A stretch of DNA of 64,000 bases, from positions 44,268,001 through 44,332,000 of the forward strand of contig CM114271.1 of NCBI GenBank assembly GCA_050084515.1, written 5' to 3'. The notes below the pieces were generated by a model. That model saw nothing but the letters and a program-made list of their open reading frames with translations, was not told where the DNA came from and ran no database searches. Made by a program: the position numbers and the translations under genes. Shown one piece after another: positions 1 to 64,000 of the stretch (positions within the stretch are counted from its first letter, which is position 1; each line of letters starts with the position of its first letter). This DNA is from Blasia pusilla. Taxonomy: Eukaryota.

Positions 1-2182
1 GTTATCCTTACTGTCCTTCATACTTCCGAACTCCTTCGCCTCCCGCTTCGGCGCCAGTATCTGATCCCACTCCCAAAGAAAGCCCGGTTTCAGTACTCTT
101 CCACGTGCTATACCCTTCTTGTCACAGATCCGCCAACTATCCTTCTTCGCTCACCACCTCTCAACACTGCTCCCGATTCTCCCACGTCCATGATCCTTCC
201 TATCACCAACCATCATCCTCGGTATCGTTCCCCATCTGAAATCTTCTTCTCCAGCGTCGTCGTTGTCCGCGCCCATCACCCCATGGCGACGACACACCCG
301 CCCCAGCGAGGGAAAAAGCGCAAGCGCAACCACGCACCTACGCACCGAAGCGAGCAAGTAAGGAAACGCGAGTACACACACACGCGCACACTCTCTCACT
401 CTCTTCTCTCTCTTTCTCTTGGAGTTCCAGTCCCTATGCTTTACTCGAATCGCCTTGCCGCCTCGCCTGGAAGTGTGTTTGTCCTCTCGGTAGCACCAGA
501 ATAGTCTCGGCTGCGCTTTGTTTTGCTCCGTACCATTGCGGGCATTGATAGGAACGAAATGCTCGTCGTTCGTTCAGTGGATTAACTCTAGTGCCGAGGT
601 TTGGTTGGAAACTTGTTCGATCGCCCGCTATGGTCCCGGACTCCGGAGTCCAGCGAGACACTTAAATCACACGTGGCGGGACGGAATTGGTCCTTGTAGG
701 AGACCAGTAACGAAAACTGGCCAATGGGCTTCTCGGTAAAGTGGTGAAATTTCACGGGGCACTTCACTCTCCTTCGCATCAAAATCTATATTATTACTGG
801 AGGCGGCTTTTTCATTTCCAAACCCTTTGTACTATACACGTGAAAACCAGCAGCAAGGAAAAAATTTATATTTTACGGGGAAAAAATAGAAAATTAATTT
901 ATGTGACATGGATAATCCCTTCACTCCCGTGCTGCACACTACCTTTACCGATGATTCTCTCAGCGTATGAGCGCTTCGTATTATATCCCCTGGCATTCTG
1001 ACTGAATGCGCCAAATCTTCCAAATATCTGCTAAGCAAGCGATGCAAGAGCTCCGTCTTCGATTGGCCCATCGGTGCTGCCTTCGCGAAATCAGGGTTCG
1101 GTAACTTCGGTACCTACTTGGCTTACCCAAATAATATCTAGCTAGACTGACAACTACGATCTAGTCAACTGGTGGGCCCCACTTATCAGACATGTTCCTG
1201 TCCCCAAATAGCAATCCAAGAGCTTATATGATTGGTGCGAATCGCACCAATCAAAGTCTTCCATATTTCCCATCAACCCACCAATCACATGGCGGAGGCT
1301 GAAACGGCCTTTGGATGATGAGGTCATCTCTAGGACTTGCACGTCTGCGATTGGATCGGCTCTGAAGATGGTCCGAAGGTACCCACGCGACCGGAGGCAT
1401 CTGCCTTATCATGACAAGGAGGCCTGACACACCAAAGGTTCGCCACCTTCGCCTTCACTGGATGGTCCGGGAAAATACCTACATCTGGGGCAGCTACGAT
1501 TGCAATTGGTGGGATGAAAGCCCTGGCCCCGGGACGCCCACTGGCGGACGCTCCGGAACAACGTCCGGGGAGAACCGGCAAATAGTGTAAAGCTGGCCGG
1601 TTAGAATCTGGAATTGACGACATCCGAGAAATTTAGGCGGCTGAGATCCCGACGGCTTCATGGGACATTCCGGGAAATGGATGGCCGGGATTTCTTGAGC
1701 CGGAAATGTGCCGCTTGCCGGGAGGAATTAGCCGGAATATTTCTGCTGCCGGTCACTTCACCCGGATTCTTGCCGGGTTGCGTTTTACAGAGGTCGGATT
1801 TTTGCTGGACCACTTTCAGGTGGTCGGAATACCGGATAGGTGGCAAGAACCGTCAGATTCTCATCACGAAATCTTGGCCGTAGGTAGGGCAGCTGCAACA
1901 TTAGGGTTGGAAGTTGAATCGGGGATTCGGGGCGAGTTAGGACCCAGGAGCCTTAGCCCCAGGCCCGAGGGGAACAAGCCACCGAGGGCTGCGAGGCGGA
2001 GCCGCGGAAGGGGTCCATTCCCCATACTCCCAGAGTCAACAGTTTATGCGTGAGGGGATCCAGCGATCAAGCCTCCAATGTGATTTGCATCTTCACTCTA
2101 CTGCTCCTCCCAAATCGTGTGCACACTGTGGCTGTGCTCGTCCAAACTTCGAAGTGCTGAGTTTTTGCAGAGTTTCCTTTTT

Positions 2183-2650
2183 ATTCTTCGCCCTGAGTTC
2201 CTTACGCGCCTGCTGCAGCGAAGCCGTGCTAGAGAGGGCGCTCGCGAGTTGACTTCTTCGGACCGAGTTCGGACAGCTAGCAGTTTCTTGACTTTTCTCC
2301 TCTTTTTTTGCACGATCCTCGAACGTCATTTGCGTCTCCAGTGGCTTTTGAGTCCGGTGCACACTCCAACGTGCGAAGTACTCTTCCAAAGTTCTTCCAA
2401 AGTTTTGAGTCTTTTGATTCTTCGCCCTAAGTTCCTTACGCGCCTGCTGCAACGAAGTTGTGCTAGAGAGGGCGCTCGCGAGTTGGCTTCTTCAGACCGG
2501 GTTCGGACAGCTAGCAGTTTCTTGTCTTTTCTCCTCTTTTTCTGCACGATCCTCGAACGTCATTTGCGTCTGCAGTGGCTTTTGAGTCCGGTGCACATTC
2601 CAACGTGCGAAGCACGCTTCCGAAGTTCTTCCAAAGTTCTGAGTCTTTTC
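2183..2650. repeat. Tandem duplication, 2 x ~234 bp
   Basis: attcttcgccct...ccaaagtt(t/c)tgagtctttt starts at 2183 and again at 2417. It is visible as a 78-aa repeat in ORF 2117..2680. Confidence 0.9.
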
Positions 2651-3472
2651 AAAGTTTGGATTCTGTGTTCGATTCCTTAGAATCCTCACCTTGGGTCCTT
2701 GACGCAGCTGTTGCGGCAAAGCTTGTCGAGAGTCGAGTTCTAGGGAGTCGGGAGTAGGCGCCTGAGGTTTTTCGTCTGTTTTTAGGTTTCTGCTCGAGTG
2801 CTCAGGAGTTGGCGTCCTGTGGGCTTTCCTGCTGTTATCCTTTTTACGCCTGAGTGTTGGGGATTTGGGAGTCGGTATCCTAGGACCTTTCTGCGTTGTT
2901 CACTCTTTCTTCTGCTTAAGCTTCTACTCTGATTAGTGCCTGAGTCTGCGTGCTCGGGCCAGCTTGGCTCTTTTGCAATTTGGATTTTATCTCGAGTACC
3001 CGGGAGTGTGGAGTCTGAGATTGAGTGTCGAATCTGTAACCTTGTCACCTTGCTCGAACTGCTCAAACCTCGAGTGCTCATTCCATAGCTTGAAGCCTCG
3101 ACCGCCAAGTCTTATGTTGCAGCTTTCGTAGATATTGCACTCTAGAGCTTTCATGTTTACACTTTCACTAGAGGGTTTAGGCTGCTTTGTTTGACTTGCC
3201 TAAGTTTCCCCTCTGCCTTTGCTTTGCTCTACTCAAGAGAGTCAGAAGCCCTATTTTTCACCCTTGATCTTGGTTTTGAATCTGCTCTGCTCACGGGTTT
3301 GGCAGCAGAAAGTGATTGGGGTTTTTGACTTTGGCCTTTTGCTCTAAGTCTCGGACTCTCAGATGCCACGTTTCTTTTGTTGTGAAACACTTTTTCTCTT
3401 GTCTAGAAGACGAGGCTTTGTGCCCGGCTCTCGTTTGACCTAAACCTTTGTTAACCCTTTATTGTCTCATAC

Positions 3473-5719
3473 ATGGCTAAGAGACAACGAACCATGAGCG
3501 AGATGTTGGCCAAAGACGTGAGCCAAGACTTTCCAGATATCTCAAGCCGGTCAGGGTCCTCAGATGGGAGGGAAGTTGAGAATTCTCGTACTCCTTCCAG
3601 TAGTTTAATTGAGAAGAATCAATTGGCTTGGAAGGATGTGTGGTACACCTTATTTGACTGGATAGAGTTTCATGCAGAGTCTGGTAGAATATTTTGTAAG
3701 GTTTGTAGACAAGGAAAGGGTAAGAATTCCTTTGCAAGGGATGGTGTCATAAATTGTAAGGTTTCAGCCTTTACAGATCATAGCAAATCGATTGAGCATA
3801 TGAAAATTTCTTGGGTTGCTAATATAGGAAACAGGTCGATGGCCAAGGCCATTGCCACTACTAATTGGACTTGTGACCAAGCCTTGTTAATATTTTCAAG
3901 TATGCATACTTCATCGCTAAGGAATCATTGCCTTTTGCCAAATTCCCGAATTTGTGTAAGTTGTTACTTTCAATGAATGCACCAATTACCCGAGATTTAT
4001 ACCAAGATGAGAAGACTTGTGCTGATATGTGTTATTATATCAGTCAGGTAGTGCATAGAAGAACACTTTTAAAAGTTCAAGAATCTCCTTTCTTTGGGAT
4101 CATGATTGATGAGTCCAATGATATTTCAATAACAGGCCATCTCGTTGTATTTGCAACTTACTTATTAGAAGGGCAAGTCGTGAATTCCTTCTTAGGATTG
4201 TTGCAATGTCCAAAAAAGTGTTCAAATGCCATTACTAACAATCTTTTGGAGTTGATCAAGGACTCTGGACTAGAGAGTTCAAAGATGGTCGCTTTTGGAT
4301 CAGACGGAGCCTCAACTATGGTAGGTAGTCAAAATGGAGTAGCATCGCACTTGAAGTTGAAGGCAAACCCTTTTTTGCTCTCTCTACATTGCGTTGCGCA
4401 TAGGACCAATCTTGCTTCTTTAACAGCTGCCAAAGGACCAAGTTGTAAAGATGTATCTATAGAGATTGATTCCATCTTGGATTCTGTAGTTGGATACTTT
4501 AGAAGGTCCTCAAAGAGGAAGTGTGCTCTTGCAATTTTGTAAGAGAAGTTGAATGACTCTCAGAAGGTCATGAAGAGATATCATAAAACTCGTTGGTTGT
4601 CTCGATGGCAAGCCGTAGTGTGACTCCCTGGAATCTGTTCTCACCTATTTCAGGGACATTCCCCGCTTTGAAGATGATGGTAATGCTACTAACATGTACA
4701 ACAAGCTGAGATCATTTGAAATGATCTATCAATTGTACTTTTTGGCAGACATATTGTTTATCCTTGCTAATTTGAGTAAGGTTTTCCAATACAAATTTGT
4801 AGATGTTAGTACTATTGGTAGTATTGTAAAATCTGAGATTGCCTCTATTACAATGAACTTTGTAATGGAGAATCATGACTTGAATGCTTCTACATTCTCC
4901 GAAGAAAGAGGTTATCATCTCTTACCTGATTTTGGACCCCCTGGTGGATTCCTGAAACGACTGAAATCTGAGATTAGGGGTAGAAAGTTCCATAGCATTG
5001 AAATGTTGAGAGATCGTACGGGAAAGGATTTACAGGCTGCTCTAACTTTCCAGAAGAACTTTGTTGAGAATGTATGTGTAGCCTTACATGATAGATTTAG
5101 GGATAATAGTTTGATAGGTGCAATGAAAATTCTGAATCCTCTTCATATGCCCTCAAGGTTAGTAGGATTGAATAGTTGGGGTTGCAAGGAAGTGGATGAT
5201 CTTTGCGCACATTTTGGAAGGGAAACGCCTTTTAGGGGTCACTTGCAACCACCTCTTGTGAATTCAGCAAGTGTGAAGTATGAGTTTCAATCATTTAAGC
5301 TCATGGCCACCACAGAATGGAAAGATAGAAACTTTCGAGATTTGTGGGCAATGGTAAGTTGGAGCCCATCTCTGCAATGTAAGTTATCTAATTTTCGTGT
5401 ATTAGCTAACATTGCTAGGGTACAATGTGTGAGTATTGCAATTTTTTAGAAAGCTTTCTCTGTGCAGAATTTGATCAAGACAAAAAGTCGTAATCAATTG
5501 ACGACTAAGCATTTAGATGTTGTTCTCAGGATAGCTTTAGAGGGTAAGATACTTGATTATGAGGATTTGTTGGTAGAATCAGTAATTCTTTGGAAAATTT
5601 CTATTAACTTTAGATATGTGTATTCTAATCCAGAGAGATATGTGAATGGTAAGGATGATACTCCATTGGAGGTTGCAAATGTAGAGGATTCTCCAAGTGC
5701 CCTAATTTCAAATGTTTAG
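3473..5719 (+). pseudogene. hAT transposase, ZNF862-like, with frameshifts and stops
   Basis: TTF-type Zn finger (FDWIEF..IFCKVC..SAFTDHSKSIEH), first Asp MIDESNDIS, second Asp GSDGASTMVG, CxxH motif HCVAHR, TRWLSR near 4590, and a C-terminal dimerisation region (QNLIKTKSRNQL). Split over ORFs 3473-3976, 3928-4542, 4694-5449 and 5462-5719. Confidence 0.9.
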
Positions 5720-6502
5720 TTGGTGGGAAGAGAGAGATGTGAGAGGTCCCTTTCATAATACCTTGAAGATTTGTTCTAAATCTTCAATGTATTATGAAGG
5801 GGTAGGATCCTTGGCTCCCGGTTGGGTGGAGGCCAGGCCAGGTTCAATTTCTGCCAAGGATATTACATGTGGGATTATAGCAAGGGAGGAAAGAGTTTAG
5901 GGACCCAAGGAGATGGAACAGGGAATTAGAAGAATGGAACATGGAGTGAGTGTAGGAACTGCTTGAGCAAGAAATAGCAAAGGGGAAAATGTACAGAGGC
6001 CAAAAAATGTTTTTAGCCGGTTCATATTCTAGCTACCAGAAAGTTTCCGAGGTTGTCTGAAAAGTTTTTGAAATCTGCCAGAATTTTTTTTTAAAGATGG
6101 ATAATCACTGGAAAGTAAATAATCTCTCAGAAATCTACCGCGAGCAAAAATTGTTGCCTTTTTTTTCCGAATAACTTTTCCAAAAAACCTTCGTACTTAA
6201 AAATTTTCCGGCAACCAGCGGGTTTCCGCCAAAAACCTCCCCGGACCCTGCTCCGGAATGTCGGAATACCCGTGGACTGAAGGAGCTCTTCCCTCTCTCG
6301 GGTGCCCGGACAAGGGAAAGGAAACAAAATCAACAAAGGAGACGTTGTATTTCTCGACCCATGTATGGCCCTGTTAACTGATCTCTTTGTGCTTTCACGG
6401 CGCGCTGACAGCAAGGATAATAGGTAGGGCTAAAGCCTTACCTAGGAATAAGGAAAGGGGAGAAACGAAGAGAACGGTGGGAGGATTATGATTTTTTTCT
6501 TA

Positions 6503-6890
6503 CACTAATAAGGAAAAAAAAAAAGTATTTGAAGAGTGTTTAATCCATGAAGAAAAAAATTAAAATTTTTTTTTTCTGTCCATAATATTATGAAAAAATT
6601 CTTATTGTTCAATTGTAATGTGTCAAGGAGATATGTGTTTGAAAATTAAAAAAAGGCACTCTCTTTTGATAATATAGATAAAGTGTTTGTACGATGCACG
6701 GGAAATTAAAAAGTGTTTGAAGAGTTAGTGTATCGTTCGTGAAGGGAAGAGATTAATGATGTTTCACATAAATTAAAAAAAAAATTCCAGCCCGTAGCAT
6801 GTGAAATATTTTTTTGATGCGCAGTTGTCACGTGTCAAGCATAGAGGTGTTTGCAAATCAAGAAGACACCCTCCCTTAATAGTATAGATA
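6503..6890 (-). mobile_element. Two tandem ~200-bp non-autonomous Helitron-like elements
   Basis: Two related units (aaagt(a/g)tttgaagag ... taat(a/ag)tatagat), each ending in the reverse complement of a Helitron-type 5' end (aTCtata...), with a remnant of the 3' hairpin (gtacgatgcacggg) at ~6690. Confidence 0.45.
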
Positions 6891-7224
6891 TAATAGATAT
6901 GGGACAAAGCTATTTAAAAAAAAAAATACCAATATTATATTTATCTTTATGATTATATTAGAAAATTATTAGTTATGAGATATATTTAAATTAAAAAAAT
7001 TATAAGATAAAATTTTAATTATTTTAATTATTTTAAATTATCATAAGTAATGTTGGCATATTGTTATGCGCATATGCATCGGTACATAATCCATATCATT
7101 GGTCACATCTACATAACACACAATATCGATCTTCCTAACACACAGGTTGATCTACACATACACATACAATAAGACACTTATGCATACTTGTACATCTAGA
7201 CCACATCACAAAATTAAAGTAAAT

Positions 7225-8860
7225 ATGGCTCACGCGGTCAACTCCACTCTTAAATCTTCATCGTAATATCAAGTCACATCCACTCTCTGCCATTGAGGGA
7301 ATTCACACTCTAACATCCTAGCTCCTACCAAATCTAAGCAAAAGAGGAGCTCCAAATGCTTAACATAAGAAAGATGGCTTGAAAAAGCCATTCCTTTCTC
7401 TTGCATATTCTTTGGAAGAGGCAAAAGCATTTTCCCCAAAAATAACCCTCCAAATCGTAATCTGCATGTACAGGTTACTGAATGACCTTTGACTCGGTGA
7501 ACAAGCCACCCAGTCGAAAATAGCAAAATAGAGGATTTATTAGAAAAAATGATTCAATAGACCTAACAGACCTATCGCCAACTTCATCCGACACCTCAAG
7601 ACACAATTACATCCAAACAGCCCCTTGACCCTCTATGCTAGCGACACGGTTAAACTCTACTTATCGGCTAACTACGATGTGACAAAATGAAGAAGGTAGC
7701 ACGTCCTTGTAGGATATTTTATATTCTTTAATATAAATTGCCAATAATAGTATGGAGTACGACCTATAATTTTATTTGAGGGTATCTTTTGAGTTTTGGT
7801 ATTCTTGGTTTTTTTTTTTAGTCACTTATTATTTCTACTCGTTCATGCTCGTGCGTTATAAAAATGATGGGTAATTTAGTTTATGAACTTTTCTTTGTCT
7901 CTTACATAATTATTTTGGAGGCCGGGATCAAAATATGCACAAAAGAATTTTGGAGAGACTTTTTTTAGTTTAGGATCATTAAGTGTTCCACTAATTGCCA
8001 TTCCATTCTTCTTATACTTTTTTTGATCTTAGACTCCACTCACTGATCTTCTCAAATTTGATCTTTTAGCTTCTAGTTGGAGGTTTGAAAAAGTTCATGG
8101 GATCTTTGGACCTACTCTTTCTATGGACATGTTAATAAAACCCTAAATGCAATTCCAAAAATCTCTCCATGTTTTTTTTTTTTTTTGCTTCAACAACCAA
8201 ATGAAAGCATTATTCTTTCTTTTTGCAATTTCTTTTATGTATTGGTCCCAAAATCATGATCGATCCCTTCCATTCATAACAAACGTTTATGTGTATTGTT
8301 ACATTCCCCTAACGTCCTCTTCTTTGGCTTGTAATGTGGTGTTTCTATTTTCCTTCATTACTACTTGTCAACTATCTAAAATTTCTTATCTGCTAATTGT
8401 CACATCTTAGCTAGACGTAGGTAGAGTTCTATCGCGTCGACGATATAGAGAGTCATCGGGCTCTTCTGGTGTAACTTTGTCTTGAGATGATGGATGAGAT
8501 TAGGGACACATCTATTGCGTCGGGTGCATCGTTTATGGCGCTTTCTTTATTTTGGTCTTACTTAGTCAGGCGATCCATTGACCGAGTCAACGGCCATTCG
8601 GTAACCTATGCACGCAGATTACTGTTGGGATGGCGGTCTTTGGGGGAAGAGCCTTTTTTGCTCTTCCAAGGGTCTAAGAGAGGGAGAGATGGCTTTAATT
8701 CCCAAGCCATCTTTCTCATGTTGAGGCTTAGGAGCACCTCTCTTGCATGTGTATGTAGGAACTAGGGTGCTAGCGTCCGGATTACCTCATAGTAGAGGGT
8801 GGATGTGGCTCGACATGCCGATGTAGATTGAGGAGTGGAGTTTTAGGATGGATGAGCCAT
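7225..8860. repeat. Diverged inverted pair of a ~400-bp repeat (~7225-7620 vs ~8440-8860)
   Basis: The two segments are reverse-complement related. Opposite-strand translations show it: HRVKGHSVTCTCRLRFG (7269..7526 -) and DRVNGHSVTYARRLLLG (8487..8765 +). Confidence 0.65.
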
Positions 8861-8962
8861 TTTCACTCTTATTATACATGAGAAAGATGCGAGGGGGCGG
8901 GGGGAATTCGATATTTGCAGGAAGGCAAGCGAGTTGTCTCGGTGGGGAGCCCTAGAGACGCT

Positions 8963-11900
8963 TGTCGTGCGCACACACATCGCTACACAACATATATCGT
9001 TGTCACCGAACACACACACAAACACGCACGATCCCATGCAAACCCATGGCATCCAAACAACGAGACAAGAAGGACCAGAATATCTCCAGTACAGTAAGAT
9101 CCAATATCTCTCTACATCATCTCACACCATAGCTCTCAAAGGTGTGCACTCTCTCTCTCATGTCAAACCAAACCCACTCTCCTAATGAGAGACTTGGGTT
9201 ACACTCACAAGGCAAGGGACCATAGCTCCGCCGCCTTATGCCAAGAGGTTCAACAAAGAGAGAATGAGCTCTCAAGCTCTCTCTCCTTGAGGTATACCCC
9301 TCCCCTCTCCCCAACTCTCTCTATGGTAACCTATGCTCCCAAGTCACCTCCTTGGCTCTTGACTTGATGTAGGAGGTCAAGGCCCACTTATCAAAAATAG
9401 AAAGGTGATCACATACTCAAAATGGTACTTACCTAGAATAGTAAGTTCCTCCATATGGCTCCAAATGAGCCGGAGCGAAGGGAAAACCAGCTCTCTCAAG
9501 TTTCCCGGGGCCTCAGCAGGTCATCCTTGACCTACTAAGTCTGTCCTCCACTACTCAAAAAGGCGCTCTACTAGATCTCACTGATCTATCACAAGAGACG
9601 TGATAGCTATCGTGCGCATACACATCGCTACACAACATACATCGCTGTCATCGAACAGACACACAAACACGCACGATCCCATGCTAACTCATGACATCCA
9701 AACAATGAGACAAGAAGTACCAAAATATCTCCAATCGCCCCCCTAGCTGGTGGTTAGGTCTCTCTCTGATAGCCATCTATCCCTACCTACCATGACATAC
9801 ATCTCTCGGACGCTAAGAGCAAGAAGGTCAGGTGCTCATGTGGCCCCATCGTTAGTCGCCTTCTTTTCAACCATGTCACAGACATAAGTTGTAATGTAGA
9901 ACTACCTACTCTATGTACATCAGGGACACATCCATCATCCCTGAGGAACCCTAGTGAGAGGTGGCGTGAGACATGCCATAGGCCAACCTCTCGAATATCC
10001 ATCACAAACTAGCATCGTGGTGGCACCACGGGCAGAACCACACAACATACAATGCAAGCCTATAGGAACTATTGCTAAGCTCGGATCTAATGTACCATCA
10101 ATGTTAGGAAGGTGACATGACGCTCAATTAAGCCCATGGTCTTTCCACACCATACCATTGCGTCCCTCCAGCAAGAGATCACCGCATGGCAAAACATAAT
10201 GCACTCTCAGGATAGTGTGCCCTGCAGTCACATCCAACGTTGTCGGTGCCGTCTGCTGCAAGTAGATAAAATCTCCTTGATGAAACCTCCAAATAGTTGG
10301 TCGATAACCACCACCTCGAATAGTCGCATACCTCAACGTATCCCGATGATACGCTATCGCCAAGTTCTCGAACGCCATGGGCATCACTCTCCAAAATAAC
10401 TTAGCCCTCTAAGAACATGCTCCCATCCATACATCTAGGTCATCAAGATCCAGCACCTCACTAGCATCTCGACGAATGGCCGTAGGTAAATCTGGCTCTC
10501 GGCCATAAAGTAGCAAGTACGGTGAAAAAGACGCTAAGGATGCTTGCCTGCTGAATCTGTATCCCATCGCCAACCACGGAAAGTGGAGGTCCCAATCTCC
10601 TAGGTGGCCTCTCTACAAGCCATACTTGCGTAAACCCCTCTTCACCGTATGCACAACTCTCTCCGCTAATCCATCCGCCTCAGGATGATCCCGCGAAGTC
10701 GTGCGGTGGTTGATCAACGTCTGATCACAAAAGGCCTGGAACTAACCACAAAACTTGGTACCCTGGTCTGTCAATACCTCAGCCGGTGTGCCGTAATGAC
10801 TCAGCACTCGATCTAGGAAGGCATACGCTACTCCCTCACTCGCTTTGTCAGGCAATGCAATCAACTCAATCCACTTCGAGAAGTGCTCGACCATCACCAA
10901 CACATAATGACTGTGACGCTCCGTCAAAGGCAAAGGTCCTACAAAATCCAAACTCCATCTATACCCTAAGCCCATGATTGGTAATGGATGCAACTGTGGA
11001 GTCGGAGCATTGAACGATGCTCGGACCCGATCACACACCATGCACCTGGCAACAAACTGTTGAACGTCAATTTGCATGCCTCGCCACCAATACTGAATCT
11101 GGAGCAAGCTCTACTTCCGCTTCACCCCAAAGTGACCCAACTCCTCGTGGGCATGTTGCACTAGTCTTGCTCTCTACAAAGGATGCGACACTACGCGTAC
11201 TCTACCATCCTCCCAAACCCTCAAAACATGTGTCCCCTCCCAACGGAACCGTCTAGCCCGCTGTAGGATCCGATCCTGCTCTCTAGCACCCAGGGTGTTT
11301 GCAACGCTGCCAGTACGAAGGTACTCCAACACTACTCCATCATCATGAATATCTCAGCCACTTGTCATCTCCTCACTAGCCTCGGGATCCAAGGACTCTT
11401 CACTAGACCTCGCCATCAAGGTCTCCACACTCTGGCTCTCCATAGCCAACATGCCTAAATAGGCTGACGAGTGCCATCCTAGCATTAACTCCTCATCACT
11501 CTCTCCATGCCATCGAGCTCCAGTTGCATCTCGCTGTCTCGCGCATGGGTTACGACTCAACCCATCTACATCTTGGTTGAGCGTCTTAGGTCTATGTACC
11601 ACGTGAAAATCATACTCTTGCAACAACAGAGCCCATTTTGCAAGCTTTCCTGTAAGCTTGTCAGACTCTATCAACCACTTCAGTGGTTGATAATCAGTGA
11701 TGATAGTAAAGGGGTTGCCGAATAAGTAACACCTGAAATGCGCGACAGCCCACACCGCAGCCAAGCACTCACTCTCATACGAGTTATACTTTGCCTCTGC
11801 AAACGTTGTTCGAGCGGCCAGCGTAAGCCACCACGAATTCTCTACCCTCATCATCATGCTGGGTGAGCACTGCTCCAAGCCCCAACATGCTCCAATCTGT

Positions 11901-12004
11901 GTGCAATTGGAAAGGAAATCCCTTGATCGGTCTCCTCAAGATGGGCGTGAACGTCAACCTGTCCTTGAGCAACTGAAATGCTCGCTCTTGCTTATCCTCC
12001 CAGT
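8963..12004 (-). mobile_element. Gypsy-type DNMT retroelement copy 1 (3' part only: RNase H, integrase, decayed PHD, B1-A2-B2 end)
   Basis: RNase H (LHTDWSMLGLGAVL, YNSYESECLAAVWA, TDYQPL), integrase (WSLDFVGPLP, LTDQG). Terminal repeats B2 ~8963-9090, A ~9091-9605 and B1 ~9608-9735 are homologous to 45457-46230. Cut at ~12004 by the Mutator-like element. Confidence 0.9.
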
Positions 12005-12369
12005 GGGTTGCACGGGTACCTCGCCTTGTTATCCCAAGATGAGGGAAGCGTGCAACCCCCCGGTCTTCGATGGGTTGCGTGGGTACCTCGCGATGTTAGC
12101 CCAAGACAGGGAAGGCATGCAACCTGTCCGTCCCGGACAGGTTGCCAGGGTAGCTCGACTTGTTACACGAGGAGGACGTATGCGTGCAACCCATGGGTCT
12201 TGGGCAAGTTTCTGGGCAACTCGCCCTACATCCCCAAGACGCAGGAAGCGTACAACCCATCGGAGACCGTCAAGTTGGCCGTGTTTCCACGTCCAAAGTT
12301 CCATAACGGCCGACATGTCGCCGTTGGTACGACGGTGCAACCCAACGGTCAGCTCAACGGCTCAAAAAG

Positions 12370-12377
12370 TATAAATA
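12370..12377 (+). promoter_or_regulatory. Putative TATA box of the cargo gene (copy 1)
   Basis: tataaata followed by ctcatttc. Conserved in copy 2 (27112-27119) and lies ~200 bp upstream of the conserved ATG (MTRKK). Confidence 0.55.
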
Positions 12378-12581
12378 GCCGAAATTTTGCTCATTTCCGT
12401 TTTTCATTTCACGAGTTCATGTGCTCTTCCGCGCAGCTGCTGACTAGATACCTAGGGGAGAGAGGAGGGTAAGGGCGCTTCATCACGAAACGATCACGGG
12501 GATTCATCGCGAGACCATTGGAGGGAATTTTTGTGCAGGGAAAGAGACTAGACTGTCGAGGAGGAAACATTGACGGGAACC

Positions 12582-15500
12582 ATGACGAGGAAAAAAATGC
12601 AAGCAAGCAAGGTAGGGAGCATCACTCCCAAGTCCATGAGGACTCCTGCGTCACCATCTCCAGGGCCTCATTCGGCCAATAAGATAAGGCAACAAGAGAT
12701 AGAGGAGGAGGAAAGGGAAGCTGATATGCACAGGCACGAGCTTCTTGCAAAACGTGTTCTGGAGGCGCTCAAAAAACAAAACACAAAGGCTGAGGCATCG
12801 CATGCCTTGAAGAAAAGAGTCACTGACGAGAAACGTGAGAAAAAAGTCTGGACGCGTCCGTGAGGAGAGCAGAATTGGCAAAAGCTCGAAGGGAAAAAGC
12901 GATTGCCATTGAAGAAAGCCTTGCCTGTCCAACAGAGAGTGTTGAGATGCAGGAAATATCCTTGATGAAGTATGGGGAGACCATGAATATAAAATCGGCT
13001 GAGGAAACGGCCAAAGTTCAAGTGACGGACGATGAGGTCTTGAGGACGACAAGCGTGGAGATGGTGGACATCTCTGAAGAAGCAGGAGAACAATCTTCCT
13101 TATCTTTGAGCCAAGCCAAAGAAATTGACCTTTATCGGATCGATGAGTTTCATGTGGACTTGCCAAATGCTGTCCCAGAGCAGTTGGCGGGCCAAGACAT
13201 TGACCCAATCTTTGAGCGGGTAAGAAACGTTTGAGTTATGTGAAGGCCCATGATGCAATTCATTGGCAAAACAGTGTAGTTTATTGACTTGGTCCCCATT
13301 GTGGGGGGCTGTTAAGCAGATGGCACTGATGGAGGGCCAAAATACCCCGAGAATTCCACTTTGCCGATTGTGGACAATGGAGTACATCCAAGAAATTCAG
13401 TCGGAGGAGGATGTTGCAGAGCTGAAATAATTGTCAGCGACAGCATCCTACATCGACAACTTCCCTCCGTTCTATGTTCACCCTTACGATAAACATGGAA
13501 CCCAAGCGTTGGTGACGGAAGAGGACTTGGAAGCGCTCGATATATTCTGGAGGATGAGAGATCAGGAGTTCACAAGAGCGATTGAGGGGACGCTTTTTAT
13601 CTCGATGCGGAACCTTTACTTCTTCATCTCGGATGGAAACCAGAGGTACAGGGCGTGGACCCAGTTTGCGGAGGAGAGCCCAAATTCTTTGGAGGCAGCC
13701 GTGCTCCATCCATTTCCTCATCACATGGAAATGGTGGAAATGGCAATGCATGCCATGAATACTTAAGTTTCCTCTTCCTTAATTTTGATTGCTTCAACTT
13801 GCGGTGTCAGACGGGTTGCATAATTGGAAAGCTTCAAGCGAATCGTCGAAGTCCGACGGGTTGCCTGGTGGCCAAGCACACGAGAGAAAGCCGGGATACC
13901 GAAATCATTCCACCATCAACGGGTGTAAAAATGAGTGCATGATGTATATGTTCCGCAAACCGTTGGACTCCGACGAGTTGTTAAACTAGTGGTAACAAAT
14001 CATCGGACGCCTTAAAGCAACTCGTTGGAGTCCGACGAGTTGCTAGACTGTCCCCTATTTTTGGGATGTTTTTGGCCGAAAGCAACTCGTCGGACTCCGA
14101 CGGGTTGCATTTGCCCCCATGGGTAGGTGGTCGGAGTAGGAGAGCTTGCTTTTAGGCATCCAATTCTAGCTTTACTAAAAATTACGCAACCTATCAGACT
14201 CCGATGGATTGATATATGCAGTTTTTTTCCGGAAACATGTCTCTGAATGGAAATCATCTTACAACCCGTCGGACTCCGACGGATTGTAACCACACAATCA
14301 CAAATCCGAGTGCAATCCGTCGGACTCCGATGGGTTGCAATTATCGCTAAAAATTTACGTGAGTGTTGCAATAAGTGTAACAAAAAAAAACGTGTTGTGA
14401 CCCGTCGGACCCAGACGGGTTGCAATATTTTTCTATGTGCTACCATTTCAACCATCAGGTGTTGCGACCAGTCGGAGTCGAACGGGTAGCAAGAACCCTG
14501 TAGCTTGCAATAATTCTTAGTGTGTGTTTGGATGTGCAGCCGTCACAATCCTTTGTTGGTCGAAGATCGAGGCCGCCAAGAAGAGCGCTTCATTGGAACT
14601 AGAGCGAAGGGAGAACGTGTCTGCGTCTGAACGTGCAAAGTTCATCCATGCTACAATATCTGTAGCTACAAAGTACACTGCAAGCAAGATGCAGCGCTAC
14701 ATTGCCATTCTGAACTCGGAACTTGGCCCTGAATTCTACAAGGAGCTCAAGGCGATAATGAAGCGCTAGGGGAAGAGAGACAAAGATCCACAGGATCGGA
14801 TCGGTGAGAAAGTATCTCTGGACCACGTTCACAGATTTGCACTGTCTGGAATTTCCGAGTTTAGGATAATCCGACTGATGATAATCAATCTCGAGGGCGC
14901 AGAGGCCCACAAGAGGGCGGCACACCATCCTCGAGGAGTTTCTAATCTAGTGATCTCCCATTGGCTACGTGAATGGTCATTTTGGGACGCGCTGCGGCTT
15001 CTCGGGAAGTCCATGCTCGTGGGTCTTCAAGTGGAGCTGAAGAAGATAGAGCCAGTTCCGGAGGAAGCAAACCTAGAGAGTGCTAGAGATTTCAAACTAT
15101 GGCTTGATGACATCCGAGACAAGCCCACGAAAAACCTAGGCTTCAAGATGATGTTCAAGAATGACATCCTCCCTCAGGCAGAGCTGGATGAAGAAATTGA
15201 GGCCAAAAAAGGCATTTTGCAAAGGAGAAGAGGGATCTTCAAGAGCAGGCGGCGGATTCATCTTGACAAAGAGCTGCCCAACGGATGGTGTACATGTACC
15301 TCATCAATTGTAAGAATGTAGGTACCTGAAAAAAAATATTGGCAACTTGCAAATTGTGGGCTTCTCCGCCTGATGGAGAGGCATTTTCCATGTACGACAT
15401 GGAGATGGCACAGGGCATTTCCGATTGGGAGGTTGACAATTGCCCAATCTGGTTGGACTTCAACGACCGTGAGGACATAACTGAAAAAAATCTATGCATG

Positions 15501-17043
15501 GTGTATGATACAGTGGTCGTAGGTAGGGATGACATTCCAAATTTCATGCTTGAAGATTTTTTTTGAAGGAGATGCGGAGGAGCAAGCCCTCGAGACAGCG
15601 GAGTTGGTGTCCAAGGTAGTCACCGCCAAGGACAAATCTACAGCGGGTCTGAAAGGACAAATTGACCATGCTGGGACAAAAACTTCAACGAAATGGGCAC
15701 GCTCCCTAGACGGTCAATGGGGTGGTCGAGGACGTGGCGGTGGATCTCCTCATCGTAGATTTGCCCTCTAGTTTTCACTTGTGGGACAAAAATATGTCTG
15801 GCACTATTCCAAACAGGAATGTCCCTCTTACCTATGACCAGATCACGCTCTTGTTTTCTTTTGCAGACGCTTATCAAAGTGACACAGGTTGTTTCTTGGT
15901 CTTGATTGGAGGGGGCAAGGACAAGCTCTTCAACCTTCAATGCGTGAAGAGGTCGCTGAAGTAGAGGACGGCGCAATCATGGGTCATCAAGAACGAGTAT
16001 CCACTCCGATTGGCGACGAGTCAAGTCTTGGTAAGGGCTCTTAATCCAAATTCAAATCCGTTGGGCTCTGACGGGTTGCATCTGTGCATGCAACCCCTCG
16101 GATCCCAAGAGCTTGTGGCTGCAGTGTTGCAATCCGTCTGAAAGCGACGGGTTGCAAATTTACCACAAGTCTCCATTGAGTGAGTGCAACCTGTTGGAAT
16201 TCAACGAGTTGCAAGTTCTTTTTCTTTTCCTTCTGTTTCTGGAGTGATGCAACCCGTCAGAAAGCAAAGGGTTGCTCTAAGTCAGCAACCTGTCGGCTTC
16301 CGACGGGTTGCTCATCGCAAAAAAAAAACAATTACACTTGTAAAACAACCCGTCGGACTCCGACAGGTTGCTCTACTGTTAGGACTTTAGGTCAAGTTCT
16401 TATGGGTTGGTAATCAACAGGGACTAGAATGCACTATGGACGTATTGCACATTGTGTGGCCATATTGAGAGTAGACCAGCGGTCAAGTAGCTCTTTCTTT
16501 TTGCTGACATTGTTTCCAACATGCTTCTTTACAGATGGACCACTCCTTTGTTTACTGTTTTGTAAGGCCCGAGCACAACTTCCAGGTGTTCCAGATCCTC
16601 GATCCCGTCGATCCATGCTCTGATGGGTACAACTTAGATAGTTTATACAATCCCCCGGAATTTACATGCAAGACGGGACCCCCTTACTTGGAGGAAGGGG
16701 AAAATCCCCTGCCTTGATGCAAACGCTCGTCGAGCTCTGTTCAAGGCCGGGTGACTTGGTCTTCGACTTAGTGGGTCTATCAGGGGCGAGTATCAGAGGC
16801 GTCTGGAAGAGTGGCAAGAACATTATCTGCCTTGAGGGAAGGAAGGAACTTTATGACCTTTGCAAAGAGGCAAAGGGAGATTATGACAGGCTAGTTGGAG
16901 CATAAAACTCTCCTCCAAAGCCGAGAGCTCCGGTTCCAGACCCACCATTGGTAGTGACACCATCGTCACTTCCCACTATTCCAAAAATTGGGAGGGCAAG
17001 GCCGACAGTAATTATGGAAGAGCTCTCGGACGATGACGAGTGA
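12582..17043 (+). pseudogene. Spliced cargo gene: coiled coil + ParB-like motif + beta-class N4C/N6A DNA methyltransferase-like domain (copy 1)
   Basis: FFISDGNQRYRAW (ParB/Srx-type DGxxR), VDLLIVDLP (motif IV position), then KSPALMQTLVELCSRPGDLVFDLVGLSGASIRGVWKSGKNIICLE (motifs X-I-II). GT donors at 13220 and 16031, AG acceptor at 16533-16534. Several stops and frameshifts. Confidence 0.75.
13800..14500. repeat. Intronic cluster of the 27-bp palindrome GCAACCCGTCGGA-N-TCCGACGGGTTGC
   Basis: Example at 14082-14108: gcaactcgtcggactccgacgggttgc. About ten variants in this interval; further clusters at ~16060-16370 and ~17545-17950. Confidence 0.9.
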
Positions 17044-18835
17044 GTTCAAAGAACTAAAGGACCCAGCTTGACTGAAGCGTTTTGGAGTAGGGATTTATTG
17101 GTTACCAAGGACAGAGCACATATTGATACTGGACGGGTGTCGCCTTGCAGAGCGTACAAGATTTACTGTCGAGGAAGGCGGTGGGACTCAAATTAGGTTA
17201 CATGGGACCGTTATGGTGTATCTAGGAGGGGGGAAAGGCTCTCGAATTCCCCAACATTTTTTATCCCCGTCTACAATCGGCCAGAGGAGCCACTTGTATC
17301 CCAAGACATTCCTTTTGTACAGGAACCTAGGAGAGTTAGGAGTAAATTTGTAGATGACAAGGCTGAAGAAATCATAGACTAGATCAAATGTACATTTCTG
17401 AGCTTCCTCGGAAATGTACATTTTTTAATAAAGATGTAATAAAGGATGAGAATTTTTTGATCCATGATGGTGTTTGTAAATTTTTTTTGAATATCTTTTT
17501 TGGTCTTGTCGATTGTGTTGGTCTATCTACTCAGACTGTTTATTTTGCAACCCGTCAGATTCCGACAGGTTGCAACTTCTCACAATATTTTAACCACTTT
17601 CAGGCAACCTGTCGGATTCCGACAGGTTGGCTGCTTGAGTGATTGGACTCTTTCCCTGTTAGTCCAACTTTTGAGGCATTCTGGCGGGCTTCTTCACTTT
17701 TGGCTCGTTTCCATATTATCGTCAAACCACTCGTAGGATTCTTCTCTTCTCTAAGATGTGTTGGATTCCTACTACCTTTTGGATTGCCATTTGGGATTCC
17801 CAACATGTTGGATTCTCATGGGGTGTAGGGCAGAATGGAATCACTTCTCAAAATCCTTCTTTTCTTATGGTAAGCTTGCTTGCAAGGGGTGTAACCCATC
17901 CGATTCTGACAGGTTGCAAGAGTTGCAACCTGTCGAATTCCGACGGGTTGAGAGTAGTACACCTTCTCGGATTCTCAGATTGAGGATCTGAATGAAGGGA
18001 CATGGGTGCGTCAGTTACTCTCTACTCCTAACAGCTAAATGCATTTTGCTTCAATTGTCGTCTCGTCTGATCACGTTTTCTTTTTTGATCAGTTCCTCTT
18101 TACTCCTAACATCTATCAATCTTTTGGTTCAATTGTCGTCTCATATGTTCATATTTCTCAATGGCAGAGAGAATGGTGAAACCAAGTTGTCAAACGCACA
18201 GCAGTCCATGGTATACTTTGTGCACCCATTCAAGAGCCCACATCATCAAATGATGTAATGAAAGTCTAAGGCTACCATGAGTGACAAGTGATTTGTTCTG
18301 TTGTGGAAAACCTCCTTATGGATGAGTATTGATGCCTTCTGCAAGAAGAGTCAACAATCATTTAAAGGCATTTCCTTTTGCCTTTCTTTTGCCCCTTATT
18401 GAGGAGTATTTTATGCCTTTTGCAAGAAGAGATGTCAATCCATAATGTCAACCATATATTCCGAGAAGTTAAACTTTGAATGGCATCGCAGTCTATTGAG
18501 ACCATAGTTAGAGTAGTTAAAAATACCCGTGGGCATAGCTTAGTATAGACTGAGACATGCAATGTGAAGAAACTTAGGCTCACATGGAGAGTGATGGAAG
18601 AATGTTTGTAGTGGTCTTATGATGTCCACTTGTTTTTCGCCCCCTCGAAAAAGGAGGTTACTTTAGGCCCGAATGTGGTCCACCTGCTTCTCTCTTCTAA
18701 AGATTTCTTTTATTTTAAAGCAAATTTTTTTTTCAAATATGTCAAAAAGTTTTGAAGAGAGGATGCAGATTTTGCCCTTTTTTTTTTAAGAGAGACTCAC
18801 CTCTCTTTCTCTCTCCTGCCAGAATACGAGCCCCC

Positions 18836-21800
18836 CACAAACACACACGATCCCATGCTAACTCATGGCATCCATACACACAGGCAAGAAGTACCAAAAT
18901 ATCTTCAATCGCTCCCCTAGCTCGTGGTTAGGTCCTTCTAACTCCAGATAGCCATCTATCCCTACCTACCACGACATACATCTCTAGACGCCTTCCTGTC
19001 TCCATGTCACAAAAAAAGTTGTTAGTTTTTAGTCGCCTTCCTGTCATCCATATCACAAAAAAAGTCAGAATCGAAACCTACCTAGTATCTCTTCTATGTA
19101 TATTTGGGACACATCCATCGTCTTCGAGGAACCCTAGTGAGAGGTGGCGTCAGACATGCCATATGCCAACTAGCATATGGCATGTCTAACTTGAACATCC
19201 ATCATAGACTAGCATCGTGGCCGCACCACGGGCAGAACCACACAACATACAACGCAAGCATGCAAGAACTACTGCTAAGCTCTGATCTACTCTACCATCA
19301 ATGTTAGGAAGGTGAAATCGCGCACAATTATGCACATAATCCCTCCATACCATACCATCGTGTCCCTCCAGCAAGAAAACACTCGATGGCAAAACGTCAC
19401 GCACTCTCAAGATAGTGCGTCCTGCAGTCACATCCAACGTCATCGGTGTCGTCTGTTGCAACTAGACATAATCTCCCTGATGAAACCTCCAAATAGTTGG
19501 TCGATAACCACCACCCCAAATAGTCGCATACCTCAACGTATCCCGATGTTGTGTAATCTCCAAGTTCTCGAACGCCATGGGCATCACTCTCCGAAATAAC
19601 TCAGCCCTCTCAGAACATGCTTGCATCCATACATCTAAGTCATCAAGGTCTAGCACCTCACCAGCATCTTGACGAATGGCCGTAGGTAAATCTCGCTCTC
19701 GGCCATAAAGTAGCAAGTACGGTGAAAAAGACACTAAGGATGCCTGCCTACTGAATCTGTATCCCATCCCCAACCAGGGCAACTGGAGGTCCCAATCTCC
19801 TAGGTGACCTCTCTGCAAGCCATACTTGCGTAAACCCCTCTTCACCGTTTGCACAACTCTCTCCGCTAATCCATCCGTCTCGGGATGATCTCGCGAAGTC
19901 ATGCGGTGGTCGATCAGCGCGTGATCACACAAGGTCTAGAACTCACCGCAAAACTTGGTACCCTGGTCTGTCAACACCTCAACTGATACGCCATAATGAC
20001 TCAACACTCTATCAAGGAAGGCATAAGTTACTCCCTCACTCGCTTTGTCACGCAATGCAACCAACTCAATCCACTTTGAGAACTGCTCGACCATCACCAA
20101 CACATAACGACTGTGACGCTCTATCAAAGGCATAGATCCTGCAAAATCCAAACTCCATCTATATCCTTAGCCCATAATCGGTAATGGATGCAACTGTGGA
20201 GTTGGAGCATTGAACGATGCTCGGACCCGATCACACACCACGCACCTGCCAACAAACTGATGAACGTCAATCTGCATGCCTCGCCACCAATATTGAATCT
20301 GGAGCAAGTTGTACATCCGCTTCATCCCAAAGTGACCCAACTCCTTGTGGGCATGTTGCACTAGTTGTGCTCTCCGTGAAGGATGCGGCACTATGCCTAC
20401 GATGCCATCCTCCCAAACCCTCAAAACATGTGTCCCCTCCCTACGGAACCGTCTAGCCCGCTGTAGGATCCGATCCTGCTCTCTAGCACCCACAGTGCTC
20501 GCAACGTTGCTTGTACGAAAGTACTCCAAGACTTCTCCATCATCATGAATATCTCGGCCACTTGTTGTCTCACTCACTGGCCTCGGGATCCAAGGACTCT
20601 CCACTAGGCCTCGCCATCGAAGTCTCCACACTCTGGTTCTCCATAGCATACATGCCTAAATAGGCTGACGCGTGCCATCATGGCATTGACTCCTCATCAC
20701 TCTCTCAATAGAATTGTCAGGAATGAGAGTTTCCTCTGCATGGACATGTCCCTCAATCAAATCACTAGGCCAAGTGATGGCACTGCTAAATGCTGCTAAG
20801 ATCGCCATCTCTCATGGTCGTTGCTTGATCATTACACGTGTGAATCGAACGGGTAATGAGCTAAGGCGCCCATCACCTGACTCCCATCCTAGTCTGTAGG
20901 ACCTACTTGTAATCTAGGGAAAACCCCATCGGGTATAACACTGCTCCACCAACCAAGACGTCGTAGGACTCTCCATCAGTCACTATCGCCTTGGCTCGCA
21001 CCATGGACTCATCTATAGGGTGTCTCGAGCGAATCCTCACCACGACCTCTTGTCGGGTGATATACTATGTGGTAATCGCTCCACCCAAGGATCTCTCTAT
21101 CCGGAATGGACAACGCTCCACATCGGCTTTCGTCAAGCCCAATCCTCTTAATGACGCTTTCCCCAACATTAGGGGTTGCGCTCCTGAATCCAACAAGACG
21201 AGCTGCGGACTAAAAGCTCTACCTCCGGGATTCACCAACTGGAAGACCTCTCCTTGGTTATCTAGCAATACAACACCAGGAGAAGCCATGGCACGCTCTA
21301 TCTCGGGTCTAGCGGGCATCTCCGCCATCCTAGGAGCCGCAGCCTGCCATGAACCTCACGTGGACGGCCCGAGCATCCGCTTCAAGGGCCGGTCCATCAC
21401 CTCCTCTCTAGTCACCTATGAACGTGATGCAAGAACTCCAACTCCACGTTCACATAGTGTAGCGGCCAGCCAAAATCCTTGGCGAGCGTACCCCCCAACG
21501 TCATAACATCGAAAGCAGAAGGGACGTGGTATACAATGGTGGCCGCCCCCAACAACGTGCTCGACACATGCCCCTCTTGAGCATCAACAATAGGAGTCAT
21601 TGCACTCGCCTCTCCCATCACCCTCTGTGCCTCCACACCAACAACATCACCAACTCTCAAGGAACTCTGATAAGGACCCATCGATGGAGTCCTCATCGCC
21701 TCAGACAACGTGAAAGATTGAGGAAGCCTAGTCTGTTTCCTGGCTTTCCCTCGCTATGGATCCAACTTTGCGGCTGCTCCACACATCACAATTGTGGCTG

Positions 21801-21836
21801 CCTCCATTTGGGCAACCCCGCATATCCAACCAGGAT
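18836..21836 (-). mobile_element. Gypsy-type DNMT retroelement copy 2, internally deleted
   Basis: Protease (VLLDSGAQPL) joins directly to the pre-integrase linker at ~20707. Integrase (DFAG, TDQG, DGLAERVVQ) and a decayed PHD remain; MTase, RT and RNase H are absent. Confidence 0.9.
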
Positions 21837-22246
21837 GAGGTGCGGTAAGAGGAGAGGAAGAGAGGAAGAGAGGAGAGAGGAGAGAGGAGAGAGGAAACTA
21901 CCTTCAACCGAAATAGATACTTTTTTTTGAAGAGAGTTTCCGTTGGGTTGAAGAGAGGAAACTTTTTGTGTGAATTTTTTTGCACTTTTTTGTTCATTTA
22001 TTAAACAATCCCACAGTTTTTTGTTCCTCTTCCATATTTTGGCAACCCCTTTGAGTCCGACGAGTTGCAAATTGCACAAAATTTACAAAACTGAGAAATC
22101 AGTGGAATCATAAGTGTGGAATCAATCACTTTTTCCATCCAAGGTCTGGAAAAAATCTATCATTTGCCCCGGGCTGAATAGAGTTCAAGCTCACAGTGAA
22201 GGTTGAGAAAAAATAAAAGTACAATCTTAAACTTCATTTTGCATCC

Positions 22247-25200
22247 TCAAAGTGGTTTGTTTAAAATACTTCGAACTTCTTTGAGGGACAGAATTGGTTG
22301 GTGGATTCCTACTCCTACCTCCGACTCTCTTAAAACTACCAGCAACACATAGTACATGTGCTTACAAGGGAAATACCTTTTGCCACTTGTCTCTCTTTGG
22401 ACAAAGTCATCACATGAACATGCGGGAAAGCAACAGATGTGCACCACATACACCCCTATGACACTTGAATTTACAGTGTTGTTCCTGACCCAATACATCC
22501 TTCCTATTCCATTGCCACTCATGACATCTTTCGTGGCGATGATCTCCATTTTTGCCTCCCGAGCTGCTACAATTCGTTTTGCTCTCTCCACCGTTGGCCT
22601 ACACATTCTGTTTCTCTTCACCCCATTTCTAGACTCAAACAAAAATAATGGATTGAGATCATCCACCTTCTCCGGGTACATTTTGACATCAATCTTGGGT
22701 TGAATACGAAAATGCGAAGGTCTCTGTAATGCTGAACATGCTCCAAACTTCCCCGTCTCACGAGTCTGAAAGCGGCACTTGTAAGATTGTCCACCGTCTT
22801 GAGTGCGATTCGTACTGCGGCGATGGGGCCAAATCGTGGGGGTATTCTCGGGAGCTCCAATGGCAGCCGGATAAGACTTCGGAAAGCGCAAGATTCATTT
22901 GGGCAGAAGAAGTACTTCAATTGATCCCGGTCCTCGTGAAACGATCAAAGGTTTTGAGTCCCCAAAACCAGGCAAAGTGGTCGTCGGTCCTTATGCATTC
23001 TTATTTAGGAAAGTGCCGCATGCTCTCCTAATGCCATCGATTCGCCTGCGCAGTGGGTCCACGTCCTGGGTTGCTCCAAGATATATGCCATCGTTTTAGG
23101 TTGCAATCCACCTCCATTACCGGAATCCCATATTGTTGAACCACCCCAGTGACAGGATGTTGCGAACTTCCAGCAACGGAGGGCTTTTGAAATAAAACAT
23201 TCACTGATTTTGGAGAAGTAACTCCATCACGGATTTGGGACGGGTCCGGGGTCCCCGAATACCTGGGCGGTGTAATTTCCTCATCCAAATCAATCACCGG
23301 ATTTGTTCCTCGATGCTGCCTCTTCACCTGCCTGAAGTCAAGATACTTATCTGGTCTCCACGAATCTCGTTCGGACTGCTCTACCACCATCTGTATGGGA
23401 CGTCTTGAAACCCGCCCACGAATATCCCCACCTATGTGTACGTCTTGCTCGAGTGGAGTTCCAGCTACGCACCGGTTGAAGGCTTCGACATACAATTTTT
23501 CATCACCAGATCTCACAGCCGCCCTAACATAGAGCTCGTAGATCGACGGCCCTTTTCCTTTTGTTATGCCTTTTGTGAGGAAGATATGGGATGATTCAGA
23601 CTGTAGCATTGCTCTTGCCTGATCTTGTTGGCATGCCTCCACAAGTGAAATTCGTTGGCATGCTTGTGACGACCTCGAAGAGGAATGAACACTTTCTGCT
23701 CCACTTGTGTTAAAGGAGGGCATTTTCATGAACGTTCAATCCTGCAACGACGGCAATGTTAGAAGGGAACGAAAATAACCAGAGTCAAAGAAATAAGCGA
23801 CCTGTCGGAACCAGACGGGTTGTAGGCCCGAGGCATCCCATGAACGACTCTGCGACCCGTCGGGTCTCGACGTGTTGTAACCTTAAACCCACCTACTGCA
23901 ACCCGTCGGAACCTGACGGGTTGCAAGGCCAAGGCATCCCATGAACGACTCCGTGACCCGTCAGGTCCCGAATGGTTGCACACTCGGGACGACACCAAAC
24001 ATCAGGATGCAACCCATCGGTTTCCGTCGGGTTTTTCGGTTTCGTCGAGTTGTTCGGCAACCCGTCGGTTTCCGTCGGGTTGCACACTCGGGCAACCCGT
24101 CGCATCCGACAGCTTGCTTGGTTTCTTGGGTTTGAAATCCATATAATTCCCACGCTTCTCACTATGAGCTACAACTTTACAAACAATTCTCAGCGTGAGC
24201 TTGACAAGACAAAATAGTGAACTCACCTGCCGCATGAAGTTTCCCCATTGTCTCATATGTACAGTCCACCAACTCAACCAAGAGCACAACTCTTTGTACT
24301 TCCCCTCAATAGCATGCTTCCTCCACCACCCATGAAGTTCTTCCTGGCAGTCCATGGCCTGCTTCAAGGTTTTGCTGTCCTTGCAACGTTGGAGTAGAGT
24401 GACATGCTCTGTCCTCTTATTCTCCTTGATGCAAGATTTGGTGTACCGGGTCACAGACTGTTGTCAATGGAAAGCATCCGACCTTTCCCTCTCCGGTTGA
24501 ACCTCTCCATCCCAGAACACTTCCCGGATAGCAATCCACTCAGTTTGTGCATTGTCTGCGATGAACCCATAAATTTATGGAGGTGGCCTTTTGTTTTCCT
24601 TCACCACTTCCAATAAGAGTAACCAGCACATCTTCAAACTGCCAACGTCTTCTGCCTTTACTTCACACACAAATATAGTTTTGAGTCCCTTCTCCACATG
24701 GTCATAAACGTGAGCACCCATCGTCAACCATCCGTTCAGCACTCTGTAGCAAATATCAAAGCTGACCCAGCTCACGTAAAGATCTTCCCCTTCCCTCATT
24801 CGATCTATAAGATCGAGGCCACTCGAGGGACCTATGGTTGACATTTTGAAGACATAGGCCCTGGATCCCTTGCCTCCTTGGCCCATGAACTGCCATCTCT
24901 GAATGAATGGAAATCTGGAGTTGGCCTTGATTCTGGCGATGGCATCCATTTCGGCCGTCTTTCCATCTAGAACTCGTATCTGACGCAGCAAATTCCGGAA
25001 GCATTCAGGATCAGCGAGAAATGCGAGATTTTCCCAGAGTTGTTTCTCCTCAACCGCCGTGATCTCGCCCTATCCAGGGATTCCAAGCAATTTTTCACAA
25101 TTTTGTGATGCCGTTGTGAGCTTGATCACCCCGGGCTTTGAACCCGGAGAGTTTCTGAAGACCTCGGCTACTTTCTTCGCCACATCCTCCTTGATGTGTT

Positions 25201-26236
25201 TTTGAATTGCATCGGTCACAGGATGAGTGTGGGAGCCAACATGAATTGCCAGCCTTGTATACTCTGACGTGGAGCCCAAGTCTTGGACAATGAAAAATAT
25301 GTATGCAGGACACGCTCCAACGCAGAAGGGCGATGCCTGACAATGAAGACATCGATGGCCTCCCGGCGGTATTGTGGCACCCACCTCGTATGGAGTTTCT
25401 GCATTCTTGGGGGGGAATTGCGACGTATTGACTCGCCCGTTGCGCTCTAGATACGGGCATGCTGGACTTCTATACTCCAAGGCTCCCACGCATTGGCCGC
25501 GGGAGACAATCCAAGGACCATATGGGATGGAAGCACTGGTCCGTTGAAGCCTGCACCATCGATGACAATCAGACTTTCTGTCCATACCCTTCAGGCATCC
25601 TCCATCCTTCTTTTGAGCAGGAGCAGCAAGTGGAGGCAACTCAAAAATGCAATTACCATCGTACATGGCGGCGGCTAAATGTCGACAAGAATATGCTTGA
25701 ACATTTTCAAGGGCGAGACGAAAGCAAACTATTGCCCGATACTCGCAAGAGGAACAGTAGGCGGACCACAGGGCCGACCGGTGTCGACAGATCCGGCCGA
25801 GGTTGATAACATCCGAATCTCTTCATGAAGAACAACATTGTTACGAGTGTGCGGTTGGAGTCGGCCGGATCTGCGGCAGAGCTTGGAGTTGCAAACGAGA
25901 GCTCGGAGCACTAGGAAATTCTAGACCGTCTACTTGGGAAACGGACGAATTCGAAGGCGGGCCGTAAACTCTGTATTGACCATTTGCGCGGGTAGGAGAT
26001 TCCATACTTTACGGTGCGAGGTCTTTGGCTGGACGTCTCACCTATTATGTCTTCCGTACCTTCCACCTAACATCTTTGGATACAAAGATGGTTCCAATTT
26101 GAAGAAGAAATCGAAGCAGGACATAAAATTTTCATCCCCTTTGCTTTTAAAGACTCACGAGCTTGGGGTCGAATGATTTTTGATTGAGGAAGGGCCGCGG
26201 ATGATCGCCACAAGTGAGCTTAACATAATTATCCAT
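22247..26236 (-). pseudogene. MULE-family DDE transposase with N-terminal GCM/WRKY-like Zn domain and C-terminal SWIM finger
   Basis: Zn domain (CLHCQ..CPAYIF..IHVGSHTHP), first Asp WVSFDI..TMGAHVYD, second Asp GFIADNAQ with ERSDAFH (C/DxxH signature, read manually at ~24580-24465), Glu in SGAESVH, SWIM CSCDDF..CKH. GT-AG intron at 24226-23742. Start at 26236 is inferred. Confidence 0.85.
23790..24115. repeat. 27-bp palindrome cluster inside the transposase intron
   Basis: Several gcaacccgtcgg-N-ccgacgggttgc variants lie between the splice sites at 24226 and 23742. Confidence 0.85.
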
Positions 26237-26291
26237 TCCAAGAAGATTCCTACGGGAGGAGCGAGAATGAGAATGAGAATGAGAATATTTA

Positions 26292-27119
26292 ATTTATAGT
26301 GAATAGGAAACAGATACTCGATGATTTTTACCGACAAGATGAATTCGGTGGGGAGATTGTCGACACAATGGATCCAATTCAGAACACATTCAATTGTGTT
26401 GCAATATGTTACCGGATTTGGGGGAAGAGGGTCGCGCGCATCACTTGGAACCGTCGGAGTCCTGGTAACTCGAAATTACCGAAGCTTACGAAGCCGCAAC
26501 CCGTCGGCATCGGACGGGTTGCACGCTTCGCTAAACATTGTCGGCGAGCAACCCGTCACTCTCCGACGAATTGTTGGGATACCGCTCCTTCTTGCTCGAA
26601 GATGCCGGAGGCGTGCAAACCGTGTGTTCCCGACAAGTTCCGCGGGTGCCTTGCCTTTGAGCCCAAAGACGGCGAGGCGTGCAACCCGTCGCCGTCAATG
26701 GGTTGCGCATGGCGTCGCCGCTTGTGGTGTAGCGGCCGGACTCCGACGACTTGCACGGGAAGCCATCGTTCCTAACCCTTGATGAGGGAAGCGTGCAACC
26801 CAACAGTCTCCGAAGGATTGCCCAAAATACGTCTCGTTCCCGTCCCAAACACGGCGGAGGCGCGCAACATGTCGGTCTTCGACGGCTTGCGCGGGTACCT
26901 CGCGTTGTTTTCCGAAGACGACGGAGGCGCTCAACCCGTCGGTCTCCGACGGGTTGCTTGCGCACGTGGCGACGTTCGCAGGATGGCGGAGCTACGCAAC
27001 TTGTCGGACTCTGACGAGTTGCAATTTTTCACGTTCGGAATTCCGTAACATTCGGCACGTCGCCGTCGAAAGGACGACGGGATCCATCGGTCAGCCCAAC
27101 GGCTAGAAAAGTATAAATA
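26292..27119. promoter_or_regulatory. Putative bidirectional promoter region (TATA on - at ~26292-26298, TATA on + at 27112-27119) containing palindrome copies
   Basis: The two genes are head-to-head, with tataaat upstream of each inferred start. About 8 palindrome variants lie at 26496-27022. Confidence 0.5.
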
Positions 27120-28589
27120 GGGCAGAAGTCGCTCATTTCCGGTTTCTCATTTCACGATCTTCATTCCTCACTCCTCACTCTCCCGCGCAGGAGCTGATCA
27201 GATACGAAGGGGCATTTCACGCGGCGACACATCGCGAGTCGATAGGAGGGAACGAGAGCGAGACGGTTCGACGGAGCGATATCGGGACGATTCGAGCTAA
27301 CCATCAAGGCGAGACGAGCTCCCATCTCGACATCAGCAAGGCGACTGATCAAGGGATTCGTCGTGGACATAGGCGGAGGCATTTCTGGCAAAAATGACGA
27401 GGAAAAAACAAAGCCAACAAGTCCGGGAGCTTCACTCCCAACTCCATTAGGACTCATGCGTCAGCTTCTCCTGCGCCTCGTTTGGCGAATGAAATTATGC
27501 AGTAGGAAATCGAGGAGCGGGAAAGGGAAGCGGAGATGCACAACCAAGTGCTTCTGGCGAGACGTGTTCAAGCGGCGCTAGATAAACAGAACGAAGAGGC
27601 CGAGACGTCGCAGGCCTTGAAGAAAAGGATCGCCGATGAAAAGAGAGAAAAGAAGCGTCTAGACGCGTCAGTGAGTAGGGCGGAATTGGCTAAAGCGAGG
27701 CGGGAAAAAGCGATAGCCATTGACGATAGCCCTGCCCGTCCAACCGCAAGTGTTGAGATGCGGGAAATGTCCCCCACGAAGTCCGGGGACACAATCAACA
27801 TAGTGGAAACAACACCAGTTCAAATCGATGACGACAAGGTCATGAGGACCGCCAGCGTGGAGATGGTGGACATGGCGGAAGAAGCCGGAGAGCGGTCATT
27901 CTCGACTCCAAGCCCGGCGGAGGACATCGACCTCTATCGGATCGAGGAGTTCCTGGATCGATTTGCCCCTGTCTCGGACAAGTTAGTGGTCAAGAAACCG
28001 ACTCCATTTTCGAAAGCGGTAAGAGAGGTTTAGGTTTTTTAATTATGTGAATTGCAATTCATTGGGATCTCGGTGTAGCTTATTCCTCTTGTCCTTTCGA
28101 CGGTGGTAAAGCCGATGGCACTCATGGAGGGCCCAACGCCCGAGGATTCCACTCTGCCGATTAAGGACAATGGAATACGTCCGCGAAATAAAATCCGACG
28201 AGGACATCGCAAAGCTAAAACAATCGGCGGTGACATCATCCTCGTGGGACAGTTTTCCTCCCTTCTATGTTCAGCCTTACGACGAGCATGGAACCCGAGC
28301 TCAGTTACCGAGGAGGACTTGGAAAATCTCGACACATTCGGAGGATGCGAGACCAGGACTTTGAAGGCAAGTTGAGGGCACGGAATTCAGCTGGATGAGA
28401 AATCTGCATTTCTTCATTTGGGATGGAAATCACAGGTTCATGGCGTGGACCAAGTTTGGGGAGGAGCGCCCCAACTCATTGGAGGCACAATTATGCGTGA
28501 AGGCAGTGGTCCTTCACCCATACCCTCATCACATGGCGACGGTGGAGATGGCAATGCATGCCATGAACACGTAAGTATCTTTAACACTT

Positions 28590-29250
28590 TCGCAACTCGT
28601 CGGACTCCGACGAGTTGCTCGATTGATGAATGGGTTAGGTTTGTTTAGGCAGAAAGCAACTCGTCGGACTCCGACGGGTTGCTAGACTGCACGGTTTTCC
28701 GGATGTTTTTTTAAGATTGACACTCGTCGGACTCTGACGACTTGTTTGATTGAACATAGATTTAACTAGTTTTTGGCCCAAAGCAAACTGTCGGAGTCCG
28801 ACGGGTTGCTCGATAGGCCGCCTTGTGAGGTTGTTTTTTTAAGAAGATTGCAACTCGTCGGACTCCGACGACTTGTATGATTGAACATAGATTTAACTAG
28901 TTGCTGGCCCAAAGCAAGCCGTCGGAGTCCGACGGGTTGCTTTGGGGCAAAAACCTTCTAAACATGTAGTCACTCGAGCAACTTGTCGGAGTCCGACGAG
29001 TTGCATTCTTAAAAAAACAACCTCACAAGGTGGCCTATCGAGCAACCCGTTGGACTCCGACGGTTTGCTTTGGGCAGCAACAACTAGTTAAATCTATGTT
29101 CAATCATACAAGTCGTCGGAGTCCGGCGAGTTGCAATCTTAAAAAACATCCGAAAAAGCGTCGATCCAACAACCCGTCGGAGTCCGACGAGTTGCTTACC
29201 TGGCATTAGCAAATCTGAATGCAACCCGTCAGACTCCGACGGGTTGCGTC
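28590..29250. repeat. Intronic palindrome array forming a long fold-back
   Basis: About 12 palindrome copies. Spacers are also inverted duplicates: 28802-28840 vs 29011-29049, and 28860-28902 vs ~29083-29125. Confidence 0.9.
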
Positions 29251-31429
29251 ATTTAGCTTGTTGCTAGAATCCGACCCTGAAGCATGGCGACCGTCGAGTC
29301 CGGCGGGTTTGCGAGGAACCCATGTAATTTCGACGGGTTGAGTTTGGATGTGCGAGATTGTATCGGAGGGAATGTCACCCACCATTGGATCGGATGCGAT
29401 CGGGTGAGGAAGGTGCTTACGACGCACCCGTGAGAGTACAGGGGGTTCTTGGGCGATGCCCTCGTCAATAAGATGCTTGCAAAGGGTGCTCAGATTAAGA
29501 AGAAAACTTGGGCAAACAAGTCTATTTCTCAAGATGCAGCCGTAACCATCCTTTGGTGGTCGAAGATACAGGCCGTGAAGAAAAGCGCCGACCGAGTGGA
29601 GCGGAGGGAGAAGGTATCTCGCCTCAGAGCGCCAAATTCATCAAGCTCCAGATCTCTGCAACGAAATACACGGCGAGCAAGATGCAGCGATACATCAACA
29701 TTCTCAACCCCGAACTTGGTCCGAAGTTCTACCAGGAGCTCAAGGCGATTATCAAGCATCAGCGGAAGAGGGATGAAGATCCGCATGGTCGGATTGGGGA
29801 GAAGTGTGTCGGATCGCGTGCATCGTTTTGCGTTATCCGGGATTAGCGAGTTCAGGAGGATACGATCGATGAAAATCGATCTCGAGGGCTTAGAGGCCCG
29901 GAAGAGGGCGGCACACCATCCTCGGGTGTGTCCGATCCGATGATCTCGCATTGGCTACGCGAATGGGCATTATGGGACGCGTTGCGGGTAATCGGGAAGT
30001 CCGTGCTGGACGGTCTGCAAGCGGAGCTCAGAAGATTAGAGCCCATTCCGCCAGAAGCAAACCTTGAAAGTTCTGGAGATTACGAGGTTTGGCTCGACGA
30101 CATCCGGGACAAGCCAACCAAGAACCCTCGATTCAAGACCATGTTCAAGGTTTGCGTCCTCCCTCGTGAGCTTGACGAAGAAGTAGAGGGTAACAAACGG
30201 GATCAAGCGAAGAAGAAGCGAGATCTGACAGAAGCAGACGGCCGATAATGTTCGACTAAAAGCGCCCAACGGATGGTATTCGGTACCTCGTCGGTGTAAG
30301 AACGCAGTGCGTGGGGAAAATTACCGGTAGCCTTGAAATTGTGGGCTTTACCGCCGGATGCAGAGACATTCTCCATGTACGACGTGGAGATGGGTCAGCA
30401 CATGTCGGATTGGAAGGTGGAGAATTGCCCCATTTGGCTCGACTTCAAGCGACCACTGAAGACATCACGGATAAGGACTTACGAGTGCTTCATGATGCAG
30501 TGGCCTTAGGACAAGACGACATCCCCAATTTTGTCGGCTGAAGACTTCTTCGGAGGAGATGCGAGAAGAGCAAGCCCACGAGACAGTTGAGTTGGCTTCC
30601 AAGGTCCGGACAGACCAAAGACAAATCCACAAATGGGTCTCTAAGGCAAGCGAGGAAGGGAAAAATTCAGAGGCCGAGACTTCCCAAAGAGAGCCTGAAG
30701 ATGAGAGGCCGGAGAGGCGGAATCGTCCGGACGAGCAGGAGAGAGGGTCGGACTAGGTCTCGGCCAAGAAAACGCCACGAATCCGAGGTCATAGAAACCC
30801 GACAAGCCGTCCCGGACTAGGGAGAAGCGGAAGCGAGAGGTGCCGGGTTGTCCCAAGGAGAATACAGACCCATCATCCTTGGGAAGACACAGACAAACAA
30901 CGACCGGACAAGCGTCCTCCTTGATTCACCTCTTTCTTGGATGAGTGAACGGCTTGATTCTCAAGCGTCAGCGCCATCGAAAAAATTGACAACGCTGGGA
31001 CGGAAGCTCCAACGAAATGGGCACGCTGCCTGGGCGGTGAATGGAGTGGTGGAAGAGGTTGCGGTGGATCTCTTGATCGCCGATCTGCCCCTGGTGGTTG
31101 CGACTTTGGGGCGAAAATCCGGCGGACGAGGTACCTGAGTGGAATGCCGCTCACTTATGACCGATTGCACTTTTGTTCTCCTTTGCGACGCCTATCGAGT
31201 GGCAGGGTCGCTTCTTGGTGTTGATTTGGAGGGAGCGAGGACGAGCTCTTCAACCTCCGGTCGTCAAGAGGTCGCTAAAGTGGAGGACGGCACAATCATG
31301 GATCATAAAAACGAGTACCCACTCCGATCCGCAACGAAGTCGATTTGGGTAAGGCTCAATTCTGTACAATAATTTCAATTATCTTATAATGATGTGTAGA
31401 ATGAGAGTCGATGCCTGGGTTTTTTCCGC

Positions 31430-31795
31430 GAGCAACCCGTCGGAAGGCGACGGGTTCTTGGCTTAGAGCAGCCCATGCTCGGCTGAGAGCAACCCGTCGG
31501 TTTCCGACGGGTTGCATCTTTCCCACATACACAGGGAAAACCGCGGTGTACTTGCAACGGTTCCGGCGGGTTGCGGTTGATTTTGGTTTTGGATGCAACC
31601 CGTCTAATAGCGGCGGGTTGCTATCGACGGTTGCTCAGGCGAGCATGGGCTGGTCTGAGGCAAAGCAACCCGTCGCCTTCCGACGGGTTGCATCCGAAAA
31701 CCAAAATCAACTTGGAAAACCCAAAAGCAACTGCAATCCGTCGGGTTCCGACAGGTGGGTCTGGGACAAAACAACCCGTCTGACTCCGACATGTT
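31430..31795. repeat. 27-bp palindrome cluster in the last intron of the cargo gene
   Basis: About 7 variants between the GT donor at 31349 and the exon resuming at ~31871. Confidence 0.85.
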
Positions 31796-34255
31796 GATCC
31801 AAAGTCAGTTATTGAAAATCTTCTCAAGGCGACTTCTTTAGTTTCTGACATTGTTTCGTCTTTGATTCTGGATGGACCACTCCTACGTGTACTGCTTCGT
31901 TCGGCCCGAGCACAATTTCCAAGTGTTCAAGATCTAGGATCCTTTGGATCCATGCTCAGATAGGTACAGCTTAGATAGTTTGTACAATTCCCCCCCGGGA
32001 ATTTACATGCAAGACAGTACCCCGCTTCTGGGAGGAAGGGAAAAGTCGCCAGCCTTGATGCAAACGCTCATCGAGCTCTGCTCAAGGCCGGGTGACTTGG
32101 TGTTCGACTTAGTGGTCCTTTCAGGGGCGAGTATCGAGGCGCTGGCGAGTGGCAGGAACATTCTCGCCTCGAGGAAGGCAGAAGCTGTTTGACCTTTGCA
32201 AGGAGGCAAAGCGTAGAATCTGAAAGGCTCGTTGGGGCGTACAACTCTCCCACGGCCGAGAGCTCGGTTCGAGCCACCCTTGGTAGTGACTCCATCGTCA
32301 CTTCCAACGATTCCCAAAATCGGGAGGGCAAGGCCGAAAGTGATTTTGCAAGAGCTCTCAGACGATGACGAGTGAGTTCAAAGAACTCAAGGACCCAGCT
32401 TGACTGCAGCGTTTGGAGTAGGGAGTTTTTTGATAATTTGGCAAAAGATTTCATAGAATAGATCAAATGTACAGTTCCGAGCTTTTTTCGGATGATATAA
32501 AGCAGAAGATTTTTTCGATCGATGGTGGTGCTTGTAAATGTTTGGTGATCATTTTGTCTTTTCGAATGTGATCGTCTATGTACTCCACGGTCTTCTACTT
32601 TGCAACCCGTCAGATTTCTCCTGCTTGCAATTTTCACTTTATGACCATTGCAACCCGTCGGATTTCTCCTCCTTGCAACTTTTTGCTTTTGACCATGGAC
32701 CCTTTTACCACCTCCAGGTAACGTGTCGATTCCGACAGGTTGCACGATCGGACCCTTTCGGATCGGCGATCTGGCGGGCTTCTTCCTGGCACCCTCCCCT
32801 CAACTCGTAAAAAGGCGGCGTGGCGTCTTTTCTTCTCTCTCAGGCGTGTTGGATTCCTTCTACCTGTGCGGTTGCCATAGTGGTATTACCGGGGACGGAG
32901 GAGATATTGATACTGGATGGGTGTCACATTGCAGAGCGTACAAGGTATACTGCCGAGGAAGGCGGTGGGACTCGAGAAAGGTTACTTGGGACCGTTATGG
33001 TGTACCTAGGGGGGGCCAAGGCTCTCGAATTCGCCAACATTTTCGATCCCCGTCTACAACCGGCCAGAGGAGCCACTTGAATCCCAGGACATTCCTTTGG
33101 TACTGTCACCGAGGAGAGTTAGGAGTAAATTTGTAGATGACGAGGCTGAAGAAATCATAGACTAGGTTCAATGTACATTTCGGAGGTTCCTTAGGAGGTA
33201 ATAAAGGACGAGATTTTTTGAACCCATAATGGTGTTTGTAAAAGTTTTCTGGAATATGTTTTGGGACTTGTGGAGATGGTGCAAGAGAAAGGCCTAGGAG
33301 CAGGTTGTCCAAGAACAAGTCAAGAAGATTGTACAAGGTGATAATGCAGCCAAGTCACTCCATTGACCTCAAGCCTAGAGGAGACAAGGGAGATGGTGTA
33401 GGCACTAGGGAGTCTCAGGGTATCCAATGAAGGAGATAGAGTGCTTGATTCTTTGTTGTAGAGGAGGGTTTGAACCAAGGGGTGGATCTGATTGTTAGGG
33501 CCAAGAAATGAAGAATAAGGGGCTAAGAAGAGGTCAATGGAGGCTGAGCTCAAATGCTTGGACTCTTGTGGGCTAGAAGATTCCTCATGGAAGCCTAGAG
33601 GACCTCATTTGAAGGCCATAAAGCTTGAGAATCCAAGGGAGAGATCTATGGAGTTGAGAGGATCAAGGAGTGATTTTTGGAAGATTTGTGCGAGGTGGAG
33701 CTAAGTGGAGGTGTGAAGGCGAGGGCGGGGCTCGAAACAGATTGAGAAGAAGCAAGCATGGGAAGAATATAGAGGTAGATCTCACCTTCAAGCATGTCCA
33801 AGAGACAGTCGAGCCTATGCCATCAATGTTGCTCAAGAGGCTTTAGTTAGGGCAGGTTGAAGTAGATGAGGTAGAAATTTGGTCAAGTAGATGCCTTGGA
33901 GTAGATGATTAGGGTTGGCATCCGGGTGGTCCTCCAACAAAAATACCAAGGGCACTGCTTTTTGTTGACCGAGATGAGGAGATGTTAAGAAACTTAGGCT
34001 CACATGGAGAGTGATGGAAAAATGTTTGTAGTGGTCTTATGATGTCTACTTTTTTTTCGCCCCAAGGAAAAAGGAGGTTTTTTTAGGGCCAAATGTGGAC
34101 CACAACCTACTCTCTTCTAAAGATTTAATGGATTTGAAAGCAAACAGAAATTTCAAATATGTCATAAAGTTTTGAAGAGAGGAGGCGGATTTGGCCCTTT
34201 TTTTTTGAAGAGAGACTCTCCTCTCTTACTCTCTCCTGCCAGAATACCAGCCCCC

Positions 34256-35230
34256 GACGATGGATGTGTCCCAGATGTACATAGAGTAGGTAGTTCTTCA
34301 TTCTAACTTGTATCTTTGACATGGATGACAAGAAGGCAACTTACGATGGGGCCATATGAGCACCTGGCCTTCTTGCTCTTAACGTCGAGAGATGTATCTC
34401 ATAGTAGGTAGGGATAGATGGCTATCTGGAGTTGGAGGGACCTAACCACTAGCTAGGGGGGCGATTGGAGATATTTTGGTACTTCTTGTCTCGTTGTTTG
34501 GATGCCATGAGTTAGCATGGGATCGTGCGTGTTTGTGTGTGTGTTCGGTGACAACGATGTATGTTGTGTAGCGATGTGAATGCGCACGAAGATTTTCACG
34601 TCTTTTAGGATATATCGGTGAGATCTAGTAGAGCGCCTTCGTGAGAAGTGGTGGACAGGCTCAGTTGGTCGAGGATGACCTGCTAAGGCCCCGGAAGCCT
34701 CAGCAGGTCATCGTTTCGGCTCATTTGGAGCCATATTTAGGAACTTAATATTTTAGATAAGTATCATTTTGAGTATATGATCCACTTTCTATTTTTGGTA
34801 AATGATCCTTGACCTTCTACATCAGGTCAAGAGCCAAAGAGGTGACTTGGGAGCATAGGTTACCATGGAGAGAGCTTGGGAGAGGGGAGGGGTCCCAAGC
34901 TCAAGGAGAGAGAGCTTGAGAGCTCATTCTCTCTTTGTTGAACCTCTTGGCATGAGGCGGCAGAGCTATGGTCTTGCTTGTCTTGTGTGTGTAATCCAAT
35001 CCTCTCATTAGGAGAGTGGGTTTGGGTTTGACATTGAGAGACACATGTGAGAATGCACACATGTGAGAACTATAGTGTTGTGAGAGAGATTTGATCTTTT
35101 TTATTGGAGATATTCTGGTAATTCTTGTCTCGTTCTTTGGATGCCATGAGTTAGCATCGCATCATGCGTGTTTGTGTGTGTGTTCGATGACAGCGATGTA
35201 TGTTGTGTAGCGATGTGTATGCGCACGACA
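34256..35230 (+). mobile_element. Gypsy-type DNMT retroelement copy 3 (end of PHD, 3' UTR and B1-A2-B2 end)
   Basis: RWMCPRCT-stop, purine tract aggggggcg, B1 34464-34591, A ~34594-35102, B2 35103-35230 ending ...cgaCA. Confidence 0.9.
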
Positions 35231-38200
35231 ACTACGTAGCCGTTGACGTTGCTTGTGTTGCCGTCTATGTCCTCCACAACTTTCGTCCATCGATGCCGTC
35301 CGTCCGGATCCGTGGACGGCTACCTAGTGCCATTCTTGCACCATAAAAAATAGGATGGTGGATGTTGTGGACCGCTGATTTTGCGATCTTTACCCTGGCC
35401 GCTGGTGTCACATTGGAGGAGTCCAACAACGATGTGACTGGGAGTACTATCCCGGAGGCTAGGTGATTTGTTGGATTGATGGGGTCCGAGTGTTCTTGTC
35501 ACTTTGCTATGTTGTGAGTTGGTAGCCGCTCGAGGACGTTTGAGTACCATACGGTGATGCCAATAGCAGCAACGCGCCGCCAATTACCGCGTTGTGCTGC
35601 TCGTGGCCGTATCGCACCGTCTCGATCATAGATCCGCACCATCATTGGAGCAGAGGGTGTTTTGCTATTGAGGAGGGTATGTTTTTGAGTGCGACACCTC
35701 ATTACCAAATGCTGTGTCGGTTGTAGCCGTTCCGTGCCGCCAGTGCCGCACCTTACCGCTGGACCCGCACCGCACATCGAGGAGTATTGAGCATCGTTTG
35801 TACCAGAGGAGTACGACTTGCTGATTGGAGGAGTGTTTCTTCATGATTGAGTTGGGATCAAGGTTTGCAATTGCTGAGGAGCGATCAATATTTGTTCGGG
35901 TTACCCATTCTAGTCTTTTGCCCTGCACGTGTTGGGGAATTTTTGGGTATTGGGTGGTTATTTGGGGATATTGGGTTCCGTGTGGATGTTGAGACGTGTG
36001 TGGGATGTCGAGAGTTGAGGGTATGTTCTGTCGATGAGATGATAGGACAATAGCCAATTTTCCGCACCACGCCGCTTGTTACCGTAGAGCACACATCTTA
36101 GTGAGAGAGTGAAGATTGGGTGCCCCATGTTAGATTGAGTGATTGAGTGATTCCTTGCAAGGTTGGGAGTGATTTCGTAAGAGGGGTATGAGGGTCATCA
36201 CAGCATCCTTTTGGGACTTTGAGAGGCGAGGTGGTGGACCTGAGAGTAGCTCTAGAGGGTTTACTCGGAGTGGTGCGAGGTTTCGAGGGTCTCCACGTGA
36301 GGGACTATCACGATCTCCTTCTATGTCATATTCAGATGAGGGAGAGAGTATAGAGGAGTTTGGAAGTGCATCACCGCATATATTGAGTGGTCCTACCACT
36401 TGGGCATACGAGATGGACGACTGGGATAAAGGATCGCACAGGTTTTCAGGTGCTATAGGCACTATAGAGCTACACAACTTCATTGCAGATTTAAGGAACT
36501 CTAGAGAGTTCAACCCATTCAGAGCATGGAACGGTATGATCTAGCATTTAGAGGGGGTGCCCACGGACGACTACCATGAGTTATCCCACAGATATGCCTA
36601 GGAGATCAAGGCATGGCGACTCTACTATGGTCCAGATTATGTGTCATGGACTGAACCATTTCCCAATGAGGAGGAGAAGTCAAGAGGGACCTCTTCCTCT
36701 TCCGCGAGAGATGTTTTAGCAGGGGTAATACTTAACTTGTAGTGGAGCATTTGCACCGTCCAGTCGGGTTTGTCCTAGGTTCAACCCCGTGGTTGAGTTC
36801 TTTGTTGAGTTGCGTACGAGCTACGAGCGGGTACAAACGGAGAAGTTGCGGAGCATCCCGACTTCCAGAGGCGCCGGGTGAGAGTTTGCATGAGGGCTAT
36901 CCCCGCTTGCGCCGGTTGATTAACGTCACTCAGGGGGTGATAGAGGCTCAGGCTATTCAGTCATGATACACAATGCTGGATCGGACCATGCAGACACAGA
37001 TGCGGGAGGGGGTGCTTCTTATGAACACCTCACCCACGTTGAGAGATATTTTTAGGACCGTCGAGAACATTGAGCGCAACATGGTGGAGGAGAGCATAGC
37101 CACCAGGAGTTCTGGGCGAGAGCAGCCAAGAGTATCTCCACCACCAATATAGGAATGTGGATTCCGAGAGAGGATTGTGGCACCACGATCACATGGAGGT
37201 TATGGAGAGCCTATGCCACAAAGACCCATGCCATTATATGTGACAGAACAGCAACCGATAGGTATTATTTGTTGGGCATGTGGTGGATCCCATCACCAGC
37301 CCGATTGCACTCGTCAAGGTCATGGACGTGTGCCTCATCATGGAGGAGGGGATGGTGCTACACCAGGAGGATATGAGTGTGACTATTGTCAGAGGTATGG
37401 TCACACACGCTTCATGTGTTTTAGCCTTCATCCAGAGTTACGTCCAGACCAAGGGCCAGAGAGGGCACCAGAGCGAGTAGCTGGTCGAGGTGGGCGTAGA
37501 AGTCGTGCATCAGGTGGTTCCGTTGGGGGACCAGGAGCTGGAGTTTCCCGAGGGGGTGGTGGAGTTTCCCACGGAGGAGGTAGAGTTCCACCACCTAGAC
37601 GCGTCCAGGGAGAGGTTGAGCGTGAGTCTGGGATGGCTACTTAGGTACAACAACTATAGCAGCACATTGCCGCTATGGCATTGAGGTTACCCGATGCCAC
37701 ATGCGTGGCATCGGCATCTTATGGAGGATCCTGGTTGGATGTGCAGGGTTGCCCATATGGAGACCGTTGCTCTTGTTACACGTGGAGCCATTGTAGAGTT
37801 GGATCCACAACGAGGGGAAGCCAGGAAACAGACCAGGCTTCCTGAGTCTTTCAAATTGTCCGAGGCGATGAGGACCCAATTGATGGGTCCTGATGAGAGT
37901 TGGTGATGTAGTTGGTGTGTAGGCACGGAGAGCAATGGGAGAAGAGAGTGCAACAACTCCTATTGCTGATGCTCAAAAGGATCATGTGTCGAGCATGTTG
38001 TTGGGGGCGACCACGATGGTGTACCGTGCTCCTTTATTTTTTGCTTCCGATGTTATGACGTTGGGAGGTACGCTTGTCAAGGTTTTCCGGCTGGCCGCTA
38101 CGCTATGTGAGCAAGGAGTTGGTGTTTTTGTGTCATACTTAGGGGTGATTGCAGAGGAGATGAAGGACCTGCCCCTGGAGCCTATGCTCGGGCCGTCCAT

Positions 38201-39548
38201 GTCAGATTCATGGCAGGCTGCGGCTACTAGGATGGCAGAGATGCCCGCTAGACCCGCGATAGAGGGCGCCATGGCTTCTCCCGGTGTTGTATTGCTGGAT
38301 AACAAGGAAGAAGTGTCCCTGTAAGTGAGTCTATGAGGTAGAGTTTTTAGACCGTAGCGTGTCTCGTTGGATTCAGGAGCGCAACCCTTGAGGTTGGGTT
38401 AAGCGGCATTCAAAGGATTGGGCTTGCCGAGAGCCGATGTGGAGCGTTGTCCATTCCAGATATAGACATCCTTGGGTGGAGCAAATACCACAAAGTAAAT
38501 CACCCGACATGAGGTCGTGGTGAGGATTTTCCTGGGACATCCTACACATGATTCCATGGTGCGAGCCAAGGCGATAGTGACCAATGCAGAGTCCTACGAA
38601 GTCTTGGTTGGTGGAGCAGTTTTGTACCCGATGGGATTTTCCCTCGATTACAAGGAGGAGTCAGCGTCCTACAGGCCACGATGGCAGTCAAGTGATTGGT
38701 GCCTTAGCTCATTACCCATTTGAATCATCAGTGGAGTGGTTGAGCGACGGCCAAGAGAGATGGCGATCTTAGCAGCATTTAGCGGCGCCATCACTTGATC
38801 TAGTGATTTGATTGAGGGACATGTCCATGCAGAGGACACTCCCATTCTTGACATTTCTATAGAGAGGAGTGTCATGATGGCCGCATCATTCCATGGAGGA
38901 GAGGTGCCGCTTTGGGGCTCGACTGAGGGGCTTTGACGGAAAGTTGTTGAGCATGTGCAGACCGCGTGGAGCAAGACATTTGCATCGAAGCATGACGGGT
39001 CAGAGGACCCCGAGGTAGCCGAGAGTGCTATGATGACGCCCTCAGATACTACACTCATTGTGTGGCGCATCCTATAGGAGGATATTCGTGTGTTGGATCT
39101 CTTTGGAAGGATTAGCAGAAGTTTAGTTGTTGTTTTGCAGGCAAGAGTATGCGTGCAGCAGTACCTGTATGTGGAGATTGATGATTTTGCGAGGCGCGCT
39201 TTACTTCACCATGTGGCGCAATTACGCCTCCAATTTCCTGACTTGTTGTCTACGTCCGCCATCCAGGGGTTCCATAGTTCCCAGCCAAGGGAAATTTTAC
39301 TGCTAGGGTTGTAGGACTTAGAGCGGGTACGGACCATAGATTTGGTCATTGTTGGTTGGCCGTGTTAGGACCAGACGAGTGTTGGACGAGATAGCGGATT
39401 AGCTAACTCTTGGTCTAGGTTGTTCTGGGAGATGATGCGGATCTTGCGACACTTACAGGAGCATCAATCTCATTCTCCAGCATACATTCTAGAGAATATG
39501 CCGATTTTGGGCGATTCGAGGTCCCGCGTCGTGACGAGTACACAACAA
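35231..39548 (+). mobile_element. Gypsy-type DNMT retroelement copy 4 (5' UTR, gag, protease, first half of the C5-MTase), heavily decayed
   Basis: Homologous to 54400-50270. Zn-knuckle-like CWACGGSHHQPDC and CDYCQRYGHTRFMC, protease LDSGAQP at ~38367, MTase VLDLFG / GWPC / LEN at ~39090-39500 with many stops. Confidence 0.9.
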
Positions 39549-39549
39549 C

Positions 39550-40077
39550 TCACATAGTCATATCTTCGTGACTAAACCAATTTTGTCCGCTTCTATAGTA
39601 GTCATGTAACTCTACTCTTCTAGTCATAGTACATGACTACATGAGGCCATACCAACATTTCAATAAAATAAAATGACTACATGAGTTGCCAACTATAACT
39701 GAATGGAGTATACTTGGTGCATTTTGATAGGATATTCTAAACTTTTGCGCACCAACCATGACTAAAGGAGTCGTTGGTGGTAACTAGAAAAATATACACA
39801 TATGACTAGATGAGTCGTACTCAAGTCCACATCATCATTCACATGTCACAACAATAGTCCATGTCATCAGTGACACATCACACTAAATAGTCCATGTCAC
39901 TGATGATGTGTCATTATTCCATGTCATCTAAGTGACGTGTCAGTCATGGCCTCATGACTACATCCTCAGGTCATATACCAACCTCCATCTAAGCTGACCA
40001 TCCTAGTTAGCCTAGTTGCCAAACAAATATGACTTGGCTTTTGTGTCTAAAGTAGTCGTCAGTCATTGTTAGTGGTG
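39550..40077. mobile_element. Possible CACTA-like terminal fragment
   Basis: Short subterminal motifs repeated in both orientations (catgactac / gtagtcatg), ending in tagtggtg (reverse complement CACCACTA). No partner end seen. Confidence 0.3.
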
Positions 40078-41229
40078 GTATGTAAAGTATGACTCATATG
40101 AGTCATATAACCTAGTCATAAAACCAGGGATTTCTTCTAGTGTATTTGGTGGCAAGGTGGAAGTTGATGGTTTGGGTGAAACAATAGAAGGAGTAGAAGA
40201 GACAAGAATGACATCGTCAAACGCAGGAAACAACAACATTTGTAGAGGGTTATCCAAATCAATAGGTAGGGGAACAAATTTTGGTAGTTTCCCATCATCT
40301 CGAGCAGTCTTCATATGCTCACTCAATTGAGTGGCTTTAACAGAAGAGAGGTGTAACAACATAGAAAGTGGGAGATGCATCTCATGTCGAAGTGTCTTCA
40401 GTTGATCTAAATGAATGCCTCCACTAATGAGGTTAAACAAGCGAGTGGCATGTTTCCTTGTAAGGGAGGGCCGAACTCCTTGAAGTCAACATTCCTGAAT
40501 TTAAGGGCTTCTTTTTGAATTTCTGCACATGGAGTGATGAGAGTTAAAATAGTGATGGATGAAGAGATAAAGAAGAGAGTGATGGACGCAATGAGCAAAG
40601 ATATTAGGTGAAAATACTACCTAAAGCTCGGCCATCCTTGTGAATGCGGAAAATTTTGGAATCCTAGACTTGTCCCTGTGAAATGAAACTCTCTATCTGT
40701 CGACCACTGACTCCATGTTCCCTGAAAGCTGGAATGACACCTAGGCTGTCTAAATACTTCATTTGATATTTTGTAGGTGATGTGTAACGTGGCCTCACAT
40801 CTTCTTGCTGGGTGTTTATGTCGTTCAAGATCATGTTGGAAAAATTGAGATAGTTTACATGACCTAAGAAATGAAAGTTAGTGATGTTGTTAAAGGAGGT
40901 AGTAGATGATAGAGGAAATAATAATGGAAAGAAACCAACCTCAGGTTGGTCTTGGTATGGCTGCTGAACTGTGTTTGACTGACGATATGCACCAAAGTCT
41001 GGTGGAGCTTAAACATTGTCATGTTGATTGGCTTGTTGTCCAATGTAAGGAACAGGGGAAGTAGGATGAACTTGGTTTGCAGATATTGAAACACGCTCAC
41101 GTGTGGAGTTGCCTCGTGATGCTATTTCTCTTAAAATCACATGTAAGGAAAATTAATCCTGCAGGTTATGATCACCTTGCCCGAACACTCGAAAGTCTGT
41201 AGGATGTAGGTCTCCAAAGATTCTTAGCT

Positions 41230-44200
41230 GGTTTCTTGTCTTTACTCAAGAAAGCATGACATAAGCAAGGCCTATAGCAAATACAAACTTGATAACTAGA
41301 AGACAAGGACCTGATATTGTTAAACCCTGACTCTTGTGACTTGTCATGGCGTAGTCGAGTATCAATGGAAATGTTCTCTTGATATATTTATGATGTGATA
41401 CATACGTGAGCGTTGCAAATTTTGATCTACTAATAAGTAAGGTTTTGTTTTTTGATAAGATTGTGACCATAATACCCACCAAGTCTTCATCATCCTAAAT
41501 CAAGTCTATGACTTTTGCCAAGGACCCATCGGCAGCTTGTAACTTCAAATTAATATTTAAAGTGAGCATAGTAGTACAATTCATTGCAACAAACGGAAGT
41601 TGGTGAAATGTACTATCTTCTAGCCAAGAATTGAATTAAGTTGTAAGTGGAGCATATGATTTAATATCTACTTTAACAATTGATGCATCTGCAAACAAAC
41701 GCCTTAAAGCAAGTATGTTGAATATCGCTACGTCTTTGCAATGTGTGCATACTATTGTTGTGGCATGGTGAATGAAATCTATCGATTCATTTTCTGATAC
41801 AAAATTATCACACAAACATTGGTCAAGTTGAAGCTGTGTGGGTATTTTATGTCTAATAGAATTCAAGAATTGAAGGTAATGCGGATCAACTGAATGTCTA
41901 ATTGGAGTTGATAATTGAAAGGTCATAATTTTTTGAAAGAATATAGAGGATGTCACGTGGCAACTTGTACAGTAATCATTGGTTTTATGGTTGCAGACCA
42001 GCGGTAACTGACACATGTCACCAACTAAGATTACTAGTTTGTTATCATTGGTTTTATGGTTGCACACAAGCGGTAACTGACACATGTCATCAACTAAGAT
42101 TACTAGTTTGTTACCAAATAGATTCATATAATCGTTAGTACAAACTTTGTTTAAGCGCATTGCTATTATGTGGAAAACATTTTGGTATCAACATTGAACT
42201 CTCGTCTATAAAAATGACATGTGCAGATTTCAACCTCAAATAACTATTAGAAGTAGGATGGATTGATGGGAGATCACCTCTTATAGGTATGGCAAAAGTT
42301 CAATGAACAGTGGTGGCTTCATTGTGAAGCCTAACAGCTACAATGCCTGTAGTTGCTGTTAGCAATGGGTTCAATCTTGCCTTAGACCATACTTTATGCA
42401 TAAAGGTTATGAAATATGTTTTGCCACAACCAGGTGGACCTTTGAGGAGTACTAGACGTGATGTAAGGTTGGAGAGAGCATTGAAAAGATCAAGTTGCTC
42501 CTTATTAAGAGTAGATAGGTCGTCTTCTAAAGTTGCAATCTTAAATGGAATAGATGAAGAAGGAGTATGAGTTGATGATTGCAAAAGCATTTGACTTATG
42601 TCCATATTAAATTCAGATTGTAGTTTGTCAGTAACCTTGGCAAGGATTTTTGAAAGTTGAACTTGTCCCCATAAATTCTTGATTGCATGGTTTTTAAGTG
42701 TGAAGATACCAGAGATACCTCAGATATGAATGAAATATTGTGGAGCAACGCAGAGTAGAAAAAATTGTTCCACTGATGTAGAGGGTGGAACTGGGTAAAC
42801 TGAAAAAACGATTTGTGCATGTTACGATATTGCCAAGATTTCTAGGGCAAGGAATTTAGTCGTGTTTACATGGTAGGATTTGACTAATTCATACCTAGAT
42901 CAATATTCAATAAATGTAAGGCTTTCAAGTTGTGATGGCCCATTAGAATATAGAACAACATGATGAATGCAAGGAATAGAAGCATTTCTATATAATGAGT
43001 TGCGCCGGTGTGGGGGATTAGAGTCAACATAGTGAACAACTTGTGAACAAAAAATAATAGGTATTTGCATAGAGGTTAATGCAGCTTCTATAGAGGAAAT
43101 AAATATATTTAAAACCACTCCTGAAATCAATTTTAACTTAATTTCATCTAAGCCTCCTAATCCTAGGTATCGGGCAATGTCAGTGTCGATGTCCAAGGAC
43201 CCTCTTGGTTCAGATTTAAGCCCATATTTTAGTAAATAAAAAGACCACTCGATATTTGTGACTCTTTGTATGTTCATATGCGCCCCCATAATATCAAGAG
43301 CAAAGGGTGATAGGAAATAACATTACGTTTCTCTAGAGATGGACGATGATAGTTCCGTCTCATGGTTTTTGGATCAATATATGGTTCAACTTTTTGGTTT
43401 GGAGGCGAGGGAAAACCAAGGCGACAATATAGCTTCTGATTTTTATTTTTTGCGTACAATGCATACTCCTTCTTTGCACTTGTGCAAATTGCTTATTTGA
43501 GATGTATTGAGAAAGAAGATCCTCTGAAGACAGTGTTGACGCATTTTCTAAGTTAGATGTAGTATATGGACAAGTGGATGGAATATAGGCGGCTATCCCT
43601 AACGTAATTTGTTGAATTTTTGAGTCATCAATCCATAATATCATGTGGCAATGTAGGCTGCCTCGACCCTAGAGTTCACACCAAAGTAAGTAATGAAGCA
43701 CTCAACCAAGTATTTTTGGGTCTTATAATGTACAAGAGTTTCTATTTTACAGTCGTTTAATAAGTTCGATCCCCAAGAGAATCATTGTTTGATGAAAAGA
43801 GAGTTCAAAATTACAATTCTGTTGCAATAGTTGTATTTAAATGTGTATTATTTATAATCAATGTCTTATCAATATCTTCGGATCTTTCTTAGTACCAAAG
43901 TTTCTTTTCTCAATTCTCTCTAGTGGAGTTGACAGCACGCTAAGGTAGATTTCCTCTCGATCTCAAGAAACCTCACAGAGACCTCAACATAAAAGCTGGC
44001 TTCTCCTACTTTCGGAACTCAATCCGTCTCGGCAGGCTACTCTCTGTCAAACAGATTTCCTACAACTCTATGTTGATTATTCCATTGATGAGAAAGGTTC
44101 GCCTGATTCACTCCTCACTCTGCAGACCCAATAAGAATACTCAGACATAAGCATCGCACATCAGAATGAAGGAATTATTGCTTTACTACTCTATCAAGAA

Positions 44201-45456
44201 TGAGAAAGCTTTTAAGTGTATATAAGCTTGAGAGGGTACTACTCCCTTGCTTGGACCATTCCTACAGCATAAGGACTTCGTAAGAGAATGATGATGATAG
44301 CTACTTTCATTGCTTCTTAAATACTCTTTGAAGGAGGAGTGATCCAAAGATTCGAAGTGGTTTTGATGAAGCTGGTTGCTCTTCAACTTTTGTAACTACC
44401 TAGATTTATGGTGCTCTTTGCTTTTCCTATGATCCCTATGAATCCGCAGAACAAAACTGTCATAACTACCAATTTAATACAAAGGGTTGCGTCTCTTCCT
44501 ATTCTAACTGTTCTAACTATATGTCGCTTGAAATCACTGTCAGTCTTAGCTTCGCTTCGCTGCTAAGTCTGGACCTCTTTTGCTTCGCTTGAGCACAAAG
44601 CTCTTTCTCCTGATCTGAAGACGAAGCGCTCCATTCTTGGTTCTTGTTCCAGGTGCTTTGTTCTTCGTGCTTCGTACAAGAGCGAAGTACTTCTTTCTTT
44701 TCTTCTTCCTGCTTCGTTATGCTTCGTTATAGAGCAAAGCACTTCATAGACAGAGCTTCGTTGAGCCGTTGAGCTTCGTTGTCGTTCCGAAGCTTCTTGC
44801 TGGGTTTTGAGACTTCGTTATTTTAGTCTCCTCTCCTCTTAGGCAAATCCTTGATTTTCTATCTCTCTACCTTGTCCTTGGAGCTTCGTGATTCACTTTA
44901 ATCTTACTCATTCCTTCCCATAATAATATATAATAATCAAAATCATAATGTATATACAAGTCTTCGTTGAATAAAAATATATATTTCTTCAAAAGTATAA
45001 AATTGTGGGTATTACAGGCCCCCAAATATGAAACTTGATAGAAAAGATTGTAACCTTGTGTGAAAAAGATGAGCACATTGTGCAAGAGTGTCTTGCCATG
45101 TAAATGATGAATTTAATTTTTTCAATAGAAATTCAATATCATCATACTCTAGCCATCGAGTTGTTGGCACTTCTTCAAATGTTAAGGTAAGGAAAAACTG
45201 TGGCATGTCCCATTTGTGGACCATGGCTTTGAGGTCCTTCAAATGTCTACGGTGCCATGAAGGACTACCTCGAATATGAAGTCTAATAGAATATTTTGAC
45301 AAGTGTCTCTAAAGATGTTCTTAAGGCAGATCAGGTTTTTCTTTCCTTAGTTTGTCAAACTCAAGGTTTAGTATGAAGGATCTACTTCAAGAGCATAAGA
45401 TTATAGATTGCCTTAGATCATGCATTAACATGGAATAAGATTTATACAAAGAGAAG
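41230..45456 (-). pseudogene. Helitron Rep-helicase, 3' part (HUH Rep + PIF1-like SF1 helicase), decayed
   Basis: GSPSWH..DLKAMV..PQFFLTLT (Rep motif 1), EL*GRGSLHCHMILW (HUH motif 2, ~43680-43635), YLLKYGLK (motif 3), Walker A GPPGCGKT, IFIDESSM, GDMCQLPLV, YAMTSHKSQGLTI, GLAYVMLS. Confidence 0.9.
43730..45010. other. ~1.3-kb insertion interrupting the Helitron Rep domain (includes an LTR-like, gcttcg-rich segment ~43860-44930)
   Basis: Separates Rep motif 1 (45012-45302) from motif 2 (~43680), which are normally close together. Boundaries are approximate and the family is not identified. Confidence 0.45.
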
Positions 45457-46230
45457 TGTCGGGCGCATACACATCGCTACACAACATACATCGCTGTCAT
45501 CGGACACACACACAAACACGCATGATCCCATGCTAACTCATGGCATCCAAACAACGAGACAAGAAGTACCAAAATGTCTTCAATTAAAGTAAGATCCAAT
45601 CTCTCTCTCCACCATCTCACACCATAGCTCTCAAAGGTGTGCACTCTCTCTCTCATGTCAAACCAAACCCACTCTCCTAATCAGAGGCTTGGGTTACACT
45701 CACAAGGCAAGGTACCATAGCTCCGTCGCCTCATGCCAAGAGGTTCAACAAAGAGAGAATGAACTCTCAAGCTCTCTCTCCTTGAGGTATACCCCTCCCC
45801 TCTCCCAAGCTCTCTCCAAGGTAACCTATTCTCCCAAGTCACCTCCTTGGCTCTTGACCTGATGTAGGAGGTCAAAGGCCACTTACCAAAAATAGAAAAT
45901 CGATCATATATTCAAAATGGTACTTACCTAAAATAGTAAGTTCCTCAATATGGCTCCAAATGAGCCGAAACGAAAGAGAAACCTGCTCTCTCAGGTTTCC
46001 TGGGGTCTCAGTAGGTCATCCACGACCTAGTGAGCATGTTCTCCACTACTCACGAAGGCGCTCTATTAGATCTCACCGATCTATCCTAAAAGACGTGACA
46101 GTTGTCGTGCGCATACACATCGCTTCACAACATACATCGCTGTCACCGAACACACACACAAACACGCATGATCCCATGCTAACTCATGGCATCCAAACAA
46201 CGAGACAAGAAGTACCAAAATATCTCCAAT
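45457..46230 (-). repeat. 3' terminal repeat block B1 (46103-46230), A2 (45585-46100), B2 (45457-45584)
   Basis: B1 and B2 are near-identical 128-bp direct repeats. A2 matches 55208-55721. A 2-bp spacer (46101-46102) separates B1 and A2. Confidence 0.92.
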
Positions 46231-46410
46231 CGCCTCCCTAGCTGGTGGTTAGGTCCCTCTAACTCCATATAGCCATCTATCCCTACCTACCATGACATAC
46301 ATCTCTCGGACGCTAAGAGCAAGAAGGCCGGGTGCTCATGTGGCCCCATCGTTAGTCGCCTCCTTGTCATCAATGTCACAGACACAAGTCAGAATGTAGA
46401 ACTTCCTACT

Positions 46411-47700
46411 CTATGTACATGTGGGACACATCCATCGTCCCTGAGGAACCCTAGTGAGAGCAGGCGTCAAACATGCCATATGCCATCCTCTCGAACACCC
46501 ATCACAGACTAGCATCGTGGCCGCACCACGGGCAGAACCACACAACATACAACGCAAGCCTGCAGGAACTACAGCTAAGCTCGGATCTACTGTACCATCA
46601 ATATTAGGAAGGTGACATGGCGCACAATTACGCACATGGTCCTTCCATACCATACCATCGCGTCCCTCCAGCAAGAGAACACCCGATGGCAAAATGTCAC
46701 GCACTCTCAGGATAGTGCGCCTGCGATCACATCCAACGCCGTCGTCGGTCGTCTAAATGCGATGCAAGTAGACATAATCTCCCTGATGAAACCTCCGGAT
46801 AGTTGGTCGATAACCACCACCCCGAATAGTCGCATACCTCAACGTATCCCGATGTTGTGCAATCGCCAAGTTCTCGAACGCCATGGGCATCATTCTCCAA
46901 AATAACTCAGCCCTCTGAGAACATGCTCGCACCCATACATCTGGGTCATCAAGGTTCAACACCTCACCAGCATCTCGACGAATGGCCGCAGGTAAATCTG
47001 GCTCTCGGCCATAAAGTAGCAAGTACGGTGAAAAAGACCCTAAGGATGCCTACCTGCTGAATTTGTATCCCATCGCCAATTGGAGGTCCCAATCTCCTAG
47101 GTGACCTCTCTGCAAGCCATACTTGCGTAAACCCCTCTTCACCGTCTGCACAACTCTCTCCGCTAATCCATCCGCCTCCGGATGATCTCGCGAAGTCGTG
47201 CGGTGGTCGATCAGCGCCTGATCACACAAGGCTTGGAACTGACCGCGAAACTCGGTACCTTGGTCTGTCAACACCTCAGCCGGTGCACCATAATGACTCA
47301 CCACTCTATCAAGGAAGGCATAAGCTACTCACTCACTCGCTTTGTCAGGCAATGCAACCAACTCGATCCACTTCGAGAAGTGCTCGACCATCACCAACAC
47401 ATAACGACCGTGGACGCTTCGCCGTCAGGGCAAAGGTCTGCAAAATCCAAACTCCATCTATATCCTAAGCCCATGATCGGTAATGGATGCAATCGGAGTC
47501 GGAGCATTGAACGATACTCGGACCCGATCACACACCATGCACTGGCAACAAACTGCTGAACGTCGTCTGCATGCCTCGCCACCAATACTGAATCTGGAGC
47601 AAGCTGTACGTCCGCTTCACCCCAAAGTGACCCAACTCCTCGTGGGCATGTTGCACTAGTCGTGCTCTCTGCAAAGGATGCGGCACTACGCATACTCTGC
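46411..47700 (-). pseudogene. DDE integrase with C-terminal PHD finger
   Basis: HEELGHFG (HHCC region), WSLDF, VLTDQGTEF, HPEADGLAERVVQ, and PHD CMLCGS..MLVCDGCSRGWHMACLTPAL..VPQGRWMCPTC (C4HC3). Confidence 0.93.
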
Positions 47701-48029
47701 CATCCTCCCAAACCCTCAAAACATGTGTCCCCTCCCAACGGAACCGTCTAGCCCGCTGTAGGATAGGATCCCGCTCTCTAGCATCCACGGTGCACGCAAC
47801 GCTCCCAGTACGAAGGTACTCCAAGACAAATCCATCATCATGAATATCTCGGCCACTTGCCGTGTCTTCACTGGCCTCGGGATCCAAGGACTCTCCACTA
47901 GACCTCGCCATCGAAGTCTCCACACTCTGGCACTCCATAGCCAACATGCCTAAATAGGCCGACGCGTGCCATCCTGGCACCGACTCCTCATCACTCTCTC
48001 CATGCCATCGAGCTCCAGTCGCATCTCGC

Positions 48030-49330
48030 TGACTCGGGCATGGGTTATGACTCAACCTATCTGCATCTTGGTTGAGCGTCCCAGGTCTATGTACCACCTG
48101 AAAATCATACTCCTGCAACAACAGGCCCATCTCGCAAGCTTCCTGTAAGCTTGCCGGACTCCATCAACCACTTCGGTGGTTGATGATGTGATGATGGTAA
48201 GGGGTTTCCAAATAAGTAACACCGAAATGCGCGACCCCACACATGACCAAGCACTCACCCTCATACGAGTTGTACTTTGCCTCTGCGGCGTTGTTCGAGT
48301 GGCTAGCGTAAGCCACTCTGAACTCTCTACCCTCATCATCATCTTTGGGTGAGCACCGCCCAAGCCCCAACATGCTCCAATGTGTGCAATCTGGAAAGGA
48401 TGCCCCGATCGGTCTCCTCAAGATGGGTGCGGACGTCAACTTTGTCCTGAGCAATCGAAATGCTCGCTCTTGCTCATCCCCGAGTGCCACTCGTGATCCA
48501 CCTTGGTCGCAAGGTCGGACCATAATCGAATCGAATCCCTTGACATATCGCCGATAGAAGTTGCCAATCCCATGAATGCGTGAACATGGCTCACATCCGT
48601 AGGGCGTGGAATGCGTGAGATAGCCTCTACCTTTGTTTTTGAACACGAAGGCCCCCTGGGTATATCGTATGACCCAAGTACTCAATCTGGTCGTAGAAGA
48701 ACTTGCACTTGCTTGGATGTTGCTTCACCCATGTAATTGCAATCGTCAAAACACCTCCTCTAGATGTTGCTCATGCTCCTCAACCGTGGCGCTAAAGACT
48801 ACGATGTCATCAATATAACACCTAGCAAAATCCGGACCACCAAGATCCTATCCATGACCCTTCGAAACTCAGCCGGGCGTTCTTTAACCCAAATGGTAAG
48901 AACCGCCTTTGGTACAAACAATCCTTCCCGTGAGGATCGATGCCCCAAAATGCCGTCTTCTTCGCTTTTGTCCTCCAATCGATAGGTGATGGTATCCGGC
49001 TCATAAATCAATGAATCAAGACCTTTGCGTGACCAATCGCATCAAAGATCTCCTCGAGGGGTGGGCATGGCATACCTATCGGACTTCGTGCGCCGATTGA
49101 TAGGTCGGTAATCCCCACACATCCGCCTATCCGTCCAGTTGCCATGCACATTCTTCTTGGCGGGCATGATAGTGGCGGATGCATACTCCCCATGCAACAT
49201 CTCCACTAGTCTGCTCCGACCAAGTCCTGGCTCCTACTCGAATCGAGCCCTCTCCATATCACTTTGCACTGTAGGGTCGCGGAAGATCGGCATATCACTC
49301 GAAAACTCAATGCGGATCCCCGATCCCTTT
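48030..49330 (-). pseudogene. Reverse transcriptase + RNase H (many frameshifts)
   Basis: EEIFDAIGHAKV, KTAFWG, FLPFGLKNA, yIDD-like site at ~48805-48820, RVAYASHSNN..KYNSYEGEC, LLLQEYDFQVVHRPG..N.DAD.LS. Confidence 0.9.
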
Positions 49331-49774
49331 AGCGCACCCAAATCCTCCTTGCTAAACGCAGCGCTCTTATAACTCCCGAGGCGATGTATTGGCGCCGCTC
49401 TCCTCCTGTCAACTTAGGGCCCATATCGGCTCCCAAGTCTTCATCGTGACTACGGTAGGACTCTCGGCGTGGGTATCGGTGGTTGCTATGGTGCAACCCC
49501 GTCTCGAACAACAACACTCGGCCGCTCTCCTACAGCCAACTGCAAACTCTGATCTCCTCCATGTGCAGTGCCCGAAACCACGCTCGATGATGTGGCTATC
49601 ATCTCCTTGCGTACCTGCAAAACATCCCAAGAAGTCCAAGGGTGTCTCTCCCGATCTCCCCTGGTGCGTAGATCTCCTCGGGTCTTGCCCCCAACCACTG
49701 CCTCCACCGTCTCGATAGGCATGGGGCTCAACAACGCAACCGTTGTGATCTGTCGCGATCTCATACGACGCTGC

Positions 49775-50720
49775 TCAGCTGAGGATCCATGTCAAGCAGT
49801 TAAGGTCCATCGCCTTACCCAAGACATGGCGTCGTGATGCCTCTGACACTGATGGTACTACCGTCACTCCTGTGAGACATCCCATCGCTCGCTCTCTCTC
49901 GTTGGCGTTGGGCTCCACCAACCGCTGAACCTGGTCATCCCAAACCAAGCCAGGACCGGCCTCCTTGTATGCATAGGAAGCGGGAAAACTCACAAACGTG
50001 GGCAAGGCTACCCGCGGCCTGCCTACCCTGTTGACCATAGTCAACGGTGGTCGATCATCGTGCCTCACTGCCTGGGATTGACGACCTGGATCCAGAATGG
50101 AATCCACTAACAAATGGGAGGGGCGCTCCACTCTCGGATACGCCCTCCATAACACCGCATGGGGCACCAAGTTGGTCCACCATAGACGCGGGCGATGGGC
50201 TCTAGAACCTACACCCGCCGCATCCAAGAACAATGTTGGGCCGATCCAGGCACGTACCTGATGAGCACTCATCACCACCCGTGACCTGGAGTCTCCTAAG
50301 ATAGGCACATTCTCCAGAATGTAGGCTGGAGAACGAGACTGGTGCTCCTGCAACTGCCGTAAGACCCTCAACATCTCCCAAAACAACCTAGATCGAGTGT
50401 CATCCAACCCGCTGCCTCGTCCAGCACTCGATTGGCCTTGACATGGCCAACCGGAAATGACCAAATCAATGGTCCCTACCCGCTCTAAGTCCTGCGCCTC
50501 CAACAACAAAATATCCCTCGGTAGGGAACTCGGTATCCAGATCTGCGGACGCACAATAAGTCGGGAAAACGAGGCGTAATTGCGCCACATGTTGTAGTGA
50601 GACGCGCCGCAACATCATCACTCTCCACATACAAATCTTTGTTGTACTCGCACTCTGCTGCAAAACAACAGCTAACCCGGTGCTAATCCCTCCAAAGAGA
50701 TCTAACACTCGAATACCCTC
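49775..50720 (-). pseudogene. C5 cytosine DNA methyltransferase domain, DNMT3-like, inside the pol region
   Basis: Motif I IRVLDLFGGISTG, IV DLVISGWPCQ, VI YILENV, VIII AHRPRLWWTNL, IX ERERAMG, X LGKAMD. Frameshifted between motifs I and IV. Confidence 0.93.
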
Positions 50721-51058
50721 CTCCGGGGTACACCACATAATGGGTGTGGTATCCAAGGGAGTCATCGTAGCACTCCCTGCTACCTCGGGTTCCTCAGACC
50801 CGTCACGCTTTGGTGCAAATGCCTCGCTCCATGCGATCTGCACGTGCTCATCTGCCAATCGTTGAAGCTCCTCAGTCGAGCCCCACAACGGCACCTCTCC
50901 TCCACGGAATGATGCAGCTACCATAACACTCCTCTCCATAGAAATTTCAGGAACGAGAGTATCCTCTGCATGGACATGTCCCTCAATCAAATCACTAGGC
51001 CAAGTGATGGCACTGCTAAATACTGCTAAGGTCGCCATCTCTCCTGGCCGTTGCTCGA

Positions 51059-51565
51059 TCACTGCACATGTGAATCGAACGGTAATGAGCTAAGGCGCCC
51101 ATCACTTGACCGCCATCCTGGTTTGTAGGACGCTGACTCCTCCCAGTAATCCAGGGAAAACCCCATCGGGTATAACACTGCTCCACCAACCAAGACGTCG
51201 TAGGACTCTGCATGAGTCACTATCGCCTTGGCGCGCACCACAGACTCATCTTTAGGATGTCCTTGGTGAATCCTCACCACGACCTCCTGTCGGGTGATAT
51301 ACTGTGTGGTACTTGCTCCACCCAAGGATGTCTGTATCCGGAATGGACAACGCTCCACATCGGCTCTCGTCAAGCCCAATCCTCTGAATGACGCTTTCCC
51401 CAACATCAAGGGTTGCGCTCTTGAATCCAACAAGACGCGCTGCGGACTAAAAGCTCTACCTCCAGGACTCACCAACTGGAAGACCTCTCCTTGGTTACCC
51501 AGCAACACAACACTAGGAGAAGCCATGGCACGCTCTATCGCGGGTCTAGCGGGCATCTCCGCCAT
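51059..51565 (-). pseudogene. Retropepsin-like aspartic protease
   Basis: VLLDS(R/G)AQPLMLG (DSG in copies 2 and 4) and the downstream YDVLVGG motif. Confidence 0.85.
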
Positions 51566-52049
51566 CCTAGCAACGCGACGCCATGAATCGGCGTGGACGG
51601 CCGGAGCATCCGCTCCAAGGGCAGGTCCATCACCTCCTCTGCAATCACCTCTGAACGTGATGCAGGAACTCTAACTGTGCGCTCACATAGTGAAGCGGCC
51701 AACCGAAAAGCCTCGGCGGGCGTACCCCCCAACGTCATAACATCGGAAGCAGAAAATAAACGAGTGCGGTACACAACGGTGGCCGCCCCCAACAACGTGC
51801 TTGACACATGCCCCTCCTGAGCATCAACAATAGGAGTCGTCGCACTCGCTTCTCCCATCGCCCTCCGTGCCTGCACACCAACAACATCACCTCCAGGAAC
51901 TTTGATGAGGACACATCGATGGGGTCCTCATCGCTTCGGACAACGTGAAAGATTGAGGAAGCCTAGTCATCTTCCGGATTCCCTCATTTGTGGATCCAAC
52001 TCGTGGGCGGCTCCACGCAGCGTCTCAAGCCTATGGCAACCTCCATCTA

Positions 52050-53700
52050 GGCAACCCCGCACATCCATCTAGGATCCTCCAGATCTCTGGCTGCTCCATA
52101 TGATGTCGATGCTACGGATCCGGCATCGGGTAACCTCAATGCCATAGTGGCAATCTGCTCTTGTAGGCTGCCAGATTCGGCGACCATCCCGACCTCACGT
52201 CCGTCTCTCCTCGGCGCGTCTAGGTGGTGGTACTCTACCTCCTCCACGGACAGCTCCACCACCCTATCGGGCAACTCCAACTCCTCGTCCCCCAACAGGA
52301 CCACCTGGTGCACGATCTCTAGGCCCACCCAGACCGGCTACTCACTCTGGTGCCCTCTCTGGCCCTCGGTCCCGACGTAACTCATGATGTAAACTGAAAC
52401 ACCTGGCGCGTGTATGACCATACCTCTGACAATAGTCACACTGATAACCTCCTGGTGCAGCACCATCTCCTCCTCCATGCTGAGGCACACGTCCATGACC
52501 CTGACGAGTGTAATCGCGCTGATGATGGGCTCCACCACATGACCAACAAGTAATAGTAGGCGGCTGCTGCTGAGCCGCCTACTATTACTTGAAGGCACAT
52601 GTCTCTGTGGCACAGCCTCCCGGTATCCTCCCTGAGCTCGTGGTGCCACAGTCGACCTATCTCGGAGTCCACGTTGCTGCACAGGTGGTGCAAACAATCG
52701 TGACTGCTCTCACCCTGAACCCATGGTGGCTACGCTCTCCTCCGCCATGTTACGCTCAATGTTCTCGGCAGTCCTAAAAACATCTCTCAACGTAGGGGAG
52801 GTGTTCATAAGAAGCACCCCCTCCCGCACCCGTGTCCGCAGGGTCCGGTCCAACATCGCGTACCATGACTGGATAGCCTGAGCCTCTGTCACCCCCTGAG
52901 TGACGTTGATCAAACGGCGCAAGCGAGTGTAAGCCTCACGCAAACTCTCACCCGGGCGCCTTTGGAAGTTGTGGATGCTCCGCAACTTCTCCGTCCGAAC
53001 CCGTGGTAGCTCGCCCTCAACTTAGCAAAGAACTCAACCACAGGGTTGAACCTGGGACGAACCCGACTAGACGGTGCAACTACTCCCGTGCAAGTGACCC
53101 CTCCTAAAACATCACTAGTGGAAGAGGCAGTAGCCTCTCATGACTCCTCCTCCTTATCTGGGAATGGCTTCGTCCATGACACATAATGTGGGTCATAGTA
53201 GAGCCTCCACGCCTCAATCTCACATGCATATCTCTGAGAGAACTCATGGTAATCGTCCATGGGCGCCCCCTCTAAATGCTGGAACATACCATTCCATGCT
53301 GTAAATGGGTTGAACTCTCTAGAGTTCTTGGCCCGCTGGGAGTCGCACCAACTCCTAAACTCTGCTATAAAATCGTGCAACTCAATCGTGCCTACTGCAC
53401 TGAAAACCTACGCGGTCCTCTACCCCGGTCGTCCATCTCGTACGCCAAACTGGTAGGACCACTCACAATATGTGGCCATGTGCTCACAAACTCCTCTACA
53501 CCCTCCCCCTTGTCTGACGATGACACAGAAAGAAGTCGAGGTGGTCCCTCACGTGAAGACCCTCGGAACCTCGCGCCACTCCGCGTTCCGCGTAAAACCT
53601 CTAGAGCTACTGTCGGGTTCACCACCTCGCCTCTCAAAGTCCCAAACGGACTCCGTGATGACCCTTGTGCCCCTCTCACCCGATCTCTTTGAACCTCGTG
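52050..53700 (-). pseudogene. Gag-like region
   Basis: FQRRPGESLREAYTRLRRL (retrotransposon gag QxxxES motif) and two Cys/His knuckle-like motifs matching copy 4. Confidence 0.8.
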
Positions 53701-55207
53701 AGGAATCCCTCAATCACTCATCCCAAACATGCGGCATTCGATCTACACTCTCTCTCCCCGAGACGTGTAACGTGCGGCAACACGCGGCGTGGTGCGGCAA
53801 ATCGACCAGGCTACCATCTCATCGACAACCTACCCTCAACTCCAGACATCCCACACAAGTCTATGTCCCCTAAACCACATACATAAATGATGCTCTCAGC
53901 ATCCCCACACCCAATTTCCCCAAATAAATCCCAGAATCCCTCACACATGTAGGGTAAAGGACCAGAATGGGTAACCTGAACACATGTCGATGTTGCTCCT
54001 CAACAACTGCAAATCTCGACCCCAACTCGATTGTGGAGACAACTCCTCCAATCATCAAGTCATACTCCTCCCGTACTGACGCTGCTCAAAACTCCTCGAT
54101 ATCTGATGCGGTCCTCAAGGAACAGTGCGGCGTTGCGGCGACTAAGGCGGCTTTAACGGCACGACCCTCGATGGTGGGATGCGGCACTCCGCGGCATACC
54201 CTCCTCAATCAACAATAAACCCACACTCTGCTCCACAATGACGGTGCGGCTCTGCGATCGAGACGGTGTGGTACGGCCACGAGCGGCACGACGCGACAAT
54301 CGGCGGCGCGTTGCGGCTACGGGCGTCACGGCACGATACTCGATCGTCGTCGAGCGGCTACCAATCACAACATAGCAACATGAAATCAAAACTCAAACGC
54401 CATAATCGAGGTCATCTGCCATCACTGGTTGATGAAGAAACTGCGATGATGGTGGCGGCCAAAACAAAGTACGTGGTGGCGACGCAAGTCAAGGAATCAA
54501 CGAACGTCGTGGAAGACCCTCCACTCCGTAATGGCGGCAATGGCACCCAAAGGGTGGATAATGGACGGTGGACCGTTGACAGTGACGGTTGACCGCTGAT
54601 GGTGAAGGTTGACCGTTGACGGTGACTATGATGGCGACAGCCGCCGCCGGTGTGGCGGCTGATTTAGGGTTTGCACAATTTAACCCTAAAAATCGCCTAG
54701 TAATGGAAGTTTTACAAGATTGACCATAACTTTTTGCTCGCAACTCCAAATTATGCATTGTTTGTTGCATAGCGTGCACAGCTTCACGATCTAGGCCAGC
54801 ATCAAAAAATATTTAGAATCGAACATTTCAGTAAAAATTGACGGGGACTGTTGTAAAGCCCAATGTCGCTTTCTCCTACACAAAATTTGGCAACGCTTCC
54901 GCGCTGATTTCTCCCAACGAAAATGTAAAATCTGTAAAAATAAAAATCAGCAAGCGAGAGCACCAGCATGGGGCAACCCGCCCCCATACTCAATCCCTAT
55001 CAAAAATTGGGCAACGCTTCCACGCGCCACTCTTCCACACGAAAAATTGGCAAATGCAAAGAATAATGAAAGCAGCCCTTGCTCCGGTGAGCACTCCCAT
55101 GAGCCGCTGAACGGGGAACACGGATCCCCAACCTGCAAAAACAGCGAGTGACCAGCAAGCTCCCCCGTGAAGCACTCTCATTCTCTCATTCTCTCATTAT
55201 CTCTTTA

Positions 55208-55721
55208 TAAAGTAAGATCCAGTCTCTCTCTCCATCATCTCACACCATAGCTCTCAAAGGTGTGCACTCTCTCTCATGTCAAACCAAACCCATTCTCTTA
55301 ATGAGAGGCTTGGGTTACACTCACAAGGCAAGGTACCATAGCTCCGCCGTCTCATGCCAAGAGGTTCAACAAAGAGAGAATGAGCTCTCAAGCTCTCTCT
55401 CCTTGAGGTATACCCCTCCCCTCTCCCAAGCTCTCTCCATGGTAACCTATTCTCCCAAGTCACCTCCTTGGCTCTTGACCTGATGTAGGAGGTCAAAGGC
55501 CACTTACCAAAAATAGAAAATCGATCATATACTCAAAATGGTACTTACCTAAAATAGCAAGTTTCTCAATATGGCTCCAAATGAGCCGAAACGAAGGGGA
55601 AACCTGCTCTCTCAGGTTTCCTGGGGTCTCAGTAGGTCATCCACGACCTAGTGAGCATGTTCTCCACTACTCACGAAGGCGCTCTATTAGATCTCACCGA
55701 TCTATCCTAAAAGACGTGACA
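55208..55721 (-). repeat. 5' terminal repeat A1 (514 bp)
   Basis: Direct repeat of 45585-46100; about 14 substitutions and one 2-bp indel by manual comparison. Not followed by a B repeat. Confidence 0.95.
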
Positions 55722-56900
55722 GAAGACACTTTAAACTTTCTCGGAACGGTTACGATTGTATTATGAGAATGAGGATTCACCCCTGTAATAACCGCGGAGA
55801 TAGGGAAACAAGAAGGGAAATAAACCTGTTACTTTAGTAAGCTTCGGGTCCAAAGAGATACTTGTATTATCTGTGAGGAGACTCTCACGTGTTGCTAAAT
55901 TCTCACGCAAATAAAGACTACCACTATAAAAAAAATGTATGCTGAAGTTTTTTTTTTCATAAGCAAAGAATAGGCCACATCTTGTTAAATGTTGAGTTCT
56001 GGATGGTAAGGATCATGGTGCATGCTATGGATCACCTGAACTTTATCTTGAGATTGTTTCAATATCCCTTCTACTGCCTTAGATGGCAAAATTACCAGTC
56101 GAGATATAGGATTCAGAAGTTCTAATAATGTCTTATTATTTCTATACAATTTTTTAATTATGAGGATAATTGAGAGTATGTTTTTGATTGGTTATGCAAA
56201 CTGCAATGTGGAGTGAGGATCAAAATTATTGAGGTTAAACCGTGCAAGAGGAGAATCAAGAAGTGAAGATACATTAAAAAGATTCCTTATGGAGGCCATT
56301 GTATTTGGCTTCAATACCTATACACGAGTCAAAATTGACAGAAGTTGAAGCTCAAGGGGATTAACACGGAGTATGTGCTTGATGTATGCAGGTGTCATGT
56401 AAACGTAAGGTCAATTCTTGCCTTCCTTGAGATACATTGTTCACAAACATGAAATTTTCCTGGACGTGGTATCATATAATCTGTCAAAAATCTTCATTGT
56501 GTCCATTATGATGGATATAATGAAGATTGGGTGACTGAAATTTTAGTTCGAAGATTTTCGTAAAGAATTTGTCGGAAATACCCACAATAGTGCATCATTT
56601 TGAAAGTCCTAGAACATTCTTATTTCCATTTGATTAGGTGTTCAATGGAAGCTGACCAAGCATAGTAATGTGATCTACATGCAAGTTTTTTTTTGTCAAT
56701 GAAAGCTTTGCTCGGATATGGAGTCTGTGATATTTTAGCCTCTGCTTATTGAAGGCAGAGGATCTCCAAAATATGTTGGAACAAATCCTTAAGTAAGTCT
56801 GTTGGTAAGCAGCACATGTTGATATGTATAGCTTTTTTTGTGAGTGATTATCCTCAGGGTTTGCCATCTAGCCTAAGTACAATATGTTGTATAAATCTGA
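55722..56900 (-). pseudogene. Helitron Rep-helicase, 5' part (continuation beyond the retroelement)
   Basis: GLFPFLFPYLRGYY at ~55830-55790 resembles the Helitron N-terminal PxLFPxG motif and lies upstream of Rep motif 1 once the insertion is removed. The distal boundary is uncertain. Confidence 0.6.
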
Positions 56901-57904
56901 AATACCCTCTTAGATGTTTATAGGTGTACGCATGGAGAACATATATGTTGGAATGAGATTTTTATGAAGTATTTGCAGTTAAAAGGTAGAGATGTAATTT
57001 TCAAGGTTAAGTGTCAACGATATGTATGGTGGATCTAAGTATATTTTAGAACTCATTACAATATATAATGTGTATAGTATAAATGACCGGTGTATAAATG
57101 GGAAGAATGGTGAAATTCAGCAACTAAGTATTGATAGCAGGGAGAAATACAAGACAATAAAGTTGTATCATAGAAAACAACAGTACATGCAATGGGAGTG
57201 TTGCATTGGCTATGTCACAATATAAGAACTAAGGTGTATTTTGGATTGTAACTATAGTTCAATAGTCATAAGAAATAAATAGATGTATACTACAAATGAC
57301 TAGTTTATAAATGGTGAGGAATGTGAATTTCAACAAGTGAATAGCAGAAGTAGGAAGATGAATCTTGAGTGTATAGTTGAATCACAAAAAATAGCTCTAC
57401 ATGGAACGGTAGTGTGGCATTACAGATGTTTACAAGAGCAGATTTGAAACATATATGAAGAAAAATGAGGTTGGTGTGGAACTCAATTGATGGTTGTGTA
57501 ATGAGCAATGTACTTGAAGCTACGTATTGATTGAGGAGAAAAGTGACATGCTTCAATTGCAAAATGTAGAGTAAGAAATACAAAGTGAAAAAATAGCAAG
57601 TTGAAGTAGAAGAAGGAAGTTAAACTTACTCTGGCACTCTAATCGTCTTGTCTAGCCAGAGACCTTGTGGGTGATCACCCGGGTCCCGAAAAGGGAATTC
57701 TGAATTAGGTTTGGGCAGAAAACAAGACGTACAATGGGACAGGGCGGGCAGATCGATTCATGGTGTGCGGATTAGGATCAAGAGGAGGAAGAGCTGAGTC
57801 AAGTTCAGGAGAAGAATTTAGCGGAGGTTCAAGAGATGCAAACCAATAAGGATGAGTGGATGAAGACCACGCCTATCGCTCACTATGCGTTCAAGAAGCA
57901 GTGA

Positions 57905-58460
57905 CCATGAAATGAACTTAGTAAGCAAATGCAACGGCTTTATCCTATACGCCAAAAAGGAGAGGAAGGAAGCAGAGCAGGCCAAGTGGCGGCTGAGAGG
58001 AAGCGAAACGAGATATGGGCACCCATCCGTGTGTTTGCCGGGCCTGGTGTGAGGCGATGAAGCATGACAAGGAGTCGGTTACGTCCAAGAGTTGTGAAAG
58101 AGCGTAGTGGATCACGAGAGAAGAAGCGAGAGATTATGGGAGGAGGTGGAGTGGAGGAGCACAAGGATGCAATTTATTGAAGTGACAGGAAGTGCGCAAT
58201 GAAATTAGTAAGCAAAGCGCAGCGGCTTTACCCTATGCAGCAGAGAGGAGAGGGAGGAAGCGGAGGAGGCGAGACATCTCTCTCTTGAAAGCCCAAACAG
58301 ATCTACTTGCCCATCTGTGTGCTTGGCGGGCCAGGTATATCTCGATGAAACAAGACAAGGCGCCGGTTCTACTTAGGAAATGTGAGGGAGTCTAGTGCAC
58401 AATGAGAGAAGGAGGAGCGGGAATTTACGTGAGGAGTTAGAGTAGAGGAGCACGAGGATT
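57905..58460. repeat. Diverged tandem duplication, ~290-bp period
   Basis: aatgaa(c/a)ttagtaagcaaa..cggcttta.cctat at ~57911 and ~58198; both units end gaggagcac(a/g)aggat. Confidence 0.65.
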
Positions 58461-61400
58461 GCAGAATAGAGTGGGGAAGGACGAGGAGAAGGAGTAGCAG
58501 GAGGAGGAGGAGGAAGAAGAATTAGTTGAGTAGGAAGAAGAGAAGGGGCAGAGATGGACAGTGAAATGGAAAGCGGAATGGGAATCGGTAACGGAGTACG
58601 AAACAGGGCGGGGTTGAGCGTAGGAGGGAAGTGGCATTACCTACTTCTTCAACTGCTCGATCTGCTTGTGATGGAGAGTTGTCAAGAGTGTTGTAGAATG
58701 TTTACTCTCTATTGCGACAATACACGTTCCTGGAAGAACAAAGCATCGATGAATTGTGGGGATTTTTTTGAAATTTTAGCAGGCTACTTAAAATCAAACG
58801 AGCATAACAAGAGCGGAGTGTATCGATGGACATACGAGCAAGGGCGGATGGTTGTGTAAATCTTCATCTGCATTACTAAAGGTTGTCTGGAGGAAAACAC
58901 CGCAAGAAACATAGTAGAAAATGGCTTCATCAAAGTGTTACGAACCTGTGAAGGAGGAACACCTTTAATGTAGGGAGAAAGTAGACAGGAACAAAGACGG
59001 CTCGAGCAATGTCGGGAAGCCAAAAGCAGTGAATAACATATGTAGCGCAAGAAGCCGCGGATAGTCCCAACACAGAAATCTACAATCAAGGTGCCGAAAC
59101 CAGAGTGATTCTTTGATCGATAAAAGAAGCCCAAGGAACGAGATAGGACCCAATAATAGAAGCCATTTCACTATCGCGAAATGATTACTCACAAAGGAGC
59201 GCGGGAATCAGCAAGCAAAATCGTGGCGCACCATAACCAAACGGCAGCGTAGCAACGGCAACAATAGAAAAGAAAATACATTGGGAATGGAGATAGAAAA
59301 GAAAGCTTTCGGCGGTGTATCCATCGATGCAGGCGGTTGCGGGCTACGTTTCGGACGTAGGAGTAAGGCATTGATGGAGATACCGATACCACGCTTCAAG
59401 TACGATAGGCACGCGACGACAATGACGAGAGAAGAAAGAACCACCGCTCTGTACAGAATTTGCACGATTGCAAACAAAATCCTCAACTCTTAACTATGAA
59501 CATAGGCCAATCGAATGGCTAATCCACTATTGCCACATAAGCAAGATGTCCTGATGGACAGCCTGCTCTTCTAGATACGAGAAGAATGATGTGGCGCAAT
59601 CCCTACACAGCAATTTACTTAATGCCTACTTGTACAAGCCGTAATTAAAACACCTGAAAATAAAAGATGGGTAGATTATTCTCACCTTCTATACTCCATA
59701 TGCGTATTAGCGAGGGAAAATAAAGCCAGAAAAGTTTAATCTGAACGTCATCGGATGTGAGGTCCTATGTAATAGTCATAAATTCCTCCCAGTAAAGTAG
59801 AAGATTATCGTCTCACTCATCCTAGCTACATCCGTATCCTAGGGAAAGTATGTGCGCATTAAAGGACACGAAAGTGAGAGTTCGCAGCGGGTTAGTTCAA
59901 GCATTTCCGCATACTAGTATAGGAAGCCCGACGTGGTATGCATATTCTGCGAACGCGTGCCTGGAATCCTGGATAGCCAATATTATCTTATGTGTCTCCC
60001 ACATGGCTGACTGAAGCGCGCGCGTTCACTGTCAGCGCGCTACGAACTTGTCAACAGTCATATGTTTCCTAAGAATTGTAACCCGACAATTCATTCATCC
60101 AACAAACGACTGGAACTCGTTGGGATAGGTTTTCAAATCTACAGACACGTCGACTGCATACATCCTCGACATATTGATCTCGCGAGCGCGGTTCACGTGT
60201 GTGAGTGGGATAGCATAGATTATTGTTTCACCCTCTGGACAAAGATCTCAGAGCTGTCGGACAAAAAGATGTGAGAGCCGCGCCAATCGCTTCAAACTGC
60301 CCCGCCGCCCCTCTCCCATCCGACCTTTACTACACATCCTGATCTGAATGACGTCTCCGGGATATCGAGCAAAATATTTTCACCCTCAGAAAGGATCGAG
60401 GCAGGCTTGATCATTGCACCAAGTCTCCCGCCTGATAAGTAACGAAACTAGGGAAAGGGAAAATAGCTGAGAATAAATAAATGCCCCAGGTTCTCGGAAT
60501 ATCCCTCGCCCGAACACGTATACAATCAATGAAATAAATAAATTATCTATAGTTAACGGTATGTTAACTCTAATCATCATATCATCGTATACTAATTGGA
60601 GGAGGCAGTTTTTTTCTGCTCCTCGGTTTGACACGTGGCATTAGACTTCTTTTGGTCTTCTCAAGTGGGGGTCATAAGAAGAGAAATGATTGAGGAGAGT
60701 GAATATTTAAAAGTGATCCGTGCATATTAAGGGCCCTAAATAATCCAAATAGACCGAGGGAGTTTCTTTAAGAGTTTATTCTGAGGAGGCGCGTTCAAAT
60801 CAATTCCGTAGAGGCCAACACTGTTTGGTGTAGATGACTACGGAACATAGTACATACCCGGTCCGATCTTCCAGAATCCAATCAGTGTGAACCCAACAGT
60901 TTCTGGGATTATGCTCCGATTCGTTATGGTCTGCGCGATTCAATCTTCCGCCGCAACGGGAATTAGATCGGTGAGAACCGGCAGGCAGGCAGGGAGGCGG
61001 CACGCGACTGACAGTTCCAGCACAGCAGATCGGGAAGTCAGCCTGTCGCCGGGAAATATGTTCTCCCAATTTAATATCTTACGCCGTTAAGGTGCTAAGT
61101 AACGATTTTAGTACGACTTGTCCTAAACGAGGGAAAAGGTGTTAACAGAATATAAGAAAAAAGGAAAATATAAAGCAAAAGAAATCTGGAAATTAATTTT
61201 CTATTTGAGTTGTCATTCTTAATAGAAAACCAATTGGTGCTGCACATCAAGAAGAGTCCTTTAGCATCTCTATTATTATTAGAGTTGTTAGAATGTGGGT
61301 GGCAATTTTTTCTTCAAATAACATCATGTTAAAAATAATGATTTTTAGGAGAAGTCTTGAAAAGAGACGTGTCACCATCCCAAGAGGGTTTTTCTAATCC

Positions 61401-62856
61401 CATCTTCTTTTAATTATATAAATTATACGTGAGAATTGTCATAACTAGAAACCATCCCAAAAGATAGATGTCAAACACAAAGATGTTTTTTTTGAGGTAC
61501 TTGACGCTAATAAAATTATATATTTTCATGTTCCCAAACTTAGGAGGACCTAGTCAGAGTTTTCCTATAGGGTAAAGTGGGGTTAAGAAATTCAAAAATA
61601 TGAAGAAACAGAGAATAAAAAAAATGGTCATGTTTAAAGACTTTAGAAGAAAAAAGGCCAAAAGGTGCTAAGAAATCTCCAAAGTTTCAAGCCAAAAATA
61701 TTTGTAAGAAATTTGGAATTAATTTACCTCGATTTAGAAAAAGTGTGGCTAAAGAAGTTGTTGCCTCCTAAGACATGCAACCCCCTTTTACATTGCTACT
61801 TAAAGTCCACCCTAAAAGGTAATACTAGAAAAACTACATTGCGGACTACCCGAGCTGCCATGGGCAACCTATTTGGAATGGAGAGATATAGATGTGGCAT
61901 TGAGACAAATTTTCTAATTTATAGCATTCAAAATAATCCAACTCACGGAAATATCTATCCCCATGAAGTCACATATGTGATTTTATCAAAATTCTTTATG
62001 TATGGTGCAACAAGACAATTTATATTATAATATGAATTCTAAGGTAGGGGGTCAATTCCCCCCTACCTTCCCACATAAATGAAACCCTTCTTGAAAAGGA
62101 GGATTCCCTAAAAATTTATAACTCTTTCCATAGTGGAAACTTGTTAACATTAGAGTGGACTAAATATGTGTGTGGATATTTACTTTCTAAGATTGGATTT
62201 ACTCTACCATCCACATGCGTTTCTACTAACATTAGAGGTGCACTATCTAGCTTGTCATTCTCTCATAAAATTGAAGAGTAGGATTACAAAATTTAGACAA
62301 AATTTAGAGATGTCGAAGCCTCAAGGAGATATGGTGGAGTTGCTATCAAAATATTGAAGGTTAAAGTTGCAAAACTAGAGTCAAAGTTCCAAGAATAGTT
62401 GAGTTGAGCCATTTGTATCTTTTGATTTTTCACAGCGGCCTTAGTTTACAAAAATTGAAGAAGCCTTCATTTACTACATGTCCCCATTGATTCGTAATCG
62501 GTAGAGAAAGAATGAGTGAATGAATTTTTGCTTTCCATCGATCCGACCCTATGCATCGCACATGCAACAAATTACTTATTGTATTTGGAAACTTATTGTA
62601 ACATCACAATCGGTACCTGAATTATAAGGATTGCCATAACTAGAGGGCTATTTTGAACCTCCCTAGTAGATTTTAAAAAATTAGAGAAAATGTGACAAAA
62701 GATGGGCATATAATTTAAATTGTCCACTCCTTCATCCTTTATGGCATCTAGCCGTGGAGATAAAATTTAACCTTCTCACAACGCAACTCTTTGTGGTAAA
62801 GCTTGCATTTCTCACTGCATGGCTATCGTCGACTTATCTGTTTCCGTCCCTCCACA

Positions 62857-63608
62857 TCTATATCATACTATTAAGCGCGTTAGCTCATTCGGAAGACAAA
62901 TGAATGAAGGACATGTATCATGTTTGTCCATGAAGCCGGATCACGACCTTTTTCTTTTAATTTTACCCTATACTAAGCAGAAAACAAGAATGGGTAAGGT
63001 TTTAATAATAAGGTTATTATTAAAATAGATCAATAAAATTATTTTGAATTCAAATATCTTTCCCATGAAATCTCATTGAATCTCTTTAATTTTTCTTATT
63101 TTTTTTCATTTGAAAATTTAAAAGGATTTTTTCAAGGTTCATTCCAATAAATTCTGATAAAAATTCATTTAAAGTTAAATTTTGAGGCAAAATTTATTTA
63201 TTTTTGGGAAAACTAAAAGGATAATATGATACTAATGGGAAAAGAATTATTCTTTAAAATAATGGAAGAATTTTTTTTCCTTATTTTTTTTAATTTTCAA
63301 GTTAGATTTGGAGAAATTTGTAATCCCTCTTTTGGGAAAAAAATTCATCAAAATAATTTTTTTTCTTTTTCTTATTGAAAGATGGGGATTGGAAAAGGGA
63401 TAAATTCTTTTCCCAAAATTAATACATATAATATATGAAATTTTTTTTGAGCCAAGTTAGATATAAAAAAAAATCTATGTTTCATCTTTTTTTATCATCC
63501 TTTTTAAAATTAAACTATTTTCAATCTAATCAAGTGTCCACTAATTTCATATTATCATCTACATGTGGGTCTTTTCATTCCCGATCCCGCACGGGCAAAA
63601 ACTACTAG
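62857..63608 (+). mobile_element. Non-autonomous Helitron, ~750 bp, AT-rich
   Basis: A|TCtatatcatactattaa 5' end, GC hairpin cccgatcccgcacggg (63580-63595) about 10 bp before CTAG|T, inserted between A and T with no TSD. Confidence 0.7.
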
Positions 63609-64000
63609 TTATTGTTAGCCACAAATGTCTTGACAACAAACATCTCCCTATTTGACCGTCTTTGTGGGTGGCCTCCAAATACTACACATGTTGCCTCTAA
63701 TAATTGCCTACACATGTGAGGAAGAATTCTTCCCCTAAAGGAGGAGAATTCTTCCTCACCCAACTAGCTGGATCCAAACTAGCATTTCATTTTCCACATG
63801 AAGTGTATGGGCGGGGTTGGTGATAGCAAATTTCAAAATTAGATTTCAATTTTTAAAAATCGGGCTGCCACGTTGGAGGACGCTGGCCGCGAGAATGGTG
63901 AATTGACGGACAAGCGGAGTCTCATGAATTATCGAAGTTGTCGTTAATGAACTGCGGTGAGACTGCGTAGGACGAAACTGCGGCCCATGACCTTTAAACT

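Follow-up and report, generated by a model that had tools for sequence, protein, structure and literature searches.

A decayed, probably Mutator-like transposon in Blasia pusilla with element-restricted palindromes and a putative ParB-like and methylase-derived accessory module

Results

We analysed a window of 64,000 nucleotides of Blasia pusilla (contig CM114271.1, positions 44,268,001 to 44,332,000), which contains two diverged copies of a transposon-like element, A (12005–18838) and B (21837–34258). Decayed copy B carries a transposase-like gene on the minus strand and cargo genes on the plus strand; its left edge is the point at which the homology of a flanking LTR retroelement ends, and its right edge is common to copy A. 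Copy A comprises the cargo side only, being truncated at its 5′ end within upstream palindrome-bearing 67-bp repeats: retroelement homology reaches 12005, where homology to copy B begins, and copy A has no transposase because the retroelement cuts it off there. With copy A truncated, linkage of cargo and transposase is seen once, in copy B. The two copies are colinear over ~7 kb at 67–84% DNA identity, with 84% in the right terminal region common to both (33939–34258, equivalent to 18519–18838), and they end at the same base, adjoining different retroelement positions. The evidence for terminal inverted repeats is a single low-complexity, GA-rich match, in which 34216–34234 is the inverted counterpart of 21859–21877 at 18 of 19 bases (E = 5.7e-4). 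No target-site duplication of either copy is readable in the flanks, because these are different retroelement pieces. Both copies and the transposase are now pseudogenes.

The transposase-like remnants span 22250–25822 on the minus strand, with a 606-codon frame containing three in-frame stops (24005–25822) and more open reading frames (ORFs) down to 22250, so that this gene lies head-to-head with the plus-strand cargo of copy B, as the first-pass annotation had described. Its motifs include CPAYIFF...HTHP (25220–25312), resembling a WRKY/FAR1-type zinc finger, SFDICY (24746–24763), FIADNA (24548–24565), DAFH (24467–24478), GAESVH (23685–23702) and a SWIM-like CxCx15CxH (22358–22420; Pfam SWIM, E = 0.088). 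Neither the Pfam and NCBIfam transposase models nor a word-based protein search gave a match, and a language model placed it near AEP primases, at low recognition. The earlier MULE label therefore rests on motifs read by eye and the weak SWIM match: the gene and its motif layout stand, whereas no transposase family model matched. By this layout the element is probably Mutator-like.

The first part of the cargo is a ParB-like gene or set of first exons. In copy B (27398–28574, plus strand) a charged N-terminal part precedes IPLCRL (28146) and DGNHR (28422–28436), and the frame closes at TAA 28572–28574; in copy A (12582–13766, plus strand) it starts at ATG 12582, is interrupted by an in-frame TAA at 13428, and continues through DGNQR (13632–13646) to TAA 13764–13766, common with copy B. 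A small intron is preserved in copy A (13220–13319, GTAAGA..CAG, phase 0/0) and has a mutated acceptor in copy B (28019–28114). The layout is IPLCRL...ELK...DGN(H/Q)R, and dN/dS between the copies in this block is 0.05–0.30. The ORFs showed sub-threshold similarity to DUF1015 (E = 0.0053 for copy A, and 0.13) and DndB (0.19), and 16 of 30 feature neighbours in the Atlas belonged to the ParB_N set (score 0.93). Thus the ParB claim of the first-pass annotation keeps the sub-threshold matches and the language-model neighbours, but ParB_N itself matched none of the window ORFs. PADLOC, NCBIfam and PHROG gave no match to this part, neither the ORF nor a profile of its two copies retrieved a relevant sequence from the PDB, and a single-sequence fold made without an alignment was not usable (pLDDT 37). 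A ParB/Srx-like nucleotide- and DNA-binding protein is a plausible but weak reading of this part.

Downstream, on the plus strand, lies a spacer or putative intron (28571–29539 in copy B, AC|GTAAGT ... TGCAG|CC, with ten palindromes; 13763–14539 in copy A). A large exon follows. In copy B (29540–31348) it holds ~330 codons of unassigned function and then the N-terminal half of a methyltransferase (MTase) domain, with several frameshifts and 336 bp inserted in B alone (30647–30982); in copy A (14540–16030) it holds a long frame with one stop (14521–15318) and the MTase N-terminal half in the ORF 15710–15961. The domain is split by an intron, 16031–16534 in copy A (GTAAGG ... TTTACAG, phase 0/0) and 31349–31871 in copy B (TGG|GTAAGG, acceptor mutated to GG, six palindromes). 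The last coding exon of copy B (31872–32372) encodes MDHSYVYCFVRPEHNF, then the motif X/I region (32043–32162) and an acidic tail, and is damaged by a stop (TAG, 31935) and a frameshift near 32168; that of copy A (16535–17040) has its motif X/I region in the ORF 16642–16902 and a frameshift near 16650. The GT..AG boundaries fall where A/B homology begins or ends, with fitting phases for two introns, and many apparent exons are ORF fragments, produced as the two pseudogene copies independently acquired frameshifts and stops. The gene had been described as one spliced ParB–MTase protein. The two introns support splicing, but the join between the two parts fails: the TAA closing the ParB-like frame is common to both copies and overlaps a donor-like site of phase 2, while the next common acceptor calls for phase 1, and no in-phase join to the next exon exists. 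A pair of adjacent genes is no less likely than one fusion.

A family HMM built from database relatives only, without the window sequence, was scored against all 2,090 window ORFs of at least 20 aa. Only three gave E < 1: 16642–16902 (2.6e-20), 31938–32189 (1.4e-15) and 15710–15961 (5.5e-5), the last aligning to HMM positions 16–77. Both MTase halves are thus matched, in order, and because no other ORF is, the motifs reported earlier are more than chance. General models gave weaker matches: Pfam N6_N4_Mtase (E = 0.0027 and 0.021, with no window ORF reaching the gathering score of any Pfam family), PHROG DNA methyltransferase families (9.3e-5 for ORF 16642–16902, 8.4e-4 and 4.2e-3), nine PADLOC MTase models (best MTase_II, 8.1e-4, same ORF) and, as best PDB sequence matches, M.RsrI (0.023, same ORF) and DpnA/M1.HpyAVI (0.23). 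The 1.84 billion proteins that were searched exhaustively yielded 24 matches at E ≤ 1e-3; with five repeat proteins set aside, 15 of the remaining 19 contain N6_N4_Mtase at E ≤ 1. The family is small, with moss and liverwort members, the named relatives being proteins of Ceratodon purpureus and Riccia sorocarpa. Its profile matches CcrM (8.9e-9) and M1.HpyAVI (1.3e-8) in the PDB, with alignments spanning motif IV to motif I, and when the Riccia relative was modelled with AF2 (core pLDDT 66–82), its best 40 Foldseek matches were only beta-class and Type III amino-MTases, led by M1.HpyAVI (1.9e-10). Profile and fold together support descent of the cargo from beta-class N6A/N4C amino-methyltransferases, with motif IV before motif I, and uphold the earlier reading.

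All motifs quoted in the first-pass annotation occur twice on the plus strand, once per copy: VDLLIADLP (31064–31090) or VDLLIVDLP (15740–15766) in the motif IV region, KSPALMQTL(I/V)ELCSRPGDLVFDL (32043–32111 and 16702–16770), SGASI (32121–32135 and 16780–16794) and SG(R/K)NI (32148–32162 and 16810–16824). They deviate from the canonical forms, as had been noted. Motif IV reads D-L-P-S/L in both copies in place of (D/S)PP(Y/F), with neither the second proline nor an aromatic residue, and motif I reads GLSGAS, with the first glycine of FxGxG lost; relatives carry DLPE, DAPE or DPPT at motif IV. Over 605 codons the two copies give a dN/dS of 0.19, where the other two frames give 1.23 and 1.45; the motif IV segment gives 0.08. 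Picking frames by protein similarity biases such values downwards. The deviant motif IV was kept under purifying selection. Since the aromatic residue is absent from motif IV, canonical catalysis is doubtful, and the change there, with the partial loss of FxGxG, argues against ordinary methyl transfer.

In addition to what the first-pass annotation had reported, the elements contain arrays of a 27-bp palindrome, GCAACCCGTCGGA-N-TCCGACGGGTTGC. Within three mismatches it occurs 23 times (0 expected), and 41 looser matches in the 64 kb all lie inside copies A and B, those in this part of the window within the bounds of copy B. They occupy introns and intergenic DNA in at least five places, some lying in the intergenic or promoter region, some in introns of both genes and some in the 3′ part. 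In copy B, six lie between transposase ORF blocks (23798–24116), five within 67-bp repeats in the region that separates the divergent genes (26497–27021; 12053–12144 in copy A), ten in the array at 28593–29246 (spacing 52–127 bp, mostly 61–67 bp; 13956–14422 in copy A) and six in the MTase intron (31433–31796; 16130–16370 in copy A); copy A has a further cluster at 17548–17950. The stem is conserved and the loop varies, as does copy number between A and B. GANTC stands at the centre of all ten palindromes of the array at 28593–29246. The palindromes look like putative parS-type binding arrays.

Discussion

The closest described analogue is the accessory-gene (PAG) cassette of red-algal giant DNA transposons of the Plavaka, Mutator and Zisupton types, which, as described, carry a PF01555-type methylase gene, a weakly ParB-like gene (HHpred E = 0.29) with tandem inverted-repeat arrays beside it, and mostly degenerate copies (10.1101/2025.02.11.637652). 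In that description PAG2 combines methylase with SET and PAG3 combines the ParB-like part with a 2OG oxygenase, whereas the tested window ORFs gave no SET or 2OG signal at Pfam E ≤ 1; the nearest detectable proteins here are bryophyte rather than red-algal, the PAG proteins having been compared by description. Phage and prophage proteins joining a ParB fold to a beta-class N6_N4 MTase, described as frequent in phages, likewise bring both domain types together on mobile elements (10.1101/2025.10.10.680097; Iyer et al. 2015, PMC4738411). Those described come from prokaryotes or viruses, have no introns and are single polypeptides, whereas the Blasia element is eukaryotic, has introns and an altered catalytic motif, and its parts are probably separate. 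A tblastn search against phage and plasmid records gave no match. Phage ParB–N6_N4 MTases carry canonical DPPY/SPPY.

The beta-class enzymes CcrM, M1.HpyAVI, M.MboIIA, M.RsrI and M.PvuII also have motif IV before motif I, and the fold of the Riccia relative matches this class at Foldseek probability 1.00; the cargo protein differs from them in its motifs and by a long N-terminal region that is unrelated. Marchantia MpDN4MT1 and bdelloid N4CMT share bacterial-type beta-class ancestry within a eukaryote, and the rotifer enzyme 8s9m is among the fold matches of the Riccia relative (2.1e-7). These are, however, host genes rather than transposon cargo, MpDN4MT1 is described as retaining TSPPY (10.1101/2021.02.12.428880), which the cargo family lacks, and in our analysis they stood no closer to the cargo than the bacterial enzymes did. 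Of the link to 4mC writers drawn earlier, the analysis showed the common fold and nothing beyond it. VANDAL21 Mutator elements encode the anti-silencing accessory protein VANC, which causes loss of methylation and is proposed to target motifs repeated in the element's own non-coding DNA. A comparable function may be proposed for the Blasia cargo, to which VANC is not known to be related in sequence.

One spliced gene encoding a ParB–MTase fusion of ~1,000 residues is a somewhat unlikely alternative to two genes. Both parts keep the same strand and order in A and B, the ParB-like frame of copy B ends at a perfect donor-like AC|GTAAGT, a TGCAG acceptor common to both copies lies exactly where homology resumes, no conserved start codon of the downstream part was seen, and ParB–PF01555 fusions are described as common in phages (10.1101/2025.10.10.680097). 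Against this stand the shared TAA and the phase conflict, in which the downstream frame is fixed by third-position substitutions and the 266-codon frame of copy A; the MTase relatives (349–810 aa, including moss and liverwort proteins) also lack a ParB-like domain at E ≤ 1. That an active N6-adenine or N4-cytosine MTase methylated the element as a self-mark, for example at the GANTC centre of the palindromes, is improbable. The fold and SAM-motif region were conserved under selection, the best structural and profile relatives, CcrM and M1.HpyAVI, are GANTC- and adenine-specific, and GANTC is central in 20 of 40 palindromes, including the whole ten-copy array; yet GANTC is frequent anyway (4.1 per kb), and motifs IV and I are altered in both window copies, with the relatives also deviating at motif IV.

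The palindromes could be unrelated to the ParB-like protein, as transposase-binding subterminal-type repeats, foldback/MITE-like insertions or a hairpin-forming satellite that spread within the element. CACTA and Mutator elements do carry arrays of transposase-binding repeats, and the non-coding location and differing copy number would fit. We nevertheless consider this unlikely, since the palindromes are not subterminal but internal, scattered over at least five clusters, are confined to the elements within the 64 kb, and have a conserved stem with a variable loop, as a dimeric binding site would; repeats and a ParB-like gene are likewise paired in the red-algal analogue, as described (10.1101/2025.02.11.637652). 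It is highly improbable that the locus is no single mobile element, being instead a cluster of host genes, now decayed, that adjoins an unrelated transposase remnant by chance amid retroelements. The weak terminal repeats, the missing target-site duplication, the rearranged retroelement flanks and the single instance of transposase linkage are compatible with such an origin, but the same palindrome occurs in the transposase gene (six copies), across the cargo region and nowhere else, and the two copies share an end base beside different retroelement positions, as independent insertions would.

We favour, at a probability of roughly 60%, a decayed, once-autonomous cut-and-paste Mutator-like transposon with a palindrome-seeded accessory module that perhaps served self-marking. 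The module would comprise a probable ParB/Srx-like nucleotide- and DNA-binding protein and, most likely from a separate adjacent gene, a ~660-residue protein whose C-terminal half has the beta-class amino-MTase fold. Binding of the ParB-like protein to parS-like palindromes would allow recognition of the element's own DNA; it may then have recruited, or cooperated with, the methylase-derived protein, acting as a modifier of altered specificity or as a SAM/DNA-binding pseudoenzyme, so that the element would be marked or shielded from host silencing. This palindrome-studded dead element suggests a transposon that once recognized, and perhaps marked, its own DNA.

Two decayed copies of one element

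The window is eukaryotic and repeat-rich, and its + strand carries a 7-kb unit twice, as colinear but diverged copies between pieces of a Ty3/gypsy-like LTR retroelement. Copy A (12005–18838, +) is cut off at 12005 inside its upstream repeat array, and the cargo side of copy B (26751–34258, +) is colinear with it at 67–84% DNA identity. Both copies stop at the same final base (18838 in A, 34258 in B). The part of the retroelement LTR region that adjoins this end differs between A and B in position and orientation, a pattern that independent insertions would produce. Copy B extends leftwards to 21837, where retroelement homology ends, and this extension carries a transposase-like gene on the − strand; inserts at 30647–30982 and 32431–32885 are found in B and absent from A. 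All motifs that the first-pass annotation had quoted from a two-copy cargo gene were found in both A and B. The transposase and the cargo of both copies have decayed to pseudogenes, with stops, frameshifts and mutated splice sites.

The Ty3/gypsy-like LTR retroelement around the two elements is present as four copies or fragments (about 8962–12005, 18836–21836, 34256–39547, inverted, and 45457–55594) that are 73–95% alike. An integrase-like ORF lies near 20167–20655, and the copy at 18836–21836 has an internal deletion of ~2.9 kb relative to that at 45457–55594. Outside both elements, a 234-bp tandem duplication (93% identical) occupies 2177–2644. G+C content is 34–40% at 4001–8000, 40001–46000 and 56001–64000, against 47–55% in the transposon nest, and these stretches may be host sequence. 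A 3′ segment of the elements (32871–33162 in B, 17087–17379 in A) shows 79–91% DNA identity and a dN/dS of 0.39–0.60; it has no match in Pfam and could represent either cis-acting non-coding sequence or one more short ORF. Rfam returned no RNA family match within the 64 kb.

Ancestry and fold of the methylase-like part

Individual window ORFs gave consistent but sub-threshold matches to DNA amino-methyltransferase models. Pfam N6_N4_Mtase (PF01555) matched at E = 0.0027 and 0.021, with 18.1 and 15.2 bits falling below the gathering cut-off of 26.7 bits, which the best relative (P0004) also missed at 26.5 bits. PHROG DNA methyltransferase families matched at 9.3e-5, 8.4e-4 and 4.2e-3, nine type II/III methyltransferase (MTase) models of PADLOC matched with a best value of 8.1e-4, and sequence matches in the PDB were M.RsrI (0.023) and DpnA/M1.HpyAVI (0.23).

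A profile of the C-terminal half built from the two copies was searched with HMMER against 1.84 billion representative proteins and recovered 24 at E ≤ 1e-3, five of which are repeat proteins with multiple stretches and were taken as spurious. N6_N4_Mtase was present at E ≤ 1 in 15 of the remaining 19 relatives (9/10 and 6/9 in two batches); those with an organism name are two hypothetical proteins of Ceratodon purpureus and one ‘DNA methylase N-4/N-6 domain’ protein of Riccia sorocarpa. An HMM of seven relatives, made without the window sequence, was then run on the complete set of 2090 window ORFs at least 20 aa long. Just three fell at E < 1, namely the C-terminal halves of A (2.6e-20) and B (1.4e-15) and the N-terminal half of A (5.5e-5), and the window ORFs aligned in the correct order (15710–15961 to positions 16–77, 16642–16902 to positions 168–239). 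A query profile combining three relatives with the window halves matched CcrM (8.9e-9) and M1.HpyAVI (1.3e-8) in the PDB from motif IV through motif I, the CcrM alignment beginning at VDLIFADPPY and reaching the motif I region. The match at 8.9e-9 supports homology to N6_N4_Mtase despite the sub-cut-off Pfam scores.

The Foldseek comparison suggested in the first-pass annotation returned a Rossmann-type MTase fold, seen in a Riccia relative (P0012) rather than in a window copy. The AF2 model of P0012 (core pLDDT 66–82, mean 50) matched exclusively beta-class or Type III amino-methyltransferases in the PDB down to rank 40. M1.HpyAVI was the best match (1.9e-10), CcrM, M.MboIIA and M.RsrI completed the top set, and rotifer N4CMT (2.1e-7) and M.PvuII were also among the matches. 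Together, the profile, family HMM and fold matches establish MTase ancestry with the permuted beta-class motif order, in which catalytic motif IV comes before SAM motifs X and I in the protein. That motif IV precedes motif I had been claimed at first reading, and the family HMM and the CcrM alignment bear it out.

Other searches were negative. Word-based protein searches with the MTase exon and a 183-aa ORF found nothing, the Riccia relative had no match at 1e-3 among phage records, and a metagenome scan for the protein pattern found nothing. The region ahead of the MTase domain showed no significant similarity to the Ceratodon protein in hhalign (probability 0.25%, E = 0.24).

Catalytic motifs and past selection

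Motif IV reads DLPS in copy A and DLPL in copy B in place of (D/S/N)PP(Y/F/W), and DLPE, DAPE or DPPT in relatives; the aromatic residue of (D/S)PP(Y/F) is absent from window copies and relatives alike, and the second proline is mostly absent too. Motif I of the window, D-L-V-G/V-L-S-G-A-S (that is, GLSGAS or VLSGAS), retains the second glycine of FxGxG, with the phenylalanine and the first glycine replaced. The deviation of both motifs from the canonical forms, as first reported, is therefore confirmed. Between A and B, dN/dS is 0.19 over 605 aligned codons (pS 0.48, pN 0.13), against 1.23 and 1.45 for the two alternative frames of the same DNA; picking the frames by protein similarity makes this value too low, but the contrast with the other frames is large. 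Values are lower still for the 18 codons around motif IV (0.08) and for the motif I block (0.16). The low dN/dS indicates that the methylase-like gene still functioned as the two lineages were diverging and that its odd motifs do not reflect decay. From these residues, methyl-transfer activity appears to have been altered or lost.

A candidate ParB-like part

Upstream of the methylase-like part, a Box II-type motif (hhDGxHR) is present as FFISDGNQRYRAW at 13632 in A and as FFIWDGNHRFMAW at 28422 in B; hhDGxHR, a GxxR-type motif after a beta-strand, is the Box II of ParB/Srx proteins. The surrounding layout, IPLCRL(W/R)TMEY..E.....D.A.LK followed after ~70 residues by FFI(S/W)DGN(Q/H)R(Y/F).AW, resembles Box I plus Box II of ParB N-terminal domains. 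Pfam matches were to DUF1015 (0.0053 in A, 0.13 in B), which is akin to ParB, and to DndB (0.19), all under their cut-offs. Language-model neighbours in the Atlas fell within the ParB_N set in 16 of 30 cases (score 0.93), and the block is constrained (dN/dS 0.05–0.30). A recent preprint describes for the ParB fold a ‘P motif (Box II)’ in which an arginine is conserved, and terms DndB ParB-like (10.1101/2025.10.10.680097).

Further comparisons added no support. ParB_N itself was unmatched in Pfam, the ParB-like ORF and a two-copy profile found nothing in the PDB, and PHROG, NCBIfam, PADLOC and tblastn against phages and plasmids gave nothing. A search for ParB_N loci via phage P1, meant to supply sequences for a profile–profile comparison, returned none, with P1 ParB itself undetected, and the single-sequence AF2 model of the part has a mean pLDDT of 37, too low for use in a fold search. 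The ParB domain originally proposed thus keeps its Box II motif, its weak DUF1015 and DndB matches and its Atlas neighbours but lacks agreement from the profile and structure databases, and we regard a ParB/Srx assignment as somewhat better than an even bet.

Introns, and one gene or two

The cargo had been described as a multi-exon gene. Real introns are likely, but many of the ‘exons’ are fragments created by independent frameshifts and stops: B carries three frame shifts between 29536 and 29925, a stretch that A covers with one frame of 266 codons interrupted by a single stop, and A is shifted near 16650, with no shift in the B counterpart. A small intron in A (13220–13319, 100 nt, +; CGG/GTAAGA ... 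AAGCAG/ATG, phase 0 on both sides) links its two flanking frames correctly; in B its donor is present and its acceptor is mutated to CG. The intron in the MTase domain spans 16031–16534 in A (504 nt, +; TTG/GTAAGG ... TTTACAG/ATG) and 31349–31871 in B (523 nt, +; donor retained, acceptor GG), with phase 0 on both sides in each copy and lengths that fit the flanking frames exactly. The edges of both introns are the points at which A/B homology stops, and on these sequence features both are likely to be real.

Whether a third intron joins the ParB-like and methylase-like parts bears on the proposal of one spliced fusion gene. In its favour, a donor-like AC/GTAAGT follows the ParB-like frame in B, and TGCAG/CC is common to A and B where homology resumes. 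However, the ParB-like frame terminates at a TAA common to both copies, and the donor is in phase 2 whereas the downstream frame, fixed by the long ORF of A and by 6/8 substitutions on third positions, requires phase 1. The relatives of the methylase-like part, moreover, carry no ParB-like domain at E ≤ 1. Together, the shared stop, the phase mismatch and these relatives tilt the balance modestly towards two adjacent genes rather than one fusion protein.

Transposase and element class

The − strand of copy B contains a 606-codon transposase-like frame with three stops, together with downstream ORFs. Read by eye, its motifs run in the order CPAY...HTHP; SFD ... IAD ... DAFH ... GAESVH; CxCx15CxH, which we take to be a WRKY/FAR1-like finger, a DDE domain with [C/D]xxH and a SWIM domain, the layout of Mutator/FAR1. 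Pfam SWIM reached E = 0.088, and SWIM is also present in Zisupton transposases. The MULE, Transposase_mut and FAR1 profiles of Pfam matched neither the five ORFs searched nor the 606-residue read-through at E ≤ 1, no transposase family was matched in NCBIfam, and a word-based search with the read-through found nothing. Mutator elements have long terminal inverted repeats and target-site duplications of 9–11 bp; at the termini here, the inverted match amounts to one 19-bp GA-rich stretch ~22 bp in from each end, and a target-site duplication is unreadable because the flanks are non-contiguous retroelement pieces. ‘Mutator-like’ is thus a class that we infer from motif order, and the element could instead belong to Zisupton or another superfamily. 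The MULE transposase said to lie head-to-head with the cargo accordingly stands as a transposase-like gene on the − strand, without a MULE profile match. In the Atlas, the core ORF (24578–25069, −) has AEP primase clusters as neighbours (score 0.92); the recognition value of 1847 is below the stated level of 2300, and kinship with AEP primases was not adopted.

Palindrome arrays confined to the element

The follow-up analysis also identified arrays that were absent from the first-pass annotation. With up to 3 mismatches allowed, the window has 23 matches to a 27-bp palindrome, GCAACCCGTCGGA-N-TCCGACGGGTTGC, where shuffled sequence gives an expectation of 0. Relaxing the pattern raises the number to 41 copies, every one of them inside 12053–17950 or 23798–31796, and the rest of the 64-kb window has none. 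In copy B, six lie between the transposase ORF blocks, five in the 67-bp repeats that separate the divergent genes, ten at 28593–29246 after the ParB-like frame and six inside the MTase intron; copy A has an additional cluster in its 3′ part. Stem positions are 72–100% conserved, the central base is variable (45%), and spacing inside arrays is mostly 52–70 bp. That the transposase gene also contains this palindrome is the main evidence for assigning transposase and cargo to one element. A metagenome scan for the palindrome found nothing.

GANTC sits at the exact palindrome centre in 20 of 40 copies and in 10/10 of the array at 28593–29246, against a background of 4.1 per kb over the whole window, so that this placement may be chance. 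The methylase family has its best profile match in CcrM, which is a GANTC enzyme, and the agreement between its site and the palindrome centre may be coincidence.

Relation to known systems and significance

Accessory genes of comparable logic were recently described in red algae. According to a 2025 preprint on the red alga Bostrychia, giant Plavaka elements carry three accessory genes (PAGs), and other red algae have homologues of these in Mutator and Zisupton elements; PAG2 combines PF01555 with SET, PAG3 combines a ParB-like domain (HHpred E = 0.29) with a 2OG oxygenase, and tandem inverted repeats adjoin PAG3, for which the authors propose self-binding (10.1101/2025.02.11.637652). Compared by description, the Blasia element shares this logic, including repeat arrays beside a candidate ParB-like gene, but differs in domain make-up and in having bryophytes as its nearest named relatives; the ORFs examined gave no Pfam match to SET or 2OG at E ≤ 1. 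Elsewhere, fusions of a ParB fold with PF01555 are frequent in phages (10.1101/2025.10.10.680097), ParB-HTH fusions with Dam occur in chlorophytes (PMC4738411), and the 4mC writers of Marchantia retain TSPPY (10.1101/2021.02.12.428880), in contrast to the altered motif IV of the window family. Within the main texts of the literature found on ParB, methyltransferases and Mutator-like elements or on PF01555 in transposable elements, the bryophyte-related family is undescribed as transposon cargo.

These observations allow us to propose, at a probability of about 15%, a plant-lineage DNA transposon family with its own ParB–parS-like self-recognition. A protein of ParB fold would occupy the 27-bp palindrome arrays distributed over the element and guide an amino-methyltransferase of bacterial type, now repurposed, to the chromatin or DNA of the element, where this enzyme might write 6mA or 4mC at GANTC centres. 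The element would so bear a heritable ‘self’ label against host silencing. The finding is a real, though decayed, example, and just the methylase half of the ParB-plus-methylase headline is firmly supported.

Few transposons bring chromatin- or DNA-modifying tools of their own, and those that do illustrate how mobile DNA evades silencing. This element combines a bacterial-type methylase fold, with a catalytic motif that was altered yet stayed under selection, a probable ParB-like binder and dozens of element-confined palindromes, in a logic like that recently proposed for red-algal giant transposons; its reappearance with moss and liverwort relatives and with different domains suggests that distant photosynthetic eukaryotes host transposons that have used this strategy repeatedly. 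The candidate ParB-like protein and the palindrome make a concrete, testable protein–site pair, and the case is a caution that some annotations of N6_N4 methylase domains in bryophyte genomes may refer to non-catalytic sequences of transposon origin.

Follow-up and report, generated by a model that had tools for sequence, protein, structure and literature searches.

Two decayed copies of a putative DNA transposon in the 64-kb stretch of the Blasia pusilla genome analysed here (the window) carry arrays of a 27-bp palindrome, GCAACCCGTCGGA-N-TCCGACGGGTTGC, in their non-coding DNA. We regard these palindromes as candidate binding or loading sites for an element-encoded protein acting on its own DNA, a plausible reading to which the sequence features lead us to assign a probability of roughly 0.45. 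ParB-like and methylase accessory genes in algal transposons, inverted-repeat arrays beside a ParB-like gene and the motif arrays of VANC are already in print.

Twenty-three full 27-mers with at most three mismatches were found in the window, between positions 14017 and 31691 (mean of 100 shuffles, 0.00), along with 59 matches to the 12-mer half-site with at most one mismatch, against 0.10 expected and a shuffle maximum of 2. Looser thresholds returned 43 (at most five mismatches) and 56 (at most seven) loose full sites, and 96 half-sites with at most two mismatches, every one of them in the 1-kb bins 12001-32001. None of these 96 fell in the remaining 44.7 kb of the window, where the DNA is mostly non-coding and rich in transposable elements; the initial annotation had described the motif as essentially absent outside this element family, and within these 64 kb it is.

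Copy 2 of the element (21837-34258, bounds approximate) comprises a putative transposase gene on the reverse strand and a cargo gene on the forward strand. Its left bound is the end of LTR retrotransposon homology (20698-21836 matches 50927-52075) and its right bound the end of homology to copy 1 (33939-34258 matches 18519-18838), where an inverted LTR starts (34256-35230 matches 46439-45457); the ends share a single inverted match, 19 bp long and GA-rich (21859-21877 versus 34216-34234). Copy 1 (12005-18838) holds the cargo gene only, without the transposase, and its left side adjoins a truncated LTR retrotransposon (8963-12005 matches 45457-48486). Identity between the copies is 77-88% over 12559-13771, 14535-15656, 15659-16036, 16495-17099, 17102-17512 and 18519-18838. 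The same retrotransposon fragment precedes each of them (9662-11508 matches 18836-20709), and they may be one segmental duplication and not two independent insertions. The putative transposase and the cargo gene of each copy are interrupted by in-frame stops or frameshifts; there is therefore no active system here, and both copies in the window are pseudogenes that cannot work now.

All the clusters that make up the dozens of palindromes first reported, those of copy 2 and those of copy 1, are present, and one additional, lone palindrome with four mismatches (22042-22068) lies 3' of the transposase gene, towards the left end of copy 2. Within copy 2, an array of six loose full sites and nine half-sites separates two ORF blocks of the transposase gene in a putative intron (23797-24103), for which a GTGAGT following the end of the ORF at about 24222 on the reverse strand reads as the putative donor. 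A second array (26496-27022), partly made of a 67-bp tandem unit common to copy 1 (repeat family D1), lies between the divergent transposase and cargo genes in a candidate bidirectional promoter. Further arrays occupy cargo intron 1 (28592-29341; 12 loose full sites spaced mostly 61-67 bp apart) and cargo intron 3 (31432-31797; six loose sites, flanked by segments collinear with the liverwort protein P0028), and a half-site trio (32602-32743) is found downstream of the cargo coding region in a 455-bp insertion not shared by copy 1. In copy 1, the cluster originally placed at about 12005-12350 is present at 12052-12278 in degenerate form, as the upstream 67-bp tandem repeat of 12008-12278, whose unit consists of a degenerate palindrome and a 40-nt conserved spacer and occurs four times in this copy and three times in copy 2. 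It is followed by arrays in cargo intron 1 (13808-14490; nine loose full sites and 15 half-sites, with putative splice sites read from the sequence as GT 13766-13767 and AG 14537-14538), in intron 3 (16053-16371; seven loose sites) and in 3' non-coding DNA (17547-17951; four loose sites). We infer that the cargo arrays are intronic because the segments on either side of them are collinear with a full-length protein homologue.

The proposed avoidance of exons was confirmed in that no site overlapped a block conserved between the copies or an ORF block (0/23, 0/43 and 0/56 at the three thresholds). Such blocks amount to 56.6% of the sequence attributed to both copies (19,256 bp) and are partly defined by what aligns between copy 1 and copy 2, and the sites are not independent because they cluster into about nine arrays. 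The observed/expected CpG ratio is 1.13 in arrays versus 0.79 in blocks.

Information content ranges from 0.9 to 2.0 bits at all 26 specified positions, columns picked by the motif search itself, and falls to about 0-0.3 bits at flanking positions; what is repeated is therefore the palindrome and not a longer sequence. Array positions are equivalent in copy 1 and copy 2 although the spacers do not align, as expected from the earlier remark that the motif is retained while the intron sequence around it differs. Sites are spaced at a median of 63.5 bp, and 19 of the 44 intervals measure 60-69 bp. A C6>T variant found in the intron-1 arrays of both copies (4/15 and 8/19 half-sites) is missing from the intron-3 arrays (0/10 and 0/10), the 3' arrays (0/7 and 0/3) and the transposase-intron array (0/9); the arrays are therefore older than the split of the copies. 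Sites diverge from the consensus at a mean of 3.2 of 26 positions (about 12%), which is close to neutral decay given the 77-88% identity of the copies themselves, so selection need not be invoked for the motif to be retained today. The 13 bp uniformly conserved in each half-site exceed the contacts of a typical dimeric reader, which counts against the binding-site reading.

It is also conceivable, if somewhat unlikely, that the palindromes have no protein reader and represent a structure-prone minisatellite growing by slippage and hairpin-templated inverted duplication wherever this is tolerated, namely outside exons, with at most an RNA role in which transcribed arrays form long hairpins leading to small-RNA silencing of the element. 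The intron-1 array of copy 2 contains a near-perfect foldback of about 600 bp (28592-29197, centre near 28927; inverted arms of 63-110 nt, 74-97% complementarity), and the RNA fold of 28580-29260 reaches -470 kcal/mol (z -42.8); other arrays also fold better than shuffles (z -9.2 and -11.5), and individual sites give DNA hairpins at -12.8 to -16.8 kcal/mol. The central base alternates between GACTC (14) and GAGTC (8), a flip expected of inverted duplication, and the site divergence noted above is compatible with this explanation. However, the large foldback is present in just one of about nine arrays, and a simple minisatellite would retain a single unit, whereas here one 27-bp core recurs among unrelated spacers in at least five separate compartments, with conservation stopping precisely at the palindrome edges. 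The arms differ by 110 one-sided changes against nine symmetric ones, and symmetric changes are not in excess (the observed value is reached in 774 of 2000 shuffles made within arrays), so the hairpin is not being preserved; nothing points to selection for it, and the independent divergence of the arms fits two half-sites each matched to the consensus. A tiny mobile palindrome is disfavoured by the finding that none of the 43 sites is flanked by a direct repeat of at least 4 bp indicative of target-site duplication.

A further candidate reader, which we consider improbable, is the transposase, whose N-terminal zinc-chelating region could bind the palindromes as sub-terminal or internal repeats regulating transcription and transposition. 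The putative gene (22247-25822, reverse strand) is decayed into ORF blocks 25822-25070, 25069-24575, 24463-24002, 23735-23028 and 22894-22247, the first two parted by one in-frame stop. Its first ORF contains a C..C...H.H pattern (our own reading, with no family match) that we take to be typical of Mutator/FAR1-type DNA-binding domains. One of the arrays sits inside an intron of this gene and another in the upstream region that it shares with the cargo gene; a Mutator transposase is reported in a 2026 preprint to activate transcription of cognate copies in a sequence-specific manner (10.64898/2026.08.24.746577). Against this, the arrays are kept in copy 1, which lacks the transposase gene (copy 1 may be a deletion derivative), and the identity of the transposase is itself unproven. 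Of the 56 loose sites, 38 are located in intron 1 or 3 of the cargo gene or in 3' non-coding DNA, far from the element ends, at which transposases usually act. The assignment of the element to the MULEs in the initial annotation is not established: a Pfam search of the putative transposase returned no MULE, FAR1 or transposase match, homologue searches found none, and the one family resemblance, a CxCx(n)CxH SWIM-like motif, fell below the cut-off (Pfam SWIM, E 0.088). It is very improbable that the motif is instead a repeat dispersed throughout the genome, or a site for a host factor, that gathers in non-coding, transposon-rich DNA and has no particular tie to the element, in view of its absence from just such DNA elsewhere in the window and, as weak evidence, of the lack of a match to a near-perfect 27-mer in one JGI metagenome scan.

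The binder favoured under the binding-site reading is the product of the cargo gene, a pseudogene in copy 2 (27371-32201, forward strand) with a ParB/Srx-like N-domain, a helical middle and a methylase-like C-terminus. Its relatives, including the 1207-aa P0028, map collinearly on both copies; tblastn with P0028 matched copy 2 at 28140-28568 (E 1e-10), 29688-30443 and 31878-32201, where several in-frame stops and changes of frame break up the alignment, and the ParB/Srx-like segment of copy 1 at 13320-13760 (forward strand, E 3e-15), whose motif SDGNQR has the counterpart WDGNHR in copy 2 (28140-28568). A phmmer search returned 25 relatives at E<=1e-3, two of which were rejected as spurious TPR proteins, leaving 23 credible ones; the closest of those with a name come from liverworts (30-35% identity), and 28 of 30 ESM Atlas matches were ParB_N-type clusters. 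When the AlphaFold model of the relative P0008 (pLDDT 92) was compared with 48,161 chains by VIA-align, 13 of the 14 matches at Z>=2 belonged to the ParB/Srx superfamily, the best including KorB (Z 8.0, a range in which, by the tool's own warning, a common arrangement can score), PadC (6.9), sulfiredoxin (6.3) and pNOB8 ParB-N. The top Foldseek rows were likewise ParB, Srx and Noc (best E 0.04, all E >0.001). Judged on this relative, the N-domain of the cargo family is predicted to adopt the ParB/Srx fold, and the ParB-like part to be an NTP-binding-type ParB/Srx domain, not a parS-reading helix-turn-helix. In canonical ParB, parS is read by a separate helix-turn-helix; profile searches against PDB sequences found no DNA-binding domain in the cargo, and the helical middle region of about 500 residues (model pLDDT 50) matched no family. 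The cargo family has DGNHR where ParB would have its CTP-binding motif GERRxR.

The motif IV position in copy 1 (15740-15772, forward strand) reads VDLLIVDLPSS, which aligns with ADCLYLDLPTG of liverwort P0029 (BLASTP E 0.002) and has DLPS in place of DPPY, the motif IV expected of the PF01555-type methylase class. The motif I region of the same copy (16663-16920, forward strand; GDLVFDLVGLSGAS; tblastn P0028 E 2e-6) matched Pfam N6_N4_Mtase at E 3.4e-4 and 21.1 bits (cut-off 26.7), and the copy-2 cargo did so at E 0.0027; PF01555 matches in four cargo-family sequences scored 18.1-24.8 bits, all below the gathering score of 26.7. PHROG DNA methyltransferase families also matched this region (copy 1, E 9e-5) as well as copy 2. 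By sequence, the cargo C-terminus resembles PF01555 DNA methylases, but with DLP[ST] at motif IV. Overall, the interpretation in the initial annotation is partly supported.

Systems combining similar parts have been described in algae, our comparison group being Ectocarpus Sola1-1_Ec32, the PAG2 and PAG3 proteins of red-algal Plavaka, Mutator and Zisupton elements, and chlorophyte ParB-HTH Dam-type methylases. According to the available text, the Ectocarpus Sola1 element encodes a 1104-aa protein with ParB-like and N4C/N6A-methylase parts, its gene and that of the transposase lying on opposite strands (PMC12477816), and in red-algal Plavaka elements tandem inverted-repeat arrays adjoin PAG3, a ParB-like gene, for which self-binding was proposed (bioRxiv 10.1101/2025.02.11.637652). 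The cargo likewise would be a long protein with a ParB-like N-terminus and a PF01555-type region, encoded opposite the putative transposase; sequence-level ParB likeness is weak in both cases (algal HHpred 7BNR_B, e 0.29), and 7bnr_B is also in the Foldseek list of P0008. Unlike in red algae, where a ParB-like part is joined to a 2OG oxygenase and a PF01555 methylase to SET in separate genes, both parts are fused in the cargo, and the arrays are found not only beside a gene but also in introns of both genes, in intergenic DNA and in the 3' region. The cargo differs from the algal methylases in its motif IV, and its host lies outside those algal groups, the proteins being likened by description; the main text of the Ectocarpus paper nowhere contains the string "palindrom".

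A parallel for the arrays themselves is the VANC analogy drawn earlier, which fits the available description of VANDAL21, where VANC21 binds motifs that form tandem repeats in introns, between genes and in non-coding DNA at the termini (Hosaka et al. 2017, PMC5735166). As in VANDAL21 and VANDAL6, a family-specific short motif is concentrated in such DNA of its own copies; VANDAL arrays are also described there as tandem repeats with fast turnover whose motif variants mark sub-groups, much as C6>T marks the intron-1 arrays here. VANC has a non-palindromic motif of 9 bp that is repeated in one orientation, whereas the present one is a 27-bp palindrome with direct and inverted duplication, and the accessory protein, ParB/Srx- and methylase-like, is set beside VANC by analogy. 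Binding and hypomethylation were demonstrated experimentally for VANC (PMC5735166), whereas the palindromes described here are candidate sites.

Reminiscent of ParB-parS, KorB-OB and Noc-NBS are the ParB/Srx-fold N-domain and the palindromic, clustered candidate sites. The 27-bp site is longer than parS-type sites (14-16 bp) and unrelated to them in sequence, the cargo departs from ParB in its DGNHR motif and the helix-turn-helix not found, and no segregation role is expected in a eukaryotic transposon. The order of a ParB-like N-terminus, then motif IV before motif I, and the PHROG matches recall phage and plasmid ParB-methyltransferase fusions (beta-class N6A/N4C, PF01555), from which the cargo differs in its helical middle, non-canonical catalytic tetrapeptide, introns and eukaryotic transposon setting. 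Eukaryotic methylases were derived from phage ParB-linked loci in the available account of Iyer et al. (PMC4738411).

Taken together, the palindrome may be a family-specific cis-element of a DNA transposon carrying an accessory ParB/Srx-like and DNA-methylase-like gene opposite its putative transposase gene. During the family's active phase, tandem and inverted duplication would have amplified it into arrays about 64 bp (some six helical turns) apart, filling all non-coding compartments: the left end, the transposase intron, the DNA between the divergent genes, introns 1 and 3 of the cargo gene and the 3' non-coding DNA. Protein binding, the identity of the binder and the downstream effects are all things we infer: the palindrome would serve as a two-fold symmetric site bound or loaded by an element-encoded protein, preferably the accessory protein supplied by intact copies elsewhere or in the past. 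Such binding would alter the chromatin, methylation or transcription of the element, as VANC does on VANDAL21 and as proposed for the algal ParB-like proteins.

The 27-mer GCAACCCGTCGGA-N-TCCGACGGGTTGC matches 23 times in the whole window at up to three mismatches and not once in 100 dinucleotide-preserving shuffles, and its 12-base half-site is found 59 times at up to one mismatch where 0.10 matches are expected, so that the palindromes described in the initial annotation are real and far above chance. Every cluster named there is present, together with a further site at 22042-22068, and the number of non-overlapping full sites is 43 at up to five mismatches and 56 at up to seven. Information content ranges from 0.9 to 2.0 bits at all 26 specified positions, whose columns were chosen by the search, and from about 0 to 0.3 bits in the flanks just outside, which were not; because it drops immediately beyond the 26 positions, the recurring unit across arrays is the palindrome itself. 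Within an individual array, longer units, 64-67 or about 130 bp in length, can also repeat; neighbouring sites are spaced by a median of 63.5 bp, and 19 of the 44 intervals measure 60-69 bp. Two host transcription-factor sites that resemble the palindrome, auxin-response TGTCGG and DRE CCGAC, were rejected as explanations on the grounds that spacing and flanking bases do not match.

Two diverged copies of the cargo (accessory) gene, at 12005-18838 and about 26300-34258, share five collinear blocks of 77-88% identity, and palindrome arrays fill exactly the gaps separating these blocks. As had been proposed, the palindromes avoid the inferred exons: conserved or ORF blocks make up 56.6% of the two copies and are overlapped by 0 of the 56 loose sites, which fall into about nine arrays and thus provide an effective sample of nine, not 56. 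Also borne out is the claim that the motif is kept while the intron sequence around it differs, the 27-bp core being common to arrays whose spacers turn over. Ahead of the cargo gene in copy 2 lies a divergent, multi-exon set of ORFs on the minus strand (22247-25822), a putative transposase gene; one array sits between two ORFs of this set, and the upstream array of copy 2 occupies the region shared by the divergent transposase and cargo genes.

Searched in full with HMMER, the 111-aa ORF at 13431-13766 matched 25 proteins at E ≤ 1e-3, two of which are spurious TPR proteins. All named phmmer relatives come from one liverwort, Riccia sorocarpa, in which they are annotated as hypothetical proteins and have many paralogues on several chromosomes. 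One of these relatives, P0028, is a full-length liverwort form of 1207 aa that is collinear with both cargo copies in tblastn alignments covering the N-domain (13320-13760, E 3e-15; 28140-28568, E 1e-10), the middle region (14695-15458; 29688-30443) and the C-terminus (16663-16920; 31878-32201). P0028 segments map collinearly on either side of the arrays at 13808-14490/28592-29341 and 16053-16371/31432-31797, from which we infer an intronic position for these arrays. The same alignments reveal in-frame stops and frame changes in copy 1 and copy 2, which makes both cargo copies pseudogenes. The 183-aa cargo exon found no homologue in a word-indexed search, and none of 124 pattern matches in a search for related DNA loci with the single sequence P0030 was confirmed. 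Our best, still tentative, reading (probability of about 0.45) is self-recognition by the element: one of the proteins that it encodes, most probably the ParB/Srx-methylase-like accessory protein, would bind or load at the palindrome, a site of two-fold symmetry repeated about every six helical turns, and would thereby alter chromatin, methylation or transcription of the element.

The arrays themselves grow by direct and inverted duplication. At 28592-29197, in the intron-1 array of copy 2, lies a near-perfect foldback of about 600 bp centred on one palindrome, with a predicted RNA minimum free energy of -470 kcal/mol (z -42.8); the RNA folds of other arrays are far less extreme (z -9.2 and -11.5). 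This foldback is, from the folding prediction, a likely hotspot for hairpin RNA or cruciform formation, and it is here that a structure-driven minisatellite, with or without small RNAs from hairpins, has to be weighed as an explanation of the arrays. Arm changes at 43 sites, however, are one-sided in 110 cases and symmetric in only 9, and this symmetric count was equalled in 774 of 2000 within-array shuffles. There is no excess of compensated changes, so a maintained hairpin is rejected: the palindrome arms change independently and nothing maintains the hairpin, and we hold the minisatellite explanation to be unlikely. A tiny MITE made of a back-to-back pair of 13-bp terminal repeats is likewise rejected, since flanking direct repeats of at least 4 bp are present at 0 of 43 sites, making a tiny mobile palindrome unlikely.

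Departures from the half-site consensus number 110, of which 74 are transitions; most of these transitions are C>T or G>A at CCCG and CG positions, the pattern expected if cytosines deaminate in a methylated repeat. The C6>T variant is carried by 4 of 15 half-sites in the intron-1 array of copy 1, 8 of 19 in that of copy 2 and 3 of 10 in the upstream array of copy 2, and by none in the intron-3 arrays (0/10, 0/10), the 3' arrays (0/7, 0/3) or the transposase-intron array (0/9). This distribution indicates that the arrays were already at their present positions before the copies split, each evolving in concert while its spacers turned over. On average, sites diverge from the consensus by about 12%, as neutral decay would predict for copies 77-88% identical, so that selection cannot be read from their present retention. 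What does speak for function is the family-level pattern: one sharp 27-bp core in every non-coding compartment, with unrelated spacers.

The proposed protein partner has an N-domain with the family pattern IPLCR..VRP..GY..FYV..D.G..WD..W..F..DGNHR..AW..HPRV..AMH..N. Pfam matched the N-domain ORF of the window to DUF1015 alone (E 0.005), and neither phmmer nor profile searches of PDB sequences returned anything relevant to a ParB assignment. The ESM Atlas placed 28 of the 30 nearest named clusters in the ParB_N type. The fold evidence comes not from the window's own decayed copy but from P0008, a relative to which the window ORF aligns and whose AlphaFold model, built from 17 aligned sequences, has a pLDDT of 92. 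Foldseek with this model gave ParB-CDP, sulfiredoxin, Noc and KorB as top rows, at E 0.04 or weaker and none at or below 0.001. An exhaustive VIA-align comparison over 48,161 chains yielded 14 with Z of at least 2, 13 of them members of the ParB/Srx superfamily, the best being KorB (Z 8.0, rmsd 2.6 over 95 residues), PadC (6.9) and Arabidopsis sulfiredoxin (6.3). On the basis of this model we accept a ParB/Srx fold for the cargo-family N-domain. The fold is an NTP-binding/nuclease-type domain, and canonical ParB reads parS by a separate helix-turn-helix. Profiles A1 and A3, compared with PDB sequences, gave nothing relevant to a helix-turn-helix, so that no DNA-binding domain was identified in the helical middle region, and the AlphaFold model of the region following the N-domain is unusable (mean pLDDT 50). 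The arginine-rich CTP-binding motif of the ParB N-domain is GERRxR; unlike canonical ParB-parS systems, the cargo family has D-G-N-H-R at this place, with D and N invariant and G, H and R conserved in at least 90% of the aligned sequences. No ParA-type ATPase was matched by Pfam among the window ORFs scanned.

At the C-terminus, PF01555 (N6_N4_Mtase) matches the motif I region in four sequences, all below the gathering score of 26.7 bits: the window copies (21.1 and 18.1 bits), P0028 (23.7) and a second Riccia relative, P0029 (24.8). PHROG DNA-methyltransferase families are matched as well. The catalytic motif (motif IV) of beta-class N6A/N4C methylases is DPPY; at the corresponding position (15740-15772) the window has DLPS, and P0028 and P0029 have DLPT. 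That DLPS/DLPT is kept from window to liverwort suggests a catalytic site that is diverged or inactive, and the methylase-like domain may be inactive or may work on another substrate. Some of the liverwort paralogues bear the automatic UniRef name 'Trimethylguanosine synthase'. The five central bases of the palindrome are GANTC in 15 of the 23 best sites, 23 of the 43 and 25 of the 56, most commonly GACTC and GAGTC. CcrM/HinfI-type N6-adenine methylases of the beta class, which belong to the same Pfam family, recognise GANTC; the occurrence of GANTC at palindrome centres may be a coincidence.

The putative transposase would be the other element-encoded candidate to bind the palindromes. Its gene contains an in-frame stop, and ORF 22247-22894 carries a SWIM-like C-S-C-x14-C-K-H motif that Pfam scores at 12.8 bits (E 0.088) against a SWIM cut-off of 19.6. 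The initial annotation's label of 'MULE' derives from this sub-threshold match and from ORF patterns that look Mutator-like by eye, and family and homologue searches lend it no support. No MULE/MuDR-type DDE domain was matched by Pfam at E up to 10 in five ORF blocks, decayed fragments for which sensitivity is lower, and word-indexed searches with two transposase ORFs returned no homologues, which is weak evidence. The ESM Atlas related a transposase ORF to AEP-primase clusters with a recognition of 1847, under the 2300 mark. A GA-rich stretch of 19 bp gives the strongest terminal inverted match (score 33 versus a shuffle maximum of 28), and no target-site duplication was identified at the element ends, the flanks of which are rearranged retrotransposon pieces. 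We thus describe the gene as a putative transposase and leave its superfamily unspecified. Binding of the palindromes by this protein, whose ORFs enclose one of the arrays, seems to us decidedly unlikely.

The remainder of the window is a nest of eukaryotic transposable elements. One is an LTR retrotransposon (about 45457-55722) whose minus strand encodes RNase H and integrase domains and, in the ORF at 49775-50614, a C-5 cytosine DNA methylase domain (PF00145, E 6.6e-12, which passes the cut-off). Its family is also represented by fragments at 8963-12005 and 18836-21836, the latter without the DNMT part (reference-copy positions 48003 to 50927 are missing). DNMTs borne by retrotransposons have been reported for charophytes and dinoflagellates (PMC5890265). 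The same retrotransposon fragment precedes each cargo copy (9662-11508 matches 18836-20709 at 88%) and the same 320-bp segment follows each (18519-18838 matches 33939-34258). The two copies may have originated by segmental duplication instead of two transpositions, the layout 9662-18838/18836-34258 having the appearance of a tandem duplication that was followed by deletions. Identity is uneven, 77-78% in the 5' cargo blocks versus 85-88% in the flanks, and this roughly twofold greater divergence counts against a simple duplication. Elsewhere, a plus-strand hAT-like transposase ORF set is split by stops (3455-5449; DUF4371, E 6e-7, below cut-off), and a PIF1-like helicase fragment on the minus strand (41636-42187; E 3e-4, below cut-off), whose ORF contains a 69-bp tandem duplication (41975-42113), may be a Helitron remnant. 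Two unrelated tandem repeats have a 234-bp unit (2177-2649; 2.0 copies, 93% identity) and the 20-bp unit GACGGTTGACCGTTGACGGT (54564-54626; 3.2 copies), the second close to the retrotransposon end. Within this 64-kb setting the palindromes are confined to the element copies, as originally suggested: all 96 half-sites at up to two mismatches fall within 12001-33000 and none in the remaining 44.7 kb or so. A scan of JGI metagenome contigs with the near-perfect 27-mer found no stretch, and we consider a motif spread genome-wide and unconnected with the element very unlikely.

The cognate protein-site system originally put forward is partly supported: the sharp non-coding motif and the ParB/Srx-fold cargo family stand in its favor, whereas both local copies are pseudogenes. 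A more specific form of the self-recognition reading, very unlikely when taken as a whole, would make the accessory protein a eukaryotic transposon-borne ParB-type clamp fused to a DNA-modifying module that marks the element as 'self'. A dimer would load on the 27-bp palindromes, phased at about six helical turns; nucleotide binding by the ParB/Srx domain would drive spreading over the element; a base modification, written or blocked, would provide the 'self' mark and a shield from host 5mC/small-RNA silencing; and, with GANTC at its center, each palindrome would have a site for adenine methylation on its dyad.

Hosaka et al. 2017 (PMC5735166) show that VANC21 binds a 9-bp motif that forms tandem arrays in the non-coding parts of VANDAL21 (introns, intergenic and terminal regions), and the layout of a family-specific motif is the same here. 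In red algae, a Bostrychia genome preprint (bioRxiv 10.1101/2025.02.11.637652) reports the accessory genes PAG2 (PF01555 + SET) and PAG3 (ParB-like + 2OG oxygenase) from Plavaka, Mutator and Zisupton elements. A paper on Ectocarpus transposable elements describes a Sola1 element that encodes, opposite its transposase, a 1104-aa ParB-like + N4C/N6A-methylase protein, and considers such proteins a possible new accessory class binding and modifying its own transposon (PMC12477816); Iyer et al. describe Dam-type methylases fused to ParB-HTH in chlorophytes and chytrids (PMC4738411). Compared by description, the algal accessory proteins share a ParB-like N-terminus with the cargo family (fold of P0008); they have a PF01555 methylase where the family here has a motif I match below cut-off and DLP[ST] at motif IV, and the arrangement opposite a transposase in Ectocarpus may have its counterpart in the divergent putative transposase ORF set with the SWIM-like motif.

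Both the cargo class and the hypothesis of self-binding have thus been published already; our search of the published literature found nothing on such accessory genes in liverworts or other plants. In the window itself both copies are dead, and the sequence pattern, though strong, makes the palindromes candidate binding sites. What is new is a sharply defined 27-bp candidate site with a VANC-like spread through introns and promoter, together with its candidate partner, a protein in which ParB/Srx and methylase-like parts are fused and which has its nearest named relatives in a liverwort. If the palindromes are cognate sites, this site and a protein with full-length liverwort relatives would make a testable pair for the idea that transposon-carried proteins bind and epigenetically modify their own DNA, which has so far been demonstrated for Arabidopsis VANC only and proposed for algal elements, and, if true, the accessory-gene class would extend into the plant lineage.

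Follow-up and report, generated by a model that had tools for sequence, protein, structure and literature searches.

Results

The 64,000-nt stretch of Blasia pusilla DNA analyzed here (the window) harbors one retroelement between positions 45457 and 55721 of the minus strand. In a direct reading, TGTCACG opens the element at 55721 and ...CCCGACA closes it at 45457, and it is flanked by a 4-bp target-site duplication, CTTC, identical on its 5' (55722-55725) and 3' (45453-45456) sides; the limits given in a preliminary description of this locus proved exact. TG...CA termini and 4-bp duplications were evident in all five elements with both ends readable, namely the window element (CTTC), L036 (TCTC), L076 (AAGG), L078 (CATA) and L030 (TACA).

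Its terminal repeats are not two plain LTRs; they are split direct repeats in the arrangement A-coding-B-A-B. The 5' terminal A1 (514 nt, 55208-55721, beginning with TGTCACG) is 96.9% identical to A2 (516 nt, 45585-46100), and B1 (128 nt, 46103-46230, ending in ...CGACA) is 95% identical to B2 (128 nt, 45457-45584), which forms the 3' terminus and ends in ...GACA, all on the minus strand. B1 and A2 are separated by a two-base spacer, AC (46101-46102), a length conserved in four of four elements read, and the resulting CGACA-AC-TGTCA resembles two element ends joined together. Besides the A-internal-B-A-B layout of the main element, B-A-B is found at two other 3' ends in the window, and the arrangement recurs in six metagenome loci, three of them complete elements. 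The element has no tRNA-type primer-binding site, and no classical polypurine tract lies beside A2. Instead, a purine tract (AGGGAGG, 46233-46239, minus strand) precedes B1 by two bases and is a candidate plus-strand primer; a related family has AGGGGGG at the equivalent position. Directly after A1 lies a primer-binding-like site (55192-55207, minus strand), 13 of whose 16 bases are complementary to A positions 337-352 and which may serve in priming. In the related family, 11 of 20 5' ends reached at least 13/16 at this site (16/16 in three loci, 15/16 in two and 13-14/16 in six), the target always being A positions 162-169. We found no published description of such a self-priming-like site after A1, nor of TG...CA ends at A-start and B-end.

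Inside the repeats, the minus strand encodes, in this order, gag, protease, a C5 cytosine methyltransferase (PF00145), RT, RNase H, a DDE integrase and a C4HC3 PHD finger (PF00628), and tblastn revealed colinearity of the window with the Marchantia polyproteins P0124 and P0126 in the order gag-PR-DNMT-RT-RH-IN. The capsid-like part of gag is split over two frames (52710-53407; P0124 residues 17-243) and accompanied by a decayed zinc-knuckle region (52378-52578) that aligns with the CCHC-bearing stretch of P0124 (residues 294-354). The aspartic protease region (51080-51670) was delimited by tblastn (P0124 residues 570-754) and translation; neither gag nor protease gave a Pfam match in the scan of window ORFs. 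The RT (48562-49380) is badly decayed, with five stops, and was recognized by tblastn (P0126 residues 716-953, E=9.7e-43), with no Pfam match even when read through with X at stops. Scanning of the neighboring ORFs returned RT_RNaseH_2, Integrase_H2C2 and rve, which locate RNase H at 48164-48724 (PF17919, E=6.8e-10) and the DDE integrase at 46753-48163 (PF17921, E=1.6e-10; PF00665; rve, E=2e-12 read through), with the H2C2 zinc domain at ~47561-47671 and the end of the rve core near 47179.

As transposons are nested in the window and A-coding-B-A-B is typical of PAT/Ngaro elements, an assembly chimera, a nested insertion into an ordinary gypsy element or a DIRS/Ngaro-type tyrosine-recombinase element might be envisaged, but this already disfavored explanation is scarcely credible: the integrase is of the DDE type with an H2C2 domain, the target duplications are 4 bp long, and the same domain order occurs in single gene models or ORFs of several species (P0126, P0150 and P0259) and in 80 independent contigs. 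In all proteins scanned, namely window ORFs, read-through frames and relatives, tyrosine recombinase domains were absent. With high confidence, the element is a dead member of a Ty3/gypsy-type family whose pol carries two chromatin modules, a DNMT3-like enzyme and a PHD finger.

The methyltransferase occupies 49778-51047 of the minus strand (P0124 residues 768-1195 by tblastn), with a PF00145 match (E=6.6e-12) in ORF 49775-50614(-) and a frameshift between motifs I and IV, such that the two DNMT ORFs overlap at 50466-50614. Its translation contains LDLFGGISTG, GWPCQG, ENV, AHRPRLWWTNL and VLGKAMDLN, which we take to be motifs I, IV, VI, VIII and X, respectively. A profile built from 21 family members matched DNMT3A best in the PDB (72 bits, E=3.8e-19), ahead of DNMT3B (66 bits), NtDRM (39), DRM2 (33), M.HhaI (28) and DNMT2 (25), with no match to DNMT1 or CMT at E<=0.01. 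Similarly, when an AF2 model was submitted to Foldseek, DNMT3A/B/C accounted for all 41 matches listed among ranks 1-50 (best match, E=3e-14, TM 0.70 on target), at ~20% identity to DNMT3A. Judged by profile and fold ranking rather than by a tree, the predicted enzyme is DNMT3-like. The preliminary description had anticipated that a gypsy-type element would carry a DNMT3-like methyltransferase between its protease and RT domains, as borne out here by Pfam, the tblastn order, the profile and Foldseek.

The PHD finger (46414-46551, minus strand) is the final domain of the polyprotein, with a stop at 46411-46413. PF00628 matched ORF 46411-46752(-) with E=2e-11 and 47 of 47 profile positions covered; with stops read as X, rve (E=2e-12) and PHD (E=1.7e-10) share one frame, ~200 residues apart, which upholds the earlier claim that the integrase ends in a C4HC3 finger. 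Searches with both Pfam models, as initially proposed, were thus positive. The ligand pattern in translation is C-x2-C-x11-C-x2-C-x4-H-x2-C-x14-C-x2-C. The nearest solved structures are the PHDs of CHD4, DPF2/3, KDM5A/B (PHD1), BHC80 and AIRE, presumably readers of H3K4me0; the best 60 PDB matches are all of the CHD4, DPF, KDM5 PHD1, BHC80, AIRE or UHRF1 sort, and ING, BPTF and TAF3 are absent from these 60. By sequence, then, the finger resembles H3K4me0 readers. No chromodomain was found by Pfam in the window ORFs, read-through frames or scanned polyproteins of relatives.

This copy cannot work, because it has accumulated at least seven changes of frame between gag and RNase H (tblastn) and one to seven in-frame stops per aligned block from the DNMT onward, and its protease active-site motif reads DSRA instead of the DSGA of Marchantia. 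Nonetheless, all 30 bins of the element were covered in three host RNA runs, with first mates on the plus strand mostly 10 to 50 times commoner than on the minus strand, which indicates sense RNA, given usual stranded libraries. Because only 12, 13 and 17 of the 3714, 3859 and 3957 matched reads were at least 99% alike to the window element (~85% were 90-95% alike), this RNA derives from other related copies. No intact family copy of the host was seen.

Further copies lie in the window. A second one (35474-39551, plus strand, 78% DNA identity) comprises 5' UTR, gag, protease and the first DNMT part and is cut off at 39551; P0124 residues 501-1036 align in one frame to its protease and DNMT (37944-39551(+)), in agreement with the methyltransferase earlier noted at 39090-39545. 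The others are a 3' end with internal-B-A-B (34256-35233, plus strand), a 3' part with integrase, PHD and B-A-B (8962-12005, minus strand, 89% identity) and a copy with an internal deletion and truncated B (18836-21836, minus strand). The DNMT was found in every related copy that reaches the region, including the second window copy, the 80 metagenome loci and gene models of Marchantia, Calypogeia, Sphagnum and Riccia. Homologue searches yielded 181 near-length and 44 longer sequences, 19 of the latter named from Marchantia, Calypogeia or Sphagnum. An open gag-pol frame across the methyltransferase, earlier named as a check, exists in relatives, among them P0259 (2188 aa), which runs uninterrupted from CCHC to integrase (gag-DNMT-RT-RH-IN). 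In a second architecture, found in the green alga Hariotina, the DNMT directly precedes integrase and PHD. The finger was detected by tblastn in 24 of the 80 metagenome loci; among 69 polyproteins with the second architecture, 58 carry it. The DNMT is therefore a family trait, as first surmised from two copies, and both modules are present across the family. We found no published description of this second domain order or of a conserved PHD in Gypsy-DNMT3 elements.

We further considered that both modules might be functionless passengers after a chance capture. Most copies seen are indeed pseudogenes: all 10 translated metagenome copies have 1-13 in-frame stops, 74 of 80 loci lack any plus-strand ORF of at least 400 aa, and such an ORF overlaps the DNMT match in only four of the 80; PHD dN/dS is 0.53-0.69 at low divergence, with 1 inside its intervals. 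However, between two window copies of different subfamilies the DNMT catalytic core yielded a dN/dS of 0.13 (90 codons, bootstrap 0.05-0.26); over 144 codons the value was 0.24, compared with 0.13-0.29 for gag. The ratio near 1 that would have spoken against the preliminary description was not seen; the catalytic core is under purifying selection. Moreover, an alignment of 21 sequences shows little or no variation in the catalytic PC(Q) and ENV, both modules are kept across lineages with only 40-45% DNMT identity and differing domain order, and diverged homologues amount to 464 cluster representatives at E<=1e-30. The passenger explanation, already disfavored, is accordingly very improbable.

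Discussion

DNMT-bearing retrotransposons of dinoflagellates and a charophyte, correctly pointed to in the preliminary description, are the closest precedents (de Mendoza 2018, PMC5890265). According to the available text of that work, KnitGypsy-Dnmt3 of Klebsormidium nitens combines Gypsy domains with the repeat structure of SymbioDIRS, given as A-coding region-B-A-B. It shares with the window element these domains and repeats, a DNMT3-type domain that lies unrearranged within the Pol ORF and a streptophyte host, and its DNMT is likewise under purifying selection (Ka/Ks below 0.2, versus 0.13 to 0.24 in the window family). PHD fingers are not mentioned in the text of PMC5890265. Judged by these shared features, the window element appears to belong with the Gypsy-DNMT3 elements of K. 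nitens, and because A-coding-B-A-B also matches, we regard it as a member of this known charophyte-type kind and not as a separate invention. Common descent rests on shared architecture, since no K. nitens protein was among the named matches of our protein homologue searches; the nearest relatives are from bryophytes (Marchantia, Calypogeia, Sphagnum and Riccia), not from a charophyte. SymbioDIRS-Dnmt3 of Symbiodinium, as far as described in the available text, also bears a DNMT3-type domain within Pol, has A-coding-B-A-B repeats and occurs in two coexisting domain orders, but it is a DIRS element with tyrosine recombinase, whereas in the window element the integrase is of the DDE type, the ends are TG...CA and the target site is duplicated.

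The two modules have separate counterparts. DNMT3A is a de novo C5 methyltransferase whose ADD zinc finger reads the unmethylated H3K4 tail, and the window element similarly pairs a de novo type C5 methyltransferase with a putative unmethylated-H3K4-reader zinc finger. In contrast to DNMT3A, it lacks PWWP and ADD domains, and its modules stand far apart in a viral-type polyprotein, probably to be separated by protease cleavage. Chromoviruses are Ty3/gypsy elements whose integrase ends in a chromodomain. At that C-terminus, both they and the window element bear a histone-tail reader that presumably chooses insertion chromatin, a chromodomain in the former and a PHD of the H3K4me0-reader sort in the latter. 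A term search of the available text of the plant LTR element survey by Neumann et al. 2019 retrieved neither PHD nor methyltransferase.

We propose that transcription would start inside A1 and that a gag-pol polyprotein would be made and then cut by the protease. Given the pairing of the 16 bases that follow A1 with an inner part of A, reverse transcription may be self-primed in the manner of Tf1, an element with self-priming reverse transcription. Like Tf1/Tcn1-type elements, the window element is devoid of a tRNA-type primer site and the bases that follow its 5' repeat can pair with a site within that repeat; its extra B repeats fall outside the Tf1 scheme. Self-priming of Tcn1 is noted in the available text of PMC6317226. 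The integrase would insert DNA with A-start (TG...) and B-end (...CA) as ends, resulting in a 4-bp duplication. It is conceivable, if somewhat doubtful, that the PHD tethers the integration complex to nucleosomes without H3K4 methylation, away from active promoters, a targeting role comparable to that of the chromodomain in chromoviruses. Just as tentatively, the DNMT may methylate the element's own new DNA, either cDNA or a fresh insertion. Both the self-methylating enzyme and the integration-steering finger are thus putative roles. We assign a probability of about 0.75 to this explanation as a whole, that is, the Gypsy-DNMT3 identity together with the proposed working.

An unlikely alternative retains the identity but gives the enzyme other targets than the element's own DNA (RNA, host chromatin around insertions or the genome at large) or a role in self-restraint, in which silencing of its copies would make the family tolerable to the host, with the PHD regulating the enzyme instead of integration. 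It could accommodate the sole published assay of a Gypsy-DNMT3 domain, in which that of K. nitens produced no DNA methylation in yeast, an outcome its authors consider inconclusive (PMC5890265, available text). The second architecture also suits it, as DNMT adjoins integrase and PHD and a DNMT-IN-PHD product would be possible. Further, the ADD domain regulates DNMT3A, and the mark read by the nearest solved PHDs, H3K4me0, activates DNMT3A via ADD. Nevertheless, RT, RNase H and integrase separate DNMT from PHD in the window architecture, the finger occupies the place of the targeting chromodomain of chromoviruses, and the enzyme has a predicted DNMT3 fold with conserved motifs IV, VI and VIII of DNA enzymes. 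SymbioDIRS-Dnmt3 domains, in addition, methylate CG in DNA in yeast (PMC5890265, available text).

The kind of element described here was already known from one alga, and the window places Gypsy-DNMT3 in a land-plant lineage; the family is common in bryophytes and hence unexotic for early land plants. Its wide spread calls into question the capture of the DNMT in the K. nitens lineage, where the available text of PMC5890265 had placed it.

Structure and decay of the element

On the (-) strand, the element begins with TGTCACG at position 55721 and ends in ...CCCGACA at 45457, with CTTC on both sides, so that the boundaries 45457-55721 drawn in the preliminary description are exact. Pfam searches of the (-) strand ORFs matched DNA_methylase (PF00145, E=6.6e-12) and a PHD finger (PF00628, E=2e-11, 47/47 profile positions), the two domains for which that description had proposed an HMM search, as well as Integrase_H2C2, rve and RT_RNaseH_2. 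Two gene models of Marchantia polymorpha, P0124 (gag-CCHC-PR-DNMT) and P0126 (PR-DNMT-RT-RH-IN), used as tblastn queries, traced a colinear gag-PR-DNMT-RT-RH-IN order through the window. The gypsy type claimed for the element is thus borne out by the RNase H, H2C2 and rve matches and by an order colinear with PR-DNMT-RT-RH-IN polyproteins. As had been described for the integrase terminus, the rve core and the PHD finger lie in one frame (read with X at stops), the PHD finger being the last domain before the stop, with C4HC3 zinc ligands read in translation. No chromodomain was matched by Pfam in the window ORFs, the element read-through or the family polyproteins, nor was a tyrosine recombinase (PF00589) in any protein scanned, that is, window ORFs and family polyproteins.

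The gag-to-IN tblastn path requires at least seven frame changes, aligned blocks from the DNMT onward carry 1 to 7 stops each, the protease carries DSRA in place of a DSGA motif, and both the RT and the protease region, translated with X at stops, were without a Pfam match. This main copy is therefore a pseudogene in which the methyltransferase frame is broken. In the relatives P0126, P0150 and P0259, by comparison, the DNMT is in frame with pol; P0259 is an intact protein of 2188 residues that spans the gag zinc knuckle, DNMT, RT, RNase H and integrase in this order.

The window as a whole is a transposon nest of family stretches and other transposon ORFs. Further stretches of the same family map to 8962-12005, 18836-21836, and 34256-35233 together with 35474-39551, the latter being a (+) strand copy hereafter called copy 4. 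The surroundings of the element are transposon-rich and partly AT-rich; they include a hAT-like ORF at 3877-4542 (+) (DUF4371, E=6e-7) and a weak PIF1-helicase fragment at 41636-42187 (-) (E=3e-4), possibly Helitron-like. The CpG observed/expected ratio is 0.83 in the element versus 0.78 in the whole window, from which we draw no conclusion.

Affinity of the methyltransferase

The cytosine methyltransferase had been called DNMT3-like on the wording of its motifs, and DNMT3A/B do lead both the profile and the fold rankings, which are rankings and not a phylogeny. A single-sequence search of the PDB returned DNMT3A as the best match (E=1.3e-6), spanning motifs IV to VIII. With a profile of 21 family members and a cut-off of E<=0.01, DNMT3A scored 72 bits (E=3.8e-19) and DNMT3B/3C 66 bits, followed by tobacco DRM (39 bits), DRM2 (33 bits), M.HhaI (28 bits) and DNMT2 (25 bits), while no DNMT1 or chromomethylase appeared at that cut-off. 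Motifs I, IV-VIII and IX-X of DNMT3A line up with the profile in the same order. In the family alignment, the motifs follow the standard order from I to X and not the rearranged order of DRM, with little or no variation in the catalytic Pro-Cys-Gln, in Glu-Asn-Val or in the AHRxRxWWTNL block.

An AlphaFold model of the family protein P0003 was poor overall (mean pLDDT 58, pTM 0.65) with a usable core, where ten-residue blocks reached 65-89 across most of residues 81-230. Foldseek with this model gave DNMT3A, 3B or 3C in 41/41 rows printed among ranks 1-50, the best match having E=3e-14 and a TM score of 0.70 on the target. The ESM Atlas returned generic PF00145 clusters only, some of them viral, with scores of 0.90-0.91. 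By ranking, then, the family methyltransferase is DNMT3-like, nearer to DNMT3 than to the other classes of C5 methyltransferase.

Split repeats, element ends and candidate primer sites

The ends of the element consist of split direct repeats. Read along the (-) strand, a repeat A1 (55721-55208, 514 nt) is followed by the coding region, a repeat B1 (46230-46103, 128 nt), a 2-nt spacer (46102-46101), a second A (A2, 46100-45585, 516 nt) and a second B (B2, 45584-45457, 128 nt). Identity is 96.9% between the two A repeats and 95% between the two B repeats. The layout is thus A-coding-B-A-B and not a pair of plain LTRs. The same internal-B-A-B end was found at two other window copies and at six metagenome loci, three of which hold complete elements. 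All five elements in which both ends could be read carry TG...CA termini at the A-start and B-end and are flanked by 4-bp target duplications (CTTC, TCTC, AAGG, CATA and TACA); what was inserted is therefore the stretch between A-start and B-end, and a DDE integrase put it in.

The B1|A2 joint (...GACA-NN-TGTCA...) resembles two joined element ends. Nine loci (L015, L021, L030, L031, L034, L042, L056, L058 and L064) hold short forms that end at B (...GACA) and pass into unrelated sequence without A2-B2, and the one at L030 has both ends and the 4-bp duplication TACA. Such A-coding-B forms may be recombinants between B1 and B2, or they could be primary products. At the A2-B2 joint, the copy at L036:10838-10856 has ~19 extra bases missing from other copies, and the first base of B2 varies between G and A among copies; this joint may be made anew in each cycle, or it may simply be mutating.

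Neither a tRNA-type primer binding site (TGG...) after A1 or at the B1|A2 joint nor a purine tract right before A2 was found in the element. The 16 bases that adjoin A1 on its inner side can base-pair with a segment at a fixed place inside A. In the Sphagnum-like family this segment falls at A positions 162-169 of ~340, and across 20 5' ends the complementarity reached 16/16 in three loci, 15/16 in two and 13-14/16 in six; in the window element it amounts to 13/16 at A positions 337-352, a low-complexity stretch. Tf1 and other self-priming elements show such complementarity between the sequence after the 5' repeat and an inner part of the repeat. A purine tract does stand just before B1 (AGGGAGG in the element, AGGGGGG in relatives). 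Were the self-complementary site and this tract to act as the pair of primer sites, the product of reverse transcription would carry B-A at each end. A circular or joined-end intermediate opened at a single inner B|A joint could then yield the A...B-A-B seen here; this derivation is speculation.

The PHD finger

The PHD finger is present in window copies 1 and 2, and tblastn located it in 24/80 metagenome loci; in each case it lies ~4.3 kb downstream of the DNMT start and closes the frame. Among the 60 PDB matches shown, its nearest solved relatives were CHD4 PHD1/2, DPF2/DPF3 PHD2, MLL3, PHF12, ATXR5 and KAT6A, together with KDM5A/B PHD1, BHC80, AIRE and UHRF1, and none was an ING, BPTF or TAF3-type finger. 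The fingers of these relatives recognise H3 tails in the unmodified state (H3K4me0 or H3R2). Because these nearest solved fingers read the unmodified tail, we propose that the family PHD would likewise read H3K4-unmethylated chromatin, a prediction by likeness. Between window copies, dN/dS of the PHD finger was 0.53-0.69, an underpowered estimate at low divergence whose intervals include 1.

Locus L034 additionally contains, at 14856-17465, a second and more distant gypsy fragment with RNase H, integrase and a PHD finger, the last being ~37% identical to that of the window element. After it, a 157-nt repeat, ~340 nt and the same 157-nt repeat make up a B-A-B-like end. The combination of PHD finger and split repeats may mark a wider clade.

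Family spread and selection

The methyltransferase had been noted in copy 4 as well and taken for a family trait. Residues 501-1036 of P0124 indeed align to 37944-39551 in a single frame by tblastn, and the presence of the DNMT in this second window copy and in homologues of several bryophytes confirms the trait. Searches with the window DNMT ORF yielded 181 near-length homologues and 44 among longer proteins. Named sources in the latter were Marchantia polymorpha (15), Calypogeia fissa (2) and Sphagnum (2), and the near-length homologues also included Marchantia paleacea and Riccia sorocarpa; M. polymorpha thus contributes 17 named gene models, 2 in the near-length list and 15 in the longer one. 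No protein named as Klebsormidium nitens occurred among the homologues from three protein searches. An exhaustive profile search gave 464 cluster representatives at E<=1e-30, and a metagenome scan gave 80 loci. All ten translated metagenome copies contain stops (1-13 each), as is expected of old transposon copies. One family protein, P0031, is filed under a bacterial MAG (Candidatus Obscuribacterales) on a 2410-bp contig, which is probably a mis-binned plant contig. A run index gave DNA runs under one host label and some air metagenome runs, and no RNA run; four of the air runs (X6, X10, X11 and X14) contained 10-22% of the element's sampled words, from which no habitat can be inferred.

The main copy and copy 4 share 78% DNA identity. 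Between them, dN/dS was 0.13 (bootstrap 0.05-0.26) over 90 codons of the DNMT catalytic core, 0.24 over 144 DNMT codons anchored on P0124, and 0.52 for the DNMT N-terminal part plus linker; gag gave 0.13-0.29 and protease 0.51, and the integrase core gave 0.20 between the main copy and copy 1. The DNMT domain is under purifying selection. The preliminary description had held that a dN/dS near 1 between subfamilies would speak against it; the ratios between window copies, at 0.13 in the DNMT core and 0.24 over the 144 codons, are far lower, and it therefore stands in this respect. The other two conditions named there, absence of the MTase from most copies and a reading frame out of step with pol, do not count against it either.

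Two domain orders

Pfam analysis of full polyproteins uncovered two arrangements. The order PR-DNMT-RT-RH-IN is found in the window, Marchantia, P0150 and P0259, and the order RT-RH-DNMT-IN-PHD in the homologues P0160, P0156, P0254 and P0263; in P0161, the DNMT is N-terminal. The DNMT part of P0160 as query retrieved 69 long polyproteins, of which 58 carry a PHD match in precomputed annotation, and all source-named polyproteins of this type belong to the chlorophyte Hariotina reticulata (EukProt). We built a DNMT tree of 65 rows by quick search with SH-aLRT support only, omitting 2 rows with <150 profile positions. The two window copies are a sister pair (SH-aLRT 92) within a 29-row clade (SH-aLRT 99) that includes all 24 named bryophyte rows, and they fall outside the Calypogeia, Sphagnum and Marchantia/Riccia groups, while the family of the metagenome loci groups with Sphagnum. 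Fifteen second-order rows are all on the same side of a weak branch (SH-aLRT 28), and the tree would be compatible with the DNMT having changed place once within pol.

Transcription

Three raw RNA runs labeled as from the host were aligned to the element at 90% likeness. All 30 bins of the element were covered, and by first mate the + strand was mostly 10 to 50 times commoner than the - strand, which, given usual stranded libraries, indicates the element's sense strand. About 85% of the reads were 90-95% alike to the element, and only 12-17 per run, of about 3700-3950, reached >=99%; the transcripts therefore come from related copies. For the same reason, a pile-up of RNA ends at 45798 was dropped as a poly(A) site, since the reads come from other copies. 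Reads joining 55410 to 46284 numbered 4, 6 and 10 in the three runs, with none in the DNA contig run; they bring internal sequence ~50 nt upstream of B1 to A position ~311. An intron was rejected, as no GT-AG fits within a 4-base leeway, and the joint may stem from a variant copy or from rearrangement of a transcript.

Discussion

Collectively, the preliminary observation and identification hold, and the element is most fittingly classed as a new member, probably a bryophyte one, of the known Gypsy-DNMT3 kind, of which it is a dead copy. Like the KnitGypsy-Dnmt3 elements of K. nitens, as presented in the accessible text of PMC5890265, it combines gypsy domains, a DNMT3 within Pol and A-coding-B-A-B repeats, and its family likewise has a DNMT under purifying selection. 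That text describes 'A-coding region-B-A-B' repeats for the SymbioDIRS-Dnmt3 elements of Symbiodinium. The element shares split direct repeats (A1-B1-A2-B2) with DIRS, PAT and Ngaro elements, but differs from them in its rve plus H2C2 integrase, its 4-bp duplications and the lack of any tyrosine recombinase found. Unlike chromoviruses, it carries a PHD finger and not a chromodomain at the integrase C-terminus.

In the literature text accessible to us, the Gypsy-DNMT3 kind was found only in PMC5890265 and in a 2026 preprint (10.64898/2026.05.21.726589), whose available portion names 'streptophytes (Gypsy-DNMT3)' in passing. The same body of text, figures and supplements aside, mentioned neither bryophyte copies nor the PHD finger nor the second domain order, and a term search of the available part of a plant LTR survey (PMC6317226) returned zero mentions of PHD or methyltransferase. 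Five host methyltransferases are listed for Marchantia in the consulted section of PMC5784723; we found no paper naming any of five Marchantia gene identifiers queried.

A more far-reaching reading, to which we give a probability of roughly 0.45, is that Gypsy-DNMT3 would be an old green-plant clade and not private to Klebsormidium: integrase-type gypsy elements with split direct repeats that pair a DNMT3 writer with a PHD reader of the H3K4me0 type, ranging from chlorophytes (Hariotina, RT-RH-DNMT-IN-PHD) to bryophytes (PR-DNMT-RT-RH-IN-PHD) with one DNMT move within pol, and still transcribed in a land plant. We suggest, tentatively, that the DNMT methylates the element's own new DNA; that the PHD finger guides the choice of H3K4-unmethylated chromatin is an equally tentative proposal. 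If the old-clade reading is true, the A-start/B-end termini and the B|A joint would point to replication by a path that differs from the one taken by ordinary LTR elements, possibly with integration from circular or joined-end DNA.

Why a parasite would methylate DNA is the puzzle posed by transposons bearing the enzyme normally used to silence them. As far as the available text in print goes, the sole plant-lineage example has been an alga whose enzyme was assayed once, without result: the K. nitens domain produced no methylation in yeast, which its authors termed inconclusive, and the DNMT domains of Symbiodinium DIRS elements methylated CG (PMC5890265). Occurrence of the same kind in bryophytes, with M. 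polymorpha gene models and sense transcripts in the host, would open the question to experiment in a tractable land plant.

Chromoviruses use H3K9 methylation for integration; the conserved PHD finger raises the prospect that integration may here be steered by another histone mark. Finally, the spread across green algae and bryophytes bears on whether DNMT3 genes have passed between retroelements and their hosts.

Follow-up and report, generated by a model that had tools for sequence, protein, structure and literature searches.

Retrotransposons with a gypsy-type polymerase, a Dnmt3-type methylase and DIRS-like repeats are already on record. In Klebsormidium nitens, the repeats of KnitGypsy-Dnmt3 are described in one legend line as 'the same as that of a DIRS retrotransposon' (de Mendoza et al., 2018, PMC5890265), and the element analysed here, located in a stretch of 64,000 nucleotides (the window), is a further case of this combination. 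Common to both is a gypsy-type Pol with an internal Dnmt3-like methylase, while the hosts differ, as KnitGypsy-Dnmt3 resides in an alga and the window element, with proteins nearest to those of liverworts and mosses, is probably of liverwort origin; target-site duplication (TSD), end sequences, primer-binding site (PBS), polypurine tract (PPT) and mechanism are not given for KnitGypsy-Dnmt3 in the accessible parts of the main text (PMC5890265). Two K. nitens proteins, P0094 and P0095, with the Pfam domains RT, RNase H and integrase, are 45% identical to the relative P0030 over about half its length (E about 1e-205) and rank above the generic gypsy matches listed after them, pairwise scores by which common descent with the K. 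nitens elements is possible.

Repeats in the order A1-coding-B1-A2-B2, as in the window element, are reported for PAT-like elements, Ngaro and SymbioDIRS-Dnmt3 (PMC5890265, legend to Fig. 1e; PMC4157794; PMC7192593), with SymbioDIRS also bearing Dnmt3 (PMC5890265). Those elements encode a tyrosine recombinase, whereas the window element possesses a DDE integrase and is flanked by 4-bp TSDs. PAT-like, Ngaro and DIRS-order elements are not known to have a protease or a DDE integrase, nor are DIRS-order elements known to make a TSD. Membership in the DIRS order was considered for the window element on account of its split repeats and rejected, as a tyrosine recombinase was found in none of the six frames and 4-bp TSDs are present. 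TOC1 of Chlamydomonas, which is classed with the tyrosine-recombinase elements, has one repeat part at its left end and B-A-B at its right end. Self-priming gypsy elements, namely the Tf1/sushi group and, in plants, the Tcn1 clade, resemble the window element in features: they are described as having no tRNA-type PBS and bases adjacent to the 5' repeat that are complementary to a region near the predicted transcript start, but carry two ordinary LTRs (Neumann et al., 2019, PMC6317226).

A gypsy-type element between split repeats

The window element, on the minus strand of positions 45457-55721, is a Ty3/gypsy-type retrotransposon that survives as an old copy with frameshifts. At its left end stands repeat A1 (55208..55721, 514 bp), which begins with TGTCACG and is followed by the coding region, repeat B1 (46103..46230, 128 bp, last bases CACGACA), the 2-nt spacer AC (46101..46102), repeat A2 (45585..46100, 516 bp) and, as right end, repeat B2 (45457..45584, 128 bp, last bases CGACA). 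The termini, TGTCACG at the start and CGACA at the end, are of the TG...CA type, and CTTC is found on the 5' side (55722..55725) as well as on the 3' side (45453..45456). The A1...B1-A2-B2 layout with these ends and a 4-bp TSD, initially proposed in a sequence-only reading, is thus genuine. The spacer forms the centre of the B1/A2 site GACA-AC-TGTC, which brings two integrase end-sites together back to back. Two identical LTRs at both ends are not found; the 5' end consists of A alone and the 3' end of B-A-B or, in other copies, B. A1 and A2 are 96.9% identical (516 aligned columns), B1 and B2 95.3% (128 aligned columns); diagnostic differences between A1 and A2 were not seen, as expected if one template is copied into both in each cycle.

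All on the minus strand, coding sequences for gag, protease, Dnmt3-like methylase, RT, RNase H, DDE integrase and PHD finger follow one another. A degenerate stretch of gag-like and protease-like character (51059..53021) has broken frames and gives zero Pfam matches in the window copy, with the aspartic protease domains PF13650/PF13975 being present in relatives. Inside the gypsy Pol follows a C5 cytosine DNA methyltransferase domain of the Dnmt3 type (PF00145, 49775..50614), the best solved relatives of which are DNMT3A/3B (E about 1e-6 against solved structures). The RT remnant (weak RVT_1) and RNase H (RT_RNaseH_2, RT_RNaseH) are frameshifted (48176..49041), the integrase with its H2C2 zinc domain and rve DDE core lies in two frames (47179..47671; rve 44.4 bits vs a Pfam cut-off of 32.6), and a PHD finger (PF00628) is C-terminal (46417..46551), the coordinates of these last three features being conversions from residue positions. 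The window family thus ends in a PHD finger, whereas the Tf1/sushi group has a chromodomain.

The order RVT_1 (weak), RT_RNaseH_2, Integrase_H2C2 and rve is that of a gypsy Pol, with the protease recognized in relatives only, and a DDE integrase combined with a short TSD is likewise of the Ty3/gypsy (Metaviridae) kind. Intact relatives have the same domain set and Pol order. The best relatives of the window element are proteins from liverworts and mosses, at 70% for Calypogeia and 62-68% for Marchantia. Phage_integrase (PF00589) was not found in the three sense frames (Pfam, E<=0.1) nor in the intact relatives (E<=0.001), and all three antisense frames are devoid of any Pfam family at E<=0.01. 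The presence of rve, together with six frames without recombinase, supports the earlier assignment to a gypsy type with DDE integrase and without tyrosine recombinase.

Repeat layout in the window and in a related family

The window, dense in nested repeats, contains three further copies. Copy 1 (8963..12005, minus strand) is a 3' part with B (9610-9735), A (9090-9603) and B (8963-9085); copy 3 (34256..35230, plus strand) comprises the 3' end with B (34464-34589), A (from 34596) and B (35103-35230); copy 2 (18836..21836, minus strand) is internally deleted and broken off in B1, where it meets a different repeat family at about position 74 of B. The B-A-B recurrences previously noticed at 8963-9735 (minus) and 34464-35230 (plus) are hence borne out, B-A-B is present in three of three 3' ends of the window and the last base of B is identical in all of them. 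As had been cautioned, the window holds a single 5' end, the other copies providing 3' parts or an internal deletion. Age and broken reading frames mark every copy examined, so that the state at insertion is shown by none.

The layout was also surveyed in a related family, family M; it derives from 80 metagenome loci, 22 of which match its A, B or flanks. All ten distinct 5' ends begin with A alone, the flank passing directly into TGTCATGACC; nine continue from A into the leader and one into an internal deletion, and B stands beside A, after or before it, at 0/10. At the 3' side, a complete B-A-B followed by flank is seen at four ends (L014, L035, L040, L060), a fifth (L002) shows B-A and then the contig end, and a single B borders the flank at five of ten distinct ends (L003, L015, L019, L037 and L018, which equals L029). 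Full copies of the form A-int-B-A-B are L035 (TSD AAGG) and L040 (TSD CATA), while L003 is an A-int-B copy with TSD TACA and L018 has the flanks CTTA/CCTA, a 3/4 match. Taking the window element and family M together, the TSD is a perfect 4 bp in four of the five copies having both ends and 3/4 in the fifth, the form A-B-A-int-B occurs at none of 11 5' ends, and a canonical 5' LTR is found among none of the copies of the two families. The sequence-only reading had named copies with a 5' LTR of A+B followed by a PBS as evidence against itself; among the related-family 5' ends, A+B is seen at 0/10. The A...B-A-B layout is a family trait, seen again, together with the TG...CA ends and the 4-bp duplications, among independent copies from two related families, and a deletion variant is rejected. 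The normal inserted form in the family of the window element is A-int-B-A-B.

A putative priming site, a purine tract and transcripts

Within A1, a TATA-like GTATAC (55408..55413, minus strand, A position 309-314) may serve as promoter; its counterpart in family M is TATAAA, at A position 138. Further along A1 lies the primer-like stretch CTCATTCTCTCTTT (55371..55384, minus strand, A 338-351). Complementary to it is the leader directly following A1, where a putative self-priming-type PBS adjoins the repeat (55185..55206, minus strand). Leader nt 2-15 pair with A 338-351 at 13 of 14 positions, and leader nt 13-23 match A 338-348 as an exact complement over 11 nt. In family M, the leader next to A1 pairs with A 159-179; the complementary sequence differs between the window copy and family M, and the place is the same, approximately 30 nt downstream of the TATA box. 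The complementarity exceeds all 500 shuffles in five of the ten copies tested, extends over 16 exact bases in both L035 and L042, and has lost its exactness by decay in five of the ten; L003 and L008 have deletions in the primer-like part of A. TGG is absent within 30 nt after A1, in agreement with the earlier statement that no tRNA primer site starting with TGG follows there, and because the self-priming-type PBS abuts A1, priming is probably tRNA-independent.

A polypurine-tract-like AGCTAGGGAGGCG (46231..46243, minus strand), conserved in family M, is located directly upstream of B1. A purine run directly 5' of B1 was observed in nine of the 11 loci examined for it and in four aligned window copies, with L018 and L029 (one place) showing other sequence where it is expected; the tract adjoins B1, not A2. 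In four of the five A2/B2 junctions examined, the A end is precisely fused to the B start in the form that it has behind the PPT; the fifth (L039) contains a 16-nt insert, the first nine bases of which equal the PBS sequence. In family M the B/A border reads as the palindrome GACA-GC-TGTC, which in the window copy has decayed to GACA-AC-TGTC.

RNA reads of the element come from the sense strand at a ratio of about 10:1 or more. In two runs, 67 and 113 reads span B1/A2 vs 12 and 11 spanning A2/B2, six to ten times fewer, as counted among the best 15 of 233 joints at 85% likeness and pooled over many family members; none of these best 15 of 233 connects the B end with the leader. The ratio fits transcripts that mostly end inside A2.

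How the permuted form may arise

Judged by the putative PBS behind A and the PPT-like tract ahead of B, reverse transcription looks canonical. Such an arrangement of PBS abutting A1 and PPT abutting B1 would imply an RNA from inside A1 to inside A2, its start placed by the TATA box and the complementarity, and a cDNA of the form (B+A)-int-(B+A). The inserted copy would then be a circular permutation of this cDNA, opened at the B/A border, where TGTC... and ...GACA, the two integrase end-sites, flank the 2-nt spacer back to back; in the best-kept copies this is the 10-bp palindrome GACAGCTGTC. The earlier suggestion of a non-canonical, possibly tRNA-independent replication is supported with respect to tRNA independence, which is probable, and is to be adjusted with respect to replication itself, the odd step being more likely integration at an internal site.

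The mechanism we prefer, with a probability of roughly 0.45, is that the integrase cuts the internal B/A site once the cDNA ends are joined. The A end and the B start of the cDNA would be joined either in a 2-LTR circle or, following integration, through host repair, and the integrase would cut after CA, on both strands, at the B/A site of the 5' LTR, leaving two recessed CA-3'OH ends with 2-nt overhangs that could insert with a 4-bp duplication. If the site of the 3' LTR were cut too, the shorter A-int-B would result, a form also seen, although such copies could instead be later B x B deletions and not primary products. Cleavage of palindromic LTR-LTR junctions by integrase has a reported precedent in foamy virus and HIV-1, where the end-sites in the junction of 2-LTR circles likewise lie back to back as a palindrome whose cutting yields insertion-ready ends (PMC1180852, PMC1905944). 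In those viruses, as described there, the palindrome is the LTR-LTR junction and the linear form the normal substrate, whereas in the window element the palindrome lies inside the LTR as defined by reverse transcription, and the inserted copy is therefore permuted. Random cutting of a 2-LTR circle should also yield A-B-A-int-B, and as this form is seen at 0/11 5' ends, the preferred mechanism must assume an extra asymmetry: cutting may always take place at the site that lies 112-128 bp away from the left end of the cDNA, or A-B-A-int-B copies may collapse fast through A x A recombination.

At somewhat less than even odds, the family represents a plant gypsy clade in which both integrase end-sites have moved inside the LTR as one palindrome and which always inserts circularly permuted cDNA. 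If so, a retroviral-type DDE integrase acts as a site-specific cutter of joined LTRs, 'DIRS-like' split repeats follow from the position of the cut, whichever enzyme cuts, and PAT, Ngaro and TOC-type elements gain a common, testable logic for their split repeats.

It is unlikely, yet deserves consideration, that the ends are restored as in DIRS without a circle, from a transcript reaching from inside A1 to inside B2, with B1/A2 as template for the outer ends, the part played by the ICR in DIRS-1, and the integrase inserting a linear A...B cDNA. B1/A2 indeed holds exactly both outer ends side by side, and this route accounts at once for A-int-B-A-B and for the absence of A-B-A-int-B; the DIRS model with its need for an ICR has been described (PMC7192593), and some RNA reads do cross A2/B2. 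It assigns, however, no role to the PBS-type complementarity at A1 or the conserved purine tract at B1, a minus strand primed beside A1 would give a cDNA unable to terminate in B, the TATA box is placed well within A, at 138 nt in family M and 309 nt in the window copy, and the reads across A2/B2 are the minority noted above.

We regard as improbable that A-int-B is the primary product, formed when both internal sites of the linear cDNA are cut, with the extra A-B being secondary and A-int-B-A-B a replication-competent minority. Copies of the form A-int-B with TSDs of their own do exist, as in L003 and, with the 3/4 match, L018, and half of the distinct family M 3' ends carry a single B, but an A-int-B copy cannot provide the 3' R/U3 for the next cycle, B x B deletion of A-int-B-A-B yields the identical product, and a second, adjacent insertion is excluded because B1/A2 has a 2-nt spacer without internal TSD.

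Very improbable is that the family has canonical A+B LTRs followed by a PBS and that the window copy lost its 5' B, with B1 as a private internal duplication, a view that draws on the single 5' end in the window and conflicts with B-A-B at all three window 3' ends, with the family M 5' ends devoid of A+B, with the two further full copies repeating the layout with TSDs, and with the absence of a B end-leader joint among the best 15 of 233. Hardly credible, finally, is an artefact of assembly or collapse in a repeat-rich region, nested repeats crowding the window, since the same layout exists in independent metagenome contigs and both the B/A and A/B junctions are spanned by DNA contigs of two public runs and by raw RNA reads.

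Layout of the element and its relatives

The gypsy-type, Dnmt3-bearing retroelement at 45457-55721 of the window, minus strand, consists of A1 (55721..55208, 514 bp), an internal part of 9 kb between A1 and B1, B1 (46230..46103, 128 bp), a spacer of 2 nt between 46103 and 46100, A2 (46100..45585) and B2 (45584..45457), where A and B are the parts of a split direct repeat with an identity of 96.9% between A1 and A2 and of 95.3% between B1 and B2. Read on the minus strand, the element starts with TGTCACG, ends with CGACA and is bordered by CTTC on either side. Repeat coordinates, ends and flanks thereby confirm the A1-coding-B1-A2-B2 order within a 4-bp target-site duplication (TSD) that a sequence-only reading had described. 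The recurrence of the B-A-B block is confirmed as well: 8963-9735 and 34464-35230 hold two further 3' ends of this form, which terminate at the identical base. An additional copy in the window is interrupted within B by a different repeat family.

A methylase alignment, used to scan metagenome contigs, retrieved 80 loci, 22 of which contain a related family, here called family M, with an A of 339 bp, a B of 112 bp and a methylase approximately 68% identical to that of the window. All ten distinct 5' ends of family M begin flank|TGTCATGACC; after A, nine run into a common leader, the bases just after A1, and one into an internal deletion, with B found neither after nor before A in any of the ten. 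The 3' ends comprise four complete B-A-B blocks, one B-A truncated where its contig stops, and five single Bs. Elements with both ends are L035 (A-int-B-A-B, where int is the internal part; TSD AAGG), L040 (A-int-B-A-B, CATA), L003 (A-int-B, TACA) and L018 (A-int-B, CTTA/CCTA, a 3/4 match), so that, with the window copy included, four of five both-ended elements possess a perfect 4-bp TSD, the chance of a single one being 1 in 256. The A...B-A-B layout is a family trait. As the 5' ends of family M show no 5' LTR of A+B, and TSD-flanked copies repeat the layout, the scenario in which the window copy is a deletion variant of an element with such an LTR followed by a PBS is very unlikely, and the split layout is upheld. 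Contigs of the more distant relatives L024, L028, L046 and L049-L058 contain no usable repeats, L054 being too decayed and nested to be read.

The neighbourhood of the element is itself rich in repeats. Two copies of another repeat family of at least 6 kb, 73-90% alike in the segments found, occupy 12593-18838 and 27403-34258 (plus strand); the right end of this family adjoins gypsy-Dnmt3 copies at differing internal positions (18836, 34256), and it was thus apparently inserted into them. A diverged relative of the element (35494-39551, plus strand; 75-81% DNA identity, element positions ~1330-5455) is truncated at both ends and begins only ~264 bp past the 3' end of the third copy (34464-35230). 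Tandem repeats are located at 2177-2644 (two units of 234 bp with 93% identity) and 28579-28941 (three units of ~130 bp).

Encoded proteins and known systems

Pfam searches of the three sense frames, in which stop codons were treated as X, identified a C5 DNA methylase, a weak RVT_1, RT_RNaseH_2, RT_RNaseH, Integrase_H2C2, rve (44 bits versus a cut-off of 32.6) and a C-terminal PHD finger. Phage_integrase, looked for at E<=0.1, was absent from these frames and the antisense frames matched zero Pfam families at E<=0.01, in agreement with the previous statement that no tyrosine recombinase is seen in the element. As its reading frames are broken, the window copy is old. Intact relatives possess the same set of domains. 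The place of the methylase varies: it precedes RT in the window element and the relative protein P0030 and lies after RNase H, ahead of integrase, in P0040; the latter interval has no PF00145 match at E<=0.001 in P0036. Many relatives of the clade have the PHD finger and no methylase. Among solved structures, DNMT3A/3B are closest to the window methylase, and the nearest protein relatives derive from liverworts and mosses, such as Calypogeia fissa (70%), Marchantia polymorpha (62-68%) and Sphagnum. Public runs that match the stretch include air metagenomes. A bryophyte, probably a liverwort, is the likely host, and the nearest protein matches lend no support to Klebsormidium in that role.

SymbioDIRS-Dnmt3, characterized by de Mendoza et al. 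(2018; PMC5890265), has the order A-coding-B-A-B and encodes a tyrosine recombinase; of these two features, the window element shares the split-repeat order. Identity with this dinoflagellate element is ruled out by the lack of a tyrosine recombinase and the liverwort and moss origin of the nearest proteins. A figure legend of the same paper covers KnitGypsy-Dnmt3, a gypsy-Dnmt3 element of Klebsormidium nitens with repeats described as DIRS-like, and the kind is therefore already in print. The name occurs in no other paper of the literature searched. The window element belongs to a known, barely described kind, and its clade has two K. nitens proteins among its closer relatives. Those main-text parts of PMC5890265 that were consulted contain neither bryophyte members, TSDs and end sequences nor a self-priming PBS, a PPT position, an internal palindrome or a permutation argument, and the relevant passages of PMC11982613 (Marchantia, retrotransposon, DNMT3, Gypsy) present no such element.

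Split direct repeats have hitherto been regarded as a signature of retroelements with a tyrosine recombinase, the replication of which is still only modelled. In the window family, the identical layout is produced by an integrase with clear footprints, namely TG..CA ends and 4-bp duplications. Since standard LTR finders search for a pair of equal LTRs, these abundant bryophyte elements, along with their methylase genes, will be mis-annotated by them.

Priming signals and a proposed route of integration

As had been noted from the sequence, no tRNA primer site starting with TGG follows A1 within 30 nt in the window copy, and ARAGORN detected no tRNA gene in the window and only one in 24 loci. 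The leader is instead complementary to a stretch within A. Family M has leader nt 1-21 paired with A 159-179 and TATAAA at A 138, the match comprising 16 exact bases in L035 and L042. For the window copy, the pairing is between leader nt 2-15 and A 338-351 (13/14 positions), with GTATAC at 309; read from the sequence printout, leader nt 13-23 additionally match A 338-348 as an exact complement over 11 nt. In the window leader (55178-55207, minus strand), an 8-nt unit (AATGAGAG) is repeated in tandem approximately three times, which provides the PBS-like complement in several registers. Its sequence differs between the window family and family M, its place is the same. The complementarity exceeded all 500 shuffles in five of ten copies tested; L003 and L008 have the relevant part of A deleted. 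Judged by base pairing, this is the arrangement of Tf1-type self-priming, which passages of PMC6317226 predict in plants for the Tcn1 clade, moss elements included. A conserved purine run, AGCTAGGGAGGCG in the window copy and ...AGCTAGGGGGGCGAG in family M, adjoins B1 upstream, not A2. The earlier proposal of a non-canonical, possibly tRNA-independent replication is thus partly supported: the complementarity at A1 is of the self-priming type, but the priming signals point to ordinary reverse transcription.

With moderate confidence, just short of even odds, we propose an integration mechanism for this split-repeat gypsy family. If the minus strand is primed where A ends and the plus strand where B starts, ordinary reverse transcription would give (B+A)-int-(B+A); the inserted A-int-B-A-B would be a circular permutation of this cDNA, opened where B meets A in the 5' LTR. 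At this B|A border the two ends of the element stand back to back around 2 bases, and in L002 and L035 it reads GACAGCTGTC, a perfect 10-bp palindrome. A cut after CA on both strands of this site would create two recessed CA-3'OH ends with 2-nt overhangs; recessed CA-3'OH ends are the form that retroviral integrases insert. The other B1|A2 variants (AC, AT, TA..TA flanks) differ from GACAGCTGTC by C>T or G>A at CAG/CTG sites. C>T (417 places) and G>A (415) also dominate the differences between family members in run X1, every other change amounting to 28-183, a pattern expected of methylated-cytosine deamination in an element with its own cytosine methylase. Since the variants belong to these family-wide dominant changes, the variable spacer was rejected as a sign of a junction remade in each cycle. 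At A2|B2, the A end is joined precisely to the B start in four of five junctions printed, as expected if two cDNA ends are ligated, the fifth (L039) having a 16-nt insert.

Both the B|A and A|B junctions are crossed by contigs of two DNA runs and by raw RNA reads, the latter from two runs chosen by species label. Element RNA is mostly sense-strand, with 67 and 113 reads over B1|A2 versus 12 and 11 over A2|B2 in the two runs; B2 hence seems to be missing from the majority of transcripts and would have to be rebuilt from B1. Sequence beyond the start of A is heterogeneous in public reads (agreement 0.41-0.47), none of the best 15 of 233 joints links the B end with the leader, and diagnostic columns between A1 and A2 that could map the strand-transfer point were not found.

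The weak point of the circle model is the missing A-B-A-int-B form, expected from a randomly cut circle and seen in none of 11 5' ends. The site near the left cDNA end might always be cut and the other only sometimes, which would yield A-int-B-A-B and A-int-B only, or A-B-A might be quickly lost through recombination; the three observed facts would be compatible with either option. If the ends were instead restored on linear cDNA in a DIRS-like manner, the absence would be naturally accounted for, but the positions of PBS and PPT would be left without explanation; this model is kept as the main rival. Minus-strand priming at the start of A2 and B1-to-B2 template switching were dropped, as they predict an LTR equal to B or need transcripts that include B2. 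As the priming signals of the window family are readable, the order of events under the permutation model is deducible and testable, and the mechanism can be directly tested in Marchantia, a transformable model plant with relatives of the element, where transcript ends, extrachromosomal DNA and palindrome cleavage are measurable.

L039 is rearranged at 4923-5819, where an inverted piece of A ending at the A hairpin is separated by ~500 bp of unrelated DNA from the 3' half of A, followed by the 16-nt insert, B and flank. The first 9 bases of the insert equal the PBS sequence and it ends with GCTAG like the PPT region; the locus may represent either a mini-element with an internal deletion or an aberrant junction of two ends.
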